DNA from: Candidatus Bathyarchaeia archaeon
GTDB taxonomy: Archaea; Thermoproteota; Bathyarchaeia; Bathyarchaeales; Bathycorpusculaceae
DNA: 64,000 nt
Direction of reading: 5' to 3'
NCBI GenBank assembly: GCA_049512935.1
Contig: JBEKWR010000003.1
Span: forward strand, 1 to 64,000
How positions within the stretch are numbered: position 1 is the stretch's first letter; the number at the start of each line of letters is the position of its first letter. The notes beneath the pieces were generated by a model. That model was not told the DNA's origin, did no database searches, and saw nothing but the letters and a program-made list of their open reading frames with translations. Below, one piece after another: positions 1-64,000 of this stretch. Made by a program: the position numbers and the translations under genes.

Positions 1-1047
1 GAAGCGGGTGAAGGATTTCTCAACGTTAACGGTTTAGTTTTCAAGAAGAACGGCGAGGTCGTCAGGAATCCTCCCAGCGAGTTTATCGATGACTTGGATT
101 CTGTTCCGTACCCTGCTTGGCATCTGATGTCAATTGAGAAGTACATCGCGTCGGGGCAGGCGCATGGGAGCCAGAGAAGAAAACGTTACTTCCCGATGGT
201 TACCAGCCGCGGATGCCCTGGCAGATGCGTTTTCTGCTCAATCCACGCGGTTTGGGGGCATCGGTGGCGGGCTCGAAGTCCAGAGAACGTTGTAGGCGAA
301 ATCGAAACGCTTGTTTCCAAGTATGGGATTCGCGAAATTCATTTTGAAGATGACAACCTGACCTTGTCTAAGCAGAGGATGATGCGGATTTGCGAATTGA
401 TTCTTGAGCGCGGCTTGGATATTACTTGGCTGACTCCGAACGGCGTGGCAGTCAACACTTTGGACTTTGGTTTGCTTGAAAAAATGAGGAAATCCGGGTG
501 CTATCAGTTAAGCTTCGGGATCGAGTCGGGGGATCCCAGTGTCCTTAAGAATATTATTCATAAACCTTTGAACCTAGACAGGGTTAAACAGATCGTGGAT
601 TGCTCAAAGAGGCTTGGAATCTGGACGCACGGCTTTTTCGTTATCGGTTTCCCAGGGGAATCCGCTGAGAGTATTCGGAGAACCATTAACTTTGCCAAGG
701 AAGCGGACTTTGACAGCGCCAACTTTTTTATCGCTGCGCCTTACCCGGGAACACCGCTGTACTCTCTTGCGGCTTCTGAAGGTTTAATACGGGACGATTT
801 TGATTTTTCAAAGCTTCGAACAATGGACGCCTCAATCGATACTGGATGCTTTAAGGCGAAAGACTTGGTTGTCCTGCAAAAGAGAGCCTACCTTGAATTC
901 ATAAATCACAGGGTAAAAAAGGAGTTTCTGAACGGCTATTTCGTGATACGGCTGTTAAGAAATCGTTCTCCTGATGACCTGTCATTTTTCATGCAGAAAA
1001 TCAAACAGCGCGTTATACCCACCATCGGGCTTGACACGTCAAAGTAG
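1..1047 (+). CDS. Radical SAM protein, probably B12-binding class (5' end outside window)
   Basis: SRGCPGRCVFC CxxxCxxC motif, FEDDNL, GIESG, GFPGE; frame is open back to position 1. Confidence 0.85.
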   Translation, partial: EAGEGFLNVNGLVFKKNGEVVRNPPSEFIDDLDSVPYPAWHLMSIEKYIASGQAHGSQRRKRYFPMVTSRGCPGRCVFCSIHAVWGHRWRARSPENVVGEIETLVSKYGIREIHFEDDNLTLSKQRMMRICELILERGLDITWLTPNGVAVNTLDFGLLEKMRKSGCYQLSFGIESGDPSVLKNIIHKPLNLDRVKQIVDCSKRLGIWTHGFFVIGFPGESAESIRRTINFAKEADFDSANFFIAAPYPGTPLYSLAASEGLIRDDFDFSKLRTMDASIDTGCFKAKDLVVLQKRAYLEFINHRVKKEFLNGYFVIRLLRNRSPDDLSFFMQKIKQRVIPTIGLDTSK

Positions 1048-1326
1048 AAGACTGCATTTTTCAAATTCACTTTGAAAGCAATGGACGGTTAAATCACAAG
1101 TCAAAAGGTAAATCGGGGCGCTTTAAGTTTTTACGCGGTTTGTCCGAACCAAGATGCGGTTCTCTTTAGACCCTTCGTTCAAAGTTCAAGTTAGGTTTCT
1201 GTTTCAACAGTTCTTCTAAAGTAGCGATTACTTTAAAGTGCCGGCTTTACGGTTCCCAACTTAAAAGATGGAAGCAAAGGAGTTTTATAATCGCCCGTTG
1301 CGTGGTTAACTTGGCCAACAAACCTT

Positions 1327-1800
1327 TTAGTGGAAGCCTATCAGTTCCTTTCGTGCCTTCCAGAAGTCCTTGAACCATTCATCTTGGAGAATTGAATCAC
1401 GAATCTCATCAGCCACTGCTGGTCCCATGCTGCTTAGAAGCTGAGCTTGAACCATTTGGTCAATCTCGTCATCTTCAACCTTTCCATTTTCTGGTTCTTG
1501 CCCCGCCTTTTTTACCTCAACGCTTGCTTTCTTGCTTAAACTTTTCTTACCTGCTTTCTTTGCGATTTCTGCCTCTAAATCTGCAACCTTCTTTTCCAAA
1601 GCATGAATCTCGTCTTCTTCAGAAGTGTCTGCATGCGTTATCTGCTTTTCTAGTTCCTCCAGTGGATTCACGAAATCCTCGTATGTCATTTTCTTTGGCG
1701 CTGATTCGCCCGGTGCAGAGTTCTCTACGTCTTGCGTCTTCTGTGAAGACGCGTCCTGCTGACTATTAAGTTCCGACAAAGCTTTCACCTCCGTTTTCAA
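1327..1800 (-). CDS. Acidic coiled-coil protein, possibly a scaffold/prohead-protease C-terminal remnant
   Basis: 157-aa ORF, heptad-like EIHALEKKVADLEAEIAKK; lies near a terminase gene; function is inference. Confidence 0.4.
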   Translation of the reverse strand: MKTEVKALSELNSQQDASSQKTQDVENSAPGESAPKKMTYEDFVNPLEELEKQITHADTSEEDEIHALEKKVADLEAEIAKKAGKKSLSKKASVEVKKAGQEPENGKVEDDEIDQMVQAQLLSSMGPAVADEIRDSILQDEWFKDFWKARKELIGFH

Positions 1801-2262
1801 AGTCTTTTGTTTTCAGGTTCTTGCAGCCTTTAACGCTTAGAACCCACATCTTTCACTTGCCTGTGACAAATGACCAAGATACGTTACGAGTTCCCACTAG
1901 ATGGGGGCGTTCTAACCAAACCTCATCACAGTTCGCAAAAATAACACTATCCCACTCTAATTATGGTCAAACAAAAGCGGGCAACTTCAAAAATCAAACC
2001 ATTCAGACAATCAATACTTCCAAAAAACCTAATATCCTCACACACCACTCGACGGCGGCGACAATAACCCACCAACTGCCAAAGACTTATTTAGACTTTT
2101 GTGACATCAACCACTCAAACTCTCCCAAACCAACCTGCCAAACTAAACACGAAAAAATAACTAACCTTTCTCACAAACGGACCACAATCAAGCTCAATAG
2201 TCGTCTTTACTCGTTAGGACGCATAGCTTGTGACAAATATGGGAATATCTTGATTTCAAAAC

Positions 2263-3027
2263 TCAAAAACTTCTCAGAAGTTTGCGGTAATTTGGTATGT
2301 CGCGCAACTCTTGGATAGGAACGAATCCTCTTCCTGTGACCCAATATTGAGGTGACGGAGCTTCGCTGCCGAAGATTCGATACCATTGCATCTTTGTTTC
2401 TTCAGGCCATCTAATTTCAGTTAAAGTAATCTCTGCAGGAACTAAATCTGGGTAATTTTTGGCAATCATTTCTGCATTTCTTAACATGGTCGCTGAAGCC
2501 TTACTTATTGCATCGTTTGACAATGCTTCTAATTTGGGGTTTTGCTCATATCGTTCTTTCCAGCTAAGCCAACCTGCTAAGTTGATTACTTCCTTTGCTT
2601 CTCTTTCGACATTTTCTTGAGGTTCTTTCCATCCTGTCTCAGGAGCAAGCGCATAAAGAATGGACTTTGTAATTTCTGGATGTTTACCCGCTCGGCATGC
2701 GACTTCCTTCACTGTTGGCTCTCTGAAAAATCTTAATTCACATCTCAATTCTTCTAGCGCTTTTTTGACGTTTTCCATTTCAGCTTTTGTATAACGAGCG
2801 GGACTTTCGTTAATTGCAGGAGGACCAAACTCTGTTAAACCATAAATGACTGTGCGATCAGGAAAGACGTGTTTTTTGATTTGATTGCTTCGATAAGCTT
2901 TGCGTATGACAGTTCTAGCCTGTCTTTCCGATATTCTTCTTTTCTCGGCTATCATCTTGGCAAAATCTGTTGCCCCTATCCACTTGCCGTGCTTAAGTAG
3001 GACTTCATGAGCGGAAGTTTCATCCAT
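2263..3027 (-). CDS. Hypothetical protein with HTH-like segments
   Basis: 254-aa ATG ORF divergent from the ParB-like gene; ATDFAKMIAEKRRISERQARTVIR and PTVKEVACRAG look HTH-like. Confidence 0.6.
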   Translation of the reverse strand: MDETSAHEVLLKHGKWIGATDFAKMIAEKRRISERQARTVIRKAYRSNQIKKHVFPDRTVIYGLTEFGPPAINESPARYTKAEMENVKKALEELRCELRFFREPTVKEVACRAGKHPEITKSILYALAPETGWKEPQENVEREAKEVINLAGWLSWKERYEQNPKLEALSNDAISKASATMLRNAEMIAKNYPDLVPAEITLTEIRWPEETKMQWYRIFGSEAPSPQYWVTGRGFVPIQELRDIPNYRKLLRSF

Positions 3028-3093
3028 AGTTTACCATTTCACAAAACGCCTATCATTCAATTCACAATTTATAACTTTCTGAGGCTTCGGGCA

Positions 3094-3657
3094 ATGAAAA
3101 AGAAATCAACCCTTAAGGTTCCTGACGCTTATCTGCCGCTGGTTGAAGACCTTCGTGTTCTTAAAAGTGACAAAAATAACCCTAATAATATGACAATAGC
3201 ACAGAAGGATCAGGTTTGGCTTAGCCTTCAGAAGTACGGTTGGACCTACCCTATTATAACTAACAAGGAAGGCGTTTTTGCTGATGGTGAACAACGAGCT
3301 GAAGTCTGCAAGGACCATGGCGAATTTTTCGCTCCTGTTCTTAGATTGCCTGTTTCTGATGTTGATAGGAGAATGCTTCGGCAGATTCTTAACAAGCTTA
3401 GGGGCAAGCATAGCAAGGAGCTTGATGGCGCTGAGTACATGCGCATCATAGAGGCTGGCGAGAAAAACTGCCTAAAAACCTTGTTAGAATCCATCGGTGA
3501 GAAACTTCCAGAAGAACTCGACGGAGAGGGCGAAGGCGCGGGCGTTATACCTGGTAGTTACGAGCTTATCATAGAATGCAAAGACGAGGCACAGCAACAG
3601 TATTTTTTCGATAAACTCAAGGCTGAAGGCTACAGAGTCCGAGTCCTGAATCTTTAG
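3094..3657 (+). CDS. ParB/Srx-like N-terminal domain protein (viral type)
   Basis: NPNNM...SLQKYGWTYPII...DGEQR pattern of ParB-N; TTTATAA at 3068-3074 fits a start at ATG 3094. Confidence 0.75.
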   Translation: MKKKSTLKVPDAYLPLVEDLRVLKSDKNNPNNMTIAQKDQVWLSLQKYGWTYPIITNKEGVFADGEQRAEVCKDHGEFFAPVLRLPVSDVDRRMLRQILNKLRGKHSKELDGAEYMRIIEAGEKNCLKTLLESIGEKLPEELDGEGEGAGVIPGSYELIIECKDEAQQQYFFDKLKAEGYRVRVLNL

Positions 3658-3670
3658 GCGGCTGAACAGT

Positions 3671-4354
3671 TTGGATTTTGATTTTGTTAATAGTTGGCGT
3701 GAACCAGAAAGCTTTCGGGCGCAAAGCGTTGTTGGCAGTTTCACTCTGAACGATGTTAAACTGCAGAAGCGTTTCAAAGGTTCAATGCCGATAGAAGAAC
3801 ACGAATGGCAGATCGGCATTATTGTTGGGCGCAGCGGCTCAGGCAAATCAAGCATAGCAAAACAGCTCTTCCCAGACGCATACATCACTGGCTTTGAGTA
3901 CACTCACCAATGCATCTTGGACGACTTGGCTGAAGATATAGAAACAAGTGAAATAACGCGCTTGCTCTGTAGCGTCGGGTTTGCTAGCCCTCCAGACTGG
4001 CTTAAAGCTTACAGCTGTCTTAGCCAAGGGGAGAAGATGCGCGTCGACATCGCTCGCGCTCTTAGTCTGCACAAGAAACTTGTCGTCTTTGATGAGTTCA
4101 CGTCGGTCGTGGATCGAGAGGTTGCCAAGATCGCTTCATACGCAATTAGCAAGGCAATTAAGCGTCAAAAAGACAGGAAATTCATAGCCGTAACCTGCCA
4201 TTACGACGTGGTTGACTGGCTGGATCCTGACTGGGTTTTTTGCACTGACACAATGGAATTTGACCGAAAAAAAGAACTCGGCCGTCCGTTGAACTCAAGG
4301 TTTATCGGTGCGGCGCTTCTATGTGGAAAATGTTTCGGCAGTATCACTATTTGA
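3671..4354 (+). CDS. ABC-type ATPase (N-terminal part of a probable ATPase-GNAT fusion)
   Basis: Walker A GRSGSGKS, signature LSQGEKMR, Walker B VVFDEF, H-loop VTCH; no membrane partner. Confidence 0.85.
   Translation: MDFDFVNSWREPESFRAQSVVGSFTLNDVKLQKRFKGSMPIEEHEWQIGIIVGRSGSGKSSIAKQLFPDAYITGFEYTHQCILDDLAEDIETSEITRLLCSVGFASPPDWLKAYSCLSQGEKMRVDIARALSLHKKLVVFDEFTSVVDREVAKIASYAISKAIKRQKDRKFIAVTCHYDVVDWLDPDWVFCTDTMEFDRKKELGRPLNSRFIGAALLCGKCFGSITI
4267..4314 (+). promoter_or_regulatory. Candidate -1 programmed ribosomal frameshift signal
   Basis: In-frame A_AAA_AAA at 4267-4273, 7-nt spacer, hairpin 4281-4314; the -1 frame is open from 4264 into the GNAT ORF. Confidence 0.65.
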
Positions 4355-4791
4355 ATGGGAAACTTGGAGCAGGCGTCAGATGCTATGTTGCCTTTTACCA
4401 AGAAAGGCCTGTAGCCTTTATTGCGGTTGCACATGTGCATATGAGAGGGCACTTTTTCCGTGTTAGCCGTTTGGTGGTGTCGCCTGACTATCAGGGCATA
4501 GGCATTGGAAAACGTTTGCTAAACTTTATCGCTGAACTCTATACTTCTCAGATGAATTTACCCTTTTTTCTGGTAACGAGCAATCCTCAACTCATCCGTG
4601 GAAACTTACGGAACTGGAGAGTAAAGCGTGTTGGCCATGTCAGCAGCCAGGGAGGAGAGGACAATCGGTTAAATCGAGGGCTAGCCAAGTCGATCAGTAG
4701 GGGGCGTCTCACTGTATCTCTTCAATATGTACCTCAGAAACGACCCTGTCAAACCAAAGACAATTCTTCAAAGGCACCGGATTATGAATGA
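4321..4791 (+). CDS. GNAT-family acetyltransferase (Mom-like), likely expressed as a frameshift fusion
   Basis: SRLVVSPDYQGIGIGKRLL acetyl-CoA motif A; WKMFRQYHYL. Confidence 0.8.
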   Translation: MWKMFRQYHYLNGKLGAGVRCYVAFYQERPVAFIAVAHVHMRGHFFRVSRLVVSPDYQGIGIGKRLLNFIAELYTSQMNLPFFLVTSNPQLIRGNLRNWRVKRVGHVSSQGGEDNRLNRGLAKSISRGRLTVSLQYVPQKRPCQTKDNSSKAPDYE

Positions 4792-5185
4792 CAAAACGCT
4801 TGATAGACGATTGGATTTGTTGAGGCTTGAAGGAAACGGTTTGCAGCCTTCAGAAATTGTAAAAGAGCTAAGCGCGAAGTATGCAGTTACTCAGCGTGCA
4901 GTTTACGCGGACTTTGAAACTAGAAGTAGCTGGCAGCCTTTTTTGCAGGAGATGAAGGAGGCGCTGCTGAAGGTTCGTAATAGGCATGAGCAGCTGTATC
5001 GAAAAGCTATAGTTGCATATATGCAAGCTAAGTCTGACCGTGCGCGGATAGCTGCTTTGAATCTTTTGCGCCAAATAAACTTTGATCTCGCTGAATTGAC
5101 TGGCGCCAAATCTCAAAAGCCTTCCGAGCCTGAAGAAAGTGTTATCAAATGGGAGGACCCCAAAGAATGCAAAAAACAATACTGA
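4784..5185 (+). CDS. Putative terminase small subunit (HTH protein)
   Basis: N-terminal HTH (PSEIVKELSAKYAVTQRAVYAD); overlaps both the GNAT stop and the TerL start. Confidence 0.55.
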   Translation: MNDKTLDRRLDLLRLEGNGLQPSEIVKELSAKYAVTQRAVYADFETRSSWQPFLQEMKEALLKVRNRHEQLYRKAIVAYMQAKSDRARIAALNLLRQINFDLAELTGAKSQKPSEPEESVIKWEDPKECKKQY

Positions 5186-6414
5186 TACAATACAAGCCTC
5201 ATCCCGGGCAACTTGATTTTCATATGTCTTGCGCAAGATTTAGGGTACTTAACTGTGGTCGTCGCTGGGGTAAAACGATTGCAGGCGCTAACGAGTTCAT
5301 AAGACAAATATGGAAACAAGGCAAGGACATTGTGGGCTTTGCTGTTGCACCGACGTATTGGCACACTCAGCGGCAATGGAGTGAATTCTTCAACTTTTGT
5401 CCTCCTGAGCTTATAGTGAGTATTCATCGCGCTGATCGGCATGTTATCCTCAAGGGTGACCGCGATGTCTGGTTTAAGAGTGCAGAGAATCCTGATTCAC
5501 TAAGGAGTCAAGGCGTGAAGGTTCTCTGGGTTGATGAGGGTGCGCAGATTGCTGAGGAAGCTTGGACTCTTGCGCTTAGACCCGCACTTATGGATGGGAA
5601 AGGAATAGCTTTTTTTACGGGTACGCCAAGAGGGCATAACTGGTATTTTGGGCTATGGACCCGCGGGCAAGACCCGTCTCAAACTGATTACAAGAGCTGG
5701 AGTTTCCCAAGCGCCAGTAACCCGTATTTGGATCCAGCGGAGATTGTGGCTTTCGCTAGAGATATGCCAGAGCTGGCTTACCGTCAAGAGGTTCTTGCTG
5801 AGTTTCTTGAGGATGTTGGCAGTGTTTTCCGAGGTGTTGACCGCATAGTCAAAGGGAGCTTTCAACCTTTTTCAAAACACAAACAGTATGTTATGGGTGC
5901 TGACCTCGCGAAGCTCGAAGACTTCACGGTGCTTTGCGTTTTAGACGTGGCCGGACACCTCTGCGCTTTCGACAGGTTCAGCCAGGTAGACTGGGTTTTG
6001 CAGCGTAAACGCATAGTTCAACTTGCCCAGCGATATGATGCTCGTTTGCTTATTGACAGCTCAGGTGTCGGTGACCCAATCTGCGACGATCTTCACCGCG
6101 AAAATATCCGAGTAGAAGGGTACAAGTTCACGAACGCAACAAAAAAAGACCTGATCGAAAACTTAAGCATAATGATTGAGAATCAGCAGCTGACGTTACC
6201 GCAGGTTCCCGAGTTGATTAATGAGCTTAAAATGTACGGTTACAAGACTACGCCAAGTGGAAATGTGCAGTATGGGGCGCCCGAAGGCTACCACGATGAC
6301 TGCGTTGTAGCTTTAGCGTTGGCTGCTTGGCAACTAAAACGAACTCCACCTCCAGGCACGGGCGCTTTCTTTATCCCCCATTTAATTTCTAAAATGACAT
6401 TTCGTTTGACATAA
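5167..6414 (+). CDS. Terminase large subunit
   Basis: HPGQ adenine-binding motif, Walker A CGRRWGKT, Walker B LWVDE, TGTP coupling motif, nuclease GADLA...DFT...HDDCV. Confidence 0.92.
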   Translation: MQKTILIQYKPHPGQLDFHMSCARFRVLNCGRRWGKTIAGANEFIRQIWKQGKDIVGFAVAPTYWHTQRQWSEFFNFCPPELIVSIHRADRHVILKGDRDVWFKSAENPDSLRSQGVKVLWVDEGAQIAEEAWTLALRPALMDGKGIAFFTGTPRGHNWYFGLWTRGQDPSQTDYKSWSFPSASNPYLDPAEIVAFARDMPELAYRQEVLAEFLEDVGSVFRGVDRIVKGSFQPFSKHKQYVMGADLAKLEDFTVLCVLDVAGHLCAFDRFSQVDWVLQRKRIVQLAQRYDARLLIDSSGVGDPICDDLHRENIRVEGYKFTNATKKDLIENLSIMIENQQLTLPQVPELINELKMYGYKTTPSGNVQYGAPEGYHDDCVVALALAAWQLKRTPPPGTGAFFIPHLISKMTFRLT

Positions 6415-6551
6415 GAAAAAGCAAGAACTAACGTCCTACTCTCTCCCCTATTTATAGCGCTCTGGCACCCAACGGCAAGAGTCTCTTCCATTAAAAAACA
6501 GTTTTCTTACGGAAACACCACGACCTGCAAAAGCCAAAATAAACCTGTGGC

Positions 6552-7562
6552 TCATGAATGTTGCAAGAACCAAGCCACAGTTCTCTTTAGTCCTTCCTCT
6601 AAGTTTACGTTTGGCTTCCATTCAGCAAGCCGCAGCAGTTTAGATGTGTCGGGGCAGCGTCTTTTCGGGTCATCTTTAGGCAACGGATGGAATTCTATGG
6701 TTGACTTGGTTTTTGTTGCTTCTTGAACTTTCTTTGCCAACTCTAGAATGGTGGTTTCTTCTATGCTGCCCACGTTGACGACTTCGCCCTTGGCTTTCGG
6801 GCTAGCCATCAGCAGCATTAACGCCGTTACCGTATCGGTTATGTAGCAGAAGGACCGCGTTTGCCTTCCGTCGCCGTAAACCGTTATGGGTTGATTAGTC
6901 AACGCCTGTGAAATAAACCGGGACATGACCCTTCCGTACAAGCCGTCTTCCCGCAAGCGGGGACCGTAAGTGTTGAAGATTCTTGGAATCCTCACGTCCA
7001 GCCCATAATGTGCGCTGTAGGCGACAAGCAGAGCCTCGGCAAAACGTTTGCCCTCATCATAACAGGACCTGGGTCCGATCGGGTTGACTTTTCCCCAGTA
7101 ACTCTCAGGGGTGGGAATGATCTCTGTGTCGCCGTAAACTTCCGAGGTTGAAGCAAACAACAGAGCGGCGTCGTTTTTTCTTGCCAGCTCCGCCATGGCG
7201 AAGGTTCCTGCCGCGCTGGTCTGCAGGGTCTCAATGGGGTGCGCTTGGTAATCGTCGGGCGATGCGTGGGCTGCCAAGTGGAAGATGAAATCAAACTTTT
7301 TCTTGTCGTCGAACGTGCAAACGTCTGACTTCACAAATTCAAACAGCGAGTTTTTAGTCAAGTGGTCAATGTTTTTGTTTCTTCCAGTCGACAAGTCGTC
7401 TACGGCGGTCACTTGGGCGCCTGACTCAACCAGCACGTCGCAGAGCCAACTGCCGATAAATCCTGCGCCGCCAGTCACGAGTGCTCTTTTTCCTGCGAAA
7501 TCAGCTCGCCTAACGACGCTTCTTATCTTTTCAAGATCTTCCCTGATTATGTTGTTGATCAT
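6552..7562 (-). CDS. UDP-glucuronate decarboxylase (UDP-xylose synthase)
   Basis: GGAGFIG, STSEVYGD, YWGKVNPIGPRSCYDEGKR, RIFNTYGPR. Confidence 0.9.
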   Translation of the reverse strand: MINNIIREDLEKIRSVVRRADFAGKRALVTGGAGFIGSWLCDVLVESGAQVTAVDDLSTGRNKNIDHLTKNSLFEFVKSDVCTFDDKKKFDFIFHLAAHASPDDYQAHPIETLQTSAAGTFAMAELARKNDAALLFASTSEVYGDTEIIPTPESYWGKVNPIGPRSCYDEGKRFAEALLVAYSAHYGLDVRIPRIFNTYGPRLREDGLYGRVMSRFISQALTNQPITVYGDGRQTRSFCYITDTVTALMLLMASPKAKGEVVNVGSIEETTILELAKKVQEATKTKSTIEFHPLPKDDPKRRCPDTSKLLRLAEWKPNVNLEEGLKRTVAWFLQHS

Positions 7563-8431
7563 GGGTTTGGTACCTTGCAGAATTGTTTGTGTGACAGCTC
7601 TAAAGCTTGCCAGTACCTTTCAGGGCTTCCGATGTCCAAGTGAGAGTAACTGTTGTCAAGCCTGACGGCGATGACCTTTAAGCCCCAGTCGATGAGTTTC
7701 TGGATGGCGTCGGTAAGCTGGATTTCACCGTTTTTTCCAGGCTTAGTTATTTCCAAGGCTTCAAAAATTACAGGTTGAAAGGCGTACATCGCCATGACTG
7801 CCCAGCGTGTCTTAGGCTTCTCAGGTTTCTCAACCACGGACTTCACATTGATTATTCCAGACTCCACCTCGCCACCTTCAACAATCCCGTACTGAGTGGG
7901 ATTCTCAATCTCCAAAACCAGAAATGCAGCGTCCGCTTTGAACTGTTCGAAAGCTGCAAGAAGCTTCTTTAAGTAATCCATCTCTTTCGAAATTACGCAG
8001 CTGTCACCTGCGTGGACTAGGCAGCTTTCGTTTTCAACGAAGGGTTGAGCCAACAAGACCGCGTTGCCGAATCCTTTCGGTTCAGGCTGGTTAACCCACA
8101 TCGCCGTCGAAGAATCAAGCTTTCCGTAAAACCTCTCCAGGTCAGATGCTGGTCCATTTTTCCCTGAGCTTTCAAGTGCCTTGATGCATTGCTCGTCAGG
8201 GGTGAAATGGTCCTCTATTCCGCGTTTGCCTCTGCCGACAACGTAGCAAAACTCGCGCATCCCAGCGTCGAAAAGCTGCTCAAAAACCAGTTGCACAACT
8301 GGCTTCACCACCATATCGCCGTGCGGTGTCTTAGTGAAGATGGGCAGCATTTCTTTGGGCTGTTCTTTGGTTGCCGGAAAAAGCCGTGTGCCCAAGCCGG
8401 CTGCTGGAATAATGACCTTTTTAATCATCAA
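7559..8431 (-). CDS. galU: UTP-glucose-1-phosphate uridylyltransferase
   Basis: IPAAGLGTRLFPATKEQPKEMLP, VEKP, GEIQLTDAI. Confidence 0.88.
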   Translation of the reverse strand: MMIKKVIIPAAGLGTRLFPATKEQPKEMLPIFTKTPHGDMVVKPVVQLVFEQLFDAGMREFCYVVGRGKRGIEDHFTPDEQCIKALESSGKNGPASDLERFYGKLDSSTAMWVNQPEPKGFGNAVLLAQPFVENESCLVHAGDSCVISKEMDYLKKLLAAFEQFKADAAFLVLEIENPTQYGIVEGGEVESGIINVKSVVEKPEKPKTRWAVMAMYAFQPVIFEALEITKPGKNGEIQLTDAIQKLIDWGLKVIAVRLDNSYSHLDIGSPERYWQALELSHKQFCKVPNP

Positions 8432-8522
8432 GGAGAACCTTGGCTTTCTTTTCTATGTCAAGCCATATATATCTAATATGATTAATTAATCCAAATTATT
8501 ATTCAAGTTTGGTGCTAAGTGT

Positions 8523-9866
8523 TTGCGTAAGCAGCCGAAAATATCAGTTATAGGTGCAGGTTACGTGGGCTTATGCACGGCGGTTGGGTTTTCAAGCAAA
8601 GGCTATCATGTCACTGTCTCAGAAGTAGATGCGGATAAAGCAGGAAAAATCAATCTGGGAATACCGCCTTTCTATGAGCCTGGGCTTCAGGAGAAGCTTG
8701 CGGCGGGCGTTAGAGACGGCTATCTGAAATGTTTCGTTAACCAAACGTGTAAAGTTGTGCTTGGGTCTGACTTGACTTTTGTGACGGTTGGGACTCCGAG
8801 CAGAACGGACGGCAGTGTGGACCTCTCGTACGTGGAATCAGTGGCGCATGAGGTTGGCGCGGCGCTGAGGCAAAGAAGCAGTTTCCACGTTGTTGTAATC
8901 AAAAGCACAGTTATACCTGGGACAACTCAGAACACTGTGAAACCTGTTCTTGAAAAAGAATCAGGCAAGATTTGTGGTGAACAGTTCGGTTTGTGCATGA
9001 ACCCAGAGTTTCTTCGTCAAGGCTCGGCTTTTCAAGACACCGTGAACGCTGACCGAGTCGTTATAGGCTCTTATGATAAACGGTCAGGCGACATTCTGGA
9101 GGACCTGTACAGGGACTTTTACAGCCCTCAGCTGCCCCCGATAATCAGAACTTCCCTTTCCACGGCGGAACTCATAAAGTACGCGAGCAACGCCATGCTA
9201 GCCACGAAAATCAGCTTCATCAACACGATAGCCAACATTTGCGAAAAAATTCCAGGCGCAGACGTCAAAGAGGTTGCTGCAGCCATAGGTTTGGACAAAC
9301 GCATCGGACCCCACTTTCTGGACGCGGGCTTAGGCTACGGGGGCTCATGCTTCCCCAAAGACGTGCAAGCCCTCATTGCCTGCTCAAAAACTTTAGGCTA
9401 CACCCCTGAGCTTTTGGATTCGGTCGAAAACGTAAACCGTGCGCAACCCCTTAAAGCCGTGGAGTTCTGCAAGCAGCAGCTCGGCAGCTTGGGCGGCAAA
9501 AGAGTTGCGATTTTGGGTTTGTCATTCAAGCCTGACACGGACGATATGAGGGAAGCCCGGGCTATACCCATCATAGACGAGTTGCTAAGAGAAGGGGCAA
9601 GCGTCGCCGCTTATGATCCTGTTGCTGCGTCGTCTGCGAAAACCGTTTTTGGGAGCAAAATCCGCTATGCCCGTTCGGCGCTTGATTGCATTAAAGACGC
9701 GGATTGCGCGATAGTTGTGACTGAATGGCGCGAGTTCCAGGAGTTAACCCCTGAAGATTTCGCGGAGAACATGAGGCAGCCTATACTCATAGATGGACGA
9801 CGCATTTACAGCCCTGAAAAGTACAGCAAGAAACTCAAGTTCGCAGCCATAGGACTAGGCAAGTAA
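8523..9866 (+). CDS. ugd: UDP-glucose 6-dehydrogenase
   Basis: GAGYVG, NPEFLRQG, GYGGSCFPKD, FKPDTDDMRE. Confidence 0.92.
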   Translation: MRKQPKISVIGAGYVGLCTAVGFSSKGYHVTVSEVDADKAGKINLGIPPFYEPGLQEKLAAGVRDGYLKCFVNQTCKVVLGSDLTFVTVGTPSRTDGSVDLSYVESVAHEVGAALRQRSSFHVVVIKSTVIPGTTQNTVKPVLEKESGKICGEQFGLCMNPEFLRQGSAFQDTVNADRVVIGSYDKRSGDILEDLYRDFYSPQLPPIIRTSLSTAELIKYASNAMLATKISFINTIANICEKIPGADVKEVAAAIGLDKRIGPHFLDAGLGYGGSCFPKDVQALIACSKTLGYTPELLDSVENVNRAQPLKAVEFCKQQLGSLGGKRVAILGLSFKPDTDDMREARAIPIIDELLREGASVAAYDPVAASSAKTVFGSKIRYARSALDCIKDADCAIVVTEWREFQELTPEDFAENMRQPILIDGRRIYSPEKYSKKLKFAAIGLGK

Positions 9867-10259
9867 CAAAACAATAATGTTTCAGAGCCGAGTTGAATGC
9901 ACAAAAAATTTTAGCTGAAAAACTCATCGAAAAATCCCCGCCATATTATGGTGTAAACCCGCCAAAATTGGTTAAAACGCTGCGAATACGCGCGGTTTTC
10001 ACGTTGAATTCCTTCACAAACTTGACGCCTAAAGACCGTTTCCGCGGAGTTTTTAGCGGTTTCAAGCCCGTTTCATGCTTCTTATCGTTGAAAAATCACG
10101 AGTTTTTGAAGGGTTAGCTTCAAAATTTTGCCGCGAAAATTGAAGAGGCGGTCTTCCGTGACTGTGAATTCAAATTGTTGAACCAAAAGTGATAAACGCA
10201 ACCGAAACCACTCAACAGTTTAACTTTACTGTTCAAGATTAAGACTTAGGAAGAGATGC

Positions 10260-11870
10260 ATGAGCAAAGCTACTGAGATGGCGAAGGTTTCGGCGAGAGG
10301 CGGCTTTAATCTTATGTGGGGCTTAGCTGCTTCTACGGTCATCTCTTCCATAGGCATCATAGTCATAACTTACATTTTGGGGGCGCAAAACTACGGTTTA
10401 TACTCGATTGCCCTCGTTGGACCGACGTTGATTGCCACGTTCCGCGACTGGGGTGTTAACTCAGCCATGGTAAAGTACTCCGCGCAGTACAACGTTGAGG
10501 ACAAAGCCAAAATAAGAGGAATCCTTTTCTCAGGGATAGTTTTCGAGATCGCGTTAGGCTTATCGCTTACCCTTGTTTCGTTTGCTCTTTCTCCCTTTAT
10601 TGCCTCTAGCCTGCATCGTCCAGCGATGGTGCCGTTGATTCAAATCGCTTCTTTCTACATCTTGGCGGGTGCGTTGGTGAACTCTGCCACCGCCGCGTTC
10701 ACTGGACTGGAAATAATGCACCTCTACAGTTTCATGCTGATAATTCAGTCAACAGTTAAGACTGCGCTGATAATTTTGCTCGTGCTGCTTGGCTTCGGGA
10801 CTCTTGGAGCCATAACAGGTTACTCGGGCGCCTCGCTGATCGCTGGGTTGGCTGGTGTTTTTTTAGTCTGGGGCCTTTACAGGGGGCTGCCTAAATCATC
10901 CCGCAGCAGAACGGAAGTTTTTTCGACAATTAAAGTCATGTTACGTTACGGCGTGCCAGTTTCAATTGGCAACATACTTTCCGGATTCCTGTCGGTGTTC
11001 TACAGCTTCGTTCTGGCAATCTATGTTTCAAACAATGCTTTGATTGGAAACTACAACTTGGCGGTGAACTTCTCTATTTTAATTACTTTCTTCGCTACGC
11101 CGGTCACAACCATGATGTTTCCTGCGTTCTCAAAGCTGGACTTCAGGAAGGATCATGACACTCTTAAGAACGTCTTCCAATACTCGGTGAAGTACGCCTC
11201 GCTTGTCGTCGTGCCAGTCACCGCCTTGGTTATTACTCTTGCGGCGCCTGGTATTAGAACTATTTATCAAAACAGTTATGCCGAGGCGCCGTTGTATTTG
11301 GCTTTGCTTTCAGTGACTTATCTTTACACTGCGTTGGGAAATTTGAGTATAAACAACTTGCTGAACGGGCAAGGTTTCACTAAGATTAGCATGTACCTTT
11401 CTCTTATTACATGCGCAATTGGTTTCCCAGTTGGTTTCCTGCTAATTTCTCACTTCGGCGTTGTGGGGTTGATTGTGACGACGTTAACTGTCGGCTTGCC
11501 GAGTTTGTATGCAAGTTTGGCTATCATTAAAAGGAGGTTTAGAGTTTCGGTGGATTGGGTGTCCTCCGCTAAAATTTTGTTTTCGTCAGCCATAGCCTCC
11601 ATTCTGACGTACTTTATAATCTCGGAAGTTCCCCTAACCGTGTTGAGGTTGGATGTTTGGAAGATCGCTTTGCATGTTTCAGTTGCGTTGCAGCAGTTGA
11701 TTGTCGGGTTGATCGCTTTTGTGATAATTTTTATTCTGGCGGCTGTTGCTACTCGTACACTCGATAAAGCCGATGTGTTTTCTCTTCAGCAAATTTCTGA
11801 TGCGCTTGGACCTCTTCGTCGGCCTTTACGTTTTCTGTTTAAAGTGATTGCAAAATTAATGGGCGGGTAA
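10260..11870 (+). CDS. Oligosaccharide flippase (Wzx/MOP family)
   Basis: Multi-TM 536-aa protein inside a sugar-nucleotide locus; LGAQNYGLYS and MFPAFS patterns. Confidence 0.8.
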   Translation: MSKATEMAKVSARGGFNLMWGLAASTVISSIGIIVITYILGAQNYGLYSIALVGPTLIATFRDWGVNSAMVKYSAQYNVEDKAKIRGILFSGIVFEIALGLSLTLVSFALSPFIASSLHRPAMVPLIQIASFYILAGALVNSATAAFTGLEIMHLYSFMLIIQSTVKTALIILLVLLGFGTLGAITGYSGASLIAGLAGVFLVWGLYRGLPKSSRSRTEVFSTIKVMLRYGVPVSIGNILSGFLSVFYSFVLAIYVSNNALIGNYNLAVNFSILITFFATPVTTMMFPAFSKLDFRKDHDTLKNVFQYSVKYASLVVVPVTALVITLAAPGIRTIYQNSYAEAPLYLALLSVTYLYTALGNLSINNLLNGQGFTKISMYLSLITCAIGFPVGFLLISHFGVVGLIVTTLTVGLPSLYASLAIIKRRFRVSVDWVSSAKILFSSAIASILTYFIISEVPLTVLRLDVWKIALHVSVALQQLIVGLIAFVIIFILAAVATRTLDKADVFSLQQISDALGPLRRPLRFLFKVIAKLMGG

Positions 11871-11969
11871 TGATTCGGCGAATTGATAGGGGTTGGTTTT
11901 GGCGGCGGTGTTTAACGTAAGCTTTAAGTGGAAAAAACGGGTCATAGTTTAAACCATAATTGAGTTGGG

Positions 11970-13034
11970 ATGTTCATGAAGGCGCTTGTCCTCAGCGGCG
12001 GCAAAGGCACCAGGCTTAGGCCCTTAACCTTCACCTGCGCTAAGCAGCTTATTCCAGTGGCTAACAAGCCTATTTTAGGGTACGTTCTTGACCAGGTGGC
12101 GGCGACCTCGATAAGAAAGGTGGGCGTTATCACCGCGCGTGAGACGGGGCAGTACGTTAAAGATTACGTCAGCGACGGTTCAGCTTGGAATCTTTCCGTT
12201 ACTTATATTCCTCAGGAACCGCTTGGTTTAGCGCATGCTGTTAAGACTGCCGGGCGGTTTTTGGGGCAAGACTCTTTTGTCATGTGCTTGGGCGACAACC
12301 TTACGGGTCAGGGTTTAAACTCGTTTATCAAGAAGTTTAAAAGTGAGCATCTTGACGCGCTCATCATTCTAAAGTACGTTGATAACCCCTCCAGTTTTGG
12401 CATTGCTCAGCTTGATGAAAAAGGATGCATCGTTAAGCTTGTCGAGAAGCCTAAGACGCCGATGGGAAATCTTGCCATCATCGGCACGTACCTGTTCAGC
12501 GGCAAGGTTCATCAGGCTATTGAGAGAATTAAGCCTTCTTGGCGGGGCGAGTTAGAAATTACCGATGCCATTCAAGAAATGATAAACCTGGGCTTCAGGG
12601 TCAAGGCTGAAATCTTGAACTCATGGTGGTTGGACACGGGCAAGAAGGATGATATTTTGTCGGCGAACGCGAAGGTGCTTGACGAGTACATCACGCTTGA
12701 CGTGAAGGGAGAAGTGGTTAACAGTTCGATAGACGGCAGAGTTAAGGTTGAACCTGAAGCTAAGATCGTGAACAGCACTGTCAGGGGGCCATGCGTTATT
12801 GGCAAGAACGTGTCGATTGAAAACTCCTTCATTGGACCTTACACGAGCATTGGTAACGGGTCGGTAATCGTTGACTCTAACGTTGAATACTGCGTCATAC
12901 AAGAGAACGTCACGGTCAGAGGCATAGTGCGCCTGGAGGAAAGCTTAATCGGAAAAAACGCCAAGGTCACAAGGAACCAGCGGAACGGAACCATAAAATT
13001 GCATGTTGGCGACTTCTCGGAACTGGAGGTTTAA
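11970..13034 (+). CDS. rmlA: Glucose-1-phosphate thymidylyltransferase (long form)
   Basis: LSGGKGTRLRPLT, AKQLIPVANKP, RGELEITD, C-terminal left-handed beta-helix. Confidence 0.9.
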   Translation: MFMKALVLSGGKGTRLRPLTFTCAKQLIPVANKPILGYVLDQVAATSIRKVGVITARETGQYVKDYVSDGSAWNLSVTYIPQEPLGLAHAVKTAGRFLGQDSFVMCLGDNLTGQGLNSFIKKFKSEHLDALIILKYVDNPSSFGIAQLDEKGCIVKLVEKPKTPMGNLAIIGTYLFSGKVHQAIERIKPSWRGELEITDAIQEMINLGFRVKAEILNSWWLDTGKKDDILSANAKVLDEYITLDVKGEVVNSSIDGRVKVEPEAKIVNSTVRGPCVIGKNVSIENSFIGPYTSIGNGSVIVDSNVEYCVIQENVTVRGIVRLEESLIGKNAKVTRNQRNGTIKLHVGDFSELEV

Positions 13035-13096
13035 CCCGAAAACATAACAACTATTATAAACATTGTTATGAGAATTAGTGTCAAGGGAGCGCTGTA

Positions 13097-13600
13097 ATGT
13101 TACAAGGGGTAAGGGTTAAGCCAGTAAGTAGGTTGCCTGATGAACGCGGCTTTTTCTCTGAGGTTATGCGTAAGGATTGGAAAGACCTGTTCGGGGAAGA
13201 CGCTGTTGCTCAAGCGAATCTTTCATCGACTTATCCAGGAGTCATTCGAGCGTGGCATCGCCATCTCAGGGGGCAGACAGATTATTTTCTATTGCTTAAA
13301 GGCGCGATAAAAATCTGCGCTTTCGACGACAAAACCCAAGAGCTCAACGAAGTTGTCTCAAACGCTTTAAACCTGCAGCTTGTGCGCGTGCCTGGCAGCT
13401 ACTGGCACGGTTTCAAGGCGCTCGGTGACGAATCTGCCATGCTGCTTTACTTTACAACCAACCTGTATGACCCTGCCAACCCTGATGAGGAACGCAGGCC
13501 GTGGAATGACTCGTCGCTTGTTCCTAAAATAATAAACGGCAAGAAAGACGATGTGCGTGTCGGTAAAACGTGGGACTGGAATCTCCCAGCTCACAGGTGA
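13097..13600 (+). CDS. rmlC: dTDP-4-dehydrorhamnose 3,5-epimerase
   Basis: DERGFF, GVIRAWH, WHGF; operon position. Confidence 0.9.
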   Translation: MLQGVRVKPVSRLPDERGFFSEVMRKDWKDLFGEDAVAQANLSSTYPGVIRAWHRHLRGQTDYFLLLKGAIKICAFDDKTQELNEVVSNALNLQLVRVPGSYWHGFKALGDESAMLLYFTTNLYDPANPDEERRPWNDSSLVPKIINGKKDDVRVGKTWDWNLPAHR

Positions 13601-13606
13601 TTAACC

Positions 13607-14614
13607 ATGAGATTGTTAGTTACTGGCGGTTTAGGGTTTATCGGTAGCAATTTTTGTAGGCTCATACTTGAGAAGTATCCTGACTACGAAGTGATCAACG
13701 TTGATAAGATGGGCATAGGCGCTAACCCGGCTAACCTTCACGGCGTTGAAAACGACAAGAGGTACACGTTCATTAAGGGTGATGTCTGCAATCCGCAGCT
13801 GATTAACAGGCTGATCCATCAGGTTGACGCCATCGTTAACTTCGCGGCGGAGACGCATGTGGACAGAAGCATCGCTGACCCCAACGTGTTTCTGCAGAAC
13901 AATACGGTCGGCACCTTCACGGTTTTAGAAGCCATACGCAGGCACAGTCATAAAGTGAGGCTTTTGCAGGTGTCCACTGACGAGGTTTACGGTGAAGCGC
14001 TTGAAGGATCATTCACGGAGCATGAACCGCCTAAACCGTCTAATCCTTACTCCGCTTCCAAAGCCGCCGCTGACATGTTTGTCCTCTCATACCATAAAAC
14101 TTACAATTTGAACGTAACCGTTACGCGGTGTACAAACAACTTCGGTCCATACCAGCTGCCTGAGAAGCTCATTCCGAAAACCATTATCCGCGCGCTGAGG
14201 GATCTCCCGATACCGATCTACGGGTCTGGGCAAAACGTTCGAGACTGGATTTACGTGCAGGATCATTGTGAAGCCATCGCGACGGTTCTTGAGAAAGGCG
14301 TGGCAGGCGAAGTTTACAACATTTCAGCTGGAAACGAAATTCCCAACTTGGAGATCGCGAAGAAAATCATTGCTTTGCTGAATAAGCCTGAAAGTTTGAT
14401 AGGTTTCGTGGAGGACCGTCCGGGGCACGATACAAGGTACAGTTTGGATTCTACGAAGATAAGAACCAGTTTGAGTTGGCAGCCGAAGTGCAGTTTTGAA
14501 GAGTCGTTGCAGTCCACTGTGAAGTGGTATCTTGAGAACGAGCACTGGTGGGCGCCGTTTGCCAACGACGTGATTCTTCACCCTACACCTTGGAAACTCG
14601 GCGATATGCATTGA
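13607..14614 (+). CDS. rmlB: dTDP-glucose 4,6-dehydratase
   Basis: AAETHVDRSI, STDEVYG, YSASKA, DRPGHD. Confidence 0.95.
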   Translation: MRLLVTGGLGFIGSNFCRLILEKYPDYEVINVDKMGIGANPANLHGVENDKRYTFIKGDVCNPQLINRLIHQVDAIVNFAAETHVDRSIADPNVFLQNNTVGTFTVLEAIRRHSHKVRLLQVSTDEVYGEALEGSFTEHEPPKPSNPYSASKAAADMFVLSYHKTYNLNVTVTRCTNNFGPYQLPEKLIPKTIIRALRDLPIPIYGSGQNVRDWIYVQDHCEAIATVLEKGVAGEVYNISAGNEIPNLEIAKKIIALLNKPESLIGFVEDRPGHDTRYSLDSTKIRTSLSWQPKCSFEESLQSTVKWYLENEHWWAPFANDVILHPTPWKLGDMH

Positions 14615-15498
14615 AGCTTTTAATCACTGGCGCCAGCGGCCTTTACGGTTCGAAACTGGCAAAAACGGCGATTGAAAAGAACGTTGAAGTTTTTTCGTGC
14701 GATGTTCAAGAGTCGCTGGTCTGCGGGAACTTCGTCAAGTTTGACGTTTCAAACAAAGAACAGGTTGCCGAAGCGTTCAAGCGGGTTAAGCCCGACGTTG
14801 TAATCCACGCCGCCACCCTTACCGACGTTGACAAGTGCGAGTTGAACAAGGAGTTTGCCTGGAAAATCAACGTTGAAGGCACCAGAAACATCGTTGAATC
14901 AGCCAGAAACGCGGGTTCTTTTCTGATGTACATTTCAACCGACTACGTTTTTAACGGCGAAAAAGGCATGTACACCGAGCAGGATAATCCTGACCCGATA
15001 AACTATTACGGGTTAACCAAGCTCAAAGCTGAGGAACTGGTCAAGGCTTCAGGTGAGTACTTCATCGCCCGGCCAAGCGTCATCTACGGTTCGACTCCCG
15101 CCCTTGGAAAAGTCAACTTTGCCCTTTGGCTAATCGAAACCCTCCGCAAAGGCGAACGCGTCAAGATTGTTACCGACCAGTGGAACACGCCTACGCTGAA
15201 CACGAGTCTGGCTGAAATGACGCTGGAGGCTGCGATGCGCAGTCTAACTGGAACTTTCCACTTGTGCGGCGCCACGCGGGTCAGCCGATTGGAGTTCGCG
15301 CAGCTAATCGCTGAAACCTTTGGCTTAGACAAGAGGCTTATTGATCCCGTCTTGTCTTCTCAATTCAGTTGGCCTGCTAAGCGGCCGATGGATTCCTCGC
15401 TTGACACCACAAAGGCTCAGCAGACGCTGAAAAACCAGCCGCTTGAGATTTATGAAGCGCTGAAACGTTTGAAACTTGAACTTACGGGGAACAGTTGA
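14611..15498 (+). CDS. rmlD: dTDP-4-dehydrorhamnose reductase
   Basis: TTG start overlapping the rmlB stop; ITGASG, STDYVFNG, YGLTK, AKRP. Confidence 0.92.
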   Translation: MKLLITGASGLYGSKLAKTAIEKNVEVFSCDVQESLVCGNFVKFDVSNKEQVAEAFKRVKPDVVIHAATLTDVDKCELNKEFAWKINVEGTRNIVESARNAGSFLMYISTDYVFNGEKGMYTEQDNPDPINYYGLTKLKAEELVKASGEYFIARPSVIYGSTPALGKVNFALWLIETLRKGERVKIVTDQWNTPTLNTSLAEMTLEAAMRSLTGTFHLCGATRVSRLEFAQLIAETFGLDKRLIDPVLSSQFSWPAKRPMDSSLDTTKAQQTLKNQPLEIYEALKRLKLELTGNS

Positions 15499-15557
15499 TT
15501 AAAGGCGCAAATGTTATGTTCAAGTCCCCAAATCATCTTGTTGTTTGTGAAGGCTAA

Positions 15558-15920
15558 ATGAAGCAGACCAGCATCAAGCAAATTGCGAGACAGCGAATCA
15601 AAGTGTTGTTCGATGAAGCAAAGAGCATCAGCAAAAGTGAACCCAAATTAGCCGCGCAGTACGTTAAAACAGCCCGCAGGATCGCCATGGCTGCAAGGAT
15701 CCGCCTGCCCGTTGACTTTCGCCGTGAAACATGCAAAAGCTGCAACGCCTTGCTTGTGCAGGGTTACAACTGCAGGGTAAGGGTAAAGCAGAAAAGGGAG
15801 CCTCACGTGGTAATAACCTGCTTAAACTGCGGCAACCAAACCCGCATAATGTTAAGAAAGAGAATGGAGCAAGAGCATATTGAGCACCAAAATAAAGACA
15901 CGAATGAAACAACATGTTAG
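15558..15920 (+). CDS. rnp4: Ribonuclease P protein component 4 (Rpp21)
   Basis: IARQRIKVLF, CKSC...CLNCG zinc ribbon. Confidence 0.9.
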   Translation: MKQTSIKQIARQRIKVLFDEAKSISKSEPKLAAQYVKTARRIAMAARIRLPVDFRRETCKSCNALLVQGYNCRVRVKQKREPHVVITCLNCGNQTRIMLRKRMEQEHIEHQNKDTNETTC

Positions 15921-16182
15921 GCACGTTTTAAAGGACGAAAACCCCACCATCTGGGTCGGCAAAGAAGGCTTAACCCCGCAGTGCACAGGTGAGATTGAAA
16001 AGCAACTGCAGAAAAACAAGATGGTCAAAGTCAGAATTTTACCCGCCGCCCTTCAGGCTGAAAACACGGCGCAGTCAATAGCATGTAAAGCCGCAGAGGC
16101 AACCAGCGCCGCTCTGGTGGAAGTCAGAGGTCACGTGTTCATTCTTTTCAGAAAACGCAAAACCGCAGAAACTGCTGAATAG
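15880..16182 (+). CDS. YhbY/CRM RNA-binding protein
   Basis: PTIWVGKEGLT, MVKVRIL, VRGHVFILFR; conserved position after rnp4. Confidence 0.88.
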   Translation: MSTKIKTRMKQHVRHVLKDENPTIWVGKEGLTPQCTGEIEKQLQKNKMVKVRILPAALQAENTAQSIACKAAEATSAALVEVRGHVFILFRKRKTAETAE

Positions 16183-16394
16183 ATTTTGCAAGCGCATTCC
16201 CAGCGGCAAATTCTTGACTCCACAGAGATTTTCTTGTTTTCAGGTAAGTTTTGATTCACCGAGTTTTTCATAATTTAACTGTCGGGATGCTGGATCGGCA
16301 TTGCGATAAAACTTCATTTCTTCGGCTGAAGGAGTGTAAAAAAACTGTTCAAAGCATACTTGCTAAACTAGGTCGATTCGGGGCCGCCCGCAAC

Positions 16395-17270
16395 TTACTC
16401 CTTAAGAAGCCTTCCAAGCAAGGCTGCAACATCGCTTGGCTTCTCCGCAACGTTCACGCCAACGCTTTGGAACGCCTCGATTTTGCTCTGCGCCGTTCCT
16501 TGGCTGCCCGCTATTATCGCTCCCGCATGACCCATCCTCTTGCCGCTCGGCGCAAACCGCCCCGCCACGTAAGCCACAACAGGCTTAGGATAACGCGTCT
16601 CAGCTATGTACTGCGCCGCTAACTCTTCCATGTTGCCGCCGATTTCCCCGATCAAAGCAACAACCTTCGTCTTCGAGTCAGCCTTGAACAGTTCTAAGGC
16701 TTCGATGAAGTTAAAGCCGACAATTGGGTCGCCGCCGACGCCAACGCAGGTTGACTGCCCCAAACCGTAGGCTGTAAGCGCAGCGGCAATCTCGTAGGTT
16801 AATGTGCCGCTTCTGGAAACCAGCCCAACGCTGCCTTGCGCGAAAACATCAGCTGGCATTATTCCAAGTTTGCATTCTCCAGGCGTTATGACTCCGGGCG
16901 TGTTTGGACCGATGATGGTAACTTGCGTTTGAGCCGCCTCAGCCAAAACGTTTACTGCGTCTCTCACTGGCAGATGCTCCGTGACTACGACAACCGTTTT
17001 GATTCTGTTGGCGACAGCTTCCGAAACCGCGTCCTTGGCAAAAGGCGCAGGCACAAAAACTATCGTGGCATTAGGCGAAAACCTCTCCACCGTTTCACTA
17101 ACCGTGTCAAAAACGGGCAATCCGCTGACGAACGTGCCGCCTTTGCCAGGAACCACTCCCGCTACGATTTTGGTGCCGTAATCCAGCATCAACTTGGTCT
17201 GTAGGCTGCCTTGCTTCCCAGTAGCGCCTTGAACAATCGCCCTTGTGCCAGAATCGACAAGTATTCCCAT
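16395..17270 (-). CDS. sucD: Succinyl-CoA synthetase alpha subunit
   Basis: QGATGKQG, IGPNTPG, SRSGTLTYE, KRMGHAGA (phospho-His). Confidence 0.95.
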   Translation of the reverse strand: MGILVDSGTRAIVQGATGKQGSLQTKLMLDYGTKIVAGVVPGKGGTFVSGLPVFDTVSETVERFSPNATIVFVPAPFAKDAVSEAVANRIKTVVVVTEHLPVRDAVNVLAEAAQTQVTIIGPNTPGVITPGECKLGIMPADVFAQGSVGLVSRSGTLTYEIAAALTAYGLGQSTCVGVGGDPIVGFNFIEALELFKADSKTKVVALIGEIGGNMEELAAQYIAETRYPKPVVAYVAGRFAPSGKRMGHAGAIIAGSQGTAQSKIEAFQSVGVNVAEKPSDVAALLGRLLKE

Positions 17271-18418
17271 TACCGTTTCGCCTCCGCTGCAAACGCGACT
17301 GCCTGCTTCGCCGCTTCCTCCATGTTCTCCAAAACGCTTACTCCAGCATCCGCAAGAATCCTTTGCCCCTCCCGCTGGTTTGTGCCGAGGAGCCTGACAA
17401 CCAACGGCTTCTTAACCTTGACGTTTTTGGCGGCTTCAACTATGCCAAGTGCAACCTCGTCGCAACGCGTTATCCCCCCAAGAACGTTGACTAGCACCGC
17501 CTTAGTGTCAGGGTCAGCCAAAACGATTTCTAAAGCCGTCTTAATAGCCTCCATGCCTGCCCCGCCTCCCATATCCAAAAAGTCCGCTGGCTTGCCCCCG
17601 AAAAGATTCAGTAAATCAAGCGTAGCCATAACCAAACCCGCTCCGTTGCCCACGACGCCGATGTCGCCATCCAGCTTAACAAAAGCCAGATTGTTCTTTT
17701 TAGCCAAAGCCTCCTGCGGCGAGAGTTCCTGCGCTTCTTCTTTTTCGTACTCGGGATGCCTAAACAACGCGTTGTCGTCGATTACTATTCGCGCGTCGGC
17801 AGCCACAAAACTTCCACTCTCCGTTTCCGCTAAAGGATTGATCTCAGCGGTTTCAGCGTCACTTTCAACGCATGCAAAGTAAAGTTTCTGAATGACGCCT
17901 GACAATTCCAAGAGTTGACTGCCGCTGTAGCCTAACTTTTTCGCCACGGCTAAAGCGTCAAAAGAACGCATGCCTGCTTGGTAATCAACCATGGTTCTGA
18001 TTATGGCTTCAGGCGTTTTCTCCGCTACCTCCTCGATTTCCATGCCTCCCATTGCAGAGGCTAAGGCAACGTAGCTGCGGTTAGAACGGTCAACCGTGAA
18101 GCCGACGTACAATTCATTCCTGATTGATAGTTTCTCCTCGATTAACACTTGATTAACTGGCAACCTCTTCACTTGTGCACCGAGAAGTTTGGCTGCTGCT
18201 TCTTCCGCCTCAAAGGCTGACATGGCAGGCATGATTCCCCCAGCCTTCCCTCTCCCTCCCGCTGGAACCTGCGCCTTAACCATGTAAGGCGGCTTCAGAT
18301 TACTCAACGCAAGCGCTGTCTGCTTAGAATCATCGATCACCACGCCCTTTGGAATCGGGATACCATACCTGAGGAACACTTGCTTGGCTTCATTCTCGAT
18401 TAAATTCAAAACTATCAC
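17270..18418 (-). CDS. sucC: Succinyl-CoA synthetase beta subunit
   Basis: KAQVPAGGRGKAGG, EINPL, GNGAGLVMATLD, GGITRCD. Confidence 0.95.
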   Translation of the reverse strand: MIVLNLIENEAKQVFLRYGIPIPKGVVIDDSKQTALALSNLKPPYMVKAQVPAGGRGKAGGIMPAMSAFEAEEAAAKLLGAQVKRLPVNQVLIEEKLSIRNELYVGFTVDRSNRSYVALASAMGGMEIEEVAEKTPEAIIRTMVDYQAGMRSFDALAVAKKLGYSGSQLLELSGVIQKLYFACVESDAETAEINPLAETESGSFVAADARIVIDDNALFRHPEYEKEEAQELSPQEALAKKNNLAFVKLDGDIGVVGNGAGLVMATLDLLNLFGGKPADFLDMGGGAGMEAIKTALEIVLADPDTKAVLVNVLGGITRCDEVALGIVEAAKNVKVKKPLVVRLLGTNQREGQRILADAGVSVLENMEEAAKQAVAFAAEAKR

Positions 18419-18631
18419 TAAGTAGTCTGTAACCGTGACATAAGAATTTTTTTTCGCCAGTGCCTCTGCAGATTGGAAAAAGGCACGAAAGGAAATTGCG
18501 GCTGATGAAAAAATGAAGAGCGAACTCGTCGAGCAGCTGAAAGCACTGATTTAACGCTTTTCTTTTCGCCTCAAAAACGCTCTTTTTTATGCATCCACTG
18601 GTCTAAAGAACAGAATTGCGCTGCGAGGTGA

Positions 18632-19252
18632 TTGATAAAATCAGGGAAAAACGAAAAGACAGAAAAACAGACGCGACCAATATTAATCGTGATGACTGAA
18701 ACCTTGGGATTAAACTGTTTCTTTTCTGGAAAGACAATTCTAATCGATGCTTCAGGATGGGGCGACCTATTACTGGGGGTTGTGATAGGCGCGCTTAAGC
18801 CTCCAAACCCAATGCTGCTGGAACGCAGAATTCCCACAGCGTCCTTTCAGCCGCCGAACTTTGGCAACAAGAAATATTTGGATGACGCGGTGAGGATTGC
18901 CGATGAAATCGTCGAGGTCATGCAGCCTGACAGTGAAACTTGTTTCAAGGTTTCTTCAGAATACGTTTTGTCCCACGTAGTTGAGCACTTGCAAAACAGA
19001 GGGTTCACGGTTCAAAAGGTTGAATCTATCCTTGAACTTAAGCAAATGACTGAAAGCGCTTATGTCAGGTGGTGCGTTGAAAAGGGCGTGCCAAAAGAAA
19101 TGCTTCAAGACAAGAGACGCTTCTGGAGCTTTCTGGAGTGGGTCGCCGAGAGACCAAACTTGAGGGAAAGCCTTGTGAAAACTGGTTGGGCAAGTTGGGA
19201 AAAGAAGTGGCGAGAGGAAATTTTCAAGAAATCTTTAAACCTGCACAGCTAA
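18632..19252 (+). CDS. Hypothetical protein (RNase H-like N-terminal pattern IDASGWGD)
   Basis: 206-aa ORF; start uncertain. Confidence 0.6.
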   Translation: MIKSGKNEKTEKQTRPILIVMTETLGLNCFFSGKTILIDASGWGDLLLGVVIGALKPPNPMLLERRIPTASFQPPNFGNKKYLDDAVRIADEIVEVMQPDSETCFKVSSEYVLSHVVEHLQNRGFTVQKVESILELKQMTESAYVRWCVEKGVPKEMLQDKRRFWSFLEWVAERPNLRESLVKTGWASWEKKWREEIFKKSLNLHS

Positions 19253-19484
19253 GTGCTTCGCAAAAAACAAAAAATGGGTTTTCGGAATTGTGATTCCGCA
19301 AGCTTGGAGGGTTCAAATCTGGTCCGAGTGATTCCAGAGAGTAAACTGGCTCTTTATTTGTCGTACCAGTAGATAGAGAATTTCGAAGCGCAGGTTGGAT
19401 TCTTGCTTCGTACCCGGGGCGGGATTCTCTGGGCTTTTTGTTGTAGAACTTGTGCGGAGAGGGATGTTTCTTTGATTCGTGCGA

Positions 19485-19919
19485 TTAAGGTTTTTCACTT
19501 ATTTTTATTGCATATAATTCTGAGAATAGAGCGGTGAATGCCGATAGGAAACTTATCGCCATAGCCAATGAAAAATAGTTATCGCTGTTGTAAAGAGCGG
19601 GGATTGAAAAGATTTCTAAGAAAATTACGCCGTTTGCGATTGCGCTAATTATGAATATGACTGCTAGAACCGACAGCTTTAGGGCGAGCGAGTTTCTTGT
19701 CCTGAAGCTAAACCAAATAATTGCAATGGCAAAAGCAAGAATTAGCACGCCATTAATTATGTGTGCCAAAACTTCGAGCCCGCCCGAGTAAACAAAGAAT
19801 TTGAACGGAGCGTCAAGGGGGACATTTACGAATAAATTATTCCACATCCCGAAGCCGAACTGGACAAACAAGAGAAAAAGTTCAGCAATTATCAGCTTGC
19901 CTAAAACACCAAAACTCAT
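19485..19919 (-). CDS. Four-TM hypothetical membrane protein
   Basis: Four hydrophobic segments; ATG start. Confidence 0.65.
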   Translation of the reverse strand: MSFGVLGKLIIAELFLLFVQFGFGMWNNLFVNVPLDAPFKFFVYSGGLEVLAHIINGVLILAFAIAIIWFSFRTRNSLALKLSVLAVIFIISAIANGVIFLEIFSIPALYNSDNYFSLAMAISFLSAFTALFSELYAIKISEKP

Positions 19920-20102
19920 AACTATGGAGCAGTGGGCGACCTAAAAAAACCTTGCTGAATCGCTTAATATGCTATCTATCAAGCACATGACAACATGGAT
20001 GCGTCCGTTGAAATTCCTCTATTCTGACGGTTGCAAAAGTTTTTTTAGAAACGATAAAATTGGAGTTAAATAGAGAAATACTACCGTTTGAGCTTTAATA
20101 TT

Positions 20103-20234
20103 GTCAAGAGGTTTGTTGTTGACTACGTCAAGAAAGACCTGCGGATGGCTATGCTCATGACCTGCTGTGACTCGCTTGAAGAGGTCAGCCGCGAAATCCT
20201 GTTTTTAGACGAAAAGGAAGGGAAATTGAAGTGA
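20103..20234 (+). pseudogene. 3' remnant of an FMN-dependent alpha-hydroxy-acid dehydrogenase-like gene
   Basis: Reads [34 protein letters not shown]..., and its stop overlaps the sdhA ATG (TGATG). Confidence 0.5.
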
Positions 20235-21955
20235 TGTACGAATTTGACGTTGTAATCGTCGGCGCAGGCATCGCGGGGTTAACCGCTGCCCTTACCGCTT
20301 CAGAATCCTGCAACGTAGCTGTAATCAGCAAAGTCTACGCTTCCCGCAGCCACAGCGGCGCAGCCCAGGGCGGCATTGCAGCGGCGCTTGGCAACGAGGA
20401 GGAAGACCGCTGGGAATGGCACATGTTCGACACCGTGAAAGGCGGCGACTACTTGGTAGACCAGGATATCGCTGAAATTTTGGCTCGGGAAGCGCCAGCA
20501 AGAGTGATTGAGCTGGAGCATCTTGGCGTGCCCTTCAGCCGCAACCGTGAAGGCAAGATTGAGCAGCGTCGATTCGGTGGGCACACAAGAAATTTCGGCG
20601 AGGCACCTGTAAAGCGGGCGTGTTACGCTTCAGACAGGACGGGGCGTGTAATTATGGATACGCTCTACGATTACTGCTTGGTTCGGGGAGTAAAAATCTT
20701 CAACGAAGTCTTCGTCACCTCGCTTCTAAAGGCTAAAGGGCGATGCTGCGGCGTCGCAGGGTACGAGTTGGCGAACGGTGAACCAGTGGTTTTTCATGCG
20801 AAAGCCGTTTTGTTGGCTACAGGCGGGTGCGGCAGAATCTTCAAAACCACGTCGATGTCTTTTGCAGCAACGGGCGACGGGTTTGCCTTGGCTTTTGACG
20901 CGCAGGTTCCGCTTGAGGACATGGAGTTTGTCCAGTTTCACCCCACGGGAATCCACGGCTTAGGCATCTTGGTCAGCGAAGCGGCGAGGGCTGAAGGCGG
21001 CGTGCTAAGAAACGGCAAGGGCGAGCGGTTCATGGAGCGTTACGCGCCGACGCTGAAGGACCTTGCGCCAAGAGACATCATTTCCCGAGCAATCTTAACC
21101 GAGGTTGCCGCGGGCAGAGGCATCGAAGGCTCCGACTACGTGTACTTGGATTTGACGCACTTGGGAAAGGAGAAGTTGCAGCTGAAGCTCTCCGAGGTTA
21201 CCTCGTTCGTGAAGACCTACCTGGGCATCGACGCGTCTGAATCGCCGATTCCCGTAGCGCCGACCTGCCACTACATGATGGGCGGAATCCCGACCGACGC
21301 ACAAGCACACGTTTTGGCTGACGAAAAATCCGCGGTTGTTCCAGGGTTGTACGCTGCAGGCGAATGCGCATGCGTAAGCGTTCATGGCGCAAACAGGCTA
21401 GGAACAAACTCGCTGGTTGACCTCGTCGTCTTCGGAAAAAGGGCAGGCCTAGACATCGTCGACTACGTAAGCAAGAACCCGCCGACTCCGCTTCCCGCCG
21501 ATGCGGCGCAGCTGGTTTCTTCCAGAATCGATGGGCTGCTGGCTTCTGCTGGAGGCGAACGGGTCGCGGTGATTCGTGAGGAGATGCAGAAAGTCATGAC
21601 TCTGCTGTGCAGTGTTTTCCGCGACAAAAACGGGTTGACGCAGGCCCTAAGCGGGATCCGCGCGCTTCAGGGCAGGCTGGCTAGCGTTGGCTTAAGCTAC
21701 AGGGGTAAACGTTTCAACTATGAACTTGAAGAAGCGTTGGAACTGACTAACATGCTGAACCTGTCCGAAGTCATCGTGTACTCTGCTCTTCAACGTGAAG
21801 AAAGCCGCGGAGCCCACTTCCGCAACGATTTCCCCGAACGCAACGACGCAGAATGGCTTAAGCACACCATGATTTTCCACGCCGCACAAAGGCTTGAGGC
21901 GCGGTACAAACCCGTCGTCGTCACCCGTTTTGAACCTAAAGCGAGGAAGTACTAG
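20234..21955 (+). CDS. sdhA: Succinate dehydrogenase/fumarate reductase flavoprotein
   Basis: [15 protein letters not shown] (covalent FAD His), [22 protein letters not shown]. Confidence 0.95.
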
Positions 21956-21956
21956 C

Positions 21957-22694
21957 ATGAACGTGAAACTGAAAATCTTCCGCTTCGACCCCAAAGTCGA
22001 CAAAGAACCCCACTACGACACCTTCGAGGTCGACGCCAAACCCACCGACAGGCTGCTTGACTGCCTCAACAAGGTCCGCTGGACAATCGATGGCGGCTTA
22101 GCTTACCGCATGAGCTGCGCACACGGCATCTGCGGCTCCGACGGAATGACGATCAACGGGGTTTCAGCGTTGGCATGCCAGAAACTGGTCAGGGACTACC
22201 CAGCCGACAAGGAAATCCTCATTGACCCCTTAAGCGTTTTTAGAGTCGTCAAGGACTTGGTCGTGGACATGGAGCCATTTTTTGCTACAGAAAAATCTGT
22301 TCATCCAGCCGACGGCATAACCTTAACCGAGACTGAAGAAGGCAAGGAACACCAGCAAACGGTCGAGCAGCGGTCACAGTTTGACGATGACATCAAATGC
22401 ATCATGTGCGCCTGCTGCGTCTCCGCCTGCCCAGTCAGCCAAATAGAAGACCCAGCCTACGTGGGTCCAGCCGCCATCGTAAGGGCGCACAGGTACATTT
22501 TTGACAGCCGCATCAAAGACATGCTTGAGCGCTTGCAGATCATGGATAAGCCGCACGGTGCGTTTAGCTGCAAAACATATTACAGGTGCACCCTTGTTTG
22601 CCCCAAGTCCATTCAAGTGACCAAGCACATCTTGGAAGTTAGAAAACAAATCCTACATGAACTGCGAACAAAAAACCACGTTCCACCTAAATGA
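21957..22694 (+). CDS. sdhB: Succinate dehydrogenase/fumarate reductase Fe-S subunit
   Basis: SCAHGICGSD [2Fe-2S], CIMCACCVSACP, CKTYYRCTLVCP. Confidence 0.93.
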   Translation: MNVKLKIFRFDPKVDKEPHYDTFEVDAKPTDRLLDCLNKVRWTIDGGLAYRMSCAHGICGSDGMTINGVSALACQKLVRDYPADKEILIDPLSVFRVVKDLVVDMEPFFATEKSVHPADGITLTETEEGKEHQQTVEQRSQFDDDIKCIMCACCVSACPVSQIEDPAYVGPAAIVRAHRYIFDSRIKDMLERLQIMDKPHGAFSCKTYYRCTLVCPKSIQVTKHILEVRKQILHELRTKNHVPPK

Positions 22695-22824
22695 ATCTTG
22701 GCTTCCAAAGCGGGCTATGCCCCTCAGGGATCTGCTCGCTTTTTTCACGGCAAGTAAATTCCCGCTTTGGCGAAAACGTTTATAAAAACCCTTAAAGACT
22801 CACCCTTCACTCAAGTGAGTAAGC

Positions 22825-23091
22825 ATGAGCAACTCTCAAACCCTTGAAAAACCAGCCAAGCAACAAAAAACTAAGACAGTGGCTTGCATCCGCTGCGGCG
22901 TGTGCATGCGCTCCTGTCCGCACAACCTGAGCCCAGTGCTGATCAAGGAGGCTTTTGACAAGAACCAGAAGGAAAAGCTGAAGCGGCTTAGGGTGGACCT
23001 GTGCGAGGGCTGCGGAAACTGCACTTACGTGTGCCCTTCGAGAATCGACCTCAGGGCTTCCGTGCTCAGAGCCAAGGCATCGGTGCGTTAA
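22825..23091 (+). CDS. Small 2x[4Fe-4S] ferredoxin, RnfC-C-terminal-like
   Basis: CIRCGVCMRSCP and CEGCGNCTYVCPSRI. Confidence 0.8.
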   Translation: MSNSQTLEKPAKQQKTKTVACIRCGVCMRSCPHNLSPVLIKEAFDKNQKEKLKRLRVDLCEGCGNCTYVCPSRIDLRASVLRAKASVR

Positions 23092-23300
23092 GAGACAGTT
23101 CAAAAACTCTTGCGCTAAAAAATATTTCTACCCTGAATACATTTTAACATAGTAGTTTTGAATTTCTTCTTTTCTGAGCAATCGTTTGGCAAAGTCGCCT
23201 CGAAAATTCATGCTTATGAACGTTGAGGGTTTAAACCTGATAATATTTATATTTGGCGTCACTGTTTTACTGCAAGGAAAAACAAAGGATTAGAGCAATC

Positions 23301-23765
23301 TTGACCACTCCTCACGATGTTCCAGCTTCAAAATTCATCGATCGTTTAGCCAAGTATCTTAGGGAAAACGTTGATGAGGTTCAGCCTCTTCCATGGGCAG
23401 CCTTCGCTAAAACAGGCAATCACGTTGAGAAGCAGCCACAGAACCCGAACTGGTGGTACACTCGGAGCGCGTCTGTGCTTCGTAAAGTTTACATCCACGG
23501 TCCGATCGGGTTGGAGAAGCTGCGTGCTGATTACGGCGGAAGAAAGAATAACGGCGTTAAGAAGAATCATGTAGTTAAGGCAGGCGGAAGTAACATTCGC
23601 AAGATTCTTCAGCAGCTTGAAAGCGCTGGTTTGGTTCAAACCACTAAGCCTTCTGGCAGAGTGATGACTCCTAAGGGTCGCAAACTGCTTCAAGAAGTCG
23701 CTGGAGACTTGAACAAAGAGTTGGTTAAGAGCATCCCTGAGCTCAAGAAGTATCAAGGCGAATAG
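23301..23765 (+). CDS. rps19e: 30S ribosomal protein S19e
   Basis: WWYTRSASVLRKVY, YGGRK, IRKILQQLE; TTG start at 23301. Confidence 0.95.
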   Translation: MTTPHDVPASKFIDRLAKYLRENVDEVQPLPWAAFAKTGNHVEKQPQNPNWWYTRSASVLRKVYIHGPIGLEKLRADYGGRKNNGVKKNHVVKAGGSNIRKILQQLESAGLVQTTKPSGRVMTPKGRKLLQEVAGDLNKELVKSIPELKKYQGE

Positions 23766-23770
23766 CAACA

Positions 23771-24100
23771 ATGTCGGATGACGAGCTTGACCAAATCCGC
23801 AAAAGAAAACTGTCATCTTTGCAGCACCGAATGAGTGACGAGCAAAGGCAATCTCAAGAAGAAGCGCAGTATGAAGCGCAAAAGCAGGCGTTGCTGAACA
23901 AGATATTGGCGCCTGAGGCGCGACAAAGGCTAAATAACCTGAAGATGGTTAAGCCAGAGTTTGCAGATCAAATTGAAATGCAGCTGATTCAGATGGCGCA
24001 GACAGGCAAGTTGCCCATCCCGTTGAGTGACGCTCAGCTCAAGCAGATATTAATTCAGCTTCAGTCACGGAAGCGAGAAACAACGATTAGAAGGATATGA
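23771..24100 (+). CDS. PDCD5-family DNA-binding protein
   Basis: [30 protein letters not shown]; synteny. Confidence 0.92.
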
Positions 24101-24104
24101 AAGT

Positions 24105-24263
24105 ATGGCGCGTGTTAAACCCACAGCGAAAAAGCTTCGGCTAGCTAAGGCTAGCAAAATGTCATCGTCTGTTCCCACATGGGTTATTGCCCGAACTGAC
24201 GGTAAGGTTAGAAATAACCCTAAGCAAAGGCGCAAGTGGCGAACTAGGAAAATAAAGGCTTAG
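24105..24263 (+). CDS. rpl39e: 50S ribosomal protein L39e (absent from ORF track)
   Basis: Manual translation [52 protein letters not shown]. Confidence 0.95.
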
Positions 24264-24279
24264 GAGACGTTAGAAGCAG

Positions 24280-24768
24280 ATGGTAACTGAAGAAAAAGAA
24301 CAACAGCAAACCGTTACAGAAGAAGAGATGCCTCCGATTTCCGAAGAGGAAACCGTTAAGGAAGAGGTTCCTGTTGAGGTTCCTGCGGAAGAGAAGCCGA
24401 TGGAGCTTCCTCCGGAAGAGATCCCAGCGGAGGAGGCTAAGGCTGAGCGGAAGAAGAAAGAGGAAGAGGAAATTGTTGAAGAGAGAACTTACACTATTCC
24501 TCTGTCAAGAGCTCTGATTAGGCCGCCGAAGAAGCGCTCTCCAAGAGCGATGGAGATGATAAAGATTTTCATTACCAAGCACATGAAGCTGGAGATGAAG
24601 GTTTCCGAGGAAGAGGAAGAAGAGGAGCTGCCTCAACTCATAATAAGCAAGGAAGTTAACGAGAAAATCTGGAGCAGAGGCATAGAGAAGCCGCCGCGGA
24701 AAATCAGGGTTCGCGCAGCCAAAGACAAAGACGGAAACGTAACAGTTTACTTGGCTGAAGCAGCATAA
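24280..24768 (+). CDS. rpl31e: 50S ribosomal protein L31e with acidic extension
   Basis: ERTYTIPL, KRSPRA, VNEKIWSRGIEKPPRKIRV. Confidence 0.93.
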   Translation: MVTEEKEQQQTVTEEEMPPISEEETVKEEVPVEVPAEEKPMELPPEEIPAEEAKAERKKKEEEEIVEERTYTIPLSRALIRPPKKRSPRAMEMIKIFITKHMKLEMKVSEEEEEEELPQLIISKEVNEKIWSRGIEKPPRKIRVRAAKDKDGNVTVYLAEAA

Positions 24769-25016
24769 GCAATTTTTTTTCCTAATCCCCGCGCCGCCTT
24801 ACTCATTATTAAAAAACACTTTTCGATAATTCTATCACCATTTTAGGTTAATTCATTTGCGCAACATGGTCAGAAAATAAAAGGAAATGCGCGTACGTAT
24901 TTGCCATGCGACATGACAATGTCAAATCCAAACTGCCCTAACTAAGAAAAGTTATATACCTTTCTTAGGTACTGAGTGCTTAGTTAACGAATAATGTACT
25001 TCTGAAAAACACAATT

Positions 25017-27497
25017 GTGACCATAATGTCTGAGCCAGCAAGCACCGATTCGGAGCGGAACAAGATTGCTCCTGCAAAACATTGGTCAAGCAAAAATAAC
25101 AGGCATAACGACGTAGAACGGGGCAAATTTCTTCTTGAGCTCTATCAGAAAGCCTTGCTTTTGTCCGAGAAGGAACTTTATGACTATTTCTTAGATAACG
25201 CAGTAAGTCTTACTGGGAGCACGATTGGTTTTTTCCATTTTGTTTCAGACGATCAAAAATCTATCAACCTGACAGCTTGGAACGGTGAAGCACTCAAAAA
25301 CTGCGTCGCTAATTACAGCACCCATTACCCCATCGAATTAGCTGGGAACTGGGTTGACTGCCTTCGACTTAGGCATCCCGTCATTTACAACGACTTTCCG
25401 AAATCTCCTAACCAAAAGGGATTCCCGGCGGGTCACGTTTTGGTTAAGCGTTTCATGAGTATTCCTGTATTTGAGAGTGGCAAGGCTAAGATAATTTTTG
25501 GTGTAGGCAATAAAATCGACCCCTACACTGAAGATGATGCTATTCAACTTCAACTCATAGCGAATGAGTTGCTCAAAATCTACAAGCAACGCGAAGCGGA
25601 ATATTCACTGCGCGAGTCTGAAAAAAAGTACCGTTCTTTATTTGAGAACATGTTGGACGGGTTTGTTTTTTGCCAAATGATAGTTGATGAACAGAATGAG
25701 CCAGTGGATTGGGTCTATCTTGAAATTAATGATGCCTTCGAACGGATAACTGGTCTGAAAAGAGAAACTTTAGTTGGAAAAAGAGTTATGGAAGCGACAC
25801 CTAGAATAAAATCAGCCAATCCTGAGTTGTTTGAAATCTACCGCAGAGTTGCGCTCACCGGCAAGGAAGAGAGATTTGAAATATTTTACAAGCCTTTAAG
25901 CCTATGGCTATCCGTTTCCGTGTACTGCCCGATGAAAGGGTATGTTGCAGCTGTATTAGAGGATGTTACCGAGCACAAGAAGGGTGACGAGGAGCTTTGG
26001 AAGGCGAAAAATGATTGGGAACGCACTTTTGACAGTGTTCCAGATTTCATAGCTATCGTTGATAATCAATATCGTATTGTTCGAGCTAATCGAGCGATGG
26101 CGCAGCAGCTAGGCGTCACGCCGGAACAAGCTGTTGGGCTCTTCTGCTATCGATGTGTTCATGGGTTAGAGAGTGCACCTGATTTTTGTCCACATGCGCA
26201 AACCGTGAAAGACGAAAAAGAGCATACGGCTGAAGTGCATGAGCCCCGCCTCGGAGGAGACTTCTTAGTGACAACGACTCCTCTAAGAAACGCAAATGGG
26301 AACATGATTGGGTCAGTGCATGTAGCCCGAAACATCACGGAACGCAAGAAAGCTGAAGAAGCACTGAAAGAAAACGAAAAAAGACTAAACAGAAGCCAAG
26401 AGATTGCGCATCTTGGCAGTTGGGAACTTGATCTGTTAACAGACAAACTTACTTGGTCTGATGAGGTGTACAGAATTTTTGGTTTGAAACCACAAGAGTT
26501 CGGCGCTACTTATGAAGCATTTTTGCAAGCGGTGCATTCGGATGACCGTAAAGCTGTTGACGACGCATATTCTGGCTCTTTGCGTGAGGGCAGGGACTCT
26601 TATGAAATTGAACATCGAGTGGTGAGAGAATCAACCGGCGAAATTCGTATCGTTCACGAAAAATGTGTGCACGTTAGGGATGAAACTGGCAAAATTACTC
26701 GCTCAATCGGCATGGTGCAGGACATTACTGAACGAAGAATTATGGAAGCTAAGCTTGAAGCATACAGTGAGCACTTGGAGAATTTGGTTGAAGAAAGAAC
26801 TAGGCAGCTTAAAGATTCTGAACGCCTGGCTGCAATTGGTGCCACAGCAGGGATGGTTGGACACGACATCCGTAACCCGTTGCAGGCGATAACTGGCGAT
26901 GTTTACTTGGTCAAGACAGAGTTGGCTTCGCTTCCTGACAGCGATGAGAAAAAGAACTCTTTGGATAGTCTGCAGGAAATTGAAAAGAATATCGACTACA
27001 TTAACAAGATTGTTACGGATCTCCAGGACTTCGCTAAACCTCTTAATCCTTGCGTTGAAGAAGCCGACTTAAAACTCATAATCACTGAATTATTAGCAAA
27101 GAACAATTTGCCAGAGAATGTTGAGGTAAACGTTAAAGTGGAGACGGAAGTTAGAAAAGTTGTCTCTGACCCCGATTACATAAACCGTATCCTATACAAT
27201 TTGGTCACCAATGCAGTTCAAGCCATGCCAAAAGGCGGAAACCTAACGATACATGCCTATAAAGACAATAAAGCAAATGACGTAGTCTTGACTGTTGAGG
27301 ACACAGGCGTAGGCGTTCCAGAAAAAGTGAAAGATAAATTGTTCACGCCAATGTTTACGACAAAATCAAAAGGCCAAGGATTTGGTTTAGCCGTAGTTAA
27401 ACGAATGACAGAGGCGTTAGGTGGAACTGTAACGTTTGAAAGCCGAGTTGGAGTCGGCACCACATTCACAATAAAAATCCCTGTGAAAAAACAGTAA
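25017..27497 (+). CDS. Cytoplasmic sensor histidine kinase (GAF-PAS-PAS-PAS-HisKA-HATPase)
   Basis: H-box GHDIRNPL, N-box NLVTNA, DTGVG, GFGLAV; PAS/PAC repeats; no TM. Confidence 0.92.
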   Translation: MTIMSEPASTDSERNKIAPAKHWSSKNNRHNDVERGKFLLELYQKALLLSEKELYDYFLDNAVSLTGSTIGFFHFVSDDQKSINLTAWNGEALKNCVANYSTHYPIELAGNWVDCLRLRHPVIYNDFPKSPNQKGFPAGHVLVKRFMSIPVFESGKAKIIFGVGNKIDPYTEDDAIQLQLIANELLKIYKQREAEYSLRESEKKYRSLFENMLDGFVFCQMIVDEQNEPVDWVYLEINDAFERITGLKRETLVGKRVMEATPRIKSANPELFEIYRRVALTGKEERFEIFYKPLSLWLSVSVYCPMKGYVAAVLEDVTEHKKGDEELWKAKNDWERTFDSVPDFIAIVDNQYRIVRANRAMAQQLGVTPEQAVGLFCYRCVHGLESAPDFCPHAQTVKDEKEHTAEVHEPRLGGDFLVTTTPLRNANGNMIGSVHVARNITERKKAEEALKENEKRLNRSQEIAHLGSWELDLLTDKLTWSDEVYRIFGLKPQEFGATYEAFLQAVHSDDRKAVDDAYSGSLREGRDSYEIEHRVVRESTGEIRIVHEKCVHVRDETGKITRSIGMVQDITERRIMEAKLEAYSEHLENLVEERTRQLKDSERLAAIGATAGMVGHDIRNPLQAITGDVYLVKTELASLPDSDEKKNSLDSLQEIEKNIDYINKIVTDLQDFAKPLNPCVEEADLKLIITELLAKNNLPENVEVNVKVETEVRKVVSDPDYINRILYNLVTNAVQAMPKGGNLTIHAYKDNKANDVVLTVEDTGVGVPEKVKDKLFTPMFTTKSKGQGFGLAVVKRMTEALGGTVTFESRVGVGTTFTIKIPVKKQ

Positions 27498-27518
27498 CCC
27501 CTTTCTTAAACAAATAGG

Positions 27519-27559
27519 TAAGTATGGGTACCCATACTAAGTATGGGGGGGCATACTTA
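27519..27559. repeat. Tandem palindromes AGTATG...CATACT
   Basis: Perfect AGTATGGGTACCCATACT at 27521-27538, followed by TAAGTATG-N6-CATACTTA at 27538-27559. Confidence 0.7.
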
Positions 27560-27853
27560 AGAATTTTTTTTCTTATGCGCCCCTCTTTAAGTTCACTAGC
27601 GGTTCACTCTTAGCTGCGAATTTCTTAACTGTGAGGGCAAAAATAGCGTTAAGTCGGATTTAGCCGCGCGCTAACATTGAGGCAAGGCGCAAAAAACAAT
27701 CAGGGGAGCGACTTACTCATGTTAGCAGCCACACCCGCCTAACAAGTTGTCTCTTAACTGTTGCTTCCTTCTGATACTGTAAACTTATCTGTCATGGCTG
27801 ACTCTCTTCTTACGACCAAAAAATTCATTTGAAAAATCGTCTGCTTGATGAGA

Positions 27854-28597
27854 TTAGTAATTATCGTTAAAGGAATTACGTGAACTTGACTCGGTTTCAA
27901 TACTGTTACTTTTTGAGAACTCTTCGAGCTGGTCAAGAATTTCCTTTTGGAGTTTCTGGCACTTTTCAAAATAAGATTTCATCTCAGAGCTTAACTGAGG
28001 CTTTTCCATCAATAGGGCTTTTGAAACGCTTGAATATAGTTTGTCTAAATCACCCTGAAGCCCACCCCGATAGTTAAGGTCAAGCCCCATATACTCGGCA
28101 AAATCGCGTTCACTACAGTTTGAAATCTGCCTATTAGCTACTTCAGATATTTGTGTCCATCTCTTGTAAAATTCATCATACGCCAAAAGGTATGCGTCGA
28201 TTTTAAGTGGTAATCCTCTCGGATAAAGTGAAAGGCGAATGAATTTCCCATATTTTTCCAAATCTAACCTTAATTTTCTCGTTTCGGTCTTTTCCAAAAA
28301 GCGTTTTTCGCTAGGTGAGAACTCCACCGTCAGCCCTGAGAGAATATGCCTTTGTACGTATCCAAGTTTCTTAAAAAGCGAACTTCTCAGTCTTTCCCAA
28401 ACTAGCAAAATTACAACTATAGACGATGTGAGACTTGAAACCGCTGTCAAAATCGCTGATGCATCGAAACTATTGTGGTAAAGGTAGATAGTAACTCCGA
28501 AAACTGTGACTATGAAAAGAGAGGGCAAAACGAAAACTAACATAGTCAGTTTATTACTAACAGGCATCATGGATTCTCTACCTCTTTGAAGAAGCAT
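27854..28597 (-). CDS. Passenger: hypothetical protein, two N-terminal TMs plus helical domain
   Basis: 247-aa ORF inside the TIRs. Confidence 0.65.
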   Translation of the reverse strand: MLLQRGRESMMPVSNKLTMLVFVLPSLFIVTVFGVTIYLYHNSFDASAILTAVSSLTSSIVVILLVWERLRSSLFKKLGYVQRHILSGLTVEFSPSEKRFLEKTETRKLRLDLEKYGKFIRLSLYPRGLPLKIDAYLLAYDEFYKRWTQISEVANRQISNCSERDFAEYMGLDLNYRGGLQGDLDKLYSSVSKALLMEKPQLSSEMKSYFEKCQKLQKEILDQLEEFSKSNSIETESSSRNSFNDNY

Positions 28598-28638
28598 TAT
28601 GAGAGTCAGTATTATTTTTCTTTTGAGGTAGATACGGT

Positions 28639-28944
28639 TTGAGTTATTCAGGTCAAAGAGGCTCTAGTTATGGTAGTCAGATTAGACGGGCTAGAATGGT
28701 TCAGGCTAGGCGAACCCCTCACGCTAAAGAGATTGATTCAGGTTTGAAAGCGCCAATAGCTAAGAATGTGGAACAGTGGTTGTCAGCGCCTAACCGTTAT
28801 GACTTACCCGATGTTGACATGAACAAACCGAAAGAAGCGGAAAAGAAGCGAGAACCCGACAAACCCTTTGAGCCGAAGCCATTAACGCACAGCGAAATCC
28901 AGCGGAGATTAGCCTATCATAAGGTAATGGGAACAACCCATTAA
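28639..28944 (+). CDS. Passenger: small basic hypothetical protein
   Basis: 101-aa ORF preceded by GAGGT and followed by a T-tract. Confidence 0.6.
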   Translation: MSYSGQRGSSYGSQIRRARMVQARRTPHAKEIDSGLKAPIAKNVEQWLSAPNRYDLPDVDMNKPKEAEKKREPDKPFEPKPLTHSEIQRRLAYHKVMGTTH

Positions 28945-28968
28945 CTTCTATTTTTTTTTATGTCTATG

Positions 28969-29355
28969 CTAAGTATAAACAAAGAGCAAGACTGTTATTA
29001 TCGCCATTATTACAGTCAAGACAATTACTTCTTTTCGTTGGTTGAACCTAAAAGTTGAAGCAAACCAAATGTTGCATAGACACACCAATGAACCCGTCAG
29101 AGCCAGCACTTTGAAGAAACTGTTTGGCAACATTTTCTCAAGAAACGGCAAAAAAACGTAATTTGCGAACACTGTGATTACTATGTTTTCAAGTATGAAT
29201 GCAAGGAAAAGTAAGTAAAAACCTTTGAAATGATAATCGCCTCTTATTGTTCCATGTGCAGTACCCATTTTGACTATTGAACCTGAAAGCATAATGGCAA
29301 TCAAAATTATGTCGAACACAGCAAAAACGTCAACAAACAAAGTCATTCCAATCAC
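28969..29355 (-). CDS. Passenger: four-TM membrane protein
   Basis: 128-aa hydrophobic ORF. Confidence 0.6.
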   Translation of the reverse strand: MIGMTLFVDVFAVFDIILIAIMLSGSIVKMGTAHGTIRGDYHFKGFYLLFLAFILENIVITVFANYVFLPFLEKMLPNSFFKVLALTGSLVCLCNIWFASTFRFNQRKEVIVLTVIMAIITVLLFVYT

Positions 29356-29376
29356 TCATTTTTCTATTGATTAACT

Positions 29377-29559
29377 ATGAAAACTGAAAGTTTTGTAATA
29401 GCCACTGTCATAATCAGTTTAATTACTCTCCTTAGTTCAGCGATGTATTTTTCACAATTTCTAAAATATGTCGGAACTGCCGATTTAATGCTCATGTCCT
29501 TTGGGATTGGAGTGTGGGTTAACTCGATTCGTCATCCCTCTAAATCTCTGAAATTTTGA
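29377..29559 (+). CDS. Passenger: possible small two-TM protein
   Basis: 60-aa hydrophobic ATG ORF; overlaps the end of a convergent gene. Confidence 0.35.
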   Translation: MKTESFVIATVIISLITLLSSAMYFSQFLKYVGTADLMLMSFGIGVWVNSIRHPSKSLKF

Positions 29560-29720
29560 GCTGTTTTTTCGATTTTCGCCTTAATTTTAGTTTCCCATTC
29601 TTCTTGCGTCATGATTCCCTTTTCTTCCAGAACCTCAACAAGTGACGTTAGCATGTGGTCTAAGACATCGATTTCTTGCGCTAGTTCCTTTGCGGTTTCT
29701 TTCTTGATTTTTTCGGTCAT
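29532..29720 (-). CDS. Passenger: small helical protein coupled to the RHH gene
   Basis: ATGA overlap with upstream gene; LVEVLEEKGIMTQEEW. Confidence 0.65.
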   Translation of the reverse strand: MTEKIKKETAKELAQEIDVLDHMLTSLVEVLEEKGIMTQEEWETKIKAKIEKTAQNFRDLEG

Positions 29721-29872
29721 GGCTCTTCCTTCTTTGCTAAGTAGCCTTTTTCGCTTAAGAAACTTATCACCATAGTTCTGATAACTTCGCTGTCGCTTTC
29801 CCCTAATTGACCTTTAAGATTGTGAATTTGGGTGTAAATTCCGTCTGGAAGGCTAACTAAGACTTTCTTCAT
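29717..29872 (-). CDS. Ribbon-helix-helix (CopG-like) protein
   Basis: MKKVLVSLPDGIY...SDSEVIR; ATG overlaps the transposase stop (ATGA). Confidence 0.75.
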   Translation of the reverse strand: MKKVLVSLPDGIYTQIHNLKGQLGESDSEVIRTMVISFLSEKGYLAKKEEP

Positions 29873-30756
29873 TGAGCATACACCTCGACAATTCGCTTTG
29901 ACATGTCTTTCTCTTTCTCGGTTTCCTCTTTCGTTGCTTCTTTGATAAGTGTGTTCCAATCATTCTTGAGTGCGATTCCAGCGGCTTGAGCTGGAGTCAT
30001 TTTAAGGGTTTGGTGTTTTCGCACATAGTTGTAGTGGATAACCCAGCCGTCTAAGAGTGTGTTGACTGCTTCCATGTCCTTCAAGCCTCTAGCTGGCTTC
30101 AACCTGTCTTTGAGTGTGCTATGCAGTCTTTCAACGGCGTTTTGGTTGTGGACATTTCGGATACCGACGCTTCTAATTAGTTCAGGTCTGCCTTCTTTCT
30201 TCATGGTTCGCCAAAGTTTGTTGTAGGCATCAACGTAAGCTGGAAGTCCGTCGCAATAGATTGAAACAGGTTTTCTTTTGGTTAGTTTGACGCTTTCGTT
30301 GAAAACTGCCATTGCATCCTCGGTAGTGCGTGAACCGCTTAAGTGGCTTCCAACTATCATTTTGGTCTGTTCGTCAATCATTTCCCAGAACCATTTTTGA
30401 ACCCCTTTGCACTTTATCGCCGTTTCGTCAATGTGGTATATGCCTAACACTTGAGGGCTGAGGGTTTCAACGAATTTTGTGACTAAGACGGAATACTTCA
30501 TTAACCATTTCCAGACAGCCGTTTGGCTAACGCTGACACCATACAGTTTCTCAATTTGGGTTTGGATTTTTCTAACGCTTAAGCCTTCATAGTACATGTC
30601 GATGCTTGAACTAATTATGCGTGATTGAGTTCTCATTTTTGGAAAGTCTGAGCCTTCCGTGAATCTGTGACCACAATCTTTGCATTTAAAGATTGGTTCG
30701 CCTTTCGCTGAGCCGTTTTTGACGATTTTTTCTGAGCCACAGTATTTGCAGTTCAT
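29869..30756 (-). CDS. IS6-family-like DDE transposase
   Basis: Zn ribbon CKYC/CKDC, HTH GLSVRKI, catalytic HIDET / YCDG / NAVER. Confidence 0.9.
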   Translation of the reverse strand: MNCKYCGSEKIVKNGSAKGEPIFKCKDCGHRFTEGSDFPKMRTQSRIISSSIDMYYEGLSVRKIQTQIEKLYGVSVSQTAVWKWLMKYSVLVTKFVETLSPQVLGIYHIDETAIKCKGVQKWFWEMIDEQTKMIVGSHLSGSRTTEDAMAVFNESVKLTKRKPVSIYCDGLPAYVDAYNKLWRTMKKEGRPELIRSVGIRNVHNQNAVERLHSTLKDRLKPARGLKDMEAVNTLLDGWVIHYNYVRKHQTLKMTPAQAAGIALKNDWNTLIKEATKEETEKEKDMSKRIVEVYAQ

Positions 30757-30869
30757 AGCTTATCACACACTTATCAATATCCTATAAGATAGTGATAAGT
30801 ATTTAAGACTTGTGGAAAATGGCTTAGTTTTATAAACTAAAACAGCCGTCTAAACATGAGAGAACAATT

Positions 30870-31172
30870 ATGTTTCAAAGTACAAAAGGAAAACGTGTCA
30901 AATATACTAGAGGAAAAATCGTTCACAAAGGCAAAGTTGTGGATGATTTTTGGGTATATGAACGGGAAGGAAAAAGAGAATTTGTAGATTTAATTCAACA
31001 TATAAAATGGGATGACGACGGTACTTTTGGAATCAGAATAAGCTATTATGTGAAAGGGAGTGGGTCTGAGGAAAAATGGCGATTTGCGAATAGACCTCTT
31101 TCCATAAGTTATGAGGCGCTTGAAGAATTGCTAAACAAAGCACGAAAGAAGGATTGGTTCCCGAAAAGTTAG
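30870..31172 (+). CDS. Passenger: hypothetical protein, PC4-like pattern
   Basis: 100-aa ORF ending just inside the right TIR; IRISYY...KWRF...LSISYEALEELL. Confidence 0.65.
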   Translation: MFQSTKGKRVKYTRGKIVHKGKVVDDFWVYEREGKREFVDLIQHIKWDDDGTFGIRISYYVKGSGSEEKWRFANRPLSISYEALEELLNKARKKDWFPKS

Positions 31173-31338
31173 AGCATGACAGATAAGTTTACAGTATCCT
31201 TCCTTCTCAATACCATGTTAGGGCTATGAAGAATATAAGATGATGTTGTTTCAGCTTGAAGCAACAATCGCTATGTTACGGAAAAGGCTTCATCGGTTGG
31301 TTCTAAACCTATTACGATAGGATTAAACCTAAAAAAAG

Positions 31339-31485
31339 CTAATACGCGACTTTAAACTGGCTGCCGCAGCCGTCGCATGTGTAAGCGGCGACGTAAAAGA
31401 AAGAGTTTTCTATCTTCTTGACAGGGGAATCGATAGTTTTTCCGCAGCTTGGGCACTTAACCGCTTCAACTGAACTCTTGAAAAT
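31339..31485 (-). CDS. Small zinc-ribbon protein (absent from ORF track; non-canonical start)
   Basis: IFKSSVEAVKCPSCGKTIDSPVKKIENSFFYVAAYTCDGCGSQFKVAY; GGTGA just upstream; only ATT available as start. Confidence 0.5.
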   Translation of the reverse strand: MFKSSVEAVKCPSCGKTIDSPVKKIENSFFYVAAYTCDGCGSQFKVAY

Positions 31486-31788
31486 GAATCACCTAATCCT
31501 TAAAAAAATACATATTCTGCGCAGGCGATAAAACATGTGTGCGTGCAAAGTTGTAACGACAATTCCTTAGCTGCTCGGTTTTATCTCAACCAATTCCAGC
31601 GGCTTGAATGGGGGAAACATTCCACACTTAAAAAAAGCTGCCTCTCCTAAACCCGTTAGCACCACATCCAAACGCCAAATCAATAAATCAACCCAAAACA
31701 AGCCCTGACTGGAACCCGCCTACCCTAAGAGGGGGTTAGTATTTACATCAAAAAACCAAGGTAAATATGGGTTCACAAGACGGGGGAG

Positions 31789-31817
31789 GGGGGTCTAGTA
31801 TTTGTGACCAAAAACCA
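31789..31817 (+). repeat. Dispersed G-tract intergenic repeat, copy 1
   Basis: GGGGGTCTAGTATTTGTGACCAAAAACCA identical to 47733-47761. Confidence 0.85.
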
Positions 31818-31964
31818 CCACAAAAATGGTGCCCGAAAAAGCAAACCCGCACAAACCAATAAACCCCAAAAACCGCAGGGAAAATGCCGAGAACACCGCA
31901 ATCTAAAATAGGGCGTGTGCATGAAACATCGAGACTGGAAGTCTTCGATAGGAGAAATTCGTTC

Positions 31965-32633
31965 TTGACTGTTTACTTATCCAGCATCGTCGGAAGCGCA
32001 AGCATAGGCGTCTACTCGCTGGCAACCGAGAACATAGTGATAATTCCGCGGATGGTTCCTAAGGAAAAAGCTCAAGAAGTCGCCGATTGGCTAAACGCCA
32101 AACTCGTCTACACATCCATCGGCGGCTCAGTGCTGGCGGGCGCACTGGCATGCGCAAACTCAAACGGGATGCTGCTTCCCAGCTACGCCCGAGACGAAGA
32201 ACTGGCAGACATCAAAACAGCCTTCAAAGGCAACATCACAATAATGGAAACCAAAAAGACGGCTTACGGCAACTTGGTCTTAGCCAACGACAAAGGGGCG
32301 GTGATTGATCCACGCATCAAAACACCTGACATAAAAAAAATCAGCGAAACCCTCGGCGTCGAAGTTGTGCCCACTGAGATAGCTGGCTTACCGTACGTTG
32401 GCTCTTTAGCCGTGGCAACCAACAAAGGCGTGCTTGCTCACCCGCTGCTGAAGGATGAGGAACGACGGGTTTTGGAAGACGTTTTTAAGGTTCCAGTTGA
32501 CGTTGGCACAGTTAACTGCGGCGTCCCATATGTTGGGACAGGTTTGATTGCTAACTCACACGCTGCAGTGGCTGGCTCCATGACGACGGGACCCGAGATG
32601 TTCATAATCGAGCATGCCTTAGGAACCCTATGA
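31965..32633 (+). CDS. eif6: Translation initiation factor 6 (aIF6)
   Basis: SIGVYS, GNLVLAND, GTVNCG..YVG.GL.AN, TTGPE; TTG start at 31965. Confidence 0.93.
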   Translation: MTVYLSSIVGSASIGVYSLATENIVIIPRMVPKEKAQEVADWLNAKLVYTSIGGSVLAGALACANSNGMLLPSYARDEELADIKTAFKGNITIMETKKTAYGNLVLANDKGAVIDPRIKTPDIKKISETLGVEVVPTEIAGLPYVGSLAVATNKGVLAHPLLKDEERRVLEDVFKVPVDVGTVNCGVPYVGTGLIANSHAAVAGSMTTGPEMFIIEHALGTL

Positions 32634-32772
32634 GATGAAACGCGAGAAATTGCCTAAGCTTTAGCCTTGTTCCTTGTGTCTCCGAAATTGAACAGCCTCT
32701 ATTCATAGCGCGGTTTTTCCGTGAAACGTTTATTATTGGGAATGCGCTGGATGATGTGCGGAAAGATGAAAA

Positions 32773-33000
32773 ATGAAGGCTTTCAGAGTTACCGGCGAAA
32801 TCAACAAGCCGAATTTAGCAACTCCATTCGTAAAGGAAGTGTTAGCTGACAAAGGTGAACATGCGGTGGAGAAGGTTTACGCGGAGATAGGCAGTAAGCA
32901 CCGCGTTAAAAGGTGTCACATCAAAATCAGCGACGTTAAAGAAATCAGCGCTGACGAGATTGCGAATCCCATTCTTAAGAAGATAGTTATGGAGCTGTAG
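32773..33000 (+). CDS. rpl18a: 50S ribosomal protein L18Ae/LX
   Basis: AVEKVYAEIGSKHRVKR; synteny. Confidence 0.92.
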   Translation: MKAFRVTGEINKPNLATPFVKEVLADKGEHAVEKVYAEIGSKHRVKRCHIKISDVKEISADEIANPILKKIVMEL

Positions 33001-33012
33001 GAGAATAAGCGT

Positions 33013-33453
33013 TTGGCGCAAGCGGATAAGTCAGAGGAAGAGCTTCGAAAGCTCAGCGTTGAGATGCGGTATCTGGAGCAGACCGCGGATACCCTGCAGC
33101 AGCGCATCAGCATGGTGAACGCCGCTATAACGGATTTAACTTATGCCAACATGACTTTGGATGGAATCGAAAAGGAAAAGGAAAATGCTGAGCTTCTGGT
33201 TCCCATCGGCGGGAACTCTTACGTTAAGGCTAAAATTGCCGACACAAACAAGGTCATCGTCGGAATGGGCGCAGGCGTTTCCGTGGAGAAAACCTTGCCT
33301 GAAGCCAGAGTGACCCTTAAAGAGCGGCTGGATGATTTGGAAAAAACCATGAATGTGGCTCAGCAGCAGTTTGCCCAAGTTGCGGAGAGGATTAACTCGG
33401 GCAGAGGCAGGCTAGAAACTCTGCTCTCGTCAGCTAGAGAAGGGAAACCTTGA
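33013..33453 (+). CDS. pfdA: Prefoldin alpha subunit
   Basis: LLVPIGGNSYVKA...VIVGMGAGVSVEK with flanking coiled coils. Confidence 0.93.
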   Translation: MAQADKSEEELRKLSVEMRYLEQTADTLQQRISMVNAAITDLTYANMTLDGIEKEKENAELLVPIGGNSYVKAKIADTNKVIVGMGAGVSVEKTLPEARVTLKERLDDLEKTMNVAQQQFAQVAERINSGRGRLETLLSSAREGKP

Positions 33454-33457
33454 AGCG

Positions 33458-34363
33458 ATGTTTGAGAAACTCAAGTCGGGTTTTAAAGGCTTAGTCAACA
33501 AGGTAACCACGACAGAGTTTAAACCAGAAAACTTAACACCCATCTTATCAGACTTCAAGATGAGCCTGTGCCAGAACGACGTTGCTTTTCCAGTCGCCGA
33601 CAAAATCGGCGACGACCTTGAAAAACGCTTGGTCGGAGTCCAAGTGAAACGTCTGGATGACCGGAAAAAAATCGTTGAGGAAAACCTGAGGCAGGTTCTT
33701 TTGGAAGTCATGCTAACCAACGTCAGGCTTGACCTGCTGAAGCTGGCTGAGGAGAAACGCAAGAAAAACGAGCCGTTTGTCCTGATGTTCGTGGGCATCA
33801 ACGGCACGGGAAAAACCACTACCATCGCCAAGGTGGCGAAGTTCTTTAACGACAAACGGTACACTGTTGTTCTTGCAGGCGCAGACACTTACCGCGCTGG
33901 CTCAATAGAGCAGTTGGAGGAGCACGCCAAACGTTTAGGAATGCGCATAATCAAGAGCAACTACGGCGGCGACCCTGCGGCGGTCGCATACGACGCTGTC
34001 AACCATGCTAAGGCTCACGGAATCAACGTCGTCTTAATCGACACGGCAGGCAGAATGCAGACTAACCAGAACCTGATGAACGAACTCATCAAAGTCAAAC
34101 GCGTCGTCTGTCCCGACTTAACAATTTTAACCGTGGATTCACTTATTGGCAACGACGCGGTTATGCAGGCGGAGGAATTCAACAAGGCTGTCGGGATTGA
34201 CGCTACAATTTTGACGAAGGTGGATGCTGACGTAAAAGGCGGCTCAGCGCTCAGCGTAACGTACGTTACTCAGAAGCCGATACTCTTCATTGGCGTAGGC
34301 CAAACGTACAAGGATTTGGAGTTGTTCAACCCTGAGAAATTCGTTAACATGATGCTTAGGTAA
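33458..34363 (+). CDS. ftsY: SRP receptor FtsY
   Basis: GINGTGKTTTIAK, DTYRAG, DTAGR, TKVD, GVGQ. Confidence 0.96.
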   Translation: MFEKLKSGFKGLVNKVTTTEFKPENLTPILSDFKMSLCQNDVAFPVADKIGDDLEKRLVGVQVKRLDDRKKIVEENLRQVLLEVMLTNVRLDLLKLAEEKRKKNEPFVLMFVGINGTGKTTTIAKVAKFFNDKRYTVVLAGADTYRAGSIEQLEEHAKRLGMRIIKSNYGGDPAAVAYDAVNHAKAHGINVVLIDTAGRMQTNQNLMNELIKVKRVVCPDLTILTVDSLIGNDAVMQAEEFNKAVGIDATILTKVDADVKGGSALSVTYVTQKPILFIGVGQTYKDLELFNPEKFVNMMLR

Positions 34364-34366
34364 CGC

Positions 34367-34726
34367 TTATGGCTCTTCCATTTCGATCAGTTCGAAACGG
34401 ATTTTGCTCGGGTAAATCCAGTAGGCTTTGATGAAGTCCTCAATGCTTTGGTCGATGTCTACGGCTTCAAAGAAGTTGATGAAGTCCGCCTCAACGCCCT
34501 CTATGTTCTTCGCCGTGTACACTCTTAAATCAACCAAATATTCCTTGTCAACGCCTAGCTCGCGCATCGAAATCATGTCTGGCACTTCAACAGCGAACAT
34601 CAAGTTGGTTAAAACGTCTAAAACAGCAACCTTACGGACGGCTTCATTTTTTGTTTTCACAGCAATTAACCTTTTTTCAAAAACCCTGAAGTTCCAGCCA
34701 CTTTCAATGTCTAAAGAAGCTGACAT
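34367..34726 (-). CDS. Hypothetical protein
   Basis: 119-aa ATG ORF, convergent with ftsY. Confidence 0.65.
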   Translation of the reverse strand: MSASLDIESGWNFRVFEKRLIAVKTKNEAVRKVAVLDVLTNLMFAVEVPDMISMRELGVDKEYLVDLRVYTAKNIEGVEADFINFFEAVDIDQSIEDFIKAYWIYPSKIRFELIEMEEP

Positions 34727-35027
34727 AAACTCACAGTTGAACTATTAGATGCTTTCACCTTAAAAAACTTGAAGAAACCCCACTATTTAGTTTCTATAGA
34801 TTATTTGTGAAACTATTAAGAGCCTAAAAAAAGATTGTTTGTTTGCCGAAGAACAATGCGTAGCCAATCGGGAAAACCAAAGCTTCGGCGAATCAGCGTT
34901 TAGCAAGCACCCCAGTAATCCCCAAGAGGAATTCCCAATCTTGCCCACCCGCTTGTTGAACGTTAGATTCGCTGAGCTAATCGCTTTTGGCTGATTGCTG
35001 ATTTTCAGGTCTAGAAATCGTGGCGGG

Positions 35028-35237
35028 CTATTTTGTTCGTTTCCATTTGGAGGGGTCGCTTAGGTTTTGAACTGGCGAATCGTCAGTGTAGCCCAAGGCT
35101 GTTTGGGTTTTTTGCTTGTATTTTTCCTCTGAGACTTTGGCTTTGCTTTCTTTGGCACTAAGCTCCACGCTTTCCTCAAGCTTGCGTATTGTCCTGCCGA
35201 TCCTGCGTTGACCCTTCGTTACCGTGCATCTTCCCAT
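35028..35237 (-). CDS. Small basic hypothetical protein
   Basis: 69-aa ATG ORF, AT-rich box upstream. Confidence 0.5.
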   Translation of the reverse strand: MGRCTVTKGQRRIGRTIRKLEESVELSAKESKAKVSEEKYKQKTQTALGYTDDSPVQNLSDPSKWKRTK

Positions 35238-35296
35238 TTTTGGTCAAATGGTAACTAAACAGTTAAAGTTAAAAAACCCTTCCACACTAGTCTTGG

Positions 35297-35740
35297 ATGG
35301 TGAAGCTTTTTATGAAAACAAAAGTCAGAACTATAAAACAAAAAGTGGTTATTCCCGCTTCTCCCAAAGAAGTTTACGACGCATACGTTGACCCGAAGAA
35401 ACACGGCAAATTTACAGGAAGCAAAGCCACAGGCAAAGCGGTGGTGGGTGGCAAATTCACTGCTTGGGACGGATACATCTTTGGGAAGTACCTTGAGCTT
35501 GAAGATGGAAAACGTGTGGTTCAAGAGTGGACATCCACCGATTTCCCAGAAGGCAATGGTCCTTCAAGGTTAGAGTTATGTTTCAATAAGGTGCCTGAGG
35601 GAACAGAGCTTGTCATGGTGCACTCGGACGTTCCAGAAGAGCAAGCAGATGAAACTGCCGAGGGCTGGACAGAGTGGTACTGGAACCCGCTGAAGGAGTA
35701 TTTCAGCAGCCAACCTAAAACGAAGACAAAGCCTTCTTGA
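35297..35740 (+). CDS. SRPBCC/AHSA1-domain protein
   Basis: ASPKEVYDAY, GGKFTAWDG, GWTEWYW. Confidence 0.85.
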   Translation: MVKLFMKTKVRTIKQKVVIPASPKEVYDAYVDPKKHGKFTGSKATGKAVVGGKFTAWDGYIFGKYLELEDGKRVVQEWTSTDFPEGNGPSRLELCFNKVPEGTELVMVHSDVPEEQADETAEGWTEWYWNPLKEYFSSQPKTKTKPS

Positions 35741-35858
35741 AGAGAAAACGGCAATTAATGCGGATTCGAGGACGGAAGCGTCGGCAAGCAACCGAAAAGC
35801 ACCCCGCTAAGGCTTGACGCTGAAAAAGAGTTTTAAATGTGAATAGCCAAAGGTTTGG

Positions 35859-36578
35859 TTGGGTGCTCCTGTGACTAACGCGTTGTACCTTGTTGACAGT
35901 TACCTTAAAGAAGCCGACGCAAAAGTGGTCTCAGTCAAAGACGGCAAATACGTGGTTTTAGACCGAACAATCTTCTACCCGAATGGGGGCGGACAACCGT
36001 TTGACTGTGGAAAAATCGTTAGGGCTGGTGAAGATTTTGGCGTGGTCTACGTCGGCAAGTTTTCAGGAGAGATTTCCCACGAAGTCGACCATGTGGGTCT
36101 CCAACCAGGCGACAAGGTTCACTTGGTTTTGAACTGGGATAGAAGATACAAGCTTATGCGCAGCCACACTGCCGCCCATGTTGTTGCTTCACTGCTCAAT
36201 CAGGGCACAGGTGCTCTTATCACGGGCAACCAGCTTGACGTGGAACATATTCGATTTGACTTCAGCTTGGAAACGTTTGACCGACAAGTCTTGGAAGAAT
36301 ACCTGAAGAAGGCTAACAAGCTATTCGGCACCGACGTGCCTGTGAAATGGTATGAATTGCCCAGAGAGGAGGCGATGAAGATTCCCGGCGTTGTCAAGAT
36401 GGCAGGCGCGTTTCCACCAGACATTCCATTGCTAAGAATCGTGGAAATCGTGGGCGTCGACAAACAAGCAGATGGAGGCACGCACGTTAGAAACCTAAGG
36501 GAAGTCGGGCAAGTTCAGCTTTTAAAGACAGAAAACAAGGGAAAGAACAACAGGCGCATCTACTTTAAGCTGAACTAA
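35859..36578 (+). CDS. alaX: Alanyl-tRNA editing protein AlaX-M
   Basis: FYPNGGGQP, MRSHTAAH, DGGTHV, KGKNNRRI. Confidence 0.92.
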   Translation: MGAPVTNALYLVDSYLKEADAKVVSVKDGKYVVLDRTIFYPNGGGQPFDCGKIVRAGEDFGVVYVGKFSGEISHEVDHVGLQPGDKVHLVLNWDRRYKLMRSHTAAHVVASLLNQGTGALITGNQLDVEHIRFDFSLETFDRQVLEEYLKKANKLFGTDVPVKWYELPREEAMKIPGVVKMAGAFPPDIPLLRIVEIVGVDKQADGGTHVRNLREVGQVQLLKTENKGKNNRRIYFKLN

Positions 36579-36614
36579 AAATTAAAAAAAAGAAAAAGCC
36601 TTAGATTTGAATTT

Positions 36615-38099
36615 CTAAGGTGATACTTCGTCGAGTCTTTTGTTGGCTGTTTTCGGTCCGAACTGGGCGATGATTGCGGAGATTATCTGGAACATCGATA
36701 TAATCACGAACAGTATGAGAATCGACTCAACCGAGCCAGATTTCAGAGTTGTAAGTAATGCTCCGACTATTATGAGTCCGATGCCTCCGCCTAGATGTCC
36801 CAAGCCGTCTGCCATCGCGAATCCAGTTGCTCTTGCACGCGTCGGGAAGCTTTCAGTGACCCACGTGTAAGTTATCGGAACAAAGAAGTCCATGCCGATG
36901 AAGATTAGCAATGCGCCTATGGATGCGAGTGCCAGGTTGCTGACGCCGAAGGCGATTAGTATGCCGCCTACGAATGTGATGGCCGCGGAAATGGGTAGCC
37001 ACCTTTTTCGTTCCATTTTGTCTCCGAGGAAAGAAGCCATGACACCTGCCACGACGAATCCGAAGATGCCTAGCGCGACGACCATGCCGTTTTCGGGGAA
37101 GCCAAATCCTGCGCCTGCAAGAATCGATGACAGGCCTGCCGCGTTAATGTAGACGGTCATGTATCCGAAGAACCACACGAAAAACAGCAGGATTGTTCGG
37201 TTGCGGTACATTTTGTTTTTGAGTATTTCCGTGTATGGAACTGGCTGTGGCTTCTGAACGATTGGAATTGACTCGGGTAAGGGTGGCAGCTCTTCCATAG
37301 ATTCCAAGGCGCGTGCTTCCATTTCCGACACAATTCTGTCGGCTTCTTTGGGACGACCATGCGTTATGAGCCAACGCGTTGACTCGGGCAAACCAAACCT
37401 GAGTAGCACGCCTACCAGCGCGAGGACGCCGCCTATCCCGTACATTACTCGCCAGCCGTTTGTGGCTAAGAATGTTCCAGCGTTCGCAAGCGCAAATGGA
37501 AGACCGTTGGGAAACGCGGTGGCCGGCGTAGTTAATATGAGGCCAACCCAAACCGCTAGAACGGTTCCGATTCCGGCTAGGACGAATAGGAAGGATGTGT
37601 ATTTTGCTCTGCCGTTCTTAGGAGCTACTTCATTAATGTACGAGTTGACGATGGCGAGGTCAGCACCAACACCTATGCCAGTAACGAATCTTGCCAGAGC
37701 GAATTCCCAATAATTTGTGACGACCGCGTTGAAAAGGGAGCCAATTCCCGTTATCAAAAGAGTTACTATTAGCATTTCTCTTCTTCCGAACCTGTCGGAA
37801 AATGGGCTGAGCGCCAAAGCGCCGATCACGTAGCCGATGAGATTCAAAAGAACAACTAACCCCTCAAGGCTTGTCACTGCTGAAGAAGTAGGCGACGTCA
37901 CCCAGCCAAGCGTCATGGCGGTCTGAATGAAAGACACGTTGATGTTGAAAATATCGAAGAAGATAAAGATGTATCCTATTCCCAGTATGCCCATGAAAAG
38001 GTAAGAGAGCGCCCAGATGGGAATCCTGTCTTGCCGCGCGATTATTTTTGCGCCGTCTATTTCTTCTTGAGTAGGCGCATTAGGCAATGCGTCAGCCAT
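36615..38099 (-). CDS. MFS transporter (aromatic acid/sugar type)
   Basis: SDRFGRR, GIGVGAD, EVAPKNGR, PESTRWL, ESFPTRAR. Confidence 0.9.
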   Translation of the reverse strand: MADALPNAPTQEEIDGAKIIARQDRIPIWALSYLFMGILGIGYIFIFFDIFNINVSFIQTAMTLGWVTSPTSSAVTSLEGLVVLLNLIGYVIGALALSPFSDRFGRREMLIVTLLITGIGSLFNAVVTNYWEFALARFVTGIGVGADLAIVNSYINEVAPKNGRAKYTSFLFVLAGIGTVLAVWVGLILTTPATAFPNGLPFALANAGTFLATNGWRVMYGIGGVLALVGVLLRFGLPESTRWLITHGRPKEADRIVSEMEARALESMEELPPLPESIPIVQKPQPVPYTEILKNKMYRNRTILLFFVWFFGYMTVYINAAGLSSILAGAGFGFPENGMVVALGIFGFVVAGVMASFLGDKMERKRWLPISAAITFVGGILIAFGVSNLALASIGALLIFIGMDFFVPITYTWVTESFPTRARATGFAMADGLGHLGGGIGLIIVGALLTTLKSGSVESILILFVIISMFQIISAIIAQFGPKTANKRLDEVSP

Positions 38100-38354
38100 T
38101 TAGCTTGCCCCTCCAGACGATGCGGTTAGGCGATTCTTGTTCGAAAGTAGCGGAAAAGCAACCTGTTGGGCTAAGCCATCCCTGCTCGGATAGTTTATTT
38201 GATACAACATGATTCCAAAATTATTGTATTAATCAATATATAAGATTAACCCATTGACAGGTGTCTAGGCTAGACAGCGCATGATTAATTCGAGCGAGAT
38301 TTAGCAGCTGGGCTGATTTTCTTGAATTTGCCATCGACGTAGAATTCACGGTTT

Positions 38355-39362
38355 TTAGATCCAGCCTTTTCTTCGGAAGACGCTGATCAGCCCTACTGCA
38401 ATGCTGATCATCACCGCAATCATGACCCAGAACCCGTCTATGCTGTTGCTTCCAGGCAGGAAGAATCCGCGTCCAAAGTCGGTTCCGTAAATGCCCGCTA
38501 TCAACGTTAGCGGTAGAAATATGGCTGAAATGATGGTGAGTACCCTGATTATGTTGTTGGTTGTCAACGTTTGAGCGTTAATGATGATGTCGACGATGTC
38601 TTGGATTTCTTCACGGTGAGTATCTACAACCTCGATCAGCGAGATTATTCTGTCGTATAGGTCTTCAAAGCGCGGCAGGGTGACGCTTGAAACAATGGCA
38701 AACTCGCCCCTCGCAGCTCTTCCCACAACCTCGCGGAGCGGCCCAATTGACTGCCTAAGAGCTAACACTTGCTCTCTCGACTTAGCAACTTCCAACCCGA
38801 GAGACCTGTTGGAATCCTTTGGTCTTTGCCTAAAGCGGCTTCCAGCTTCCTGGCTTAAACCCACAAGTTTTTCATGAACCAAGTCGGAAACCAAGAAGCA
38901 CTCGTTCAGAATTAAATCCAGAAAGATGTAAAGTAAAATGTCAGTGGAAGGCGTTAGAGAAAGGGCAAAGTAGCCGTGGGTGCTGATTTTCTTGTAGATT
39001 TCGCAGGTTATGTTAGAATGCCCCTTGTGAACCGAGACCATCCACCTGTCGCTGACCATTAAGGCAACCCATTTTGCTTTTGTTTCTGTAATGAATTGTT
39101 CGCTGCTGGGGAAACTGACAAAACAAGAGACGCGGTCTTCAATTTCCTCTATCTTTGATCGTAAGCCAGCTTCATCGAAGTCCTTTAGGTTGAAGTTTTC
39201 CAACGGAAAGTAACCTTTTAACTGTGCGATTTCAGCTTCGGTAGGGTCTTCAGCGTCAACCCAGAGGATAGAGTCTTCGCTGATTCTACTGGGCAGGGTT
39301 TCCAAGTTGTCTGAGCGCCATTGCCCGCCTTCGAACTTCCTAAGCTGAGTGACGGTTAACAC
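38355..39362 (-). CDS. corA: CorA-family divalent cation transporter
   Basis: LTIISAIFLPLTLIAGIYG with two C-terminal TMs; GTD in place of GMN. Confidence 0.85.
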   Translation of the reverse strand: MLTVTQLRKFEGGQWRSDNLETLPSRISEDSILWVDAEDPTEAEIAQLKGYFPLENFNLKDFDEAGLRSKIEEIEDRVSCFVSFPSSEQFITETKAKWVALMVSDRWMVSVHKGHSNITCEIYKKISTHGYFALSLTPSTDILLYIFLDLILNECFLVSDLVHEKLVGLSQEAGSRFRQRPKDSNRSLGLEVAKSREQVLALRQSIGPLREVVGRAARGEFAIVSSVTLPRFEDLYDRIISLIEVVDTHREEIQDIVDIIINAQTLTTNNIIRVLTIISAIFLPLTLIAGIYGTDFGRGFFLPGSNSIDGFWVMIAVMISIAVGLISVFRRKGWI

Positions 39363-39659
39363 TTTTCGTCTGTTGCTCCGTTTAATATTCTGGGGAACTT
39401 GTTTCTAAACTTATTCAGTGCTGTCCGCTTATTTTAAGAAATTGCCACGGTTCCAACCCGGCTTGACATCTTCACCTTGTGAACACCTATGGGCGGCATC
39501 AAAGATTTTGAAAGCCACCGATGTGTTCATCCCAGTTAAAATGAAGAGAGAAATTAGATTTGGGTTTGTTTTGGGAAAAATGGGTTAAGTAGGAGCGGTA
39601 GGGTTTATCTGTTAAGTGAGGATTAGCATGGCAGGAATCGGAACTGGAGGCAAGTAGGG

Positions 39660-41249
39660 CTGGCTGGCAAAGCTAATGAAATCGCTAAGGTTTCTGCAAG
39701 GGGTGGTTTTCACCTCTTCTGGGGCATTGTCTTATCGACCGTTGTCTTAGCGGTCGGCATGATTGTTTTAGCCAGAATCCTTCAGCCGCAGCAGTACGGT
39801 TTGTACACGATTGCGTTGGCAGCGCCAAACTTGATTGGCACGTTCCGCGATTGGGCCATGAACTCAGCCATGATCAAGTACTCTGCGCAGTACAGCGCTG
39901 AGGAAAAACCAGAGCGGGTGCGAAGCATTCTCATGGCAGGTTTAATTTTTGAGCTAATTTTAGGTCTGACGCTTACTTTTGTGTCGTTTCTGCTTTCAGG
40001 TTTCATTGCGGAAGACATTTTTAAGAGACCCATAACCGCCTTGATTCAAATATCGTCAATCAGCATATTGGCGAATGCTTTCCTGAACGCCGCTACAGCG
40101 ACTTTTACAGGCAGAGAACAGATGAAACCCAACAGCTTCACGCTCGTGTTGGGCGCTCTGTTTCGCTCGATTTTATGTCCAGTGCTCGTGTACGTGGGTT
40201 TCGGCGTTTCAGGCGCCGTTGTAGGTTACGCGGCGGGCAGTCTTGGCGGAGGCTTAGTTGGTTTCATCTTAATGATGGCTATCTATCGAAGCCTAAGGCA
40301 GAAGCCGGGTTTGGCGGAAAACTTGAAAATTTGGGAAACTATGAAGTTCATGTTCCGATATGCCCTGCCTCTGTCTTTCTCCAGCATCTTCAACAGTTTC
40401 CTCATTCAGTTTTACAATTTTATAATAGCCATCTACGCCTCAAACTTCCTCATAGGCAACTACGCTGTGGCTAACAACTTCACCGTTCTGCTCACTTTTT
40501 TTGCGACGCCCATAACAACCATGCTTTTTCCCGCCTTCTCAAAGCTGGACGCTCAACATGACAGAGAGACGTTGCAGATTATTTTTAAAAGTTCAATAAA
40601 GTATTCTTCGCTGCTTGTGATTCCTCCAACCGTGGCTGTAATGGCTTTGGCTCACCCCTTGGTTTCCGCTCTGTTCGGCGACAAGTACGCGTCCGCTCCC
40701 ATGTTTCTTGCCCTGCTCGCCATCAATTATCTGTTTACTGCTTTCGGACAGTTAAGCACGCTGAACCTTATCAGCGGTCAAGGGAAAACGAGGTTTTACT
40801 TTGAGCTCTTTGTCATTAACACGGCGTGGGGGATTGTCTTGGCGGTTCTGCTTGTTCCAACCTTCGGTGTGGTGGGGCTGATTATAACAACTATTTTCGA
40901 CGGGGTTCCAGGGCTCGCCATATCCCTTGAGTGGATCAAGAGGAATTACGGCGCGAGCGTGGATTGGGTTTCCTCAGCGAAGATACTGTTTTCCTCTTCC
41001 ATGTCGGGAGTAGTAACGTATGTCTTCCTTTCATTCGTGAGTTTAAGCAGTTGGCCCAAGTTAATACTTGGAGTTATAGTCTTTTTCGTGCTGCTGTTTT
41101 TAAGCCTGGTCTCTACCCGAACGTTTAGAAAACCCGACGTCGACAACCTCCGAACCATGACCAGCGGCTTGGGCCCGATAAGCGGCATAATCAACAAGGT
41201 TCTAGACGCTGTGGAAAGACTCGTGAACATATTGCTCTCAATTGCTTAG
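39660..41249 (+). CDS. Second oligosaccharide flippase paralog
   Basis: Frame extends to CTG 39660 (GGAGG upstream) and restores AKVSARGGF.L.WG as in 10260..11870. Confidence 0.8.
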   Translation: MAGKANEIAKVSARGGFHLFWGIVLSTVVLAVGMIVLARILQPQQYGLYTIALAAPNLIGTFRDWAMNSAMIKYSAQYSAEEKPERVRSILMAGLIFELILGLTLTFVSFLLSGFIAEDIFKRPITALIQISSISILANAFLNAATATFTGREQMKPNSFTLVLGALFRSILCPVLVYVGFGVSGAVVGYAAGSLGGGLVGFILMMAIYRSLRQKPGLAENLKIWETMKFMFRYALPLSFSSIFNSFLIQFYNFIIAIYASNFLIGNYAVANNFTVLLTFFATPITTMLFPAFSKLDAQHDRETLQIIFKSSIKYSSLLVIPPTVAVMALAHPLVSALFGDKYASAPMFLALLAINYLFTAFGQLSTLNLISGQGKTRFYFELFVINTAWGIVLAVLLVPTFGVVGLIITTIFDGVPGLAISLEWIKRNYGASVDWVSSAKILFSSSMSGVVTYVFLSFVSLSSWPKLILGVIVFFVLLFLSLVSTRTFRKPDVDNLRTMTSGLGPISGIINKVLDAVERLVNILLSIA

Positions 41250-41333
41250 CTCGGAGGTCAAGGACTTTTGGCAAAATGGTTTCTGCTGGTTCCGTTAGAA
41301 TTGCATCTGGTCAAATGGTGTTTCGAAGTTTTG

Positions 41334-41963
41334 TCACTGAATTATTGTTACCTGTACTGGTGCTGTTTGAAATCCGTAAGTTGGGCTGCTTTCGCCGACG
41401 ATGAAGTATGTTCCCGGTGGCACTTGTGTGGCTTCTGTTGACGTTGAGATGTTGCTTGTCTGCGGCCAAACGTATGTTGCGGTTACGTTTTCACCGGGCT
41501 TTAGAGAAATTAATGTGACAAACTGGGGGAAGGCTTTGCCGATGGACCATATGTAGATGATGCTGTTTGAATCATTGTAGACAAGGAAGTTAAAGTCCAT
41601 TCCGGTATGCGTGAAGCTTACGGTCTGATCGCTGACGTTCGTAATAGTCAACGTCACGTTAACTGGTTCCCCAACGTTGTAGACGGTTTTTTCAAGAGAC
41701 AAAGTGAGCTCAAGGCTTTCGTTGCCAGTTTTCGTTGGCGCGGGGGTCGAGGTGGGAGTCTGCGTTGGAACAGGAGACGGCGAATTTGTGGCTGTTGGAA
41801 TCGGCGTTATAGGCGACGGACTTGTCTCCGACAAGTTTTCGGGAACGTTTGATTCTACTGTCCTGCTTGGCTGGAGCTTTGTTAACGCGAAACCTAAAGC
41901 GACACCGCTTAGTATAACGATCACGACTGCAATTGCCAGAAGCTTCAATTTATTAGGTGCCAT
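41334..41963 (-). CDS. Membrane-anchored protein with Pro/Thr/Ser linker and Ig-like (BsuPI-like) domain
   Basis: N-terminal TM, TPSP-rich linker, KTVYNVGEPVNVTLTITN...WSIGKAF. Confidence 0.7.
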   Translation of the reverse strand: MAPNKLKLLAIAVVIVILSGVALGFALTKLQPSRTVESNVPENLSETSPSPITPIPTATNSPSPVPTQTPTSTPAPTKTGNESLELTLSLEKTVYNVGEPVNVTLTITNVSDQTVSFTHTGMDFNFLVYNDSNSIIYIWSIGKAFPQFVTLISLKPGENVTATYVWPQTSNISTSTEATQVPPGTYFIVGESSPTYGFQTAPVQVTIIQ

Positions 41964-42034
41964 TACAGGTCAACCTTGCTTCCGACAAATCATATGTTTC
42001 TCTTGGTTCATAACTCTTTTCTTTAGAACATACC

Positions 42035-42078
42035 GCTGAGGCTGGCAATTGAACCCATATGTGACCGCTCTGCAGGCT
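42035..42078 (-). repeat. Degenerate tRNA-Cys 3' fragment (att-like copy 5)
   Basis: 38/44 identical to 46789-46832 by manual alignment. Confidence 0.8.
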
Positions 42079-42089
42079 ATCTATTGTGC

Positions 42090-42300
42090 TTACCTCTGGC
42101 TATTCACAAGCGCACCGCTGGAGAGAGTTTCAACGCCCATGTTTTCTGCAGCTTTAGCAAAATTTGTTGTCGTCGGTGACCAAGGTTTTGTTGTTTTTCT
42201 TTGCCTCTGCAAGGTAAGCAGAGTCATAAAATGTCAAGTTAAATTTGTGCGCTGTGTCCAGTATTTCGTTTCCTTTTTCATTACTCAGCAGGGCTACCTG
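42090..42300 (-). pseudogene. Truncated, frameshifted PIN/VapC toxin
   Basis: EILDTAHKFNLTFYDSAYL..LVTDD, then continues in another frame as AKAAENMGVETLS; no N-terminus. Confidence 0.75.
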
Positions 42301-42326
42301 CATGCGTGCATCTGACAGAGAAAGCA

Positions 42327-42686
42327 CTAGTTTTTTCCGTGGCACAGAGGGGTAAGAACCTTGGTGAGTTGCTCGTATTTTGGGATCTTACCTTCGATGG
42401 TTTCAAACCTACATCTTTCCTTCCCGTCTTGGAAGACAAGTATGAAAGGCGTTTGCAGTCCGTTCAGTTTGGCGTTTCCGATGTACTTCTTCAGCTGGGC
42501 GTTTCTTTCTTGCAGGACTGCCTCGCAGATCTCCACCTCGGGAAACTGCTTATGCACTTGGGGGAGGACATTTTCCTTAAAATCGGCGCAGTGGGAGCAA
42601 CTTCTGAGGGTTACGACAAGGAGTGCGATTTTTTTCTGGTTGATGAATGCATCGTAATTCGCACTTGTTATTTGCTTAAGCTCCAT
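42327..42686 (-). CDS. Thioredoxin-fold protein
   Basis: CSHC motif, TP cis-proline, VFQDGKE. Confidence 0.8.
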   Translation of the reverse strand: MELKQITSANYDAFINQKKIALLVVTLRSCSHCADFKENVLPQVHKQFPEVEICEAVLQERNAQLKKYIGNAKLNGLQTPFILVFQDGKERCRFETIEGKIPKYEQLTKVLTPLCHGKN

Positions 42687-42764
42687 ACTCTTATTCGCTT
42701 CGAGGGGGTTATTTAGACTATTCGTTCACTAAGAGAGTTTCTACCGCTTTGTGCTAAGGAGATA

Positions 42765-42864
42765 TGGAGTTGGGGATGGGCTTTTGAGTTGAGGTGCGAT
42801 TCCCTTCCCCGCTTAGGGTACAAAGAAGCGGCTTGCATTTTCATTACATTCGGCACCCCAGATC
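42765..42864 (-). repeat. tRNA-Cys-derived relic retaining both ends (att-like copy 4)
   Basis: 42765-42780 matches tRNA 3' end 15/16; 42847-42864 CATTCGGCACCCCAGATC matches the 5' end with two 1-nt gaps. Confidence 0.65.
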
Positions 42865-42994
42865 GATAATCCTGTTTATAGAATAAGCCTCAGACTTAGT
42901 GCTGGCGTACACTTCGTTGGCAATCAACATGTCAAGAAAAGATTTAGATAGCAGTATTCAGTTAGCGCATTTGTGAAACGAAAGAAGGGGTAAA

Positions 42995-44377
42995 TTGCTC
43001 AGTAAGGTTAGTTTCACAAAATTGATAATTGAAGTCTTCCCCATCTTCATCATTCTAATTGGAGTTGCATTCGTTTCATTTTCACTGGGGCCATATCAAA
43101 CTTATGACACGCAACTGGAATTCGAAGCTGCGTCAAACGTGGTTAAAATGGGTATTCCCTTTGTGAAGGGTTTTGGTACAGTGATTGATCAGCCGCCGTT
43201 AGGATTCTACATTGAAGGGTTATTCTTTAGAATTTTTGGTTTGTCAATTAACACAGGTGTAACCTTAGTGACTCTTTTTGGGCTTGGATCTGTTGCCTTA
43301 GTATATATGATTGGAAAGCAATTGTACGGCAAAGCAACAGGACTTCTCGCAGCCGCTCTTTTCGGTTTGAACCCGTGGCAACTTGTTCTCTCAAGAAGCT
43401 TCCTTATTGATTCTCAATGCCTTTTCTTCAGCCTGCTCTGTTTGTACGTGGGCATTTTTGCTATCAACAGAAGTTCAGTTAAGCTCAGTTTGGTTGCAGG
43501 AGTGGTTTTTGCCGCTGCTATCCTAACAAAGTTTTTTGCTGCTTTCGTACTCATCCCACTGCTCTTATTCTACATTTATTCACGACCGAAAAAAACAAAG
43601 CAGATACTTGGCCAATTAGCGGCATTTTCAATACCAGCGTTCGTGTCTGCGCTTTTCTGGTATCAAATTTTCCTTGGTCGTTCGCTGCTTTCAATTTTTA
43701 ATAACAATAATATCGTCGTAATTCCCGCAAGTACTCACGTGGTTCCTTCTCCGTTTTTTGTAATCAATTTTCTTGTACATTATGGGGTGGGATGGTACTT
43801 TCTGGTTGCAACAGTTTTCTCCTTGATTTTGGTTCTGTCGCTTAAAAATTATTTTTCTAAAGTAATTATTGTTGATTTAGTATGCGTGGCGACAATTGCT
43901 TTTATTTTAAGCGTTAATGTTGTTATGGGCGCAGTTTTCAAGCTTAATGTGCCATATTTTAGCGCCATTAAATATGATTACCAAGCTTTGCCATTTCTTG
44001 TTTTATTAGTAGCGTCGTTAACAACAAAGAGCCTCGCAGCGTTTAGAGCAGCAAAATCAACTGTGCATCTGAAAAAACTTATGTTTTATTTGGCTGCTAT
44101 AGCAGCGGTGATACTGCTTGCTGCATCGTTGATTTCAAGCATGTTTTACACAAATGCGGTTTCCACACTCAGTTACCTGCAGTACAGAGTGGAGCCGCAA
44201 GTTAATTACGGATATGCACTCTCGACCCCTAACCCGTTAACGGCTAGCAGCCCGTTAATGGCGCTTCAATATTTGGGCTTCGCAGTTGCGTTATCTGGAC
44301 TTTTGTTTGGACTATTTTGCGTGACTAGGCATAAGATTCGGTGGTTATTCAAGCGAGAAAACGCTCAAAAGGCTTAA
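42995..44377 (+). CDS. GT-C fold glycosyltransferase (ArnT/PMT_2-like)
   Basis: DQPPLG, multi-TM, SRSFLID, LTKF. Confidence 0.8.
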   Translation: MLSKVSFTKLIIEVFPIFIILIGVAFVSFSLGPYQTYDTQLEFEAASNVVKMGIPFVKGFGTVIDQPPLGFYIEGLFFRIFGLSINTGVTLVTLFGLGSVALVYMIGKQLYGKATGLLAAALFGLNPWQLVLSRSFLIDSQCLFFSLLCLYVGIFAINRSSVKLSLVAGVVFAAAILTKFFAAFVLIPLLLFYIYSRPKKTKQILGQLAAFSIPAFVSALFWYQIFLGRSLLSIFNNNNIVVIPASTHVVPSPFFVINFLVHYGVGWYFLVATVFSLILVLSLKNYFSKVIIVDLVCVATIAFILSVNVVMGAVFKLNVPYFSAIKYDYQALPFLVLLVASLTTKSLAAFRAAKSTVHLKKLMFYLAAIAAVILLAASLISSMFYTNAVSTLSYLQYRVEPQVNYGYALSTPNPLTASSPLMALQYLGFAVALSGLLFGLFCVTRHKIRWLFKRENAQKA

Positions 44378-44510
44378 TCTATATTTTAAAATAAGTTACT
44401 CAGCGGCAGACCTTAACCCTTGAAAAGTCATAGTCACCGCTCTCTCTAAAATCCAAGCGTAAGCATGACCAGAGCACGTAATGAAAAACTAAGGCACCAA
44501 AGCTGGACTA

Positions 44511-44542
44511 TGAAGCTGGGGGGAATGGGAATTGAACCCATA
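44511..44542 (-). repeat. Degenerate tRNA-Cys 3' fragment (att-like copy 3)
   Basis: TGAAGCTGGGGGGAATGGGAATTGAACCCATA vs tRNA TGGAGCTGGGGATGGGAATTGAACCCATA. Confidence 0.8.
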
Positions 44543-44560
44543 ACCGTCAAGGATGCGAGT

Positions 44561-44956
44561 CTATTTAATGTCGTCTAACGTGGAAACGTTTGCCACTGTT
44601 GTTATTTTTTTGATTAGCCGCAGGTCTTCCGTTATCAGTTTTAGTTCTTTTGCCTTAGCAAAATAAACGTATGAAGCGTCATAAAAAGTAATTTTTAGCT
44701 TGATTGCAGTATCTAATATTTCCTCTTCGCTGTCGGTTATTTCTATTACATTCATTATGTTTAAGGTGTGCTTGATTGACTTTGCCAGCATTTTTGCTTC
44801 TTGCTCTGAAACCTTTGCTTGTAAGGCATAATCTTTCCATATGATGTTTCCCAGTTCGTATCTCGCTAGTTCTAATGTGTAGTTTCCAGTCAAAAAATCA
44901 ATTTTGTTTTCTTTAATTGCTCTAAATATGGCTGATGAATCAAAAAGACACTTCAT
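44561..44956 (-). CDS. vapC: PIN-domain toxin VapC
   Basis: LFDSSA, YELGNIIWK, ITFYDASY, LITED. Confidence 0.9.
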   Translation of the reverse strand: MKCLFDSSAIFRAIKENKIDFLTGNYTLELARYELGNIIWKDYALQAKVSEQEAKMLAKSIKHTLNIMNVIEITDSEEEILDTAIKLKITFYDASYVYFAKAKELKLITEDLRLIKKITTVANVSTLDDIK

Positions 44957-45183
44957 CGGCTATCACGGTCTTCTCTTATGCTTTTCACTACATCTTCAAC
45001 GCTGATTTTCTCAAGTATCGGCTTTAGCCTCTCTATCTCTTCTTTTAGCTCTTCTACCTCTCTTTTTTTCACTTCATCTTCAAGGGCTTTTCGCAGAATC
45101 TTAGACGGCTTGATTTTGAACTTCTGAATTTTTTCTTTGAGTTGCTTGGGGATTTTTGTAGAAACTGTACATTGCTGCACCAT
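44953..45183 (-). CDS. vapB: Antitoxin VapB (RHH/CcdA-like)
   Basis: TVSTKIPKQLKEK...LRKALEDEV...VKSIREDRD; 4-bp overlap with vapC; palindrome TACTTTAAAGTA at 45203-45214. Confidence 0.85.
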   Translation of the reverse strand: MVQQCTVSTKIPKQLKEKIQKFKIKPSKILRKALEDEVKKREVEELKEEIERLKPILEKISVEDVVKSIREDRDSR

Positions 45184-45258
45184 TATTCTCACCACAAATT
45201 ACTACTTTAAAGTAAGATAAAACAGTTTCCGTAATATGCATAGAAAAAAAGTAACGTA

Positions 45259-45281
45259 TGGAGCTGGGGATGGGAATTGAA
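45259..45281 (-). repeat. tRNA-Cys 3' fragment (att-like copy 2)
   Basis: 23 bp identical to 46785-46807. Confidence 0.85.
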
Positions 45282-45746
45282 ACAGGTTTTTTTATGCCTT
45301 CTATAGATTAGCAAACCCGCGCTTATGCCAATAACTAATGCCGCCGTTAAAGCAATAGCCGTGATTACTGGAGTTAAAACTAGTTTGGCTAACGGGCGCA
45401 AGATGCACGATTATTTTTATTTAACCGCTTGCATTAGAGCATGCTGCCTGTGAAGATAAACACGTCAGTCGGAGAAAGGATTGGTAGTCCTATCGATGAT
45501 GTCAGTTAACGAATTCTGAGGCACACGAAAACAATAAACAAAGAGCGCCTTGACTTGATCAGCAATTCACAGAAAATTGAAAGCCGAATGAATCAGATTC
45601 TCTGTGAGAAACTCGGTTAAGAATGTTGTATAAACTGGTAATGCCATGGATGGTCCAATCCTCGAATTCTCTTAATAAATGTCTCAGAAGTGCATTCCCC
45701 TAATATGCTGTCTAAGTTAGAGTTGAAACTCGATGTTTGCAGACGT

Positions 45747-45791
45747 TGGAGCTGGGGATGGGAATTGAACCCATATATAACAGCTCTGCAG
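45747..45791 (-). repeat. tRNA-Cys 3' half (att-like copy 1)
   Basis: 45 bp identical to 46785-46829, ending in the anticodon loop. Confidence 0.93.
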
Positions 45792-45858
45792 ACGCTACAA
45801 TAAAACAAGAGAGATTAGCATATACGCAGGTGTTAACAACAAATATCCCAGAGCTCGG

Positions 45859-46344
45859 ATGAACATGAAACCCGTACGGCAAGTTTATCTTGATACAAAT
45901 ATTTACTGTCGCCCGCTGGATGATCAAAAAGATAGACGCATCAATGCCGAAACCCAAGCCTTGCTGAAAATTGTTGATGCGAATGAAAAAGGAGAAATAG
46001 CGATAATAAGCTCGGAATATGTGAAGTTTGAAATCGAGAAAGTAAAATACCCGCTAAAAAGGAAAAATATCCGAGGCTTCGAGAAAATCCTAAGCAAAGC
46101 CAACGTAACTAGCAGTAAAAGACTAATCACACTAGCCAAAGAAATCAACGCGAAATGCAACCTCAATTCCTTAGACGCCCTCCACTTGGCAGCAGCCTGC
46201 ACAGGCAAAGCAAATTTTTTTCTAACCTGCGATGATGAAATTTTAAACGACAGAAATTGTATTGAAACATTAGTGGCAAATAAAGGGTATGAGTTAAAAG
46301 TTAGGAATCCAATAAATTATATAAGAGAACATGAGGAAGAGTGA
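45859..46344 (+). CDS. PIN-domain protein
   Basis: VYLDTNIYCRPLDDQ, LDALHLAAA, FLTCDD, VRNP. Confidence 0.88.
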   Translation: MNMKPVRQVYLDTNIYCRPLDDQKDRRINAETQALLKIVDANEKGEIAIISSEYVKFEIEKVKYPLKRKNIRGFEKILSKANVTSSKRLITLAKEINAKCNLNSLDALHLAAACTGKANFFLTCDDEILNDRNCIETLVANKGYELKVRNPINYIREHEEE

Positions 46345-46573
46345 CATAAGAATGACTACGTCGCATATAGCCACTGTGGAAGTCCCCTTTGAAGCCCTAG
46401 CCAAAGAGCTTGGAACAAAAAGAGCAATAGAGTTCATCAGCGAAATAAAAGAGTGCTATGGCGACTCTGTTGTTGAATTAAGAAAAGCCACCGAAACACT
46501 TACCATTGAACAAATAGAAGAAGAAATAAAAAAATCTAAAAAAGCAAAAATCGATAATTTTGAAAAAGAGTAA
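46331..46573 (+). CDS. Putative antitoxin downstream of the PIN gene
   Basis: EALAKELG...A.EFI...GD pattern; overlaps the PIN gene end. Confidence 0.65.
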   Translation: MRKSDIRMTTSHIATVEVPFEALAKELGTKRAIEFISEIKECYGDSVVELRKATETLTIEQIEEEIKKSKKAKIDNFEKE

Positions 46574-46784
46574 CTTACCACTTTAAATTTTGTTGTTAGT
46601 AGTCAAGAAATTTTTAGCGAATTTCTGACCTCTTACTTCCAATTTCCTGCCCTAAAAACGCTCTGTACAAATAAAATTTTAATTGCTTTATTATTTATGT
46701 TCAATGAAGCATTCCTCAGCAAAACGTTTGTCACGCAAAAAATGAAAGCTGCCCAAAGAGTTTGAAGCTCCAAACTTTATGCAG

Positions 46785-46860
46785 TGGAGCTGGGGATGGG
46801 AATTGAACCCATATATAACAGCTCTGCAGGCTGTCGCCTGAACCATTCGGCCACCCCAGC
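46785..46860 (-). tRNA. tRNA-Cys(GCA), intronless, CCA encoded
   Basis: Cloverleaf: GCTGGGG/CCCCAGC, ACAGC-CTGCAGA-GCTGT, ATGGG-TTCAATT-CCCAT, U73, CCA. Confidence 0.96.
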
Positions 46861-46952
46861 ATCCTAAGTCTAGGATTTTGTCTCACATAAAAGTATTGTT
46901 GGCTTGGTTCGGTTTTTTGTTGTTAACGCTAACTTGCTTTTAGCATGGGTTG

Positions 46953-47315
46953 CTATTTCTTGAACGCTAACCCTGAGAAGAGCGCCACCATCTTTTCTCC
47001 GCTCTTCACCGTGACCTGGTAGAGACCCGTCGTTTTTCCGTCGGAAACCCGCGTTGCCTCCGCCACTAAAACGTCGCCTTCAACCGACGGTCTCAAGTAG
47101 TTGATGCTTACCTGTACCGCGACTGCGACGTTGTCGCCGTAGTTGCATGCGTGTGCGAAGGCGTAGTCCGCCAGCGAGAAGACTGCGCCGCCGTGCGTGA
47201 AGCCAAGCGCGTTGGTGTGGTTTTTCTCAACTTTCATGCATACCCGTGCGTAGCCGTCTCTGGATTCTTCAAGGTGAATGCCGAGTGCTTCTGCAAAATG
47301 GTCTTTTCCCTTCAT
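46953..47315 (-). CDS. paaI: PaaI-family hotdog thioesterase
   Basis: NALGFTHGGAVFSLADYAF, INYLRP. Confidence 0.88.
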   Translation of the reverse strand: MKGKDHFAEALGIHLEESRDGYARVCMKVEKNHTNALGFTHGGAVFSLADYAFAHACNYGDNVAVAVQVSINYLRPSVEGDVLVAEATRVSDGKTTGLYQVTVKSGEKMVALFSGLAFKK

Positions 47316-47732
47316 GCCTGTGCGCCCATGAACCGTGCATATAGCGCGTTACTCTAAATAAAACTAGCTGTGCACACGGCGGCTGCCTCCCTGTTCCCAG
47401 ACGTGCCTATCCAAGAAAAACGCGCTTGGACGCCTGTATTTGGGTCCTGCAGATGCGCCCAAAAGGCGTTTTGTGCAGAATTGCCCGTTTTTCCTTGAAG
47501 AGTCAGCTGCAAAAAACCATGAATTAAGCCCTAAAGCTAAAAAGCAGTCTGAAACAAGCCCTGATTGTACGAGAAAGTGGAGGGAAACAGGTATCAATGG
47601 GTTTATACCTGAAAAATTGGCTGAAAGTTTGTTTTTCGCGTCGGAGAACACGGATTTGATCTGCTTGGTTTAGGCTCTAAACCAAAAAAGCAACATGAAT
47701 CAAGCCCTGACCTACCAGATAGGGAGGGGGGA

Positions 47733-47761
47733 GGGGGTCTAGTATTTGTGACCAAAAACCA
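47733..47761 (+). repeat. Dispersed G-tract intergenic repeat, copy 2
   Basis: Identical 29-mer to 31789-31817. Confidence 0.85.
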
Positions 47762-47902
47762 ACACAAAAAAGACGTATGTTGACTCTCAGCTTAATTAAA
47801 CCCATTATTGCGACCCTATAGGGTAGGCTACTATTTGTGACAAAATTCCATCACAAAAAGCGCTTCAACCACCGGCATCCTACGACAAAACCGCAGCCCA
47901 AA

Positions 47903-48493
47903 TCAGCCTTGCAGGACGCTGTCTCTGCCCTGCTGGAAGGCTTTGAGGTTTATGTTGATGTATTTTTCTTTAAGCCTGCCCGCGATGGCCCTCTGAAACG
48001 ACTCCGCATTAACAGGAACCTCGGGAAGGGCAGAGAGCGCGCCGAGCAGAACGGTGTTCACCACAAGCGGGTTCCCAAGCTTTGCAGCTATGCCTGCCCC
48101 GTCAACCTCATGAACCCTCGCCTTATCCCTCAGAATCTGCATCAACTCCCCCATCTTCTTAGGCCTCACAGCTGAGCCGACAACGCACGGCGGAATATAC
48201 TTCGTGTTCACAACAACATCGCCGCCTCGCCTAAGCATCGGCAGCGCCCTCGCCGTCTCAAGAACCTCAAAACCCACCAGAACATCCGCCCGCCCAGCCT
48301 CAATCAGCGGCGACTCAACCTTATCACCGATCCTCGCGTAAGCCACGATCGAACCGCCCCGCTGAGCCATCCCGTGAACTTCAGCCTTGGCAACGTCGAA
48401 ACCGTCCAGTATCGCCGCTTCACAGTAGATGTCGCTTAGGACCACGACTCCCTGTCCGCCGACACCGCTGAAAACCATGTCAAGCCGCCTCAC
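47903..48493 (-). CDS. iorB: Indolepyruvate:ferredoxin oxidoreductase beta subunit
   Basis: GVGGQGVV, EVHGMAQRGGS; GTG start overlaps the iorA stop. Confidence 0.93.
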   Translation of the reverse strand: MRRLDMVFSGVGGQGVVVLSDIYCEAAILDGFDVAKAEVHGMAQRGGSIVAYARIGDKVESPLIEAGRADVLVGFEVLETARALPMLRRGGDVVVNTKYIPPCVVGSAVRPKKMGELMQILRDKARVHEVDGAGIAAKLGNPLVVNTVLLGALSALPEVPVNAESFQRAIAGRLKEKYININLKAFQQGRDSVLQG

Positions 48494-50682
48494 TTCTCCC
48501 GCCTCCTTATCGCTTGGGAGGGACAGACGACGTCGCAGACGCCGCATCCACTGCACAATGTCGCATCAACCTCAACATGACCGCTAGCCTTAGAAATGGC
48601 TGGGCAACCGAACGCTTTGATGCAGACCTCGCAATCGTTACATTTCTCCGTGACCTCTCTCGGCTCGCCCCTCTCAATCAGAAGCGGGCAAGGCCTCTTC
48701 GAAATAACAACTGAAGGACCCCTGTAATCAAAAATCTTCCTAAGAGCAGCGATCGTGCCCTCAACGTCATACGGGTCAACAACCTCAACCCTGTCTATCC
48801 CAAGACCCCTAGCAACATCCTCAAGCTTCAAAATCTTAGAATCCAAGCCCATAGCCGTCTTCCCCGACCCAGGCGTCGGCTGATGCCCAGTCATCGCCAC
48901 TGTGCTGTTATCCAGAATGACCACGCACACGTCAGCCCTGTTGTACACGATGTTCATCAGCCCAGGCATTCCCGCATGGAAAAACGTTGAGTCCCCGATA
49001 ACCGCGAACACTTTATCCTTCACGCCAGCATGAACCATCCCCGCAGCCTGCGAAATCCCCGCCCCCATGCACAGGCAGGTTTGAACCGCGTTGACAGGCG
49101 GCAGAACACCCAGCGTGTAGCAACCGATGTCGCCCGTCACGATCTTGTCGCTTGAATTCCCCGCCAAGCTCAAAGCTCCCTCAGGGCAGAAACCGACACA
49201 TTTCGGGTCACCACCGCACATGTCGCAAATCATGGCTTTATGCGTGCCAGGATTCACCGTGATTGCCCCGTACTCGCAGGCTTCAATGCACCAAGGGCAA
49301 CCCTTGCACTTCTCATCGTCAACCAGCAGCGCACCAGTTTCAGGTGATCGCCCTATTGCTTTTTCAGGACAAGCCTTGATGCACGCGGCGTCAACGCAGG
49401 CTTTGCAAGTTATCGCCGTGTTGAAAGTCTGACCGATCCTCACCGACCGTATTCGAGATTTAAGCGGGTTGAAGACTCTCTCTTTCTCAAAAGAGCAAGC
49501 GTACTCGCAGATGCTGCAGCCCACGCATTTATCGTTGTCACAGCTAACATGCTGATTAACCATGTTCAACGCATAGTAAAACGCCCTGTGGGGACAGCCT
49601 GGACAAAGCGTCGGCGGCCTCGGCTGCAAATCCAAAACCTCCGGTGCCTCCGCCTTGTCAGCCAATCTTAAACTTGCGAAGGCTTGGCGTACTTTATCGG
49701 GCGTTAACTCGCCAATTTCCTCCAAACCCAGCTCGTTCTTTCCCAGGAACTGCAAACCTAACCCGCGGATGTTCTCCTCCAAATAAGGCCTCAGCTCCTC
49801 AACTACTATGAGCTTCTTAACTTTGAGCGCAAATCTTTCAACAATTTCCTTAGGAAAAGGATAAACAAGACCCAGCTTCAACCAAGAAAACTTTTTCGTA
49901 TCAAGCACCGATCGAGCATAGTAGTAACCAACACCGCTTCCTACAATTCCAATCTCGCTCGCATTGTCTTCAATCACGTTAAACTTCGAATGATTGACAA
50001 GCGTCTTTGCCTCTGCCATCTTTACCTCCAAAACTCTACGCTGCCGAATAGCGTTTGCCGGCACCATCACCCATTTTGAACCTTGCTTATCAAAATCGGC
50101 CTTGCGACTCAAGTTGTGCATCCGCCCGAGTTTCACCCTGGCTTTCCCATGAGCCACCCGCGTCGTCAAACGCAATATGACCGGCAAGTGCAGTTTTTCA
50201 CTTAATTCAAACGCCTCTCTAGCCATATCCAAGGCTTCCTGAGGGTTACCTGCATCCAGCAAAGGCAACTTCGAATGAACCGCAAAGTATCTTGTATCCT
50301 GCTCATTTTGGCTGCTATGCAATGACGGGTCGTCGCACACGGCGATAACCATTCCACCCTCGATGCCCGTGTACGCCAACGTCATAGCAGCGTCAGCAGC
50401 AACATTTAACCCAACATGCTTCATAGAAACAATAGAGCGAACCCCCGCCATCGAAGCACCCGCAGCCACCTCCGTCGCAACAACCTCGTTGGTGCTCCAT
50501 TCGGCGTAAACGCCAAATTCTTTTGAAACCTCGGCGAGCGTTTCCAAAATTTCAGTGGCAGGTGTTCCAGGGTAGGAAGCTGCGACCTTGACGGTTGCTT
50601 CAATCGCGCCTCGCGCCACTGCCTCATCGCCGTTAAGCAAAGCAAAGAAGCCTGGCTTATCTGCCGCAATTTTGGAAGTCAT
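48490..50682 (-). CDS. iorA: Indolepyruvate:ferredoxin oxidoreductase alpha subunit with internal ferredoxin insert
   Basis: YPGTP, MKHVGLNVAAD, SSQNEQD, CPGCPHR, GDIGCY, GDSTFFH, AMTGHQ. Confidence 0.93.
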   Translation of the reverse strand: MTSKIAADKPGFFALLNGDEAVARGAIEATVKVAASYPGTPATEILETLAEVSKEFGVYAEWSTNEVVATEVAAGASMAGVRSIVSMKHVGLNVAADAAMTLAYTGIEGGMVIAVCDDPSLHSSQNEQDTRYFAVHSKLPLLDAGNPQEALDMAREAFELSEKLHLPVILRLTTRVAHGKARVKLGRMHNLSRKADFDKQGSKWVMVPANAIRQRRVLEVKMAEAKTLVNHSKFNVIEDNASEIGIVGSGVGYYYARSVLDTKKFSWLKLGLVYPFPKEIVERFALKVKKLIVVEELRPYLEENIRGLGLQFLGKNELGLEEIGELTPDKVRQAFASLRLADKAEAPEVLDLQPRPPTLCPGCPHRAFYYALNMVNQHVSCDNDKCVGCSICEYACSFEKERVFNPLKSRIRSVRIGQTFNTAITCKACVDAACIKACPEKAIGRSPETGALLVDDEKCKGCPWCIEACEYGAITVNPGTHKAMICDMCGGDPKCVGFCPEGALSLAGNSSDKIVTGDIGCYTLGVLPPVNAVQTCLCMGAGISQAAGMVHAGVKDKVFAVIGDSTFFHAGMPGLMNIVYNRADVCVVILDNSTVAMTGHQPTPGSGKTAMGLDSKILKLEDVARGLGIDRVEVVDPYDVEGTIAALRKIFDYRGPSVVISKRPCPLLIERGEPREVTEKCNDCEVCIKAFGCPAISKASGHVEVDATLCSGCGVCDVVCPSQAIRRREK

Positions 50683-50694
50683 AGGTTTTGTCCT

Positions 50695-52014
50695 TTACAT
50701 TTTGCCCTTGCGTAAGTCCAGTACTCTTTTCGCTTTTCCTTCGGTTCTCGGAAGCTCGCCCGGTTTAACGATTTCTACGTCGGCATTTATGCCCGTTACG
50801 ATTTGGATTTGTTTTCCTATTCCCTTTTTCAGCGCTTCCTTGTCCATTTTCGGGTCCTTGGCGGCTTTCTCAGACAATTCAACCTTGACCGCAAACGTGT
50901 CTAATGCTCCTGGTCTATCGACCACAATCAGGTATTGAGTAGCAAGCTCCGAGAAGCACATGACCGCAAATTCCACCTGTGATGGGAACACGTTTACTCC
51001 GCGAATAATCAGCATGTCGTCTGATCTGCCGTGAATCCGCATCATTCTGGCATGGGTACGTCCGCAGGCGCATTTTTCCGTTTCTATTTTGGAGATGTCG
51101 CGGGTTCTGTACCTCAGCATCGGAAGCCCCATCTTCGTTAAGCCTGTGAATACTAATTCGCCTTCTTCGCCTGCAGGCAAAACCTCGCCTGTTTCAGAGT
51201 CGATTGTTTCAACGATGAAATGGTCTTCCCAAACGTGCAGTCCCTTATGCTCTGGGCATTCGACGGCGACTCCTGGACCGCAAAGCTCGGTTAACCCGTA
51301 AACGTCAAAAGCCTTAATCCCTAAATCCGCCTCTATTCTTTCCCGAATCTTGTCAGACCATGGTTCCGCCCCAAACATCCCTATTTTGAGTTTAAGGTCT
51401 TTTCTTGGGTCAACACCTTCCTGAACCATGGTTTCCCCAAGATAAACCGCGAAACTTGGAGTGCAAGCCAGAATCGTCACGCCTAAATCCTTCATGAGCT
51501 TGATTTGTCGCTGGGTCATTCCGCCGCTTGCTGGTACAATTTTGGCTCCGACTTTTTGGGCGCCGTAATGGAAACCGAAGCCGCCTGTGAATAAGCCGTA
51601 GCCGTATGCGATGTGTATTGTGTCTTGTTGTCTTCCGCCTGCGGTGTAGATTGATCGTGCCATAAGCTCTTGCCAAACGTCGATGTCATGCTGGGTGTAG
51701 GCTCCGACTATCGGGTTCCCAGTTGTGCCGCTTGAGGCGTGAATCTCCACGATTTCGTCGGGTTTGGCGGCAAGCATCCCGAAGGGGTAATTCTCTTTCA
51801 AATCATTCTTGACGGTGAACGGGATCTTTTTGAGGTCGTTGAGTGTGCGGATGGTTTCGGGTTTTACGTTTGCAGCGTCAAGTTTCTTCTTGTAAAACGC
51901 GCTGTTCTCGTAACAATGCTTTACCATTGTTTTCAACAATTTGAGTTGAAGGTTTTTCAGTTCTTTTTGAGGCATTGTTTCGATTTTTTGGTTCCAGTAT
52001 GTTCCGTCTGCCAT
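50695..52014 (-). CDS. paaK: Phenylacetate-CoA ligase
   Basis: HASSGTTG, YGYGLFTGG, GAEPW, RYRTRD, RGVNVFP. Confidence 0.93.
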   Translation of the reverse strand: MADGTYWNQKIETMPQKELKNLQLKLLKTMVKHCYENSAFYKKKLDAANVKPETIRTLNDLKKIPFTVKNDLKENYPFGMLAAKPDEIVEIHASSGTTGNPIVGAYTQHDIDVWQELMARSIYTAGGRQQDTIHIAYGYGLFTGGFGFHYGAQKVGAKIVPASGGMTQRQIKLMKDLGVTILACTPSFAVYLGETMVQEGVDPRKDLKLKIGMFGAEPWSDKIRERIEADLGIKAFDVYGLTELCGPGVAVECPEHKGLHVWEDHFIVETIDSETGEVLPAGEEGELVFTGLTKMGLPMLRYRTRDISKIETEKCACGRTHARMMRIHGRSDDMLIIRGVNVFPSQVEFAVMCFSELATQYLIVVDRPGALDTFAVKVELSEKAAKDPKMDKEALKKGIGKQIQIVTGINADVEIVKPGELPRTEGKAKRVLDLRKGKM

Positions 52015-52173
52015 TATGCAAACCCCTTTTTCTGGGTTCTTTGAGTACACCATTTCGTTTGACTATTAGATAAAAGTTCCCCAGTTTCCTCGGTTGAAAC
52101 GAATCTGCTGCATGAAGGAAAAGCTTCCGAAAAGGCGGTTTTTTCCGTTTTTTTGGCGTGAATAATTTTTTAA

Positions 52174-52301
52174 GTTGCGACTTTTGCTACGGGAAAGTTG
52201 CGACTTTCCGCCCCAGTTCTTTGTGTTTCGGGTTGCTTTTTTGGTTTGGAGCTTGAAGGCGTTTGAGCGTTGCGACTTTGGGATGGGCGGGTTGCGACTT
52301 T
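52174..52301 (+). repeat. Four direct copies of GTTGCGACTTT in a divergent intergenic region
   Basis: Copies at 52174, 52197, 52269, 52291. Confidence 0.8.
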
Positions 52302-52438
52302 CAATGTTGACCCAATGTTGACGGCATTGTCGGATATGGGCGCGGCGGGTTTTCCCGGCGGCAAGTTTCAGAATGTTACCTGCAATTCATAATTAATATA
52401 AATATTGTAACCGCTAATACAGCAAAGGCAAGGTTAGG

Positions 52439-53383
52439 ATGGCTATGAGCATTCAACAGATGATGCCCCAGTGTCCAGTGTGCGGTTCATCCAGCGGGTT
52501 TGAGCTTTCAGGGATGGTTGGAAAATTCGCGAAGTGCCCTCAGTGCCAGAGCAAATGGAAAATCCACACGGAAAAAGAGAAAATAATCGGCTTAACACTT
52601 CATGAACTGCCCAAAAACGGCTTTGCGCTCTACAAGGTTGAATCCACAAGCACGCCGCTGTTCCTTCAGATCGGCAAACCCATAGCCATAGGCTTCTGGC
52701 AAAACCTCAAGCTGGACGGCAAAATCGACTGGGACTTCATGTCAAAGTTGGTGGATCCAGCCATCTTAAACTGCGTGATACTTGACAAGGCGGAACTCGT
52801 CCTAAACAATTGGACGGGCACCCGCTTGATGCCAAACGACAAACGCTACGGTCCCGCAAGAAGTCAACCATACATCTTACAAAACGGCGAGCTTCTGCTA
52901 ACCAGTCGCAGGCTTATCTGGCTGGAAAGGCGGCAAATAGGCGTGTGGAAGCCGCAAATCAACTACCAAGTCGCCGTCGACATGCCGCTTGAAACCGTGA
53001 AAAGCGTGTCAGCGGAAATGGGGGACAGCGGAGACTGGGAGAAGATGAGAAAGGTTTCGATTGTAAGTGATGAGGGCGAAAAAACGTTCAACCTGCAAAA
53101 CGCCTTCCAAGAGCTGGTTAGGCCGATGGTTGAAAACGCCATTAAACAGCGCAGAGACGAGATGGAGGCAGAGAAGAAACGCGACAAGGTTCATGTGATG
53201 CTGGACTTCTCTTTTCTTAAGTCAGTCATGGAGAAGGGCGGCATGGTGATGCAGGTGCTCAAGTGCCCCGAATGCGGAGCCACAGTTGACTTCCCCAAGA
53301 GCGGCAACCAAACCGTTTGCACCCACTGCGGAAAAACCATCTACGCCCAAGACGTCTTCGAAAAAATAAAAGGGCTAATTTAG
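52439..53383 (+). CDS. Hypothetical protein: Zn ribbon, PH-like domain, Zn ribbon
   Basis: CPVC/CPQC, GELLLTSRRLIW, CPEC/CTHC. Confidence 0.75.
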   Translation: MAMSIQQMMPQCPVCGSSSGFELSGMVGKFAKCPQCQSKWKIHTEKEKIIGLTLHELPKNGFALYKVESTSTPLFLQIGKPIAIGFWQNLKLDGKIDWDFMSKLVDPAILNCVILDKAELVLNNWTGTRLMPNDKRYGPARSQPYILQNGELLLTSRRLIWLERRQIGVWKPQINYQVAVDMPLETVKSVSAEMGDSGDWEKMRKVSIVSDEGEKTFNLQNAFQELVRPMVENAIKQRRDEMEAEKKRDKVHVMLDFSFLKSVMEKGGMVMQVLKCPECGATVDFPKSGNQTVCTHCGKTIYAQDVFEKIKGLI

Positions 53384-53425
53384 CAGCTGCCGATGAAATA
53401 ATGCGGTGAGCAAGAAAATTGGTTC

Positions 53426-54088
53426 TTAAGGTCGGGCGGAACGGAAGATTCTCCGTTTTATGAGTCTGTATTGGCGTTGCAGAGTCAACGTGAAGGGTAT
53501 AGGTTGACCTAGAGGCTGGCAGCGCCCGTTTACGATTGCTTTAATTATCGCGTCAACCGATGGCTCACAATCTACTGCCGTGTAGCCGTAACCGATTGTT
53601 GGACCGTAGTGCGCGTCAGTTCCGCCTACACAGGGCAGGTTGAGCTTCTGCGCTATTTCCGTTGCCTTGCGTTTGCAACGGTTAAACGGGAAAGCATTAG
53701 CATTCAGCGTTTCCACGGCGTCAAATTTTGCTTCTTCAACGTGGCTTTTTAAGCTGCCTTTAAACCAAGCGTAAGGGTGAACTGCAACGGCGATTCCTCC
53801 TGCCGCATGGATTCGCTCAACCGTTTCCTTGGCGCTCAAGCCCCGGGGAATTAGCTCTTTAAGGTTTAATGCGACAATATGGCCGTCTCCGCTGGAAACC
53901 TCCATGCCTGGAATAATCAGAAAATCAGCTTCCTTGGCAATTTTCAGGCTGCCTTCAATCTGGTTATGATCTGTCACGGCGACAGCAGTTAAACCGCGTT
54001 TTTTGGCGTAGTAAACGAGGTCTTTGGGGGTTATCAGGGAATCTTTTGAGTAGTTGCTGTGAACGTGAAGGTCAGCGTTTACTTGCAT
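53426..54088 (-). CDS. PHP-domain metallophosphoesterase
   Basis: DLHVHS, AVTDH, GMEVS, HP, GTDAH. Confidence 0.9.
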   Translation of the reverse strand: MQVNADLHVHSNYSKDSLITPKDLVYYAKKRGLTAVAVTDHNQIEGSLKIAKEADFLIIPGMEVSSGDGHIVALNLKELIPRGLSAKETVERIHAAGGIAVAVHPYAWFKGSLKSHVEEAKFDAVETLNANAFPFNRCKRKATEIAQKLNLPCVGGTDAHYGPTIGYGYTAVDCEPSVDAIIKAIVNGRCQPLGQPIPFTLTLQRQYRLIKRRIFRSARP

Positions 54089-54102
54089 GGGTTTAGCCTC
54101 AC

Positions 54103-55803
54103 TTATTTCGGCTGACTCGCCAGTTTCTTTCGAACCTCAGACAACTGTTCTTCCAGCTTTGACTCATCAGCGTCTATTTTGTGGAACAAGGGTTTAGGTT
54201 TGGCTATTTTGTGTCCAGCTTCAATGGGTTTTGAGGCTTCACTCCAGCTGCTTTTGCTTACGTTTCCGGGAAGGTTGAGTGTTTGCCAAAGTTGCTCTGC
54301 CGTATCCGGGATAAATGGCGCTGAAACAACTGCGGCGGCTTTAACCACTTGGGCGGCAACGTAAAAGATGGTTCCAGCCTTTTCCCTGTCGGTTTTCATC
54401 AGGTTCCATGGTTCCTTATCGTTGAGGTACTGGTTTCCGATTCGGCTTATCGCGATAAGCGTGTTTGCTGCGGATAGGAGTTTTGAGGCTTCGATTTCTT
54501 GGGCGGCGGCATCCACTTTTTCCCCGATTGCCTGCAGAATTGCCTGGTCGTCTTTGTCAAGCTTTGTCGGCGCTGGGACTGTGGAGTCGAATTTTGAGGC
54601 GATGAAGCTTAGGGTTCGGTGGATGAAGTTGCCGAAGGTGTCGTTTAGGTCGGCGTTGATTTTGTCGGTGAAGGCGCCCCACGTGAAGTTAGTGTCTTTG
54701 CTTTCGGGTCTTGTGGCGATGAGGAAGAAGCGCCAGTAATCAACTGGAAACATGTCTAAGGCTTCGTCTATCCAGATGCCTACGCGCTGGCTTTTTGACG
54801 CTTTTTGCCCTTTGAACTGGAGGAACTCGGTGGCGGAGACGTTCCACGGCAGGTTGTAGTCTTCGCCTGAAGCCAGCAGCAGCGCGGGGAGGATTATCGT
54901 GTGGAAGGGGATGTTGTCTTTGCCGACGAAGTACAGGGTTTTGGCTTGCTTGTCGAACCAGAACTCCCGCCATTTCTCAGGCTGCCCCAGACGTTGGCAT
55001 TGTTCGATTGTCGCTGAGATGTAGCCTAAGACCGCGTCGACCCAGACGTAGATTGTTTTGCCTTCCGCCCCCTTGAACGGCGCGGGTATGCCCCATTCGA
55101 CGTCGCGGGTGACGGCTCGGGGTTTCAAGCCTTCGCGTATCCAGTTCAGGCTGAAGGTTTTGACGTTGCTTGGAAGCTGCTGGTTGCCCTGCAGGTACTC
55201 TGTGAGGGGTTTGGCAAGTTTCGAGAGGTCGATGTACCAGTGCTTGGTGGTTTTCACGGTTGGCTTGTTCTTGCAGATAACGCAGTACGGGTCCACAAGC
55301 ATGGTTGGCTCCAGCAGCCTGCCGCACATGTCGCATTGGTCGCCGCGGGCTTTTTCGCAGCCGCAGTATGGGCATTTGCCTTCCACGAAGCGGTCAGGCA
55401 GGAAGCGCTGGTCATGCTCGCAGTAGAGCATCTGGGTTTCCTGCTCGAAGATGTACCCGTTTTTTTGGATTTCAAGCAGGGTCTTCTGAACGAACTCCTT
55501 GTGCACGGGGCTCTCTGTGCTTGTGTAATTGTCAAACGACGCGTTCCAGCGGCGGAACAGCTCGGCGACGCGGGCGTGGTTGCGGTCGGTCAGCTCCTTG
55601 GGCGTGATGCCCTGCCTTATGGCTTCAACCTCTATGGGTGTGCCGTGCGTGTCGGAGCCGCTGACCATCAGCACATCGTCGCCTTTTAGCCTGTAGTAGC
55701 GGGCTGTAACGTCAGCGGAAAGGATTGACCCGACGAGGTTGCCAAGGTGTGGCGTCACGTTGATGTACGGCCAAGCCGAAGTAACTAAGACGTTCTGGGG
55801 CAA
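54103..55803 (-). CDS. metG: Methionyl-tRNA synthetase (no C-terminal tRNA-binding domain)
   Basis: PHLGN, zinc knuckles, GKDNIPFH, KASKS. Confidence 0.95.
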   Translation of the reverse strand: MPQNVLVTSAWPYINVTPHLGNLVGSILSADVTARYYRLKGDDVLMVSGSDTHGTPIEVEAIRQGITPKELTDRNHARVAELFRRWNASFDNYTSTESPVHKEFVQKTLLEIQKNGYIFEQETQMLYCEHDQRFLPDRFVEGKCPYCGCEKARGDQCDMCGRLLEPTMLVDPYCVICKNKPTVKTTKHWYIDLSKLAKPLTEYLQGNQQLPSNVKTFSLNWIREGLKPRAVTRDVEWGIPAPFKGAEGKTIYVWVDAVLGYISATIEQCQRLGQPEKWREFWFDKQAKTLYFVGKDNIPFHTIILPALLLASGEDYNLPWNVSATEFLQFKGQKASKSQRVGIWIDEALDMFPVDYWRFFLIATRPESKDTNFTWGAFTDKINADLNDTFGNFIHRTLSFIASKFDSTVPAPTKLDKDDQAILQAIGEKVDAAAQEIEASKLLSAANTLIAISRIGNQYLNDKEPWNLMKTDREKAGTIFYVAAQVVKAAAVVSAPFIPDTAEQLWQTLNLPGNVSKSSWSEASKPIEAGHKIAKPKPLFHKIDADESKLEEQLSEVRKKLASQPK

Positions 55804-55939
55804 ATCATATCACAACAAACCGTTTAGACGCGTCCCTAATTAAAATTGCTAACCCTTAAGCAACGGCGGGTCAGGAGAGAGAACGCTTTAAAATCGTTAA
55901 CAAAAACGGCTGCTGCGAAATTGACGATAATCATTAGTA

Positions 55940-56257
55940 GCGGTGGACCGCTGTGGTTTGACGTCTAGACTCCGCCTGTCGCTTCAAACCCTACGCTCTT
56001 ACCCGCATCCCCTTGAGCGCACGGCGTCCAAACTTAGGTTGCTCTCTCCCGAGCCTAGCCGGGTTCGCCTGGTGAACAATGAAACAGCTCCCCTACGGAA
56101 GCTGCCCACAGACCGCCAGCCCCAAAGGACGGATAGTCAATGTTTCGGAAAGGAAGATCCAAGCGGCCTTTTACGCCTCATCCACAGGTGTCAGCCCGTC
56201 GTATAGAGGGTTTACGGTTTCAATGGACCCCTACCCCACCGCCTAAGATCCACCGCC
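55940..56257 (-). ncRNA. ffs: Archaeal SRP (7S) RNA
   Basis: Terminal pairing GCGGTGGA/TCCACCGC; helix 6 with GTAG tetraloop; helix 8 TAGG-CTC-GGGA-GAG-AGCA; TATA-like box at 56283-56289; ends approximate. Confidence 0.88.
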
Positions 56258-56395
56258 GAAGGGTTAATGGCGCATGATGATGTTTAAAAGTTTCGCAGTG
56301 GAGGGCTGGTTTTGGCGGGTGCTGGCGGGGTGGATTTTGGTTTTTTGTGTTTTGGGTTGTTTTTTTGGTTTGGGGTTTGAGGTGTTGGTGGGTTG

Positions 56396-56451
56396 CGACC
56401 CAATACGACCCATTTCGACCCATTTCGACCCTTAGCGACCCTGCGCGACCC
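56396..56451 (+). repeat. Six CGACCC boxes at exact 10-bp period
   Basis: Start positions 56396, 56406, 56416, 56426, 56436, 56446; 4-nt spacers vary. Confidence 0.9.
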
Positions 56452-56508
56452 AAGCCGTCTTTTTCCGACTCTAAACGCTTAAGTGCCTGGGCGGCAGCAA
56501 CAGTCTAT

Positions 56509-56787
56509 ATGCCGCTGACTGAGAAAGTGACTTTTACAGCGCCTCTTCAAAGCGGCCGCAAAGTTCAGGTTCCCAAGCTGATTCGATGGCGCTTCAAAAT
56601 GGACAGCAGCCAAGCGCTCAAAGTCGGCGTGAACTTTCTGGACCTGCACAAAGGCTGGCAGTTCTTCTACGCAAAAATCCGCAGCGACGGACGCCTAACC
56701 ATCCCCAAACTCGTGCTCAACCTTTACGGGAACGAAGGGGCAAGCCTGACAGGCTACGTGCTGGAAATAACGCTTGAACCCGCATAA
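56509..56787 (+). CDS. Tandem AbrB/MraZ-like swapped-hairpin protein
   Basis: Two units: LQSGRKVQVPKLIR and IRSDGRLTIPKLV; CTTAAG about 26 bp upstream of the ATG. Confidence 0.7.
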   Translation: MPLTEKVTFTAPLQSGRKVQVPKLIRWRFKMDSSQALKVGVNFLDLHKGWQFFYAKIRSDGRLTIPKLVLNLYGNEGASLTGYVLEITLEPA

Positions 56788-56957
56788 ACTGTGATGCGAT
56801 AACATGAAAAGCGATCATTATTGGGTGCGCTGTTCAAAATTGCCGAATTATTTAAGAGCAAAAAGGTTCACCAAAAGGTTATGAAAACCCTTACTTGCAT
56901 CCATGCTGCGAGCATGTCGGCTAACATCGGCGGGCAGTTTAATGGTGAGGTGAAAGA

Positions 56958-58085
56958 ATGAAGTACGGAACAACAAGGAATTTGAAAGTTGTCTGTATCT
57001 TTCTATCCCTCTTCTTCCTGTTCTGTGCTTTCGCGTTAACTCAGCCAGTTCGAGCTATGGCGGTGACGGCGACGGTAGCCGTCGGAAGCGAGCCGTACGG
57101 TGTTGCTGTAACTCCCAACGGTGCATATGCATATGTGACAAATATTAACGGCGGTTCGGTCTCGGTGATGAGCACTTCTTCGAATACGGTGACGGCGACG
57201 ATAACCGTTGGAGAGGGTCCGTGCGGTGTGGCTGTAACTCCTAATGGTGCATATGTTTACGTCACAAATAACGTCGCGGATTCGGTGTCGGTTATCAGCA
57301 CTTCTTCTAACAATGTGACAGCGACGATAACCGTGGGGAGCCTGCCTTACGATGTGGCTTTTACGCCTAACGGCGAATACGCCTATGTCACAAATAGCGG
57401 CGGTAATTCGGTTTCGGTGATAAACACTTCTTCGAACACTGTGACGACGAATGTAACCGTTGGAAACTCTCCTCAGGATGTAGCTATAACGCCCAACGGA
57501 GCATACGCCTACGTTACAAATAATGTTCCCCACGGAACGGTCTCAGTGATTAGCACGTCTTCTAACACTGTGATTGCAACAGTACCTGTTGGAAATAATC
57601 CTTACGGTGTTGCCATAACGCCCAGCGGCGCCTACGCCTATGTAACAAATAACCTCGGCGAATCGGTTTCGGTGATAAACACCTCTTCTAACACCGTGAC
57701 GGCAACAGTTCCCGTTGGAAGCTATCCTGAGAGTGTGGCTATTACACCTGACGGCACATATGCCTACGTTGCAAACTACGCCAGCAGTACGGTCTCGGTG
57801 ATAAACACAGCTACAAACACGGTGACAGCGACTGTAACCGTTGGCAAAAGTCCTTACGTTGGAAGTGCCCCCGAGGGCGTGGCTGTAACGCCTAACGGCG
57901 CCTCTGCCTACGTTACAGTTGCAGGCAACGATTCAGTCTCGGTAATAAGCACGGCTACGAAAACGGGCTTTAGTTTAGTCGACTGGACCTTATTGATAAT
58001 TGTTATCGCCATAGCGCTATTCCTCATAATCCTATCGTGGTACAGACGCCTCAAGAAAAAGACTCAACAAACCCAAACAACGTAA
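56958..58085 (+). CDS. YVTN/YncE beta-propeller surface protein
   Basis: Signal peptide, seven ~42-aa repeats with YVTN, C-terminal TM and basic tail. Confidence 0.92.
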   Translation: MKYGTTRNLKVVCIFLSLFFLFCAFALTQPVRAMAVTATVAVGSEPYGVAVTPNGAYAYVTNINGGSVSVMSTSSNTVTATITVGEGPCGVAVTPNGAYVYVTNNVADSVSVISTSSNNVTATITVGSLPYDVAFTPNGEYAYVTNSGGNSVSVINTSSNTVTTNVTVGNSPQDVAITPNGAYAYVTNNVPHGTVSVISTSSNTVIATVPVGNNPYGVAITPSGAYAYVTNNLGESVSVINTSSNTVTATVPVGSYPESVAITPDGTYAYVANYASSTVSVINTATNTVTATVTVGKSPYVGSAPEGVAVTPNGASAYVTVAGNDSVSVISTATKTGFSLVDWTLLIIVIAIALFLIILSWYRRLKKKTQQTQTT

Positions 58086-58369
58086 AAGTATAATCAGCCA
58101 TTCCCTTTTTTAACTCACACGATTCCCTTTAAAGCCCCACGGAGAAAACTGGAAAAGAGATATGAGCTTCGCTGAGGGTTTTAGTAGATCTAATCCATTT
58201 CCAGTTTCTGTTTTCCACACTCTCAACTAAGGTTAGGAATGTGTAGTGCTCTTCAAAGCCAGAGCTGTTTGGGGTTGTGCTTTTTTGGTTTAGTGCTTGC
58301 TGCTTTTGCAGTTTTGAACCAGGCTGGCCATTGAAACTGTGAGCTGCTTAGTCAACGGCAAGTTTTTAA

Positions 58370-58960
58370 TTGCTACCCAATCAAATAGGCTTGAAGGCTC
58401 CAGAGTTGCCCGTCCGCATCATAATCGTTGGTCCACCCCATTCAGGCAAAAGCACTCTCGCAGAAAACCTAGCAAAGGCAATGCTGAAGCTTGGCGTCGA
58501 CGCCTACGCCGAAGACTTGGATTTAGCAAGCCCCACACTTGACTTCATACGGGGCAAAGTGGGGTGGGAGCGGCGGCTAACCGCGAAGAAGCCGTGGACC
58601 ATGGATTTAGCTAAAGAGGCGGCATCCATCTTCCTGAAAGCTTCAGAAAAACACACGGTTGTCATCGGCGACGCTCCTGGAAAAATATCCGCTGAATCAG
58701 AGGAAATCGCGAAAGCCGCAACACATGGCATAATTCTCTGTCGAGAGGACTCAACGGCTGAAATCGCAAAATGGAGGGAGCTACTCACAAAGCTTGGGGT
58801 GGAAACCGTTTGCGTTGCTGTCTCAAAAATCAGCGGCGACGGCAACGTGAAATCCAACGGGTTAATTGAGGCAACCCTTGCTGGCTTAGACAGAAAGACC
58901 CGAGATGACCCCGCCATCACCAGCCTTGCTCTGCTGCTTAAAGGAAAACTTGGCGTCTAA
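58370..58960 (+). CDS. Small P-loop NTPase
   Basis: GPPHSGKST, DLD, VIGDAPG. Confidence 0.75.
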   Translation: MLPNQIGLKAPELPVRIIIVGPPHSGKSTLAENLAKAMLKLGVDAYAEDLDLASPTLDFIRGKVGWERRLTAKKPWTMDLAKEAASIFLKASEKHTVVIGDAPGKISAESEEIAKAATHGIILCREDSTAEIAKWRELLTKLGVETVCVAVSKISGDGNVKSNGLIEATLAGLDRKTRDDPAITSLALLLKGKLGV

Positions 58961-59592
58961 TGCTTGAGTTCTTCTACCGCTAACTTTACTTGGTCCAGGT
59001 CATTTTCCCGATTGTCAAGCCTAACAGTAATTGTGAAATCCAGTTTTCTTCCCGTCTCAGCAAGCACCTCAACAGCTTCCGCATTATCTTTTAACCCATG
59101 TCTCGTAGGCGCCTTAAAGACGCCCAGGGAATCCAAATCGCCTTCTGCATCAATGTAGGCGTCCAAGTGCTGGCTCTTCAGCTTTCCTGCGGCTTTAACC
59201 AGTCTCTCATAATCTAATTTTGAGTTGATGTCGGTGAAGCGGCGGGAAACAGTTACGTACGCTGGCTCCAGACCCTGCGTTGACTGAGTGCAACCTAACG
59301 TAAGGCTGCCTAAAACCGCGTTTAGTACCCGAATGCCCCCAACAACTTTGTCGTACTCGACTTCCAGACTTTTTTTTGCAAACTCCTGTATGCCCTCACA
59401 GGTGAAGTTGAAGAGGTTCTTGGTTAAAACGGCTACGAGGTTTCCTTTTTGGTCTACTTCTAACTCAAAATTGACTTTTTCGCCGGGCTTGAAGTATTTG
59501 CTGGGCAAATAGAGGATCGGCGAGTTTCCTCCTTTGCTGATGCAACGTTCTTCTTTCTGGATTATTGAAGCTGTTTTCGCCATTTTGCTCAA
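58957..59592 (-). CDS. Hypothetical protein with AbrB-like N-terminus
   Basis: ISKGGNSPILYLP...KPGEKV; upstream inverted repeat. Confidence 0.65.
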   Translation of the reverse strand: MSKMAKTASIIQKEERCISKGGNSPILYLPSKYFKPGEKVNFELEVDQKGNLVAVLTKNLFNFTCEGIQEFAKKSLEVEYDKVVGGIRVLNAVLGSLTLGCTQSTQGLEPAYVTVSRRFTDINSKLDYERLVKAAGKLKSQHLDAYIDAEGDLDSLGVFKAPTRHGLKDNAEAVEVLAETGRKLDFTITVRLDNRENDLDQVKLAVEELKH

Positions 59593-59611
59593 ACTCCCAC
59601 ACTACCACAAT

Positions 59612-59632
59612 TCACTACTCATCAAGTAGTGA
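59612..59632. promoter_or_regulatory. Operator-like inverted repeat
   Basis: TCACTACT-N5-AGTAGTGA between a TATA-like box and the start of 58957..59592. Confidence 0.6.
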
Positions 59633-59961
59633 TATTTAACTGTTTAGCACCCTCTTAAAGATTGTCGCCACAAGATAATCATCTTGGTATTCTGCAGAAA
59701 TAATGTGCATGAAAATGCAAGTTGAAAATCATCCAACTGTCCTACAATCTACTGTTCTTACTCTTGGCTTCCATAGTTGCAAGCCGTCTGCCCCAGCAAA
59801 CAATGTTCGTTCTTTCTATGGTATCGGTGGGTAAGATAATGTATGTGTTAATTGAAAGATTAAAACGTACATTTCATTTGGATTACAAGCCTGCATTTTG
59901 AGACATCACTTACGCAAAGCTATAATATTGTGTATAATACACCTTATTGGGCTGATTGAAC

Positions 59962-60063
59962 TTGGAAAAAAAGGTTGATAGTACAGATTTATGTCCTTAC
60001 TGCGGAAAAAAACTATGTAACAGTAAATGGTTTTGCCCACACTGCGGGAAAAAAATATCTTAA
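59962..60063 (+). CDS. 33-aa zinc-ribbon microprotein (absent from ORF track)
   Basis: TTG start; MEKKVDSTDLCPYCGKKLCNSKWFCPHCGKKIS. Confidence 0.5.
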   Translation: MEKKVDSTDLCPYCGKKLCNSKWFCPHCGKKIS

Positions 60064-60208
60064 CTCTGTAAGTTATCGACCTTTAAAATTTAGTCCAACC
60101 GAACATAAGAATTAGAAAAAATTAGACCTTTTGAAGAAGATAAAGAACAAACGTTAACGCCAGCCTTGAACACCCAGCGCACACTCATTTCTTTTCTGCT
60201 GATAGCTA

Positions 60209-60556
60209 TCACTTTTCTTGCTCTTTCAAAATGGCTTGAATAGATTTTTTTAACGGCGAAATATCTTGAGTAGCTGCTTTCCAAAGTGTTTCTACATCTA
60301 GTCCGAAGTAGGCATGGATTAGTTTGTCGCGCATTCCAGCCATCTGCTTCCATGGGAGCTCTTTATATTTTGTCTTTATTCTTTCAGGGATATTCTTGGA
60401 TGCTTCACCGATTATTTCGATACTTCTTACTACAGCATTCATTGTTTTTCTATCTTTGGCAAATTCTTCGTATGTCATTTTGCCAACAAAGCATTCGATA
60501 TCATCTATTGCATCCAAAATGTCTTGTAAGTAATCCCTGTAGTCACGAATTTTCAT
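60209..60556 (-). CDS. hepT: HEPN toxin (DUF86/HepT)
   Basis: EIIGEA, GMRDKLIHAY (RX4HXY). Confidence 0.92.
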   Translation of the reverse strand: MKIRDYRDYLQDILDAIDDIECFVGKMTYEEFAKDRKTMNAVVRSIEIIGEASKNIPERIKTKYKELPWKQMAGMRDKLIHAYFGLDVETLWKAATQDISPLKKSIQAILKEQEK

Positions 60557-60846
60557 ACCATAATAACTTCCTTGAGGATTTGCTCGCCAATGTGAGGCTT
60601 AAGTGCTTTCTTTGATACCAAGTCAACTTTGACACCTAAAAGCTTAGATAGGTACATTTCAAGATCCATAAATTCAAACAAGCCGATTGGTTCTTCAAAC
60701 TCTACCAGTACATCCACATCGCTTTTCCGTTTTTGCTCCCCACGAACATAAGAACCAAAAACTCCGATAGTTTTCACTTTGAAGTTCTTTCTCAATTCTG
60801 CCTTATGCTGTGAAAGCTTGAGTTTAATGTCTTCAACATTTTGCAT
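60553..60846 (-). CDS. mntA: Minimal nucleotidyltransferase antitoxin
   Basis: FGSYVRGEQ..SDVDVLV. Confidence 0.92.
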   Translation of the reverse strand: MQNVEDIKLKLSQHKAELRKNFKVKTIGVFGSYVRGEQKRKSDVDVLVEFEEPIGLFEFMDLEMYLSKLLGVKVDLVSKKALKPHIGEQILKEVIMV

Positions 60847-61006
60847 ACTTCAAACACCGAGAACTTTACATTTAAGGCTTTTCAAAAGCACTTGCCTAGT
60901 CTCGGGAAAGAACAATCTTATTCACGGTTTTTCTTATGTCGCTCAATGTTGTTGGCGGCATCCAGAATTTTTTGGGCTTGCTTTGGGTTCAAACTAAACT
61001 TCACTT

Positions 61007-61315
61007 TTATTCTCCGTAGTTTTCCTTCATGTACTCTTTGATGCTTCCTGCATTCCAGTTGAATGAAACGCCCTTCAGCTCAAGTAACTCCAAAAACTCG
61101 CGAAGGGAAATACCCAAAATCTCTGCCCCTCGTCCCGAACTTATCTTGCCCTTCTCGTAGAGGCGTACGACACGCTCTTGCAACCCATCTTCTATGAACT
61201 CTCTGAACAAAGTTGAGCGATCTACGTTTTCAAGTGCCCTAACAGCCTCTACCCTGCGCAGGTTACGCTTTGATAAGCGAAAGGTGACAACTGTGCTTTT
61301 TTCTTCTTTGCTCAT
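61007..61315 (-). CDS. UPF0175-like antitoxin (RHH plus HTH), no adjacent toxin
   Basis: LYEKGKISSGRGAEILGISLREFLELL. Confidence 0.8.
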   Translation of the reverse strand: MSKEEKSTVVTFRLSKRNLRRVEAVRALENVDRSTLFREFIEDGLQERVVRLYEKGKISSGRGAEILGISLREFLELLELKGVSFNWNAGSIKEYMKENYGE

Positions 61316-61454
61316 CCTTTGTTACTCAGCATCAGAGAATAAATGTGACACATAAAAAGTTACGGCAACACTAACCCAAGAAACAGATTTGACCCTTTTT
61401 AGCTATTTCGGGACAATGCGGCGGGCGATGAGGTAAACATAAAAAGCAGCAGAT

Positions 61455-61766
61455 GTGTTGGAGTTACTAGCGGGGATGAGTTATTTGACGAACGTTCAAG
61501 CAAGCACATGGGAACCTGAGAAAAGAACAGAGCCAGAAGCCCGAACTGAACCAGCCCCAAGATCGGAGCCAGCCGCCAGAACTGAAACAGAACCTAGGAC
61601 CGAAACTGAGCCAAGGACAGAAGTAGCTGCTAGAACGGAACCAGCGAACAATGAGGTAAAATCAGTCAAGTGCCCTTCTTGCGGTCATCTTTTGGTATTT
61701 TCAAAGGGACCTGGGAAGCTAAGTCTCAGATGCACAAAATGTGGAAAAGACTTCCAAGTAGAGTAG
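61455..61766 (+). CDS. Small protein with hexapeptide repeats and C-terminal Zn ribbon
   Basis: Seven R[TS]E[PTV]xx units, then CPSCG...CTKCG. Confidence 0.65.
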   Translation: MLELLAGMSYLTNVQASTWEPEKRTEPEARTEPAPRSEPAARTETEPRTETEPRTEVAARTEPANNEVKSVKCPSCGHLLVFSKGPGKLSLRCTKCGKDFQVE

Positions 61767-61796
61767 ATCGCGCGATTCTTTCAGCAAAACATCAAT

Positions 61797-62606
61797 TTAC
61801 TGCTTTGCCGCATTCTTGAGTTCCAACGCCGTTGACCGCAACTCTTTCAAGAGAACGTCAATGTTTTCTCGGCGTTTCTTGATTATGTTGATGAAAGCGC
61901 TCCCAACGATGACACCGTCCGCTCCTGCCTCAACGATGCGTTTTACGTGCTCTGGTTTGGAGATTCCGAACCCGACCGCCAACGGAATCTTGCCAGACGT
62001 GAAAGGCAGAACCCGTTTGACAAGTTGAATGGTTGAGTCTTCTATGGCTGCTTGTGCCCCAGTGACTCCGAAATGCGAAACGAGATACAGAAACCCTGAA
62101 GAACAATCAACTATGCGTGCCAGCCGCTCGTTTGAGGTGGAAGGCGCGGCTAAGAAAATTGTGTCTACACCAAATTTTCTTGCGGTTTTCTTGTAATCTG
62201 CTGCTTCTTCCACGGGCAAATCGGGAACTATGACACCGTCAACCACGCAGTTACTGGCTGACTCGAAAAACTTTTCAAGCCCCATCCTGAAAACGGGATT
62301 ATAGTAAGTCATTATTACAATGGGCACGTTTTGGCTTTGCCGAATCTCCTTAGCGATTTGCAGCACTTTAGCGGGTGTTGTTCCAGCGCTTAGGGCGCGC
62401 ACGCCTGCGGCTTGAATTGTTGGTCCGTCAGCGATGGGGTCAGAAAAAGGCAATCCCACCTCTAAAATGTCTACGCCTCCCTTAATCAGGGCGTCAGCGA
62501 TTTTAGGTGTTAGTTCGGGTTTTGGGTCTCCCGCCATAATGTAGCCGACGAGCGCCCCGCTGCCTTGAGCTTTGGTTCTTTGGAATGCTTCAGTTATCGC
62601 GGTCAT
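61797..62606 (-). CDS. trpA: Tryptophan synthase alpha chain
   Basis: [27 protein letters not shown]. Confidence 0.96.
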
Positions 62607-63799
62607 ATTTTCACGCCTATGTAATCCGCTATTGTTTCCACGTCTTTGTCTCCCCTTCCCGAAAGGGTCACGACGATTGACTGGGTCTTCTTCATCTTCG
62701 GCGCAAGCTTCATGGCGTATGCCACCGCATGAGCGGATTCCAAGGCAGGCAGGATTCCTTCCTCTTTGCTTAGGGCGAGGAAAGCGTCTACTGCCTCCTT
62801 GTCTGTGGCTGAAACGTACTGTGCCCGCTTCAGAGTTTTGAGGAAGGAGTGTTCGGGTCCAACGCCCGGGTAATCTAACCCAGCGGAGATGCTGCTTGTG
62901 TTCAGGATTTGCCCGTTGCTGTCCTGCAACACGTAGGTTAACATGCCGTGGAAGACCCCTTCCGCGCCTGCGCCAAGCGACGCCGCGTGTTTGCCCGACT
63001 CTAAGCCTTCGCCCGCCGCTTCCACACCGTAAAACGCAACTTCAGCGTCGTCCTCGAACGGGAAGAACGTGCCAATCGCGTTACTTCCGCCGCCCACGCA
63101 GGCAACCAGCGCGTCAGGAAGCCACCCCTCCTTCTGCTGGAACTGCAGTTTGACCTCTACGCCGATTACGCTCTGGAAGTCCCGAACGATCATCGGGTAA
63201 GGATGCGGTCCGACGACGCTGCCGATCAGGTAGTACGTGTTTTCAAGGTTGGTTACCCAGTCGCGGAACGCTTCGTTGATCGAGTCTTTGAGCGTTTTTG
63301 AGCCTGTTTCGACGGGGTGCACTTCGGCGCCGAGGAGTTTCATGCGGAAAACGTTCAGCCGCTGCCGCTCGCAGTCCTCCGTTCCCATGTAAACCTCAGC
63401 CTTCAAACCTAACGCTGCGCACGCAATCGCGGTTGCTACGCCGTGCTGTCCCGCCCCTGTTTCAGCGATCACTCGGGTCTTGCCCATTCGCTTGGCGAGT
63501 AGCGCCTGTCCGATGGTGTTGTTGATTTTGTGTGCTCCGCCGTGGGCGAGGTCTTCCCGTTTAAGGTAGATTTTGGCGCCGCCCAGCCTGCGCGTCAAGT
63601 TCTCGGCGAGGTAGAGCGGGGTTGGTCTGCCTACGAATTCGAAGAGGTAATCGTCCAGCTGTTTCTGGAAGGCAGGGTCTTTTCTGGCTTGCGTGTAAGC
63701 TTCTTCCAACTCGTTGATCGCGGTCATCAGGACTTCGGGAACGAAGCGTCCGCCGTACTTGCCGTATTTGCCGTCGACAGGGTAGCTGCTCAGTTTCAT
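62603..63799 (-). CDS. trpB: Tryptophan synthase beta chain (TrpB1)
   Basis: [31 protein letters not shown]. Confidence 0.97.
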
Positions 63800-64000
63800 T
63801 TTGCGTTCACGAACTCCCTGACCGCTTCTTCAACGTTGCCGCTCTGCATGAGGGCGGAACCGATGAGGAACGCCTTTGCGCCGCTTTCACGGAGGAACCG
63901 CACGTCCATAGCCGTTTTTATTCCGCTTTCACTCACGACCACTTTGCCCTTCGGATTGTTTCTTGACAGGATTTCTTTGGTCACGTTCAAATCCACCTTT
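63796..64000 (-). CDS. trpC: Indole-3-glycerol phosphate synthase, C-terminal part
   Basis: [16 protein letters not shown]; upstream of trpB; runs off the window. Confidence 0.9.

What the first reader, a model, noticed from the sequence alone, without database searches (positions are those of the whole stretch)
4253..4330. Candidate -1 programmed frameshift fusing ABC ATPase to a Mom-like GNAT
Seen: the ATPase frame reads CGA AAA AAA GAA, giving A_AAA_AAA at 4267-4273. Seven nt later a hairpin forms (4281-4314: GCCGT/GCGGC, CCG/CGG, TGAACT/GGTTTA, loop CAA). The -1 frame opens at 4264, right after a TGA, and reads KKRTRPSVELKVYRCGASMWKMFRQYHYL into the GNAT domain. Known: an X_XXY_YYZ heptamer plus a downstream structure at 5-9 nt is the canonical -1 signal, and few archaeal cases are described. 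Inference: both a 227-aa ATPase and a ~373-aa fusion are made at a set ratio.
Basis: partly seen in the sequence, partly recalled or inferred. Interest (0 to 1): 0.75.

Follow-up and report, generated by a model that had tools for sequence, protein, structure and literature searches.

The report
Conserved frameshift joining ATPase to acetyltransferase
In a virus-derived gene pair of a peat archaeon, a run of seven A's followed by an RNA hairpin most likely makes some ribosomes slip back one base, so that the gene yields both a short ATPase and a longer ATPase-acetyltransferase fusion; over a hundred related viruses keep the same signal.

Summary
It is not an error. Of 114 related loci (ATPase identity 60% or more, mostly Bathyarchaeia genomes and IMG/VR contigs), 113 keep the -1 break at the same A-run; one (A10) is in frame. 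Forty-two distant relatives are uninterrupted in-frame fusions, and their linker aligns with the window's -1 frame, not its 0-frame tail. The heptamer is kept in 111 of 111 distinct genes although Lys is AAA only 54% of the time elsewhere. In the A7 group the six synonymous sites inside the outer stem are frozen (0.02 bit, against 1.5 in the GNAT body). Relatives with A9 lack the hairpin, so they may use another mechanism. Streptococcus, Lactococcus and Oenococcus phages carry a -1 break at the same domain boundary with other slip sites. Best reading: programmed -1 ribosomal frameshifting. Transcriptional slippage is the main rival. There is no RNA or protein evidence. The GNAT is not shown to be Mom-like. 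I found no report of this recoding.

The parts
3007..3657 (+). ParB-like N-terminal-domain protein (216 aa), conserved upstream partner gene
   Evidence: PHROG ParB-like partition protein and DNA methyltransferase families, E 1e-10 to 7e-12. Present next to the ATPase in 109 of 111 clade loci. The same neighbour is annotated in Streptococcus and Oenococcus phages.
3671..4354 (+). 0-frame ORF: ABC-type ATPase, 227 aa. Residues 1-201 are the nucleotide-binding domain. The last 26 residues are an out-of-frame reading of the GNAT N-terminus.
   Evidence: Pfam ABC_tran E 8e-10. phrog_11143 positions 12-199 of 357, E 2e-57. The 0-frame stop lies exactly 26 codons after codon 201 in 113 of 114 loci.
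4267..4273 (+). Slippery heptamer A_AAA_AAA
   Evidence: Codon 199 ends in A in 111/111 distinct genes, codon 200 is AAA in 111/111, and codon 201 is AAA in 105 and AAG in 6. Elsewhere in the same genes Lys is AAA in 54% of cases and Arg codons end in A in 40%.
4274..4280 (+). 7-nt spacer, variable in sequence and fixed in length
   Evidence: Entropy 0.55-1.7 bit at 4275-4279 in 79 distinct A7 sequences, with no length change.
4281..4314 (+). Stimulatory hairpin: outer stem 4281-4288/4306-4314, inner stem 4290-4295/4299-4304
   Evidence: Fold -18.8 kcal/mol, z -2.35. 81 of 82 A7 loci form at least 7 of 8 outer pairs. Six synonymous sites in the outer stem have a mean of 0.02 bit, against 1.5 bit for 73 third positions of the GNAT body. 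92.8% of cells are paired, against 29-58% for slid controls, but there is no compensatory change.
4264..4791 (+). -1 frame ORF encoding linker plus GNAT acetyltransferase domain. It is entered at 4273 after the slip (172 codons).
   Evidence: Pfam Acetyltransf_7/_1/_10, E 1e-9 to 2e-8. phrog_11143 positions 197-354 starting at the third residue of this frame. Aligns from the RP motif onward with in-frame fusions.
3671..4791 (+). Composite gene: predicted 373-aa ATPase-GNAT trans-frame product
   Evidence: The two halves match contiguous parts of one 357-position PHROG profile and meet at the heptamer. A natural in-frame relative (L032, A10) folds as ABC domain + linker + GNAT, mean pLDDT 85.7.
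4727..5185 (+). 152-aa ORF in the small-terminase position (context)
   Evidence: No Pfam or PHROG hit. Conserved between GNAT and TerL in 40 of 111 clade loci.
5149..6414 (+). Terminase large subunit (context: marks the cassette as head-tailed virus DNA)
   Evidence: Pfam Terminase_6N E 3e-14 and Terminase_6C E 5e-8.

Best explanation
This is a programmed -1 ribosomal frameshift site in a provirus-derived gene of a (by inference) Bathyarchaeia archaeon. Ribosomes translating the ABC ATPase reach A_AAA_AAA (4267-4273) while the hairpin 7 nt downstream (4281-4314) resists unwinding. A fraction of them slip back one base and go on in the -1 frame through a short linker into a GNAT acetyltransferase domain. 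The gene therefore gives two products with the same N-terminus: a 227-aa ATPase, which terminates at 4352-4354, and a 373-aa ATPase-GNAT fusion. Shown: the signal, its conservation, the homology of the -1 frame to in-frame fusions, and the extra constraint on the stem arms. Inferred: that ribosomes (not RNA polymerase) slip, that both products are made and needed, and their ratio. Function (inferred from context and from one literature passage): together with the adjacent ParB-like protein, the ATPase-GNAT is a candidate ATP-dependent acyl-transferase acting on viral DNA near the packaging genes. Mixed ATPase / ATPase-GNAT dimers would set the dose of the catalytic domain.
For: 1. Conserved break. 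In 113 of 114 loci with at least 60% ATPase identity the GNAT is in the -1 frame, starting at the same A-run. The 0-frame stop is 26 codons later in all 113, and the -1 frame is open for at least 150 codons in most. None of the 120 nearest database proteins is fusion-sized.
2. The ancestral-type state is a fusion. All 42 distant loci are in-frame ORFs without stops. Their linker (RP-x-L-x-L-x-V ... W-x-x-F-x-x-HHYL) aligns with the window's -1 frame RPSVELKVY...WKMFRQYHYL, and not with the 0-frame tail. The two window ORFs match positions 12-199 and 197-354 of a single PHROG profile.
3. The heptamer is under selection: all 7 positions are kept in 111 of 111 distinct genes, against a background AAA use of 54%.
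4. The hairpin is under selection beyond coding. Entropy at the six synonymous sites of the outer stem is 0.02 bit, against 1.5 bit in the GNAT body, where none of 73 third positions is below 0.2. The spacer and the 9 nt after the stem vary freely. 81 of 82 A7 loci keep at least 7 of 8 pairs, and the exception, L134, has a truncated GNAT frame. A7 loci have mean MFE -20.4 and z -2.1.
5. No conserved independent start. 31 of 114 loci have no ATG at -1-frame codon 16 or 19: in 29 the first ATG lies at codon 30 or later, and 2 have none. In the model of the natural fusion L032, the first GNAT strand lies between the slip site and the position of the window's ATGs.
6. The codon periodicity of variation switches from the 0 frame upstream (third position 1.21 bit, against 0.26 and 0.21) to the -1 frame downstream (1.51, against 0.82 and 0.56).
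7. A7 is confirmed in contigs of 4 runs.
Against: There are no transcript, ribosome or peptide data, and no RNA run was listed (reported only as a blank). There is no compensatory base change in the stem, because the outer stem never varies: 0 pairs change on both sides. The structure therefore rests on thermodynamics and on frozen synonymous sites. The window's own hairpin is weaker than most (G-U at 4285; -17.4 kcal/mol and z -1.33 on the 55-nt stretch). In the 48 nt after the heptamer, codon periodicity is unclear (-1 frame positions 1.01/0.60/0.92 bit). 83 of 114 loci do have an ATG at -1-frame codon 16 or 19, so separate initiation of a truncated GNAT is possible in them. 27 of 28 A9 relatives lack the hairpin, so recoding in this family does not always need it. 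How archaeal ribosomes respond to such hairpins is little studied (PMC8211752, passages read). The window's copy sits in what looks like a provirus remnant and may not be expressed.
Confidence: 0.72

Rival explanations
1. Transcriptional slippage: the RNA polymerase adds one extra A while copying the A-run, so a share of the mRNAs carry A8 and encode the fusion in one frame. The protein products are the same but the slip happens at transcription.
For: An extra A gives exactly the -1 product. The natural relative L032 with one more A than its A9 neighbours is an in-frame fusion. 28 relatives have A9, and 27 of them lack the hairpin, with mean z -0.24. A9 forms branch at the base of the A-run clade in the quick tree. 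Runs of about 9 A are typical polymerase slippage sites (recalled from the recoding literature; PMC5009743 treats the topic, but I did not read that part).
Against: The window has only A7. The A7 state goes with a conserved hairpin placed 7 nt downstream in 81 of 82 loci. That position is where a ribosomal stimulator sits, and it has no known role in polymerase slippage (recalled). The run is also kept in register with the 0 frame as X_XXY_YYZ in 111 of 111 genes, which polymerase slippage would not require.
Confidence: 0.15
2. Two separate genes: the ATPase ends at 4354 and a GNAT protein starts on its own at ATG 4321 (or 4330). The overlap and A-run are leftovers of an old gene split.
For: ATG at -1-frame codon 16 or 19 in 83 of 114 loci. 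Public annotations call two genes, for example Streptococcus phage MismyG with a separate 'GNAT family N-acetyltransferase'. The 227-aa form is what all gene callers report.
Against: 31 of 114 loci lack an ATG at those positions (29 have the first ATG at codon 30 or later, 2 have none), and Streptococcus phage 315.4 has no ATG upstream of the conserved GNAT core in that frame. The stretch between the heptamer and the ATG is homologous to the linker and first strand of in-frame fusions. It does not explain the frozen heptamer, or the frozen synonymous sites confined to two complementary arms.
Confidence: 0.08
3. Assembly or sequencing error in a homopolymer, or a dead gene in a decaying provirus.
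For: Homopolymers are error-prone. The window's cassette is followed directly by host-type sugar genes. Some relatives have truncated GNAT frames (L134, L131, L151, L117).
Against: The same break occurs in 113 loci from many assemblies and studies, including long-read chromosomes. Four runs agree on A7. Both frames stay open and under purifying selection.
Confidence: 0.03

Closest known systems
Saccharolobus solfataricus fucA1 (alpha-L-fucosidase), the one experimentally shown archaeal -1 frameshift (review PMC8211752, abstract and passages read)
   Same: Archaeal. Two overlapping ORFs are joined by a -1 shift at an A-rich heptamer with a putative downstream stem-loop. Full-length relatives differ by one A in the run.
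   Different: fucA1 is a cellular enzyme gene with the site identical only among close Sulfolobales strains. Here the site lies in a viral gene and is kept across 113 diverged loci (down to 61% ATPase and 39% GNAT identity). The 0-frame product is also a complete domain, not a fragment.
E. coli dnaX tau/gamma frameshift (recalled, no call)
   Same: A-run heptamer (A_AAA_AAG, also found here in 6 relatives), a downstream hairpin, and two products of an ATPase gene that share their N-terminus.
   Different: In dnaX the shifted product is the shorter one, and an upstream Shine-Dalgarno-like element also stimulates. Here the shift adds a whole catalytic domain.
Tail assembly chaperone G/G-T frameshift of tailed phages, including haloarchaeal viruses HVTV-1 and HCTV-1/2/5 (PMC5009743 and PMC8211752, passages read)
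   Same: A conserved -1 frameshift in viral genes that gives a short and a C-terminally extended protein. It is the only archaeal-virus frameshift named in the passages I read.
   Different: A different gene family and function. Those cases rest on heptamers such as G_GGA_AAC, and no enzymatic domain is added.
Magnesium chelatase A_AAA_AAR overlap in Methanococcus/Methanocaldococcus and bacteria (PMC5009743, passage read)
   Same: A_AAA_AAR under purifying selection at an ORF overlap, including archaea. Ribosomal versus polymerase slippage is debated.
   Different: Cellular gene. No link to viruses or to a GNAT domain.
ABC ATPase-coupled GNAT of phages, predicted to make an uncharacterised acyl modification of a DNA base (PMC7824862, passage read; it cites Iyer et al. 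2013, which is not held)
   Same: Same domain pair. The cited example, Tenacibaculum phage pT24, is among my tblastn hits with the window's GNAT (H76/H77). phrog_11143 covers both halves.
   Different: It is described as a fused protein. No frameshift is mentioned in the passages I read, and no paper held both the frameshift and the domain terms.
TmcA, tRNA(Met) cytidine acetyltransferase (PDB 2zpa)
   Same: P-loop ATPase plus GNAT in one chain acting on a nucleic-acid base. Foldseek rank 10 for the L032 model, E 9e-8.
   Different: Overall TM-score is only 0.31. TmcA has a helicase-type ATPase, not an ABC domain. This is an analogy in architecture, not membership.

Membership tests
Canonical -1 programmed ribosomal frameshift signal | X_XXY_YYZ heptamer in register with the 0 frame | tested here: met
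   A_AAA_AAA at 4267-4273 with 0-frame codons 4268-4270 and 4271-4273. Kept in 111 of 111 distinct relatives.
Canonical -1 programmed ribosomal frameshift signal | Spacer of about 5-9 nt before a stable RNA structure | tested here: met
   7-nt spacer. Hairpin -18.8 kcal/mol, z -2.35. Same register in 81 of 82 A7 loci.
Canonical -1 programmed ribosomal frameshift signal | Evolutionary support for the structure (covariation or excess conservation) | tested here: inconclusive
   No compensatory change, because the stem is invariant. There is strong excess conservation at synonymous sites limited to the two arms.
Canonical -1 programmed ribosomal frameshift signal | The -1 ORF extends the protein with sequence homologous to single-frame relatives | tested here: met
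   Alignment with 22 distinct in-frame fusions. One PHROG profile spans both halves.
Canonical -1 programmed ribosomal frameshift signal | Trans-frame protein observed, dependent on heptamer and structure | not testable with these tools
   No RNA holder listed. No proteomics or reporter assay available.
Transcriptional slippage site | Homopolymer long enough for polymerase realignment (about 9 or more; recalled threshold) | tested here: not met
   The window has A7. 28 relatives have A9 and one has A10.
Phage ABC ATPase-GNAT family (phrog_11143; JGI name 'ABC-type ATPase with predicted acetyltransferase domain') | ABC nucleotide-binding domain with Walker A, signature, Walker B and H-loop | tested here: met
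   Pfam ABC_tran. The window reads GRSGSGKS, LSQGE, DEF, CHYD. The same columns are invariant in 28 in-frame relatives.
Phage ABC ATPase-GNAT family (phrog_11143; JGI name 'ABC-type ATPase with predicted acetyltransferase domain') | C-terminal GNAT domain contiguous with the ATPase | tested here: met
   Met only through the -1 frame: profile positions 12-199 and 197-354. GNAT Pfam hits. The window reads YQGIGIGKRL, which I take (recalled) to be the acyl-CoA-binding loop type.
Phage ABC ATPase-GNAT family (phrog_11143; JGI name 'ABC-type ATPase with predicted acetyltransferase domain') | ParB-like gene immediately upstream, terminase genes downstream | tested here: met
   (109 of 111 clade loci).
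Mom (phage Mu) family of DNA-modifying GNATs | Specific sequence match to Mom-type proteins | tested here: inconclusive
   Only generic GNAT families were hit in Pfam, PHROGs and NCBIfam. I did not verify that these libraries hold a Mom model. PMC7824862 lists the ABC-coupled GNAT as a further member of the superfamily beside Mom.

The most novel reading that the evidence does not exclude
The ATPase|GNAT domain boundary is an old, actively maintained recoding site shared by archaeal proviruses and phages of lactic acid bacteria. All frameshifted forms (110 rows of the A-run clade, one of them the in-frame L032, L036 with A9, 7 T5-type or A_AAG_GGC forms, one +1 form with T9) lie on one side of a well-supported branch of the ATPase tree, and the other in-frame fusions lie outside it. 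The slip signal has been replaced several times: A9 without a hairpin, A7 with a hairpin, GTT_TTT_C, and A_AAG_GGC. This may include switches between polymerase and ribosome slippage. The fixed ratio of ATPase to ATPase-GNAT would then set the stoichiometry of a ParB-guided, ATP-driven machine that acylates viral DNA before packaging.
Probability: 0.3. Interest if true: 0.8.

Novelty: new member of a known kind. Interest (0 to 1): 0.66.

Why it matters
Only one -1 frameshift has been demonstrated experimentally in archaea (fucA1). A few others are inferred: halovirus tail chaperones and Mg chelatase (PMC8211752, PMC5009743; passages read). This site adds a case with unusually deep comparative support: over 100 diverged copies, in-frame outgroups, and a stem frozen at synonymous sites. 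It also offers natural variants (A7 with hairpin, A9 without, A10 in frame) that amount to a ready-made mutational series for testing how archaeal ribosomes and polymerases slip. It corrects public annotation, which lists a lone 'ABC transporter ATP-binding protein' and misses the acetyltransferase fusion. It also shows that a widespread but uncharacterised phage ATPase-GNAT, a predicted DNA-modification enzyme, is made in two forms in some lineages, which is a clue to how it assembles.

Tried and rejected
- Sequencing error was rejected.
- Rfam: no family matches 4100-4500 at E up to 1.
- Covariation test: uninformative, because the outer stem never varies.
- A search for a substitute structure in A9 relatives found none. 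Their mean z is -0.24 over 55 nt downstream. Pseudoknots were not modelled.
- RNA evidence: no RNA holder listed. All four laid runs are contigs, so they say nothing on expression or on rare A8 variants. In three runs the contigs break at 4276-4286. I read this as assembly-graph branching among related copies that share the heptamer and hairpin, not as a finding.
- Sequence search of the in-frame alignment against PDB gave only generic ABC domains. Foldseek gave ABC domains plus TmcA at a low TM-score.
- NCBIfam gave only below-cutoff ABC and RimI matches.
- The own genome holds one copy plus an unrelated ABC gene.
- Literature: no paper held Bathyarchaeia + virus + frameshift in a relevant sense, COG2401, frameshifting + GNAT + ABC ATPase + phage, or four of programmed frameshift / acetyltransferase / ATP-binding / prophage / GeneTack other than the general review. 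Two Bathyarchaeia virus papers do not mention ABC, acetyltransferase, ParB or frameshift in their main text. Their supplements are closed and may list the gene.
- Iyer et al. 2013 and Krishnan et al. 2020 are not held. What I say of them comes from the citing passage in PMC7824862.
- One search had an indexing error (every locus scored as unpaired). It was discarded and redone.
- The tree is the quick IQ-TREE search because the careful search did not finish. It is rooted at the midpoint and has several long branches, so 'single origin' is a lead only.

Rows dropped:
- Searches use only sources whose ATPase alignment reaches codon 201 at 60% identity or more (114 of 159).
- One search uses the 82 A7 loci (79 distinct).
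- One search used 28 of 35 distinct in-frame ORFs. L038 and L040 were left out as near-copies, L055 and L070 as over-long, and L075, L076 and L077 as cut or short.
- One search used 163 of 165 sources (150 distinct rows).
- One search kept the best 80 of 173 genome loci.
Full report
WHAT IS THERE

The window carries a small cassette of head-tailed-virus genes on the + strand:
- a ParB-like gene (3007-3657);
- an ABC-type ATPase ORF (3671-4354, 227 aa);
- a GNAT acetyltransferase frame (open 4264-4791);
- a 152-aa ORF (4727-5185);
- a terminase large subunit (5149-6414).

Host-type sugar-nucleotide genes follow directly, and the rest of the window is chromosomal. The window is the start of its contig, so this copy looks like the edge or remnant of a provirus.

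- CGA AAA AAA GAA in the ATPase frame puts A_AAA_AAA at 4267-4273.
- TGA at 4261-4263 closes the -1 frame just before the heptamer.
- A hairpin at 4281-4314 follows after 7 nt and folds at -18.8 kcal/mol (z -2.35; 5 of 200 shuffles as good).
- A slip at the heptamer would give 201 + 172 = 373 residues.

IS IT AN ERROR?

No. Contigs of four sequencing runs carry A7 without indels. One spans 4050-4550 with no difference. These are contigs only, and one run may be the source.

The stronger evidence is comparative. I fetched 78 IMG/VR loci and 80 genome loci (the best 80 of 173). Seventy-eight of the 80 are labelled Bathyarchaeota/Bathyarchaeia or uncultured archaeon, and two short contigs are labelled Anaerolineaceae.
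- Among the 114 sources (window included) whose ATPase is at least 60% identical and aligned to codon 201, 113 have the GNAT in the -1 frame beginning at the same A-run.
- In all 113 the 0-frame stop lies 26 codons further on.
- One source (L032) has one more A than its A9 neighbours and is an uninterrupted fusion.
- The 120 nearest proteins in the 5.8-billion-protein collection are 197-282 aa long, so none is a fusion.

THE -1 FRAME IS THE REAL CONTINUATION

All 42 distant loci (ATPase identity below 53%) are single in-frame ORFs with no stop between the domains. Their inter-domain stretch aligns residue for residue with the window's -1 frame from the RP motif on (RPSVELKVY, then WKMFRQYHYL). 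The 0-frame tail aligns with nothing.

The two window ORFs match positions 12-199 and 197-354 of one PHROG profile of 357 positions, so the two matches meet at the heptamer.

Variation among 109 distinct sequences peaks at the third position of the 0 frame upstream (1.21 bit, against 0.26 and 0.21). Downstream it peaks at the third position of the -1 frame (1.51 bit, against 0.82 and 0.56). The first 48 nt after the heptamer show no clear periodicity.

An AlphaFold model of the natural fusion L032 (mean pLDDT 85.7, pTM 0.72) shows three parts: an ABC domain to about residue 200, a lower-confidence linker, and a GNAT domain. The first strand of the GNAT (210-214) corresponds to window 4288-4308, which lies upstream of the only candidate start codons at 4321 and 4330. 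A separately initiated GNAT would lack that strand.

Those ATGs are also not conserved. In 31 of 114 loci there is no ATG at -1-frame codon 16 or 19: 29 have the first ATG at codon 30 or later, and 2 have none.

THE SIGNAL IS UNDER SELECTION OF ITS OWN

In 111 distinct genes:
- codon 199 always ends in A (CGA 72, AGA 8, AAA 29, CAA 2);
- codon 200 is always AAA;
- codon 201 is AAA in 105 and AAG in 6, and those six keep A_AAA_AAG.

Elsewhere in the same genes, Lys is AAA in 54% of cases and Arg codons end in A in 40%.

In the 79 distinct A7 sequences:
- the six -1-frame third positions inside the outer stem have a mean entropy of 0.02 bit;
- 73 third positions of the GNAT body average 1.5 bit, and none is below 0.2;
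- the spacer and the nine bases after the stem vary at all codon positions.

The extra constraint is thus confined to two complementary arms.

The stem is formed in 92.8% of cells, against 29-58% when the 3' partners are slid. Because the outer stem never varies, there is no compensatory change. This is the main gap in the structural evidence.

TWO DESIGNS

- Of 82 A7 loci, 81 form at least 7 of the 8 outer pairs at the same register. The exception, L134, has a GNAT frame cut after 18 codons.
- Of 28 A9 loci, 27 form at most 4 of those pairs, and one (L139) has both A9 and the hairpin.
- Of three A8 loci, two have the hairpin. One (L033, ending in A_AAA_AAG) does not.
- A9 loci show no other stable fold in the 55 nt downstream (mean z -0.24, against -2.14 for A7).

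A short run plus a stimulator, against a long run without one, suggests that the A9 forms may rely on polymerase slippage or on unassisted ribosomal slippage. That is why transcriptional slippage remains the main rival.

For the window itself (A7, hairpin at 7 nt, heptamer in register), ribosomal frameshifting is the better fit.

BEYOND THE ARCHAEAL CLADE

tblastn against GenBank phages found the ATPase in 63 records and the GNAT in 55.

From the listed coordinates, all Streptococcus, Lactococcus and Oenococcus phage records that appear in both lists have the GNAT start 593 or 596 nt after the ATPase start, which puts it in the -1 frame. The Gordonia, Arthrobacter, Burkholderia, Porphyromonas and Pseudoalteromonas phages are in frame.

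I read six of the -1 records.
- Five share CAG GTT TTT C at the boundary.
- The Oenococcus phage has A_AAG_GGC a few codons further on.
- In each, the -1 frame carries the conserved linker and GNAT, and in the Streptococcus phage 315.4, where I checked the whole frame, it has no upstream ATG.

Public annotation gives a lone 'ABC transporter' gene plus a short downstream ORF.

Two IMG/VR contigs add an A9 form at 50% identity (L036) and a T9 form that needs +1 (L034).

In a quick maximum-likelihood tree of the ATPase domain (150 rows, midpoint root), all frameshifted forms fall on one side of a branch with SH-aLRT 97. The in-frame forms lie outside, apart from L032, which is nested among A9 forms. 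A7 and A9 forms are interleaved, which hints at exchange of the downstream half at the A-run. The tree is preliminary.

FUNCTION

The GNAT matches only generic acetyltransferase families, so 'Mom-like' is not shown.

A comparative-genomics paper on jumbo phages states that a GNAT coupled to an ABC ATPase was earlier predicted to make an uncharacterised acyl modification of a DNA base, and it names Tenacibaculum phage pT24 (PMC7824862, passage read). pT24 is among my hits.

A 2026 study shows that phage ParB-like proteins can activate DNA base-modifying dioxygenases encoded next to them, often near terminase genes (PMC13229309, passages read).

The ParB-like neighbour is kept in 109 of 111 clade loci. 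On that basis, and with the weak architectural likeness to TmcA, I infer an ATP-dependent acyl transfer to viral nucleic acid. I also infer that the short ATPase may pair with the fusion, because ABC domains work as dimers (recalled). None of this was tested.

WHAT IS KNOWN

The 2021 review of archaeal recoding says that only one -1 frameshift (fucA1) has been reported, apart from inferred cases in haloarchaeal viruses (PMC8211752). The 2016 recoding review adds Mg chelatase in Methanococcus and relatives. In the 300,000 characters held, it does not mention ABC, P335 or Streptococcus (PMC5009743).

My searches found no description of this site.

The mechanism is a textbook one. The gene, the host lineage, the depth of conservation and the alternating designs are new as far as I could see.

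VERDICT

The finding is real and well observed. Programmed recoding is very likely (about 0.9 when the ribosomal and polymerase readings are combined). Ribosomal -1 frameshifting for this A7-plus-hairpin copy is about 0.7. It is a new member of a known kind, of solid interest to people who work on recoding and on archaeal viruses.

Noticed in passing
L159 (Streptococcus phage 315.4), L160 (Lactococcus phage P335), L164-L166, L035: about 550-600 nt into the ATPase gene: Phages of lactic acid bacteria have the GNAT in the -1 frame at the same domain boundary, with CAG GTT TTT C instead of an A-run. Where I checked the whole frame (315.4) there is no ATG before the GNAT core. Annotations list only an 'ABC transporter' and a short ORF. 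The slip site is not a canonical heptamer.
   Followed up: partly
L163 (Oenococcus phage Vinitor-27), near locus 2080-2100: Same -1 arrangement but with a canonical A_AAG_GGC heptamer a few codons downstream of where the Streptococcus phages shift.
   Followed up: partly
L034 3555-3580 and L036 3540-3565: L034 has a T9 run at the boundary and the GNAT in the +1 frame. L036 (50% identity) has A9 and the GNAT in -1. These are further independent-looking variants of a break at the same place.
   Followed up: no
L032 3585-3600: A10 run: the only in-frame fusion within the A-run clade, nested among A9 forms in the tree. It may be a real reversion or a homopolymer error.
   Followed up: partly
Loci L125, L142, L148, L150, L151, L155, L158 (one MAG, CAVUGQ01): Seven copies of the ParB/ATPase/GNAT cassette in one Bathyarchaeia assembly. 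Several other MAGs hold 3-4 copies. The window's own genome holds one.
   Followed up: no
L134, L131, L151, L117 (GNAT part): These copies keep the heptamer but have the -1 frame cut after 18, 29, 44 or 66 codons, so they are likely decaying copies. L134 is also the only A7 locus with a damaged hairpin.
   Followed up: partly
window 6552-15498: Directly after the terminase gene come nucleotide-sugar epimerases, a UDP-glucose dehydrogenase and glycosyltransferase-like genes, with no portal or capsid genes. The viral cassette here is a remnant or a provirus edge.
   Followed up: partly
window 4276-4286 in runs X1, X2, X4: Logan contigs of three runs end or start here, and summed depth rises 2- to 5-fold over 4254-4321. 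This fits many related elements sharing the conserved heptamer and hairpin in the same samples.
   Followed up: no
L086 and L122: Two cassette copies lie on short contigs (3.0 and 7.1 kb) binned as Anaerolineaceae bacteria. They nest among Bathyarchaeia copies in the tree, so they are probably mis-binned.
   Followed up: no
ATPase tree, e.g. L101/L104/L105/L107 (A7 + hairpin) next to L144/L148/L149/L154 (A9, no hairpin): Run type follows the downstream (GNAT-side) sequence rather than the ATPase phylogeny. This suggests recombination at or near the A-run.
   Followed up: no

Follow-up and report, generated by a model that had tools for sequence, protein, structure and literature searches.

Integrase-less segments between tRNA-Cys fragments in a Bathyarchaeia genome read as tandem tRNA islands close to cis-mobilisable elements

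Integration into tRNA genes, and the tandem islands that result from it, are textbook knowledge. Cis-mobilisable elements (CIMEs) are bounded by att sites, have no recombination or transfer genes, and move by accretion-mobilisation with the ICEs of Streptococcus thermophilus. Integron cassette arrays and CALINs form another group, and toxin–antitoxin (TA) cassettes are known from the Vibrio superintegron. SSV-type ('suicidal') integrases, reportedly treated by She et al. in 2001, are said to capture genes. The available portions of PMC6563490, PMC8371274 and PMC3119797 mention arrays and integrase-less integrated elements, and the smallest cryptic integrated element in those of PMC6563490 is 2.6 kb long and has an integrase. 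In the openly readable main texts searched, we found no description of TA-only cassettes bounded by tRNA fragments.

Here, we analysed a 64,000-nt stretch of DNA (the window) from a peat-soil Bathyarchaeia MAG (G000; 2.30 Mb, 49 contigs, 93% complete). The window lies on a 175-kb contig (C3), and all comparisons were made with species-level MAGs. ARAGORN called a single tRNA in the window, a tRNA-Cys(GCA), and five copies of its 3' part lie downstream, all in the orientation of the tRNA:

46953..47315, minus strand: 4HBT thioesterase gene, where the conserved chromosomal flank 5' of the tRNA begins
46785..46860, minus strand: intact tRNA-Cys(GCA), the docking site (ARAGORN; Rfam, 64.2 bits)
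45792..46784: cassette c1 (993 bp), PIN and putative antitoxin
45859-46344, plus strand: c1 PIN toxin (Pfam PIN, 31.2 bits, above cut-off)
46331-46573, plus strand: c1 putative antitoxin, 80 aa, overlapping the PIN gene (no family match)
45747..45791, minus strand: copy 1, tRNA positions 32-76 (anticodon loop to CCA), 45/45 identical
45282..45746: cassette c2 (465 bp), no credible protein gene
about 45445-45523, plus strand: conserved C/D-box-like sRNA of c2
45259..45281, minus strand: copy 2, tRNA positions 54-76 (T loop to CCA), 23/23 identical
44543..45258, minus strand: cassette c3 (716 bp), 'VapBC2'
44953-45195, minus strand: c3 VapB-like antitoxin (NCBIfam, 37.5 bits, below cut-off)
44561-44956, minus strand: c3 PIN-like toxin (19.9 bits, below cut-off)
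44511..44542, minus strand: copy 3, degenerate, tRNA positions 48-76, one mismatch and a 3-nt insertion
42781..44510: segment c4 (1730 bp), PMT_2 GT-C gene
42995-44377, plus strand: c4 GT-C (PMT_2) glycosyltransferase (73 bits)
42765..42780, minus strand: copy 4, tRNA positions 61-76, 15/16 identical
42082..42764, minus strand: segment c5 (683 bp)
42327-42686, minus strand: c5 thioredoxin-like gene (weak match)
42154-42345, minus strand: c5 PIN C-terminal piece, 63 aa
42035..42081, minus strand: copy 5, tRNA positions 26-72, 40/47 identical, degenerate, without CCA

These coordinates and alignments agree with a preliminary description of the locus, which had listed five same-orientation copies (two exact and three degenerate), a first copy starting at the anticodon loop (exact from position 32) and segments of about 1.0, 0.5, 0.75, 1.7 and 0.7 kb (measured for c1 to c5: 993, 465, 716, 1730 and 683 bp). 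Its account of the contents held for the PIN pair, the VapBC-like c3, the GT-C gene and the thioredoxin-like gene with its PIN piece, but the 'gene stub' that it placed in c2 proved to be a segment holding a C/D-box-like sRNA.

The repeats run from the anticodon loop (position 32) or the T loop (position 54) to the tRNA 3' terminus, and their quality drops with distance from the tRNA-Cys. When up to 3 mismatches are allowed, the 23-mer has three matches in the window compared with 0.00 expected (100 shuffles), and no match outside the window in the 2.30-Mb genome. Copy 5 is probably the original 3' end of the tRNA, displaced; the encoded CCA and the 3' part of the present tRNA-Cys were presumably contributed by the newest cassette, and the CCA is unencoded in the tRNA-Cys of G019, a relative with an empty site. 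A search for a further tRNA-Cys fragment, from copy 5 as far as the ancestral AlaX gene (35859-36578), at whose stop codon the homology with G003 ends, gave nothing scoring at least 13 except chance-level matches to the 5' part. The conserved flank 5' of the tRNA comprises 4HBT, IorB and IorA, with 4HBT adjoining the tRNA-Cys in 16 of 18 relatives' loci. Copy 4, at 16 nt, is weak as evidence on its own. A match to tRNA positions 2-17 lies near it at 42847-42861, so that copy 4 may be the remainder of a gutted tRNA-Cys pseudogene.

The genes of the array lie on both strands, and Rfam returned the tRNA plus sub-threshold matches only. Both c1 and c3 have the layout of a type II TA (VapBC) module, a PIN gene with an adjacent, overlapping small gene, and this function is predicted. 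Copy 3 derives from a 55-nt fragment, retained in the relative G097, through a 118-nt deletion. Decay within the array is evident in c2, copy 3 and c5: c2 is a deletion derivative of a 1.6-kb unit of G097 (cC), and c5 is what is left of a broken TA cassette from a third family. The counterpart of c5 in G098 is intact and fragment-bounded, a related AT+PIN pair closes a 6.4-kb fragment-bounded segment in G020, and a c5-type copy in G108 is bounded in part. Segment c4 was considered as a cassette unit and set aside, since its GT-C homologues in G013 and G131 have no bounding tRNA fragments and the unit is thus without support.

How does the row differ between relatives? In G019, the ancestral flank directly follows the tRNA-Cys, whereas in G016 the site is occupied by a 10.3-kb insert ending in a classical attR fragment, beyond which the flank aligns with that of G019. 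In G097, the order on a 249-kb contig with a homologous layout is tRNA, cA, cB (the c1 homologue), cC and cD (the c3 homologue), cA being an extra, tRNA-proximal unit. Variable cassette number and order with breakpoints at the fragments, which the preliminary description had proposed to look for, are seen, and the homology between G000 and G097 breaks exactly at the CCA (3') end of the tRNA fragments. The serial, oriented addition that it had proposed likewise gains support from the falling repeat quality, the extra proximal unit of G097, the empty site and the attR fragment.

The cassettes are 85–95% identical to those of G097, while the core genes are about 77% identical. In particular, c1 matches its homologue at 84.8% over 715 nt with the distal boundary in common, and the c2–c3 block at 94.5%, compared with 76.6–77.8% for the flanking core genes (66–79% across 17 relatives). 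The units c1-c2-c3 are collinear with cB-cC-cD; consequently, the likeness could possibly reflect block inheritance or block transfer instead of moves of single units. VapBC2 homologues occur at 73–95% identity in many genomes, with a tRNA-Cys fragment adjoining in 8 of the 16 loci examined; among viral contigs, VapBC2 has no relatives. Immediately before VapBC2, G100 has a TA pair whose place in G000 is contig C6, and the sRNA unit has different neighbours in G016 and G009. VapBC2 and its fragment lie 703 kb from the intact tRNA-Cys on one contig in G117, and on a separate contig from it in G013 and G106; these distant loci are fossil sites, as their fragments have diverged as much as the genes.

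Similar arrays at other tRNAs, another expectation of the preliminary description, were also found: 13 of the 38 tRNA genes in G000 have such repeats, mostly around two-gene TA modules of 0.7–1.0 kb. Genome-wide, 18 tRNA fragments lie downstream in the same orientation; a single one is upstream, and the opposite strand has none. The segments cluster at 0.7–1.0 kb and consist of intact two-gene modules, free of gene fragments and with 27–211 nt to spare towards the tRNA, the pairs being ParE, MazE/PIN, DUF433/DUF5615, DUF4258/DUF2283, NTase/HEPN and UPF0175/PIN. Of the 25 PIN genes, seven follow a tRNA at no more than 3 kb on its downstream side, compared with about 5% expected. Furthermore, a VapBC2 paralogue (72% nucleotide identity) is flanked by an intron-bearing tRNA-Leu(TAA) on one side and a 70-nt copy of this tRNA on the other; the VapBC2 loci of 16 relatives have no tRNA-Leu(TAA) nearby. 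No motif is shared beside the sites of 12 arrays.

As the preliminary description had stated, the array has no integrase: a PF00589 profile search found no tyrosine integrase on the 175-kb contig, the Cys-branch integrase gave no tblastn match inside the array, and no integrase remnant adjoins the tRNA-Cys or any of its five copies. The genome-wide search that it had recommended revealed one full-length tyrosine recombinase and no other in G000, a 511-aa protein on contig C2, which adjoins a tRNA-Gln fragment as an ordinary element-borne integrase would. Relatives have a tRNA-Cys-specific integrase branch. Of 119 other genomes of the genus, 107 carry the tRNA-specific family to which this branch belongs, whereas G000 retains no more of it than a 32%-identical fragment. 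In 30 loci examined, the integrase gene always converges on a tRNA 3' end, with a tRNA-Cys or fragment at 15, Phe, Ala, Ser or Pro tRNAs at 11, and no tRNA detected at 4; each branch is tied to one tRNA species. The Cys-specific gene lies 30–45 nt from the tRNA-Cys 3' end. An integrase gene within each element, absent here, is present in the relatives' large elements. Integrase remnants adjoin tRNAs on contigs C21, C27 and C16 of G000, which indicates that integrase loss after integration occurs.

Most likely, the array was built by ordinary tRNA-targeted site-specific integration. The tRNA-Cys 3' end would be the attachment site of the tRNA-specific tyrosine integrases common in the genus; at each integration, the incoming DNA would bring a copy that replaces the tRNA 3' part and displaces the earlier one downstream, leaving a row of direct repeats with the oldest farthest from the tRNA. 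The small units (0.5–1.7 kb, without integrase, mostly two-gene TA) would be non-autonomous and att-bounded, and a helper integrase of the same tRNA specificity, from a co-resident large element or virus, would excise, move and re-insert them, either singly or linked to the helper in the manner of the accretion-mobilisation of cis-mobilisable elements. After loss of the helper, the units would remain and decay slowly. We infer the action in trans, the circular intermediates and the retention through TA modules, and on balance lean towards this reading of non-autonomous, att-bounded units added serially at the tRNA-Cys and mobilised by a helper integrase.

Could the segments instead be leftovers of large integrase-bearing elements or proviruses at the tRNA-Cys that never moved without an integrase of their own? 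TA pairs would survive deletion because their loss is harmful. Elements of 12–42 kb with an integrase adjoining the tRNA-Cys do exist in the genus, the integrase family occurs on 3 IMG/VR contigs, and in G002 a degraded integrase adjoins a fragment within the array. Among the matches listed, the tRNA-Cys repeat spacings in the genus (16 at 0.5–3 kb, 9 at 3–10 kb and 7 at 12–42 kb) form a continuum through intermediate sizes, as progressive deletion would also yield. The deletions in c2, copy 3 and c5 and the integrase remnants at other tRNAs of G000 point the same way, and loss after integration is the usual reading of integrase-less integrated elements in the available portion of PMC8371274. 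On the other hand, the tRNA-Cys and its five copies are free of integrase remnants, the segments of G000 cluster in size with their modules intact, and G097 has an integrase-less unit with the same boundary and an identity above that of core genes. Large integrase-bearing elements with ends matching these segments, which the preliminary description had named as the sign of such decay, were not seen among the seven at tRNA-Cys, from which c1- and c3-type genes are absent. Moreover, the fragments that delimit paralogous VapBC pairs come from two different tRNAs. We consider simple decay less likely than mobilisation by a helper, of which it is the leading competitor.

A dedicated, integron-like platform, in which one host or trans recombinase for tRNA-shaped sites shuffles cassettes among all tRNA genes, would fit the units at 13 of 38 tRNA genes, the one TA family at both Cys and Leu sites and the one full-length tyrosine recombinase; it is improbable given that the integrase branches are each bound to one tRNA species, the site flanks have no common motif, gene orientation is mixed and the recombinase on C2 sits beside its tRNA-Gln fragment like an element-borne integrase. 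Least probable is an artefact of chance matches or of MAG mis-assembly across repeated tRNA sequence, the latter a concern of the preliminary description. This MAG has 49 contigs and is 93% complete, and copy 4 has just 16 nt. However, the chance expectation is 0 matches, and the homologous layout on the G097 contig speaks for the assembly. The stretch occurs as assembled contigs in 24 public runs, four of which were aligned to the array: contigs of these four other samples bridge copies 2–5 with no differences, whereas the two 45-nt junctions are left unbridged by contigs that are too short. In these low-depth contigs, no circle joints, empty-site forms or deletion forms were found, a point against mobilisation by a helper. 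The contig ends left loose at 46788 and 42770 belong to other organisms and are at best suggestive.

The mechanism of site-specific integration is known; unusual are the tiny integrase-less passengers at a fast-changing docking site. The novelty lies in tiny, mostly intact TA inserts at many tRNA genes, with boundaries kept between species and identity above the core genome. If mobilisation in trans is true, it would explain the spread and persistence of TA modules in archaeal chromosomes, would mean that an abundant uncultured lineage of soils and sediments also exchanges genes by a cassette-type route, and would offer a simple bench pair, the 424-aa integrase and 23–45-nt sites. For annotation, such arrays conceal tRNA fragments, an intron-bearing tRNA and a small RNA. 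More tentatively, a class of integrase-less mini-elements in Bathyarchaeia, made up of bare TA pairs or of an occasional small gene or RNA and each with its own tRNA-derived attachment site, might be moved in trans by a large family of tRNA-specific zinc-ribbon tyrosine integrases, forming arrays behind a third of tRNA genes that are shuffled between species, a possible functional analogue of integron arrays in archaea.

Among the known systems, SSV-type integrases (PMC7253208, in its available portion) similarly trap DNA at tRNA genes and leave tRNA-fragment footprints. However, no att site inside an integrase gene and no int(N)/int(C) pieces abutting the repeats were found, and the integrase of the genus is unpartitioned, ending 30–45 nt outside the tRNA. 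With integrons and CALINs, the array shares rows of small, integrase-less, site-bounded units, addition at the anchor side, TA modules, and varying order and content. The integron likeness drawn in the preliminary description nevertheless fails in structure: IntI, attI and a common promoter (Pc) are absent, on the integron-integrase model the integrase of the genus reaches 76 bits where the cut-off is 265, tRNA fragments take the place of attC hairpins as sites and site specificity differs per tRNA, and the genes face both ways with upstream regions of their own, unlike co-oriented promoterless cassettes.

Closer are the archaeal tRNA-targeting elements with non-partitioning, pNOB8-type integrases. 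They share the oriented direct repeats of the tRNA 3' part (anticodon or T loop to 3' end), empty and occupied sites (G019 and G016), and tandem arrays with a rebuilt tRNA, older elements displaced downstream and, in relatives, an integrase adjoining the tRNA. They differ in that the units here are 0.5–1.7 kb without an integrase or replication gene, compared with 2.6 kb and an integrase in the available portion of PMC6563490, and are mostly bare TA pairs recurring at a third of tRNA genes. Like CIMEs, the units are att-bounded, have no recombination or transfer genes, and in relatives stand in tandem with integrase-bearing elements of the same site (15.7 kb + 2.7 kb in G077, 29.6 kb + 1.2 kb in G084, and G002). 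They differ from CIMEs in the archaeal host, the tRNA-gene target and the mostly TA cargo, and their mobilisation is proposed from sequence comparison. The array thus reads as tandem tRNA islands, nearest to cis-mobilisable elements.

ARAGORN detected a single tRNA gene in the window, tRNA-Cys(GCA) (Rfam, 64.2 bits). Downstream of it lie five fragments of its 3' part, all oriented as the tRNA, as the preliminary description had reported. The fragments (copies 1–5, numbered outward from the tRNA) bound five segments (c1–c5).

tRNA-Cys, its fragments and the segments between them
46785–46860, minus strand: intact tRNA-Cys(GCA)
Between the tRNA and copy 1: c1, PIN gene and overlapping 80-aa gene
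45747–45791, tRNA orientation: copy 1, tRNA positions 32–76, 45/45 nt
Between copies 1 and 2: c2, no credible protein gene
45259–45281, tRNA orientation: copy 2, tRNA positions 54–76, 23/23 nt
Between copies 2 and 3: c3, VapB-like and PIN-like pair (VapBC2)
44511–44542, tRNA orientation: copy 3, tRNA positions 48–76, one mismatch and a 3-nt insertion
Between copies 3 and 4: c4, PMT_2 GT-C glycosyltransferase
42765–42780, tRNA orientation: copy 4, tRNA positions 61–76, 15/16 nt
Between copies 4 and 5: c5, thioredoxin-like gene and a PIN gene retained only in part (C-terminal 63 aa)
42035–42081, tRNA orientation: copy 5, tRNA positions 26–72, 40/47 nt, without CCA
36615–41963, between copy 5 and AlaX: MFS transporter, CorA, polysaccharide flippase and BsuPI-domain secreted protein

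The tRNA-Cys 23-mer (up to three mismatches) matches three times in the window, compared with 0.00 matches expected by chance, and is absent from the rest of the source genome, a 2.30-Mb MAG of 49 contigs that is 93% complete (the window is C3:1–64000). The G+C content at 43–47 kb is 0.38–0.40, compared with 0.45–0.56 on either side. The stretch is present in peat and wetland metagenome runs, and contigs from four other runs span the junctions at copies 2–5 with no differences, the two 45-nt junctions exceeding what these contigs can resolve. The gene contents assigned earlier to c1 (PIN pair), c3 (VapBC-like), c4 (GT-C) and c5 (thioredoxin-like, PIN remnant) stand, but the "gene stub" of c2 does not.

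Instead of a protein gene, c2 holds a C/D-box-like small RNA (45445–45523, plus strand). C, D', C' and D boxes and a terminal stem can be recognised in it, and a TATA-like TTTATTTAA precedes it by about 25 nt. Its core is invariant across four species and its flanks are variable; about 130 nt of the region has 85–93% matches in dozens of genus genomes, and Rfam returns snoU61 alone (22 bits, E 0.26). A tRNA-Cys fragment follows the RNA by 110–130 nt in the source genome and in three relatives (G097, G016 and G009). About 65 nt from copy 4 is a piece resembling tRNA-Cys positions 2–17 (42847–42861), with an inverted T-arm-like stretch (42793–42813) between the two. Roughly 70 nt of 42765–42861 finds 82–91% matches in several genomes, in G095 directly after VapBC2, and this region is perhaps a tRNA-Cys pseudogene that has been gutted, or else a tRNA-like element.

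What occupies this site in related genomes? An initial search of 24 genomes of the genus found tRNA-Cys in every one. As in the window, its 5' neighbour is 4HBT in 16 of the 18 fetched loci, followed by IorB and IorA where these were fetched. The 3' side carries different, unrelated genes in each genome, and c1, the GT-C gene and the thioredoxin-like gene occur there in none of the 18. One relative (G019) has an empty site, with the ancestral flank directly after the tRNA; in another (G016), a 10.3-kb insert is closed by a fragment, beyond which the flank aligns with that of G019, a classical attR. In a third (G003), a 1.6-kb segment with ApbA and then a fragment precede AlaX, which lies at 35859–36578 in the window; the DNA between 36.6 and 46.8 kb is therefore variable throughout. 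The genes at 36615–41963 are missing at this site in all three relatives, and no recognisable repeat was found at the outer end of that block.

CCA is encoded in the tRNA-Cys gene of the window (46785–46790) and in all near copies; TTT or CTT replaces it at the empty site of G019 (L042), in the outermost fragment of G016 and in many genus members, and CCA seems to arrive with the inserted DNA. The interval 47500–47900, between 4HBT and IorB, belongs to a family of dispersed intergenic repeats. The genome has 58 further matches to it, several of them beside tRNA genes or fragments (e.g., C1:48127–48524, C4:99316–99478 and C27:15180–15299), and its depth in other samples is high and multi-organism.

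In sequence comparisons, the small segments behave as units across species. In the relative G097, tRNA-Cys is followed by fragments of 27, 44, 16 and 55 nt, and its segments carry a 261-aa secreted protein (cA), a c1 homologue with a broken PIN (cB), a 276-aa protein plus the small RNA (cC) and a c3 homologue (cD). For c1 and c3 alike, the homology extends as far as the fragment's CCA end and no further. In c1, 715 aligned nt are 84.8% identical, with 96.7% in the 61 nt around the c1 fragment; c2–c3 reaches 94.5% over 1043 nt. The flanking IorA/B and 4HBT show 77.8% and 76.8%, and these core genes are 66–79% identical to the window's across 17 relatives. The cassettes would therefore have been exchanged after the species split, and at different times. 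The additional unit of G097 sits at the tRNA-proximal end, as predicted if units are added serially at the tRNA, and the expectation of variable cassette number with breakpoints at the repeats is likewise borne out. The array also shows decay: about 1.3 kb of cC is missing from c2, copy 3 derives from a 55-nt fragment through a 118-nt deletion between short repeats, and the PIN gene of c5 is incomplete.

The units also occur away from tRNA-Cys. Some part of 42079–45746 is matched in 85 of 119 genus genomes, and VapBC2 homologues (73–95% identity) are widespread. At 8 of 16 fetched loci, the pair has a tRNA-Cys fragment no more than about 60 nt away, and at none of the 16 is there an intact tRNA-Cys within 7 kb; the pair and tRNA-Cys are 703 kb apart on one contig in G117 and on different contigs in G013 and G106. 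The unit just before VapBC2 in G100 is a toxin–antitoxin (TA) pair found in the source genome on contig C6 between two window-type tRNA-Cys fragments. That contig also carries two more tRNA-Cys(GCA) genes, which share 75% identity with the one in the window, as well as two genes of 84 nt, 95% identical to each other, that ARAGORN calls tRNA-SeC (coordinates for these genes and the pair: C6:36095–36169, 39655–39729, 44016–45054 and 50388–51510). An intact c5-type PIN pair bounded by fragments occurs in G098; in G108, just one side has a fragment. In G020, a 6.4-kb segment bounded by fragments ends in a related AT+PIN pair, whose PIN shows 62% aa identity. Fragments are absent beside the GT-C homologues of G013 and G131.

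Similar arrays were sought at other tRNAs, as the preliminary description had suggested. BLAST of the 37 ARAGORN tRNAs against the source genome (within 15 kb, at least 30 bits) found 18 fragments downstream of 12 tRNA genes, each in the orientation of its tRNA; the opposite strand gave none, and the one upstream match is a duplicated tRNA-like gene. An intron-bearing tRNA-Leu(TAA), missed by ARAGORN, is the thirteenth such gene.

Gene pairs in short segments of the source genome (707–994 bp)
tRNA-Thr: ParE and DUF2683
tRNA-Gly-UCC: MazE and PIN
tRNA-Met: DUF433 and DUF5615
tRNA-Leu-GAG: DUF4258 and DUF2283
tRNA-Leu-CAG: Asp_protease_2 and DUF5678
Contig C6: UPF0175 and PIN-like

Furthermore, a tRNA-Pro fragment adjoins a nucleotidyltransferase and HEPN pair, and 7 of 25 PIN genes lie at most 3 kb downstream of a tRNA, compared with about 5% expected. 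The tRNA-Leu(TAA) unit (tRNA at C3:145440–145560, L179, outside the window) is a VapBC2 paralogue (72% identity) that ends in a 70-nt tRNA-Leu(TAA) copy with part of the intron; one TA family thus occurs with two different tRNA sites.

The array itself lacks an integrase, as first described: PF00589 has no match on the 175-kb contig, and a tblastn search with the integrase found no remnant adjoining any tRNA-Cys copy in the window. The tyrosine recombinases of the genome are one full-length protein (511 aa; C2:123052–124587, L182) and two weak pieces. The 3' end of the full-length gene overlaps a 24-nt tRNA-Gln fragment, and a 4.6-kb integrase-less segment (TrmB, wHTH regulators) lies between it and the intact tRNA-Gln(CTG).

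Among relatives, a degraded integrase gene in G002 stops just short of a tRNA-Cys fragment, and an integrase in G022 ends about 30 nt from the 3' end of tRNA-Cys. The G002 piece matches open frames of about 380–450 aa in 107 of 119 other genus genomes, up to 21 per genome; in the source genome, matches are limited to a 140-aa fragment (C21, 32% identical) and two short remnants beside other tRNAs. At the 30 best loci, the integrase gene converges on the tRNA 3' end: 12 adjoin intact tRNA-Cys and 3 a tRNA-Cys fragment (60–83% identity to the query), 11 adjoin tRNA-Phe, Ala, Ser or Pro (56–61%), and no tRNA was detected at 4. Each branch of the family is therefore tied to one tRNA. IMG/VR holds three contigs of 26–38 kb with relatives of the integrase (42–45%), two beside tRNA-Ser. 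On the predicted viral contigs L198 and L199, the integrase is co-oriented with tRNA-Ser(GCT), which lies just past its stop codon, unlike the convergent chromosomal loci; the C21 fragment is co-oriented with tRNA-Val.

Could large islands have simply decayed into small units? Such pure decay is the main rival explanation, and PMC8371274 does attribute integrase-less integrated elements to loss after integration, besides describing tandem integration. Among the matches listed, neighbouring tRNA-Cys 23-mers of the same strand lie 0.5–3 kb apart in 16 cases, 3–10 kb apart in 9 and 12–42 kb apart in 7, and the integrase-next-to-tRNA cases fall in the last class. On the other hand, a tblastn search of eight integrase-bearing tRNA-Cys loci (up to 20 kb each) gave no match to any window cassette protein. 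Seven large elements end distally in small genes, zinc-ribbon or unknown (a MazF gene once, 1 kb off), and none of the seven has a c1- or c3-type pair there. We consider pure decay the less likely of the two readings and lean, by a little over an even chance, towards units that lack an integrase, are bounded by att sites and would be moved by helper integrases in the manner of cis-mobilisable elements (CIMEs). The two explanations are not mutually exclusive.

The likeness to an integron drawn in the preliminary description was not upheld: the array is not an integron. Its genes face both ways, the sites have no flanking motif in common and specificity depends on the tRNA; the genus integrase, with an N-terminal zinc ribbon and a XerA-like catalytic domain, also falls far under the integron-integrase cut-off. 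Our literature search turned up no description of units made up of TA genes alone and delimited by tRNA fragments. Earlier work describes arrays at one site, the smallest cryptic element there being 2.6 kb and carrying an integrase (PMC6563490), elements of 9–23 kb that leave tRNA fragments (PMC9897764), and remnants at tRNA genes, with vapBC pairs proposed to keep local DNA in place (PMC3119797). The array was most likely built by a known mechanism, tRNA-targeted integration in tandem, and is unusual in the small size of its units, the absence of an integrase and their TA content.
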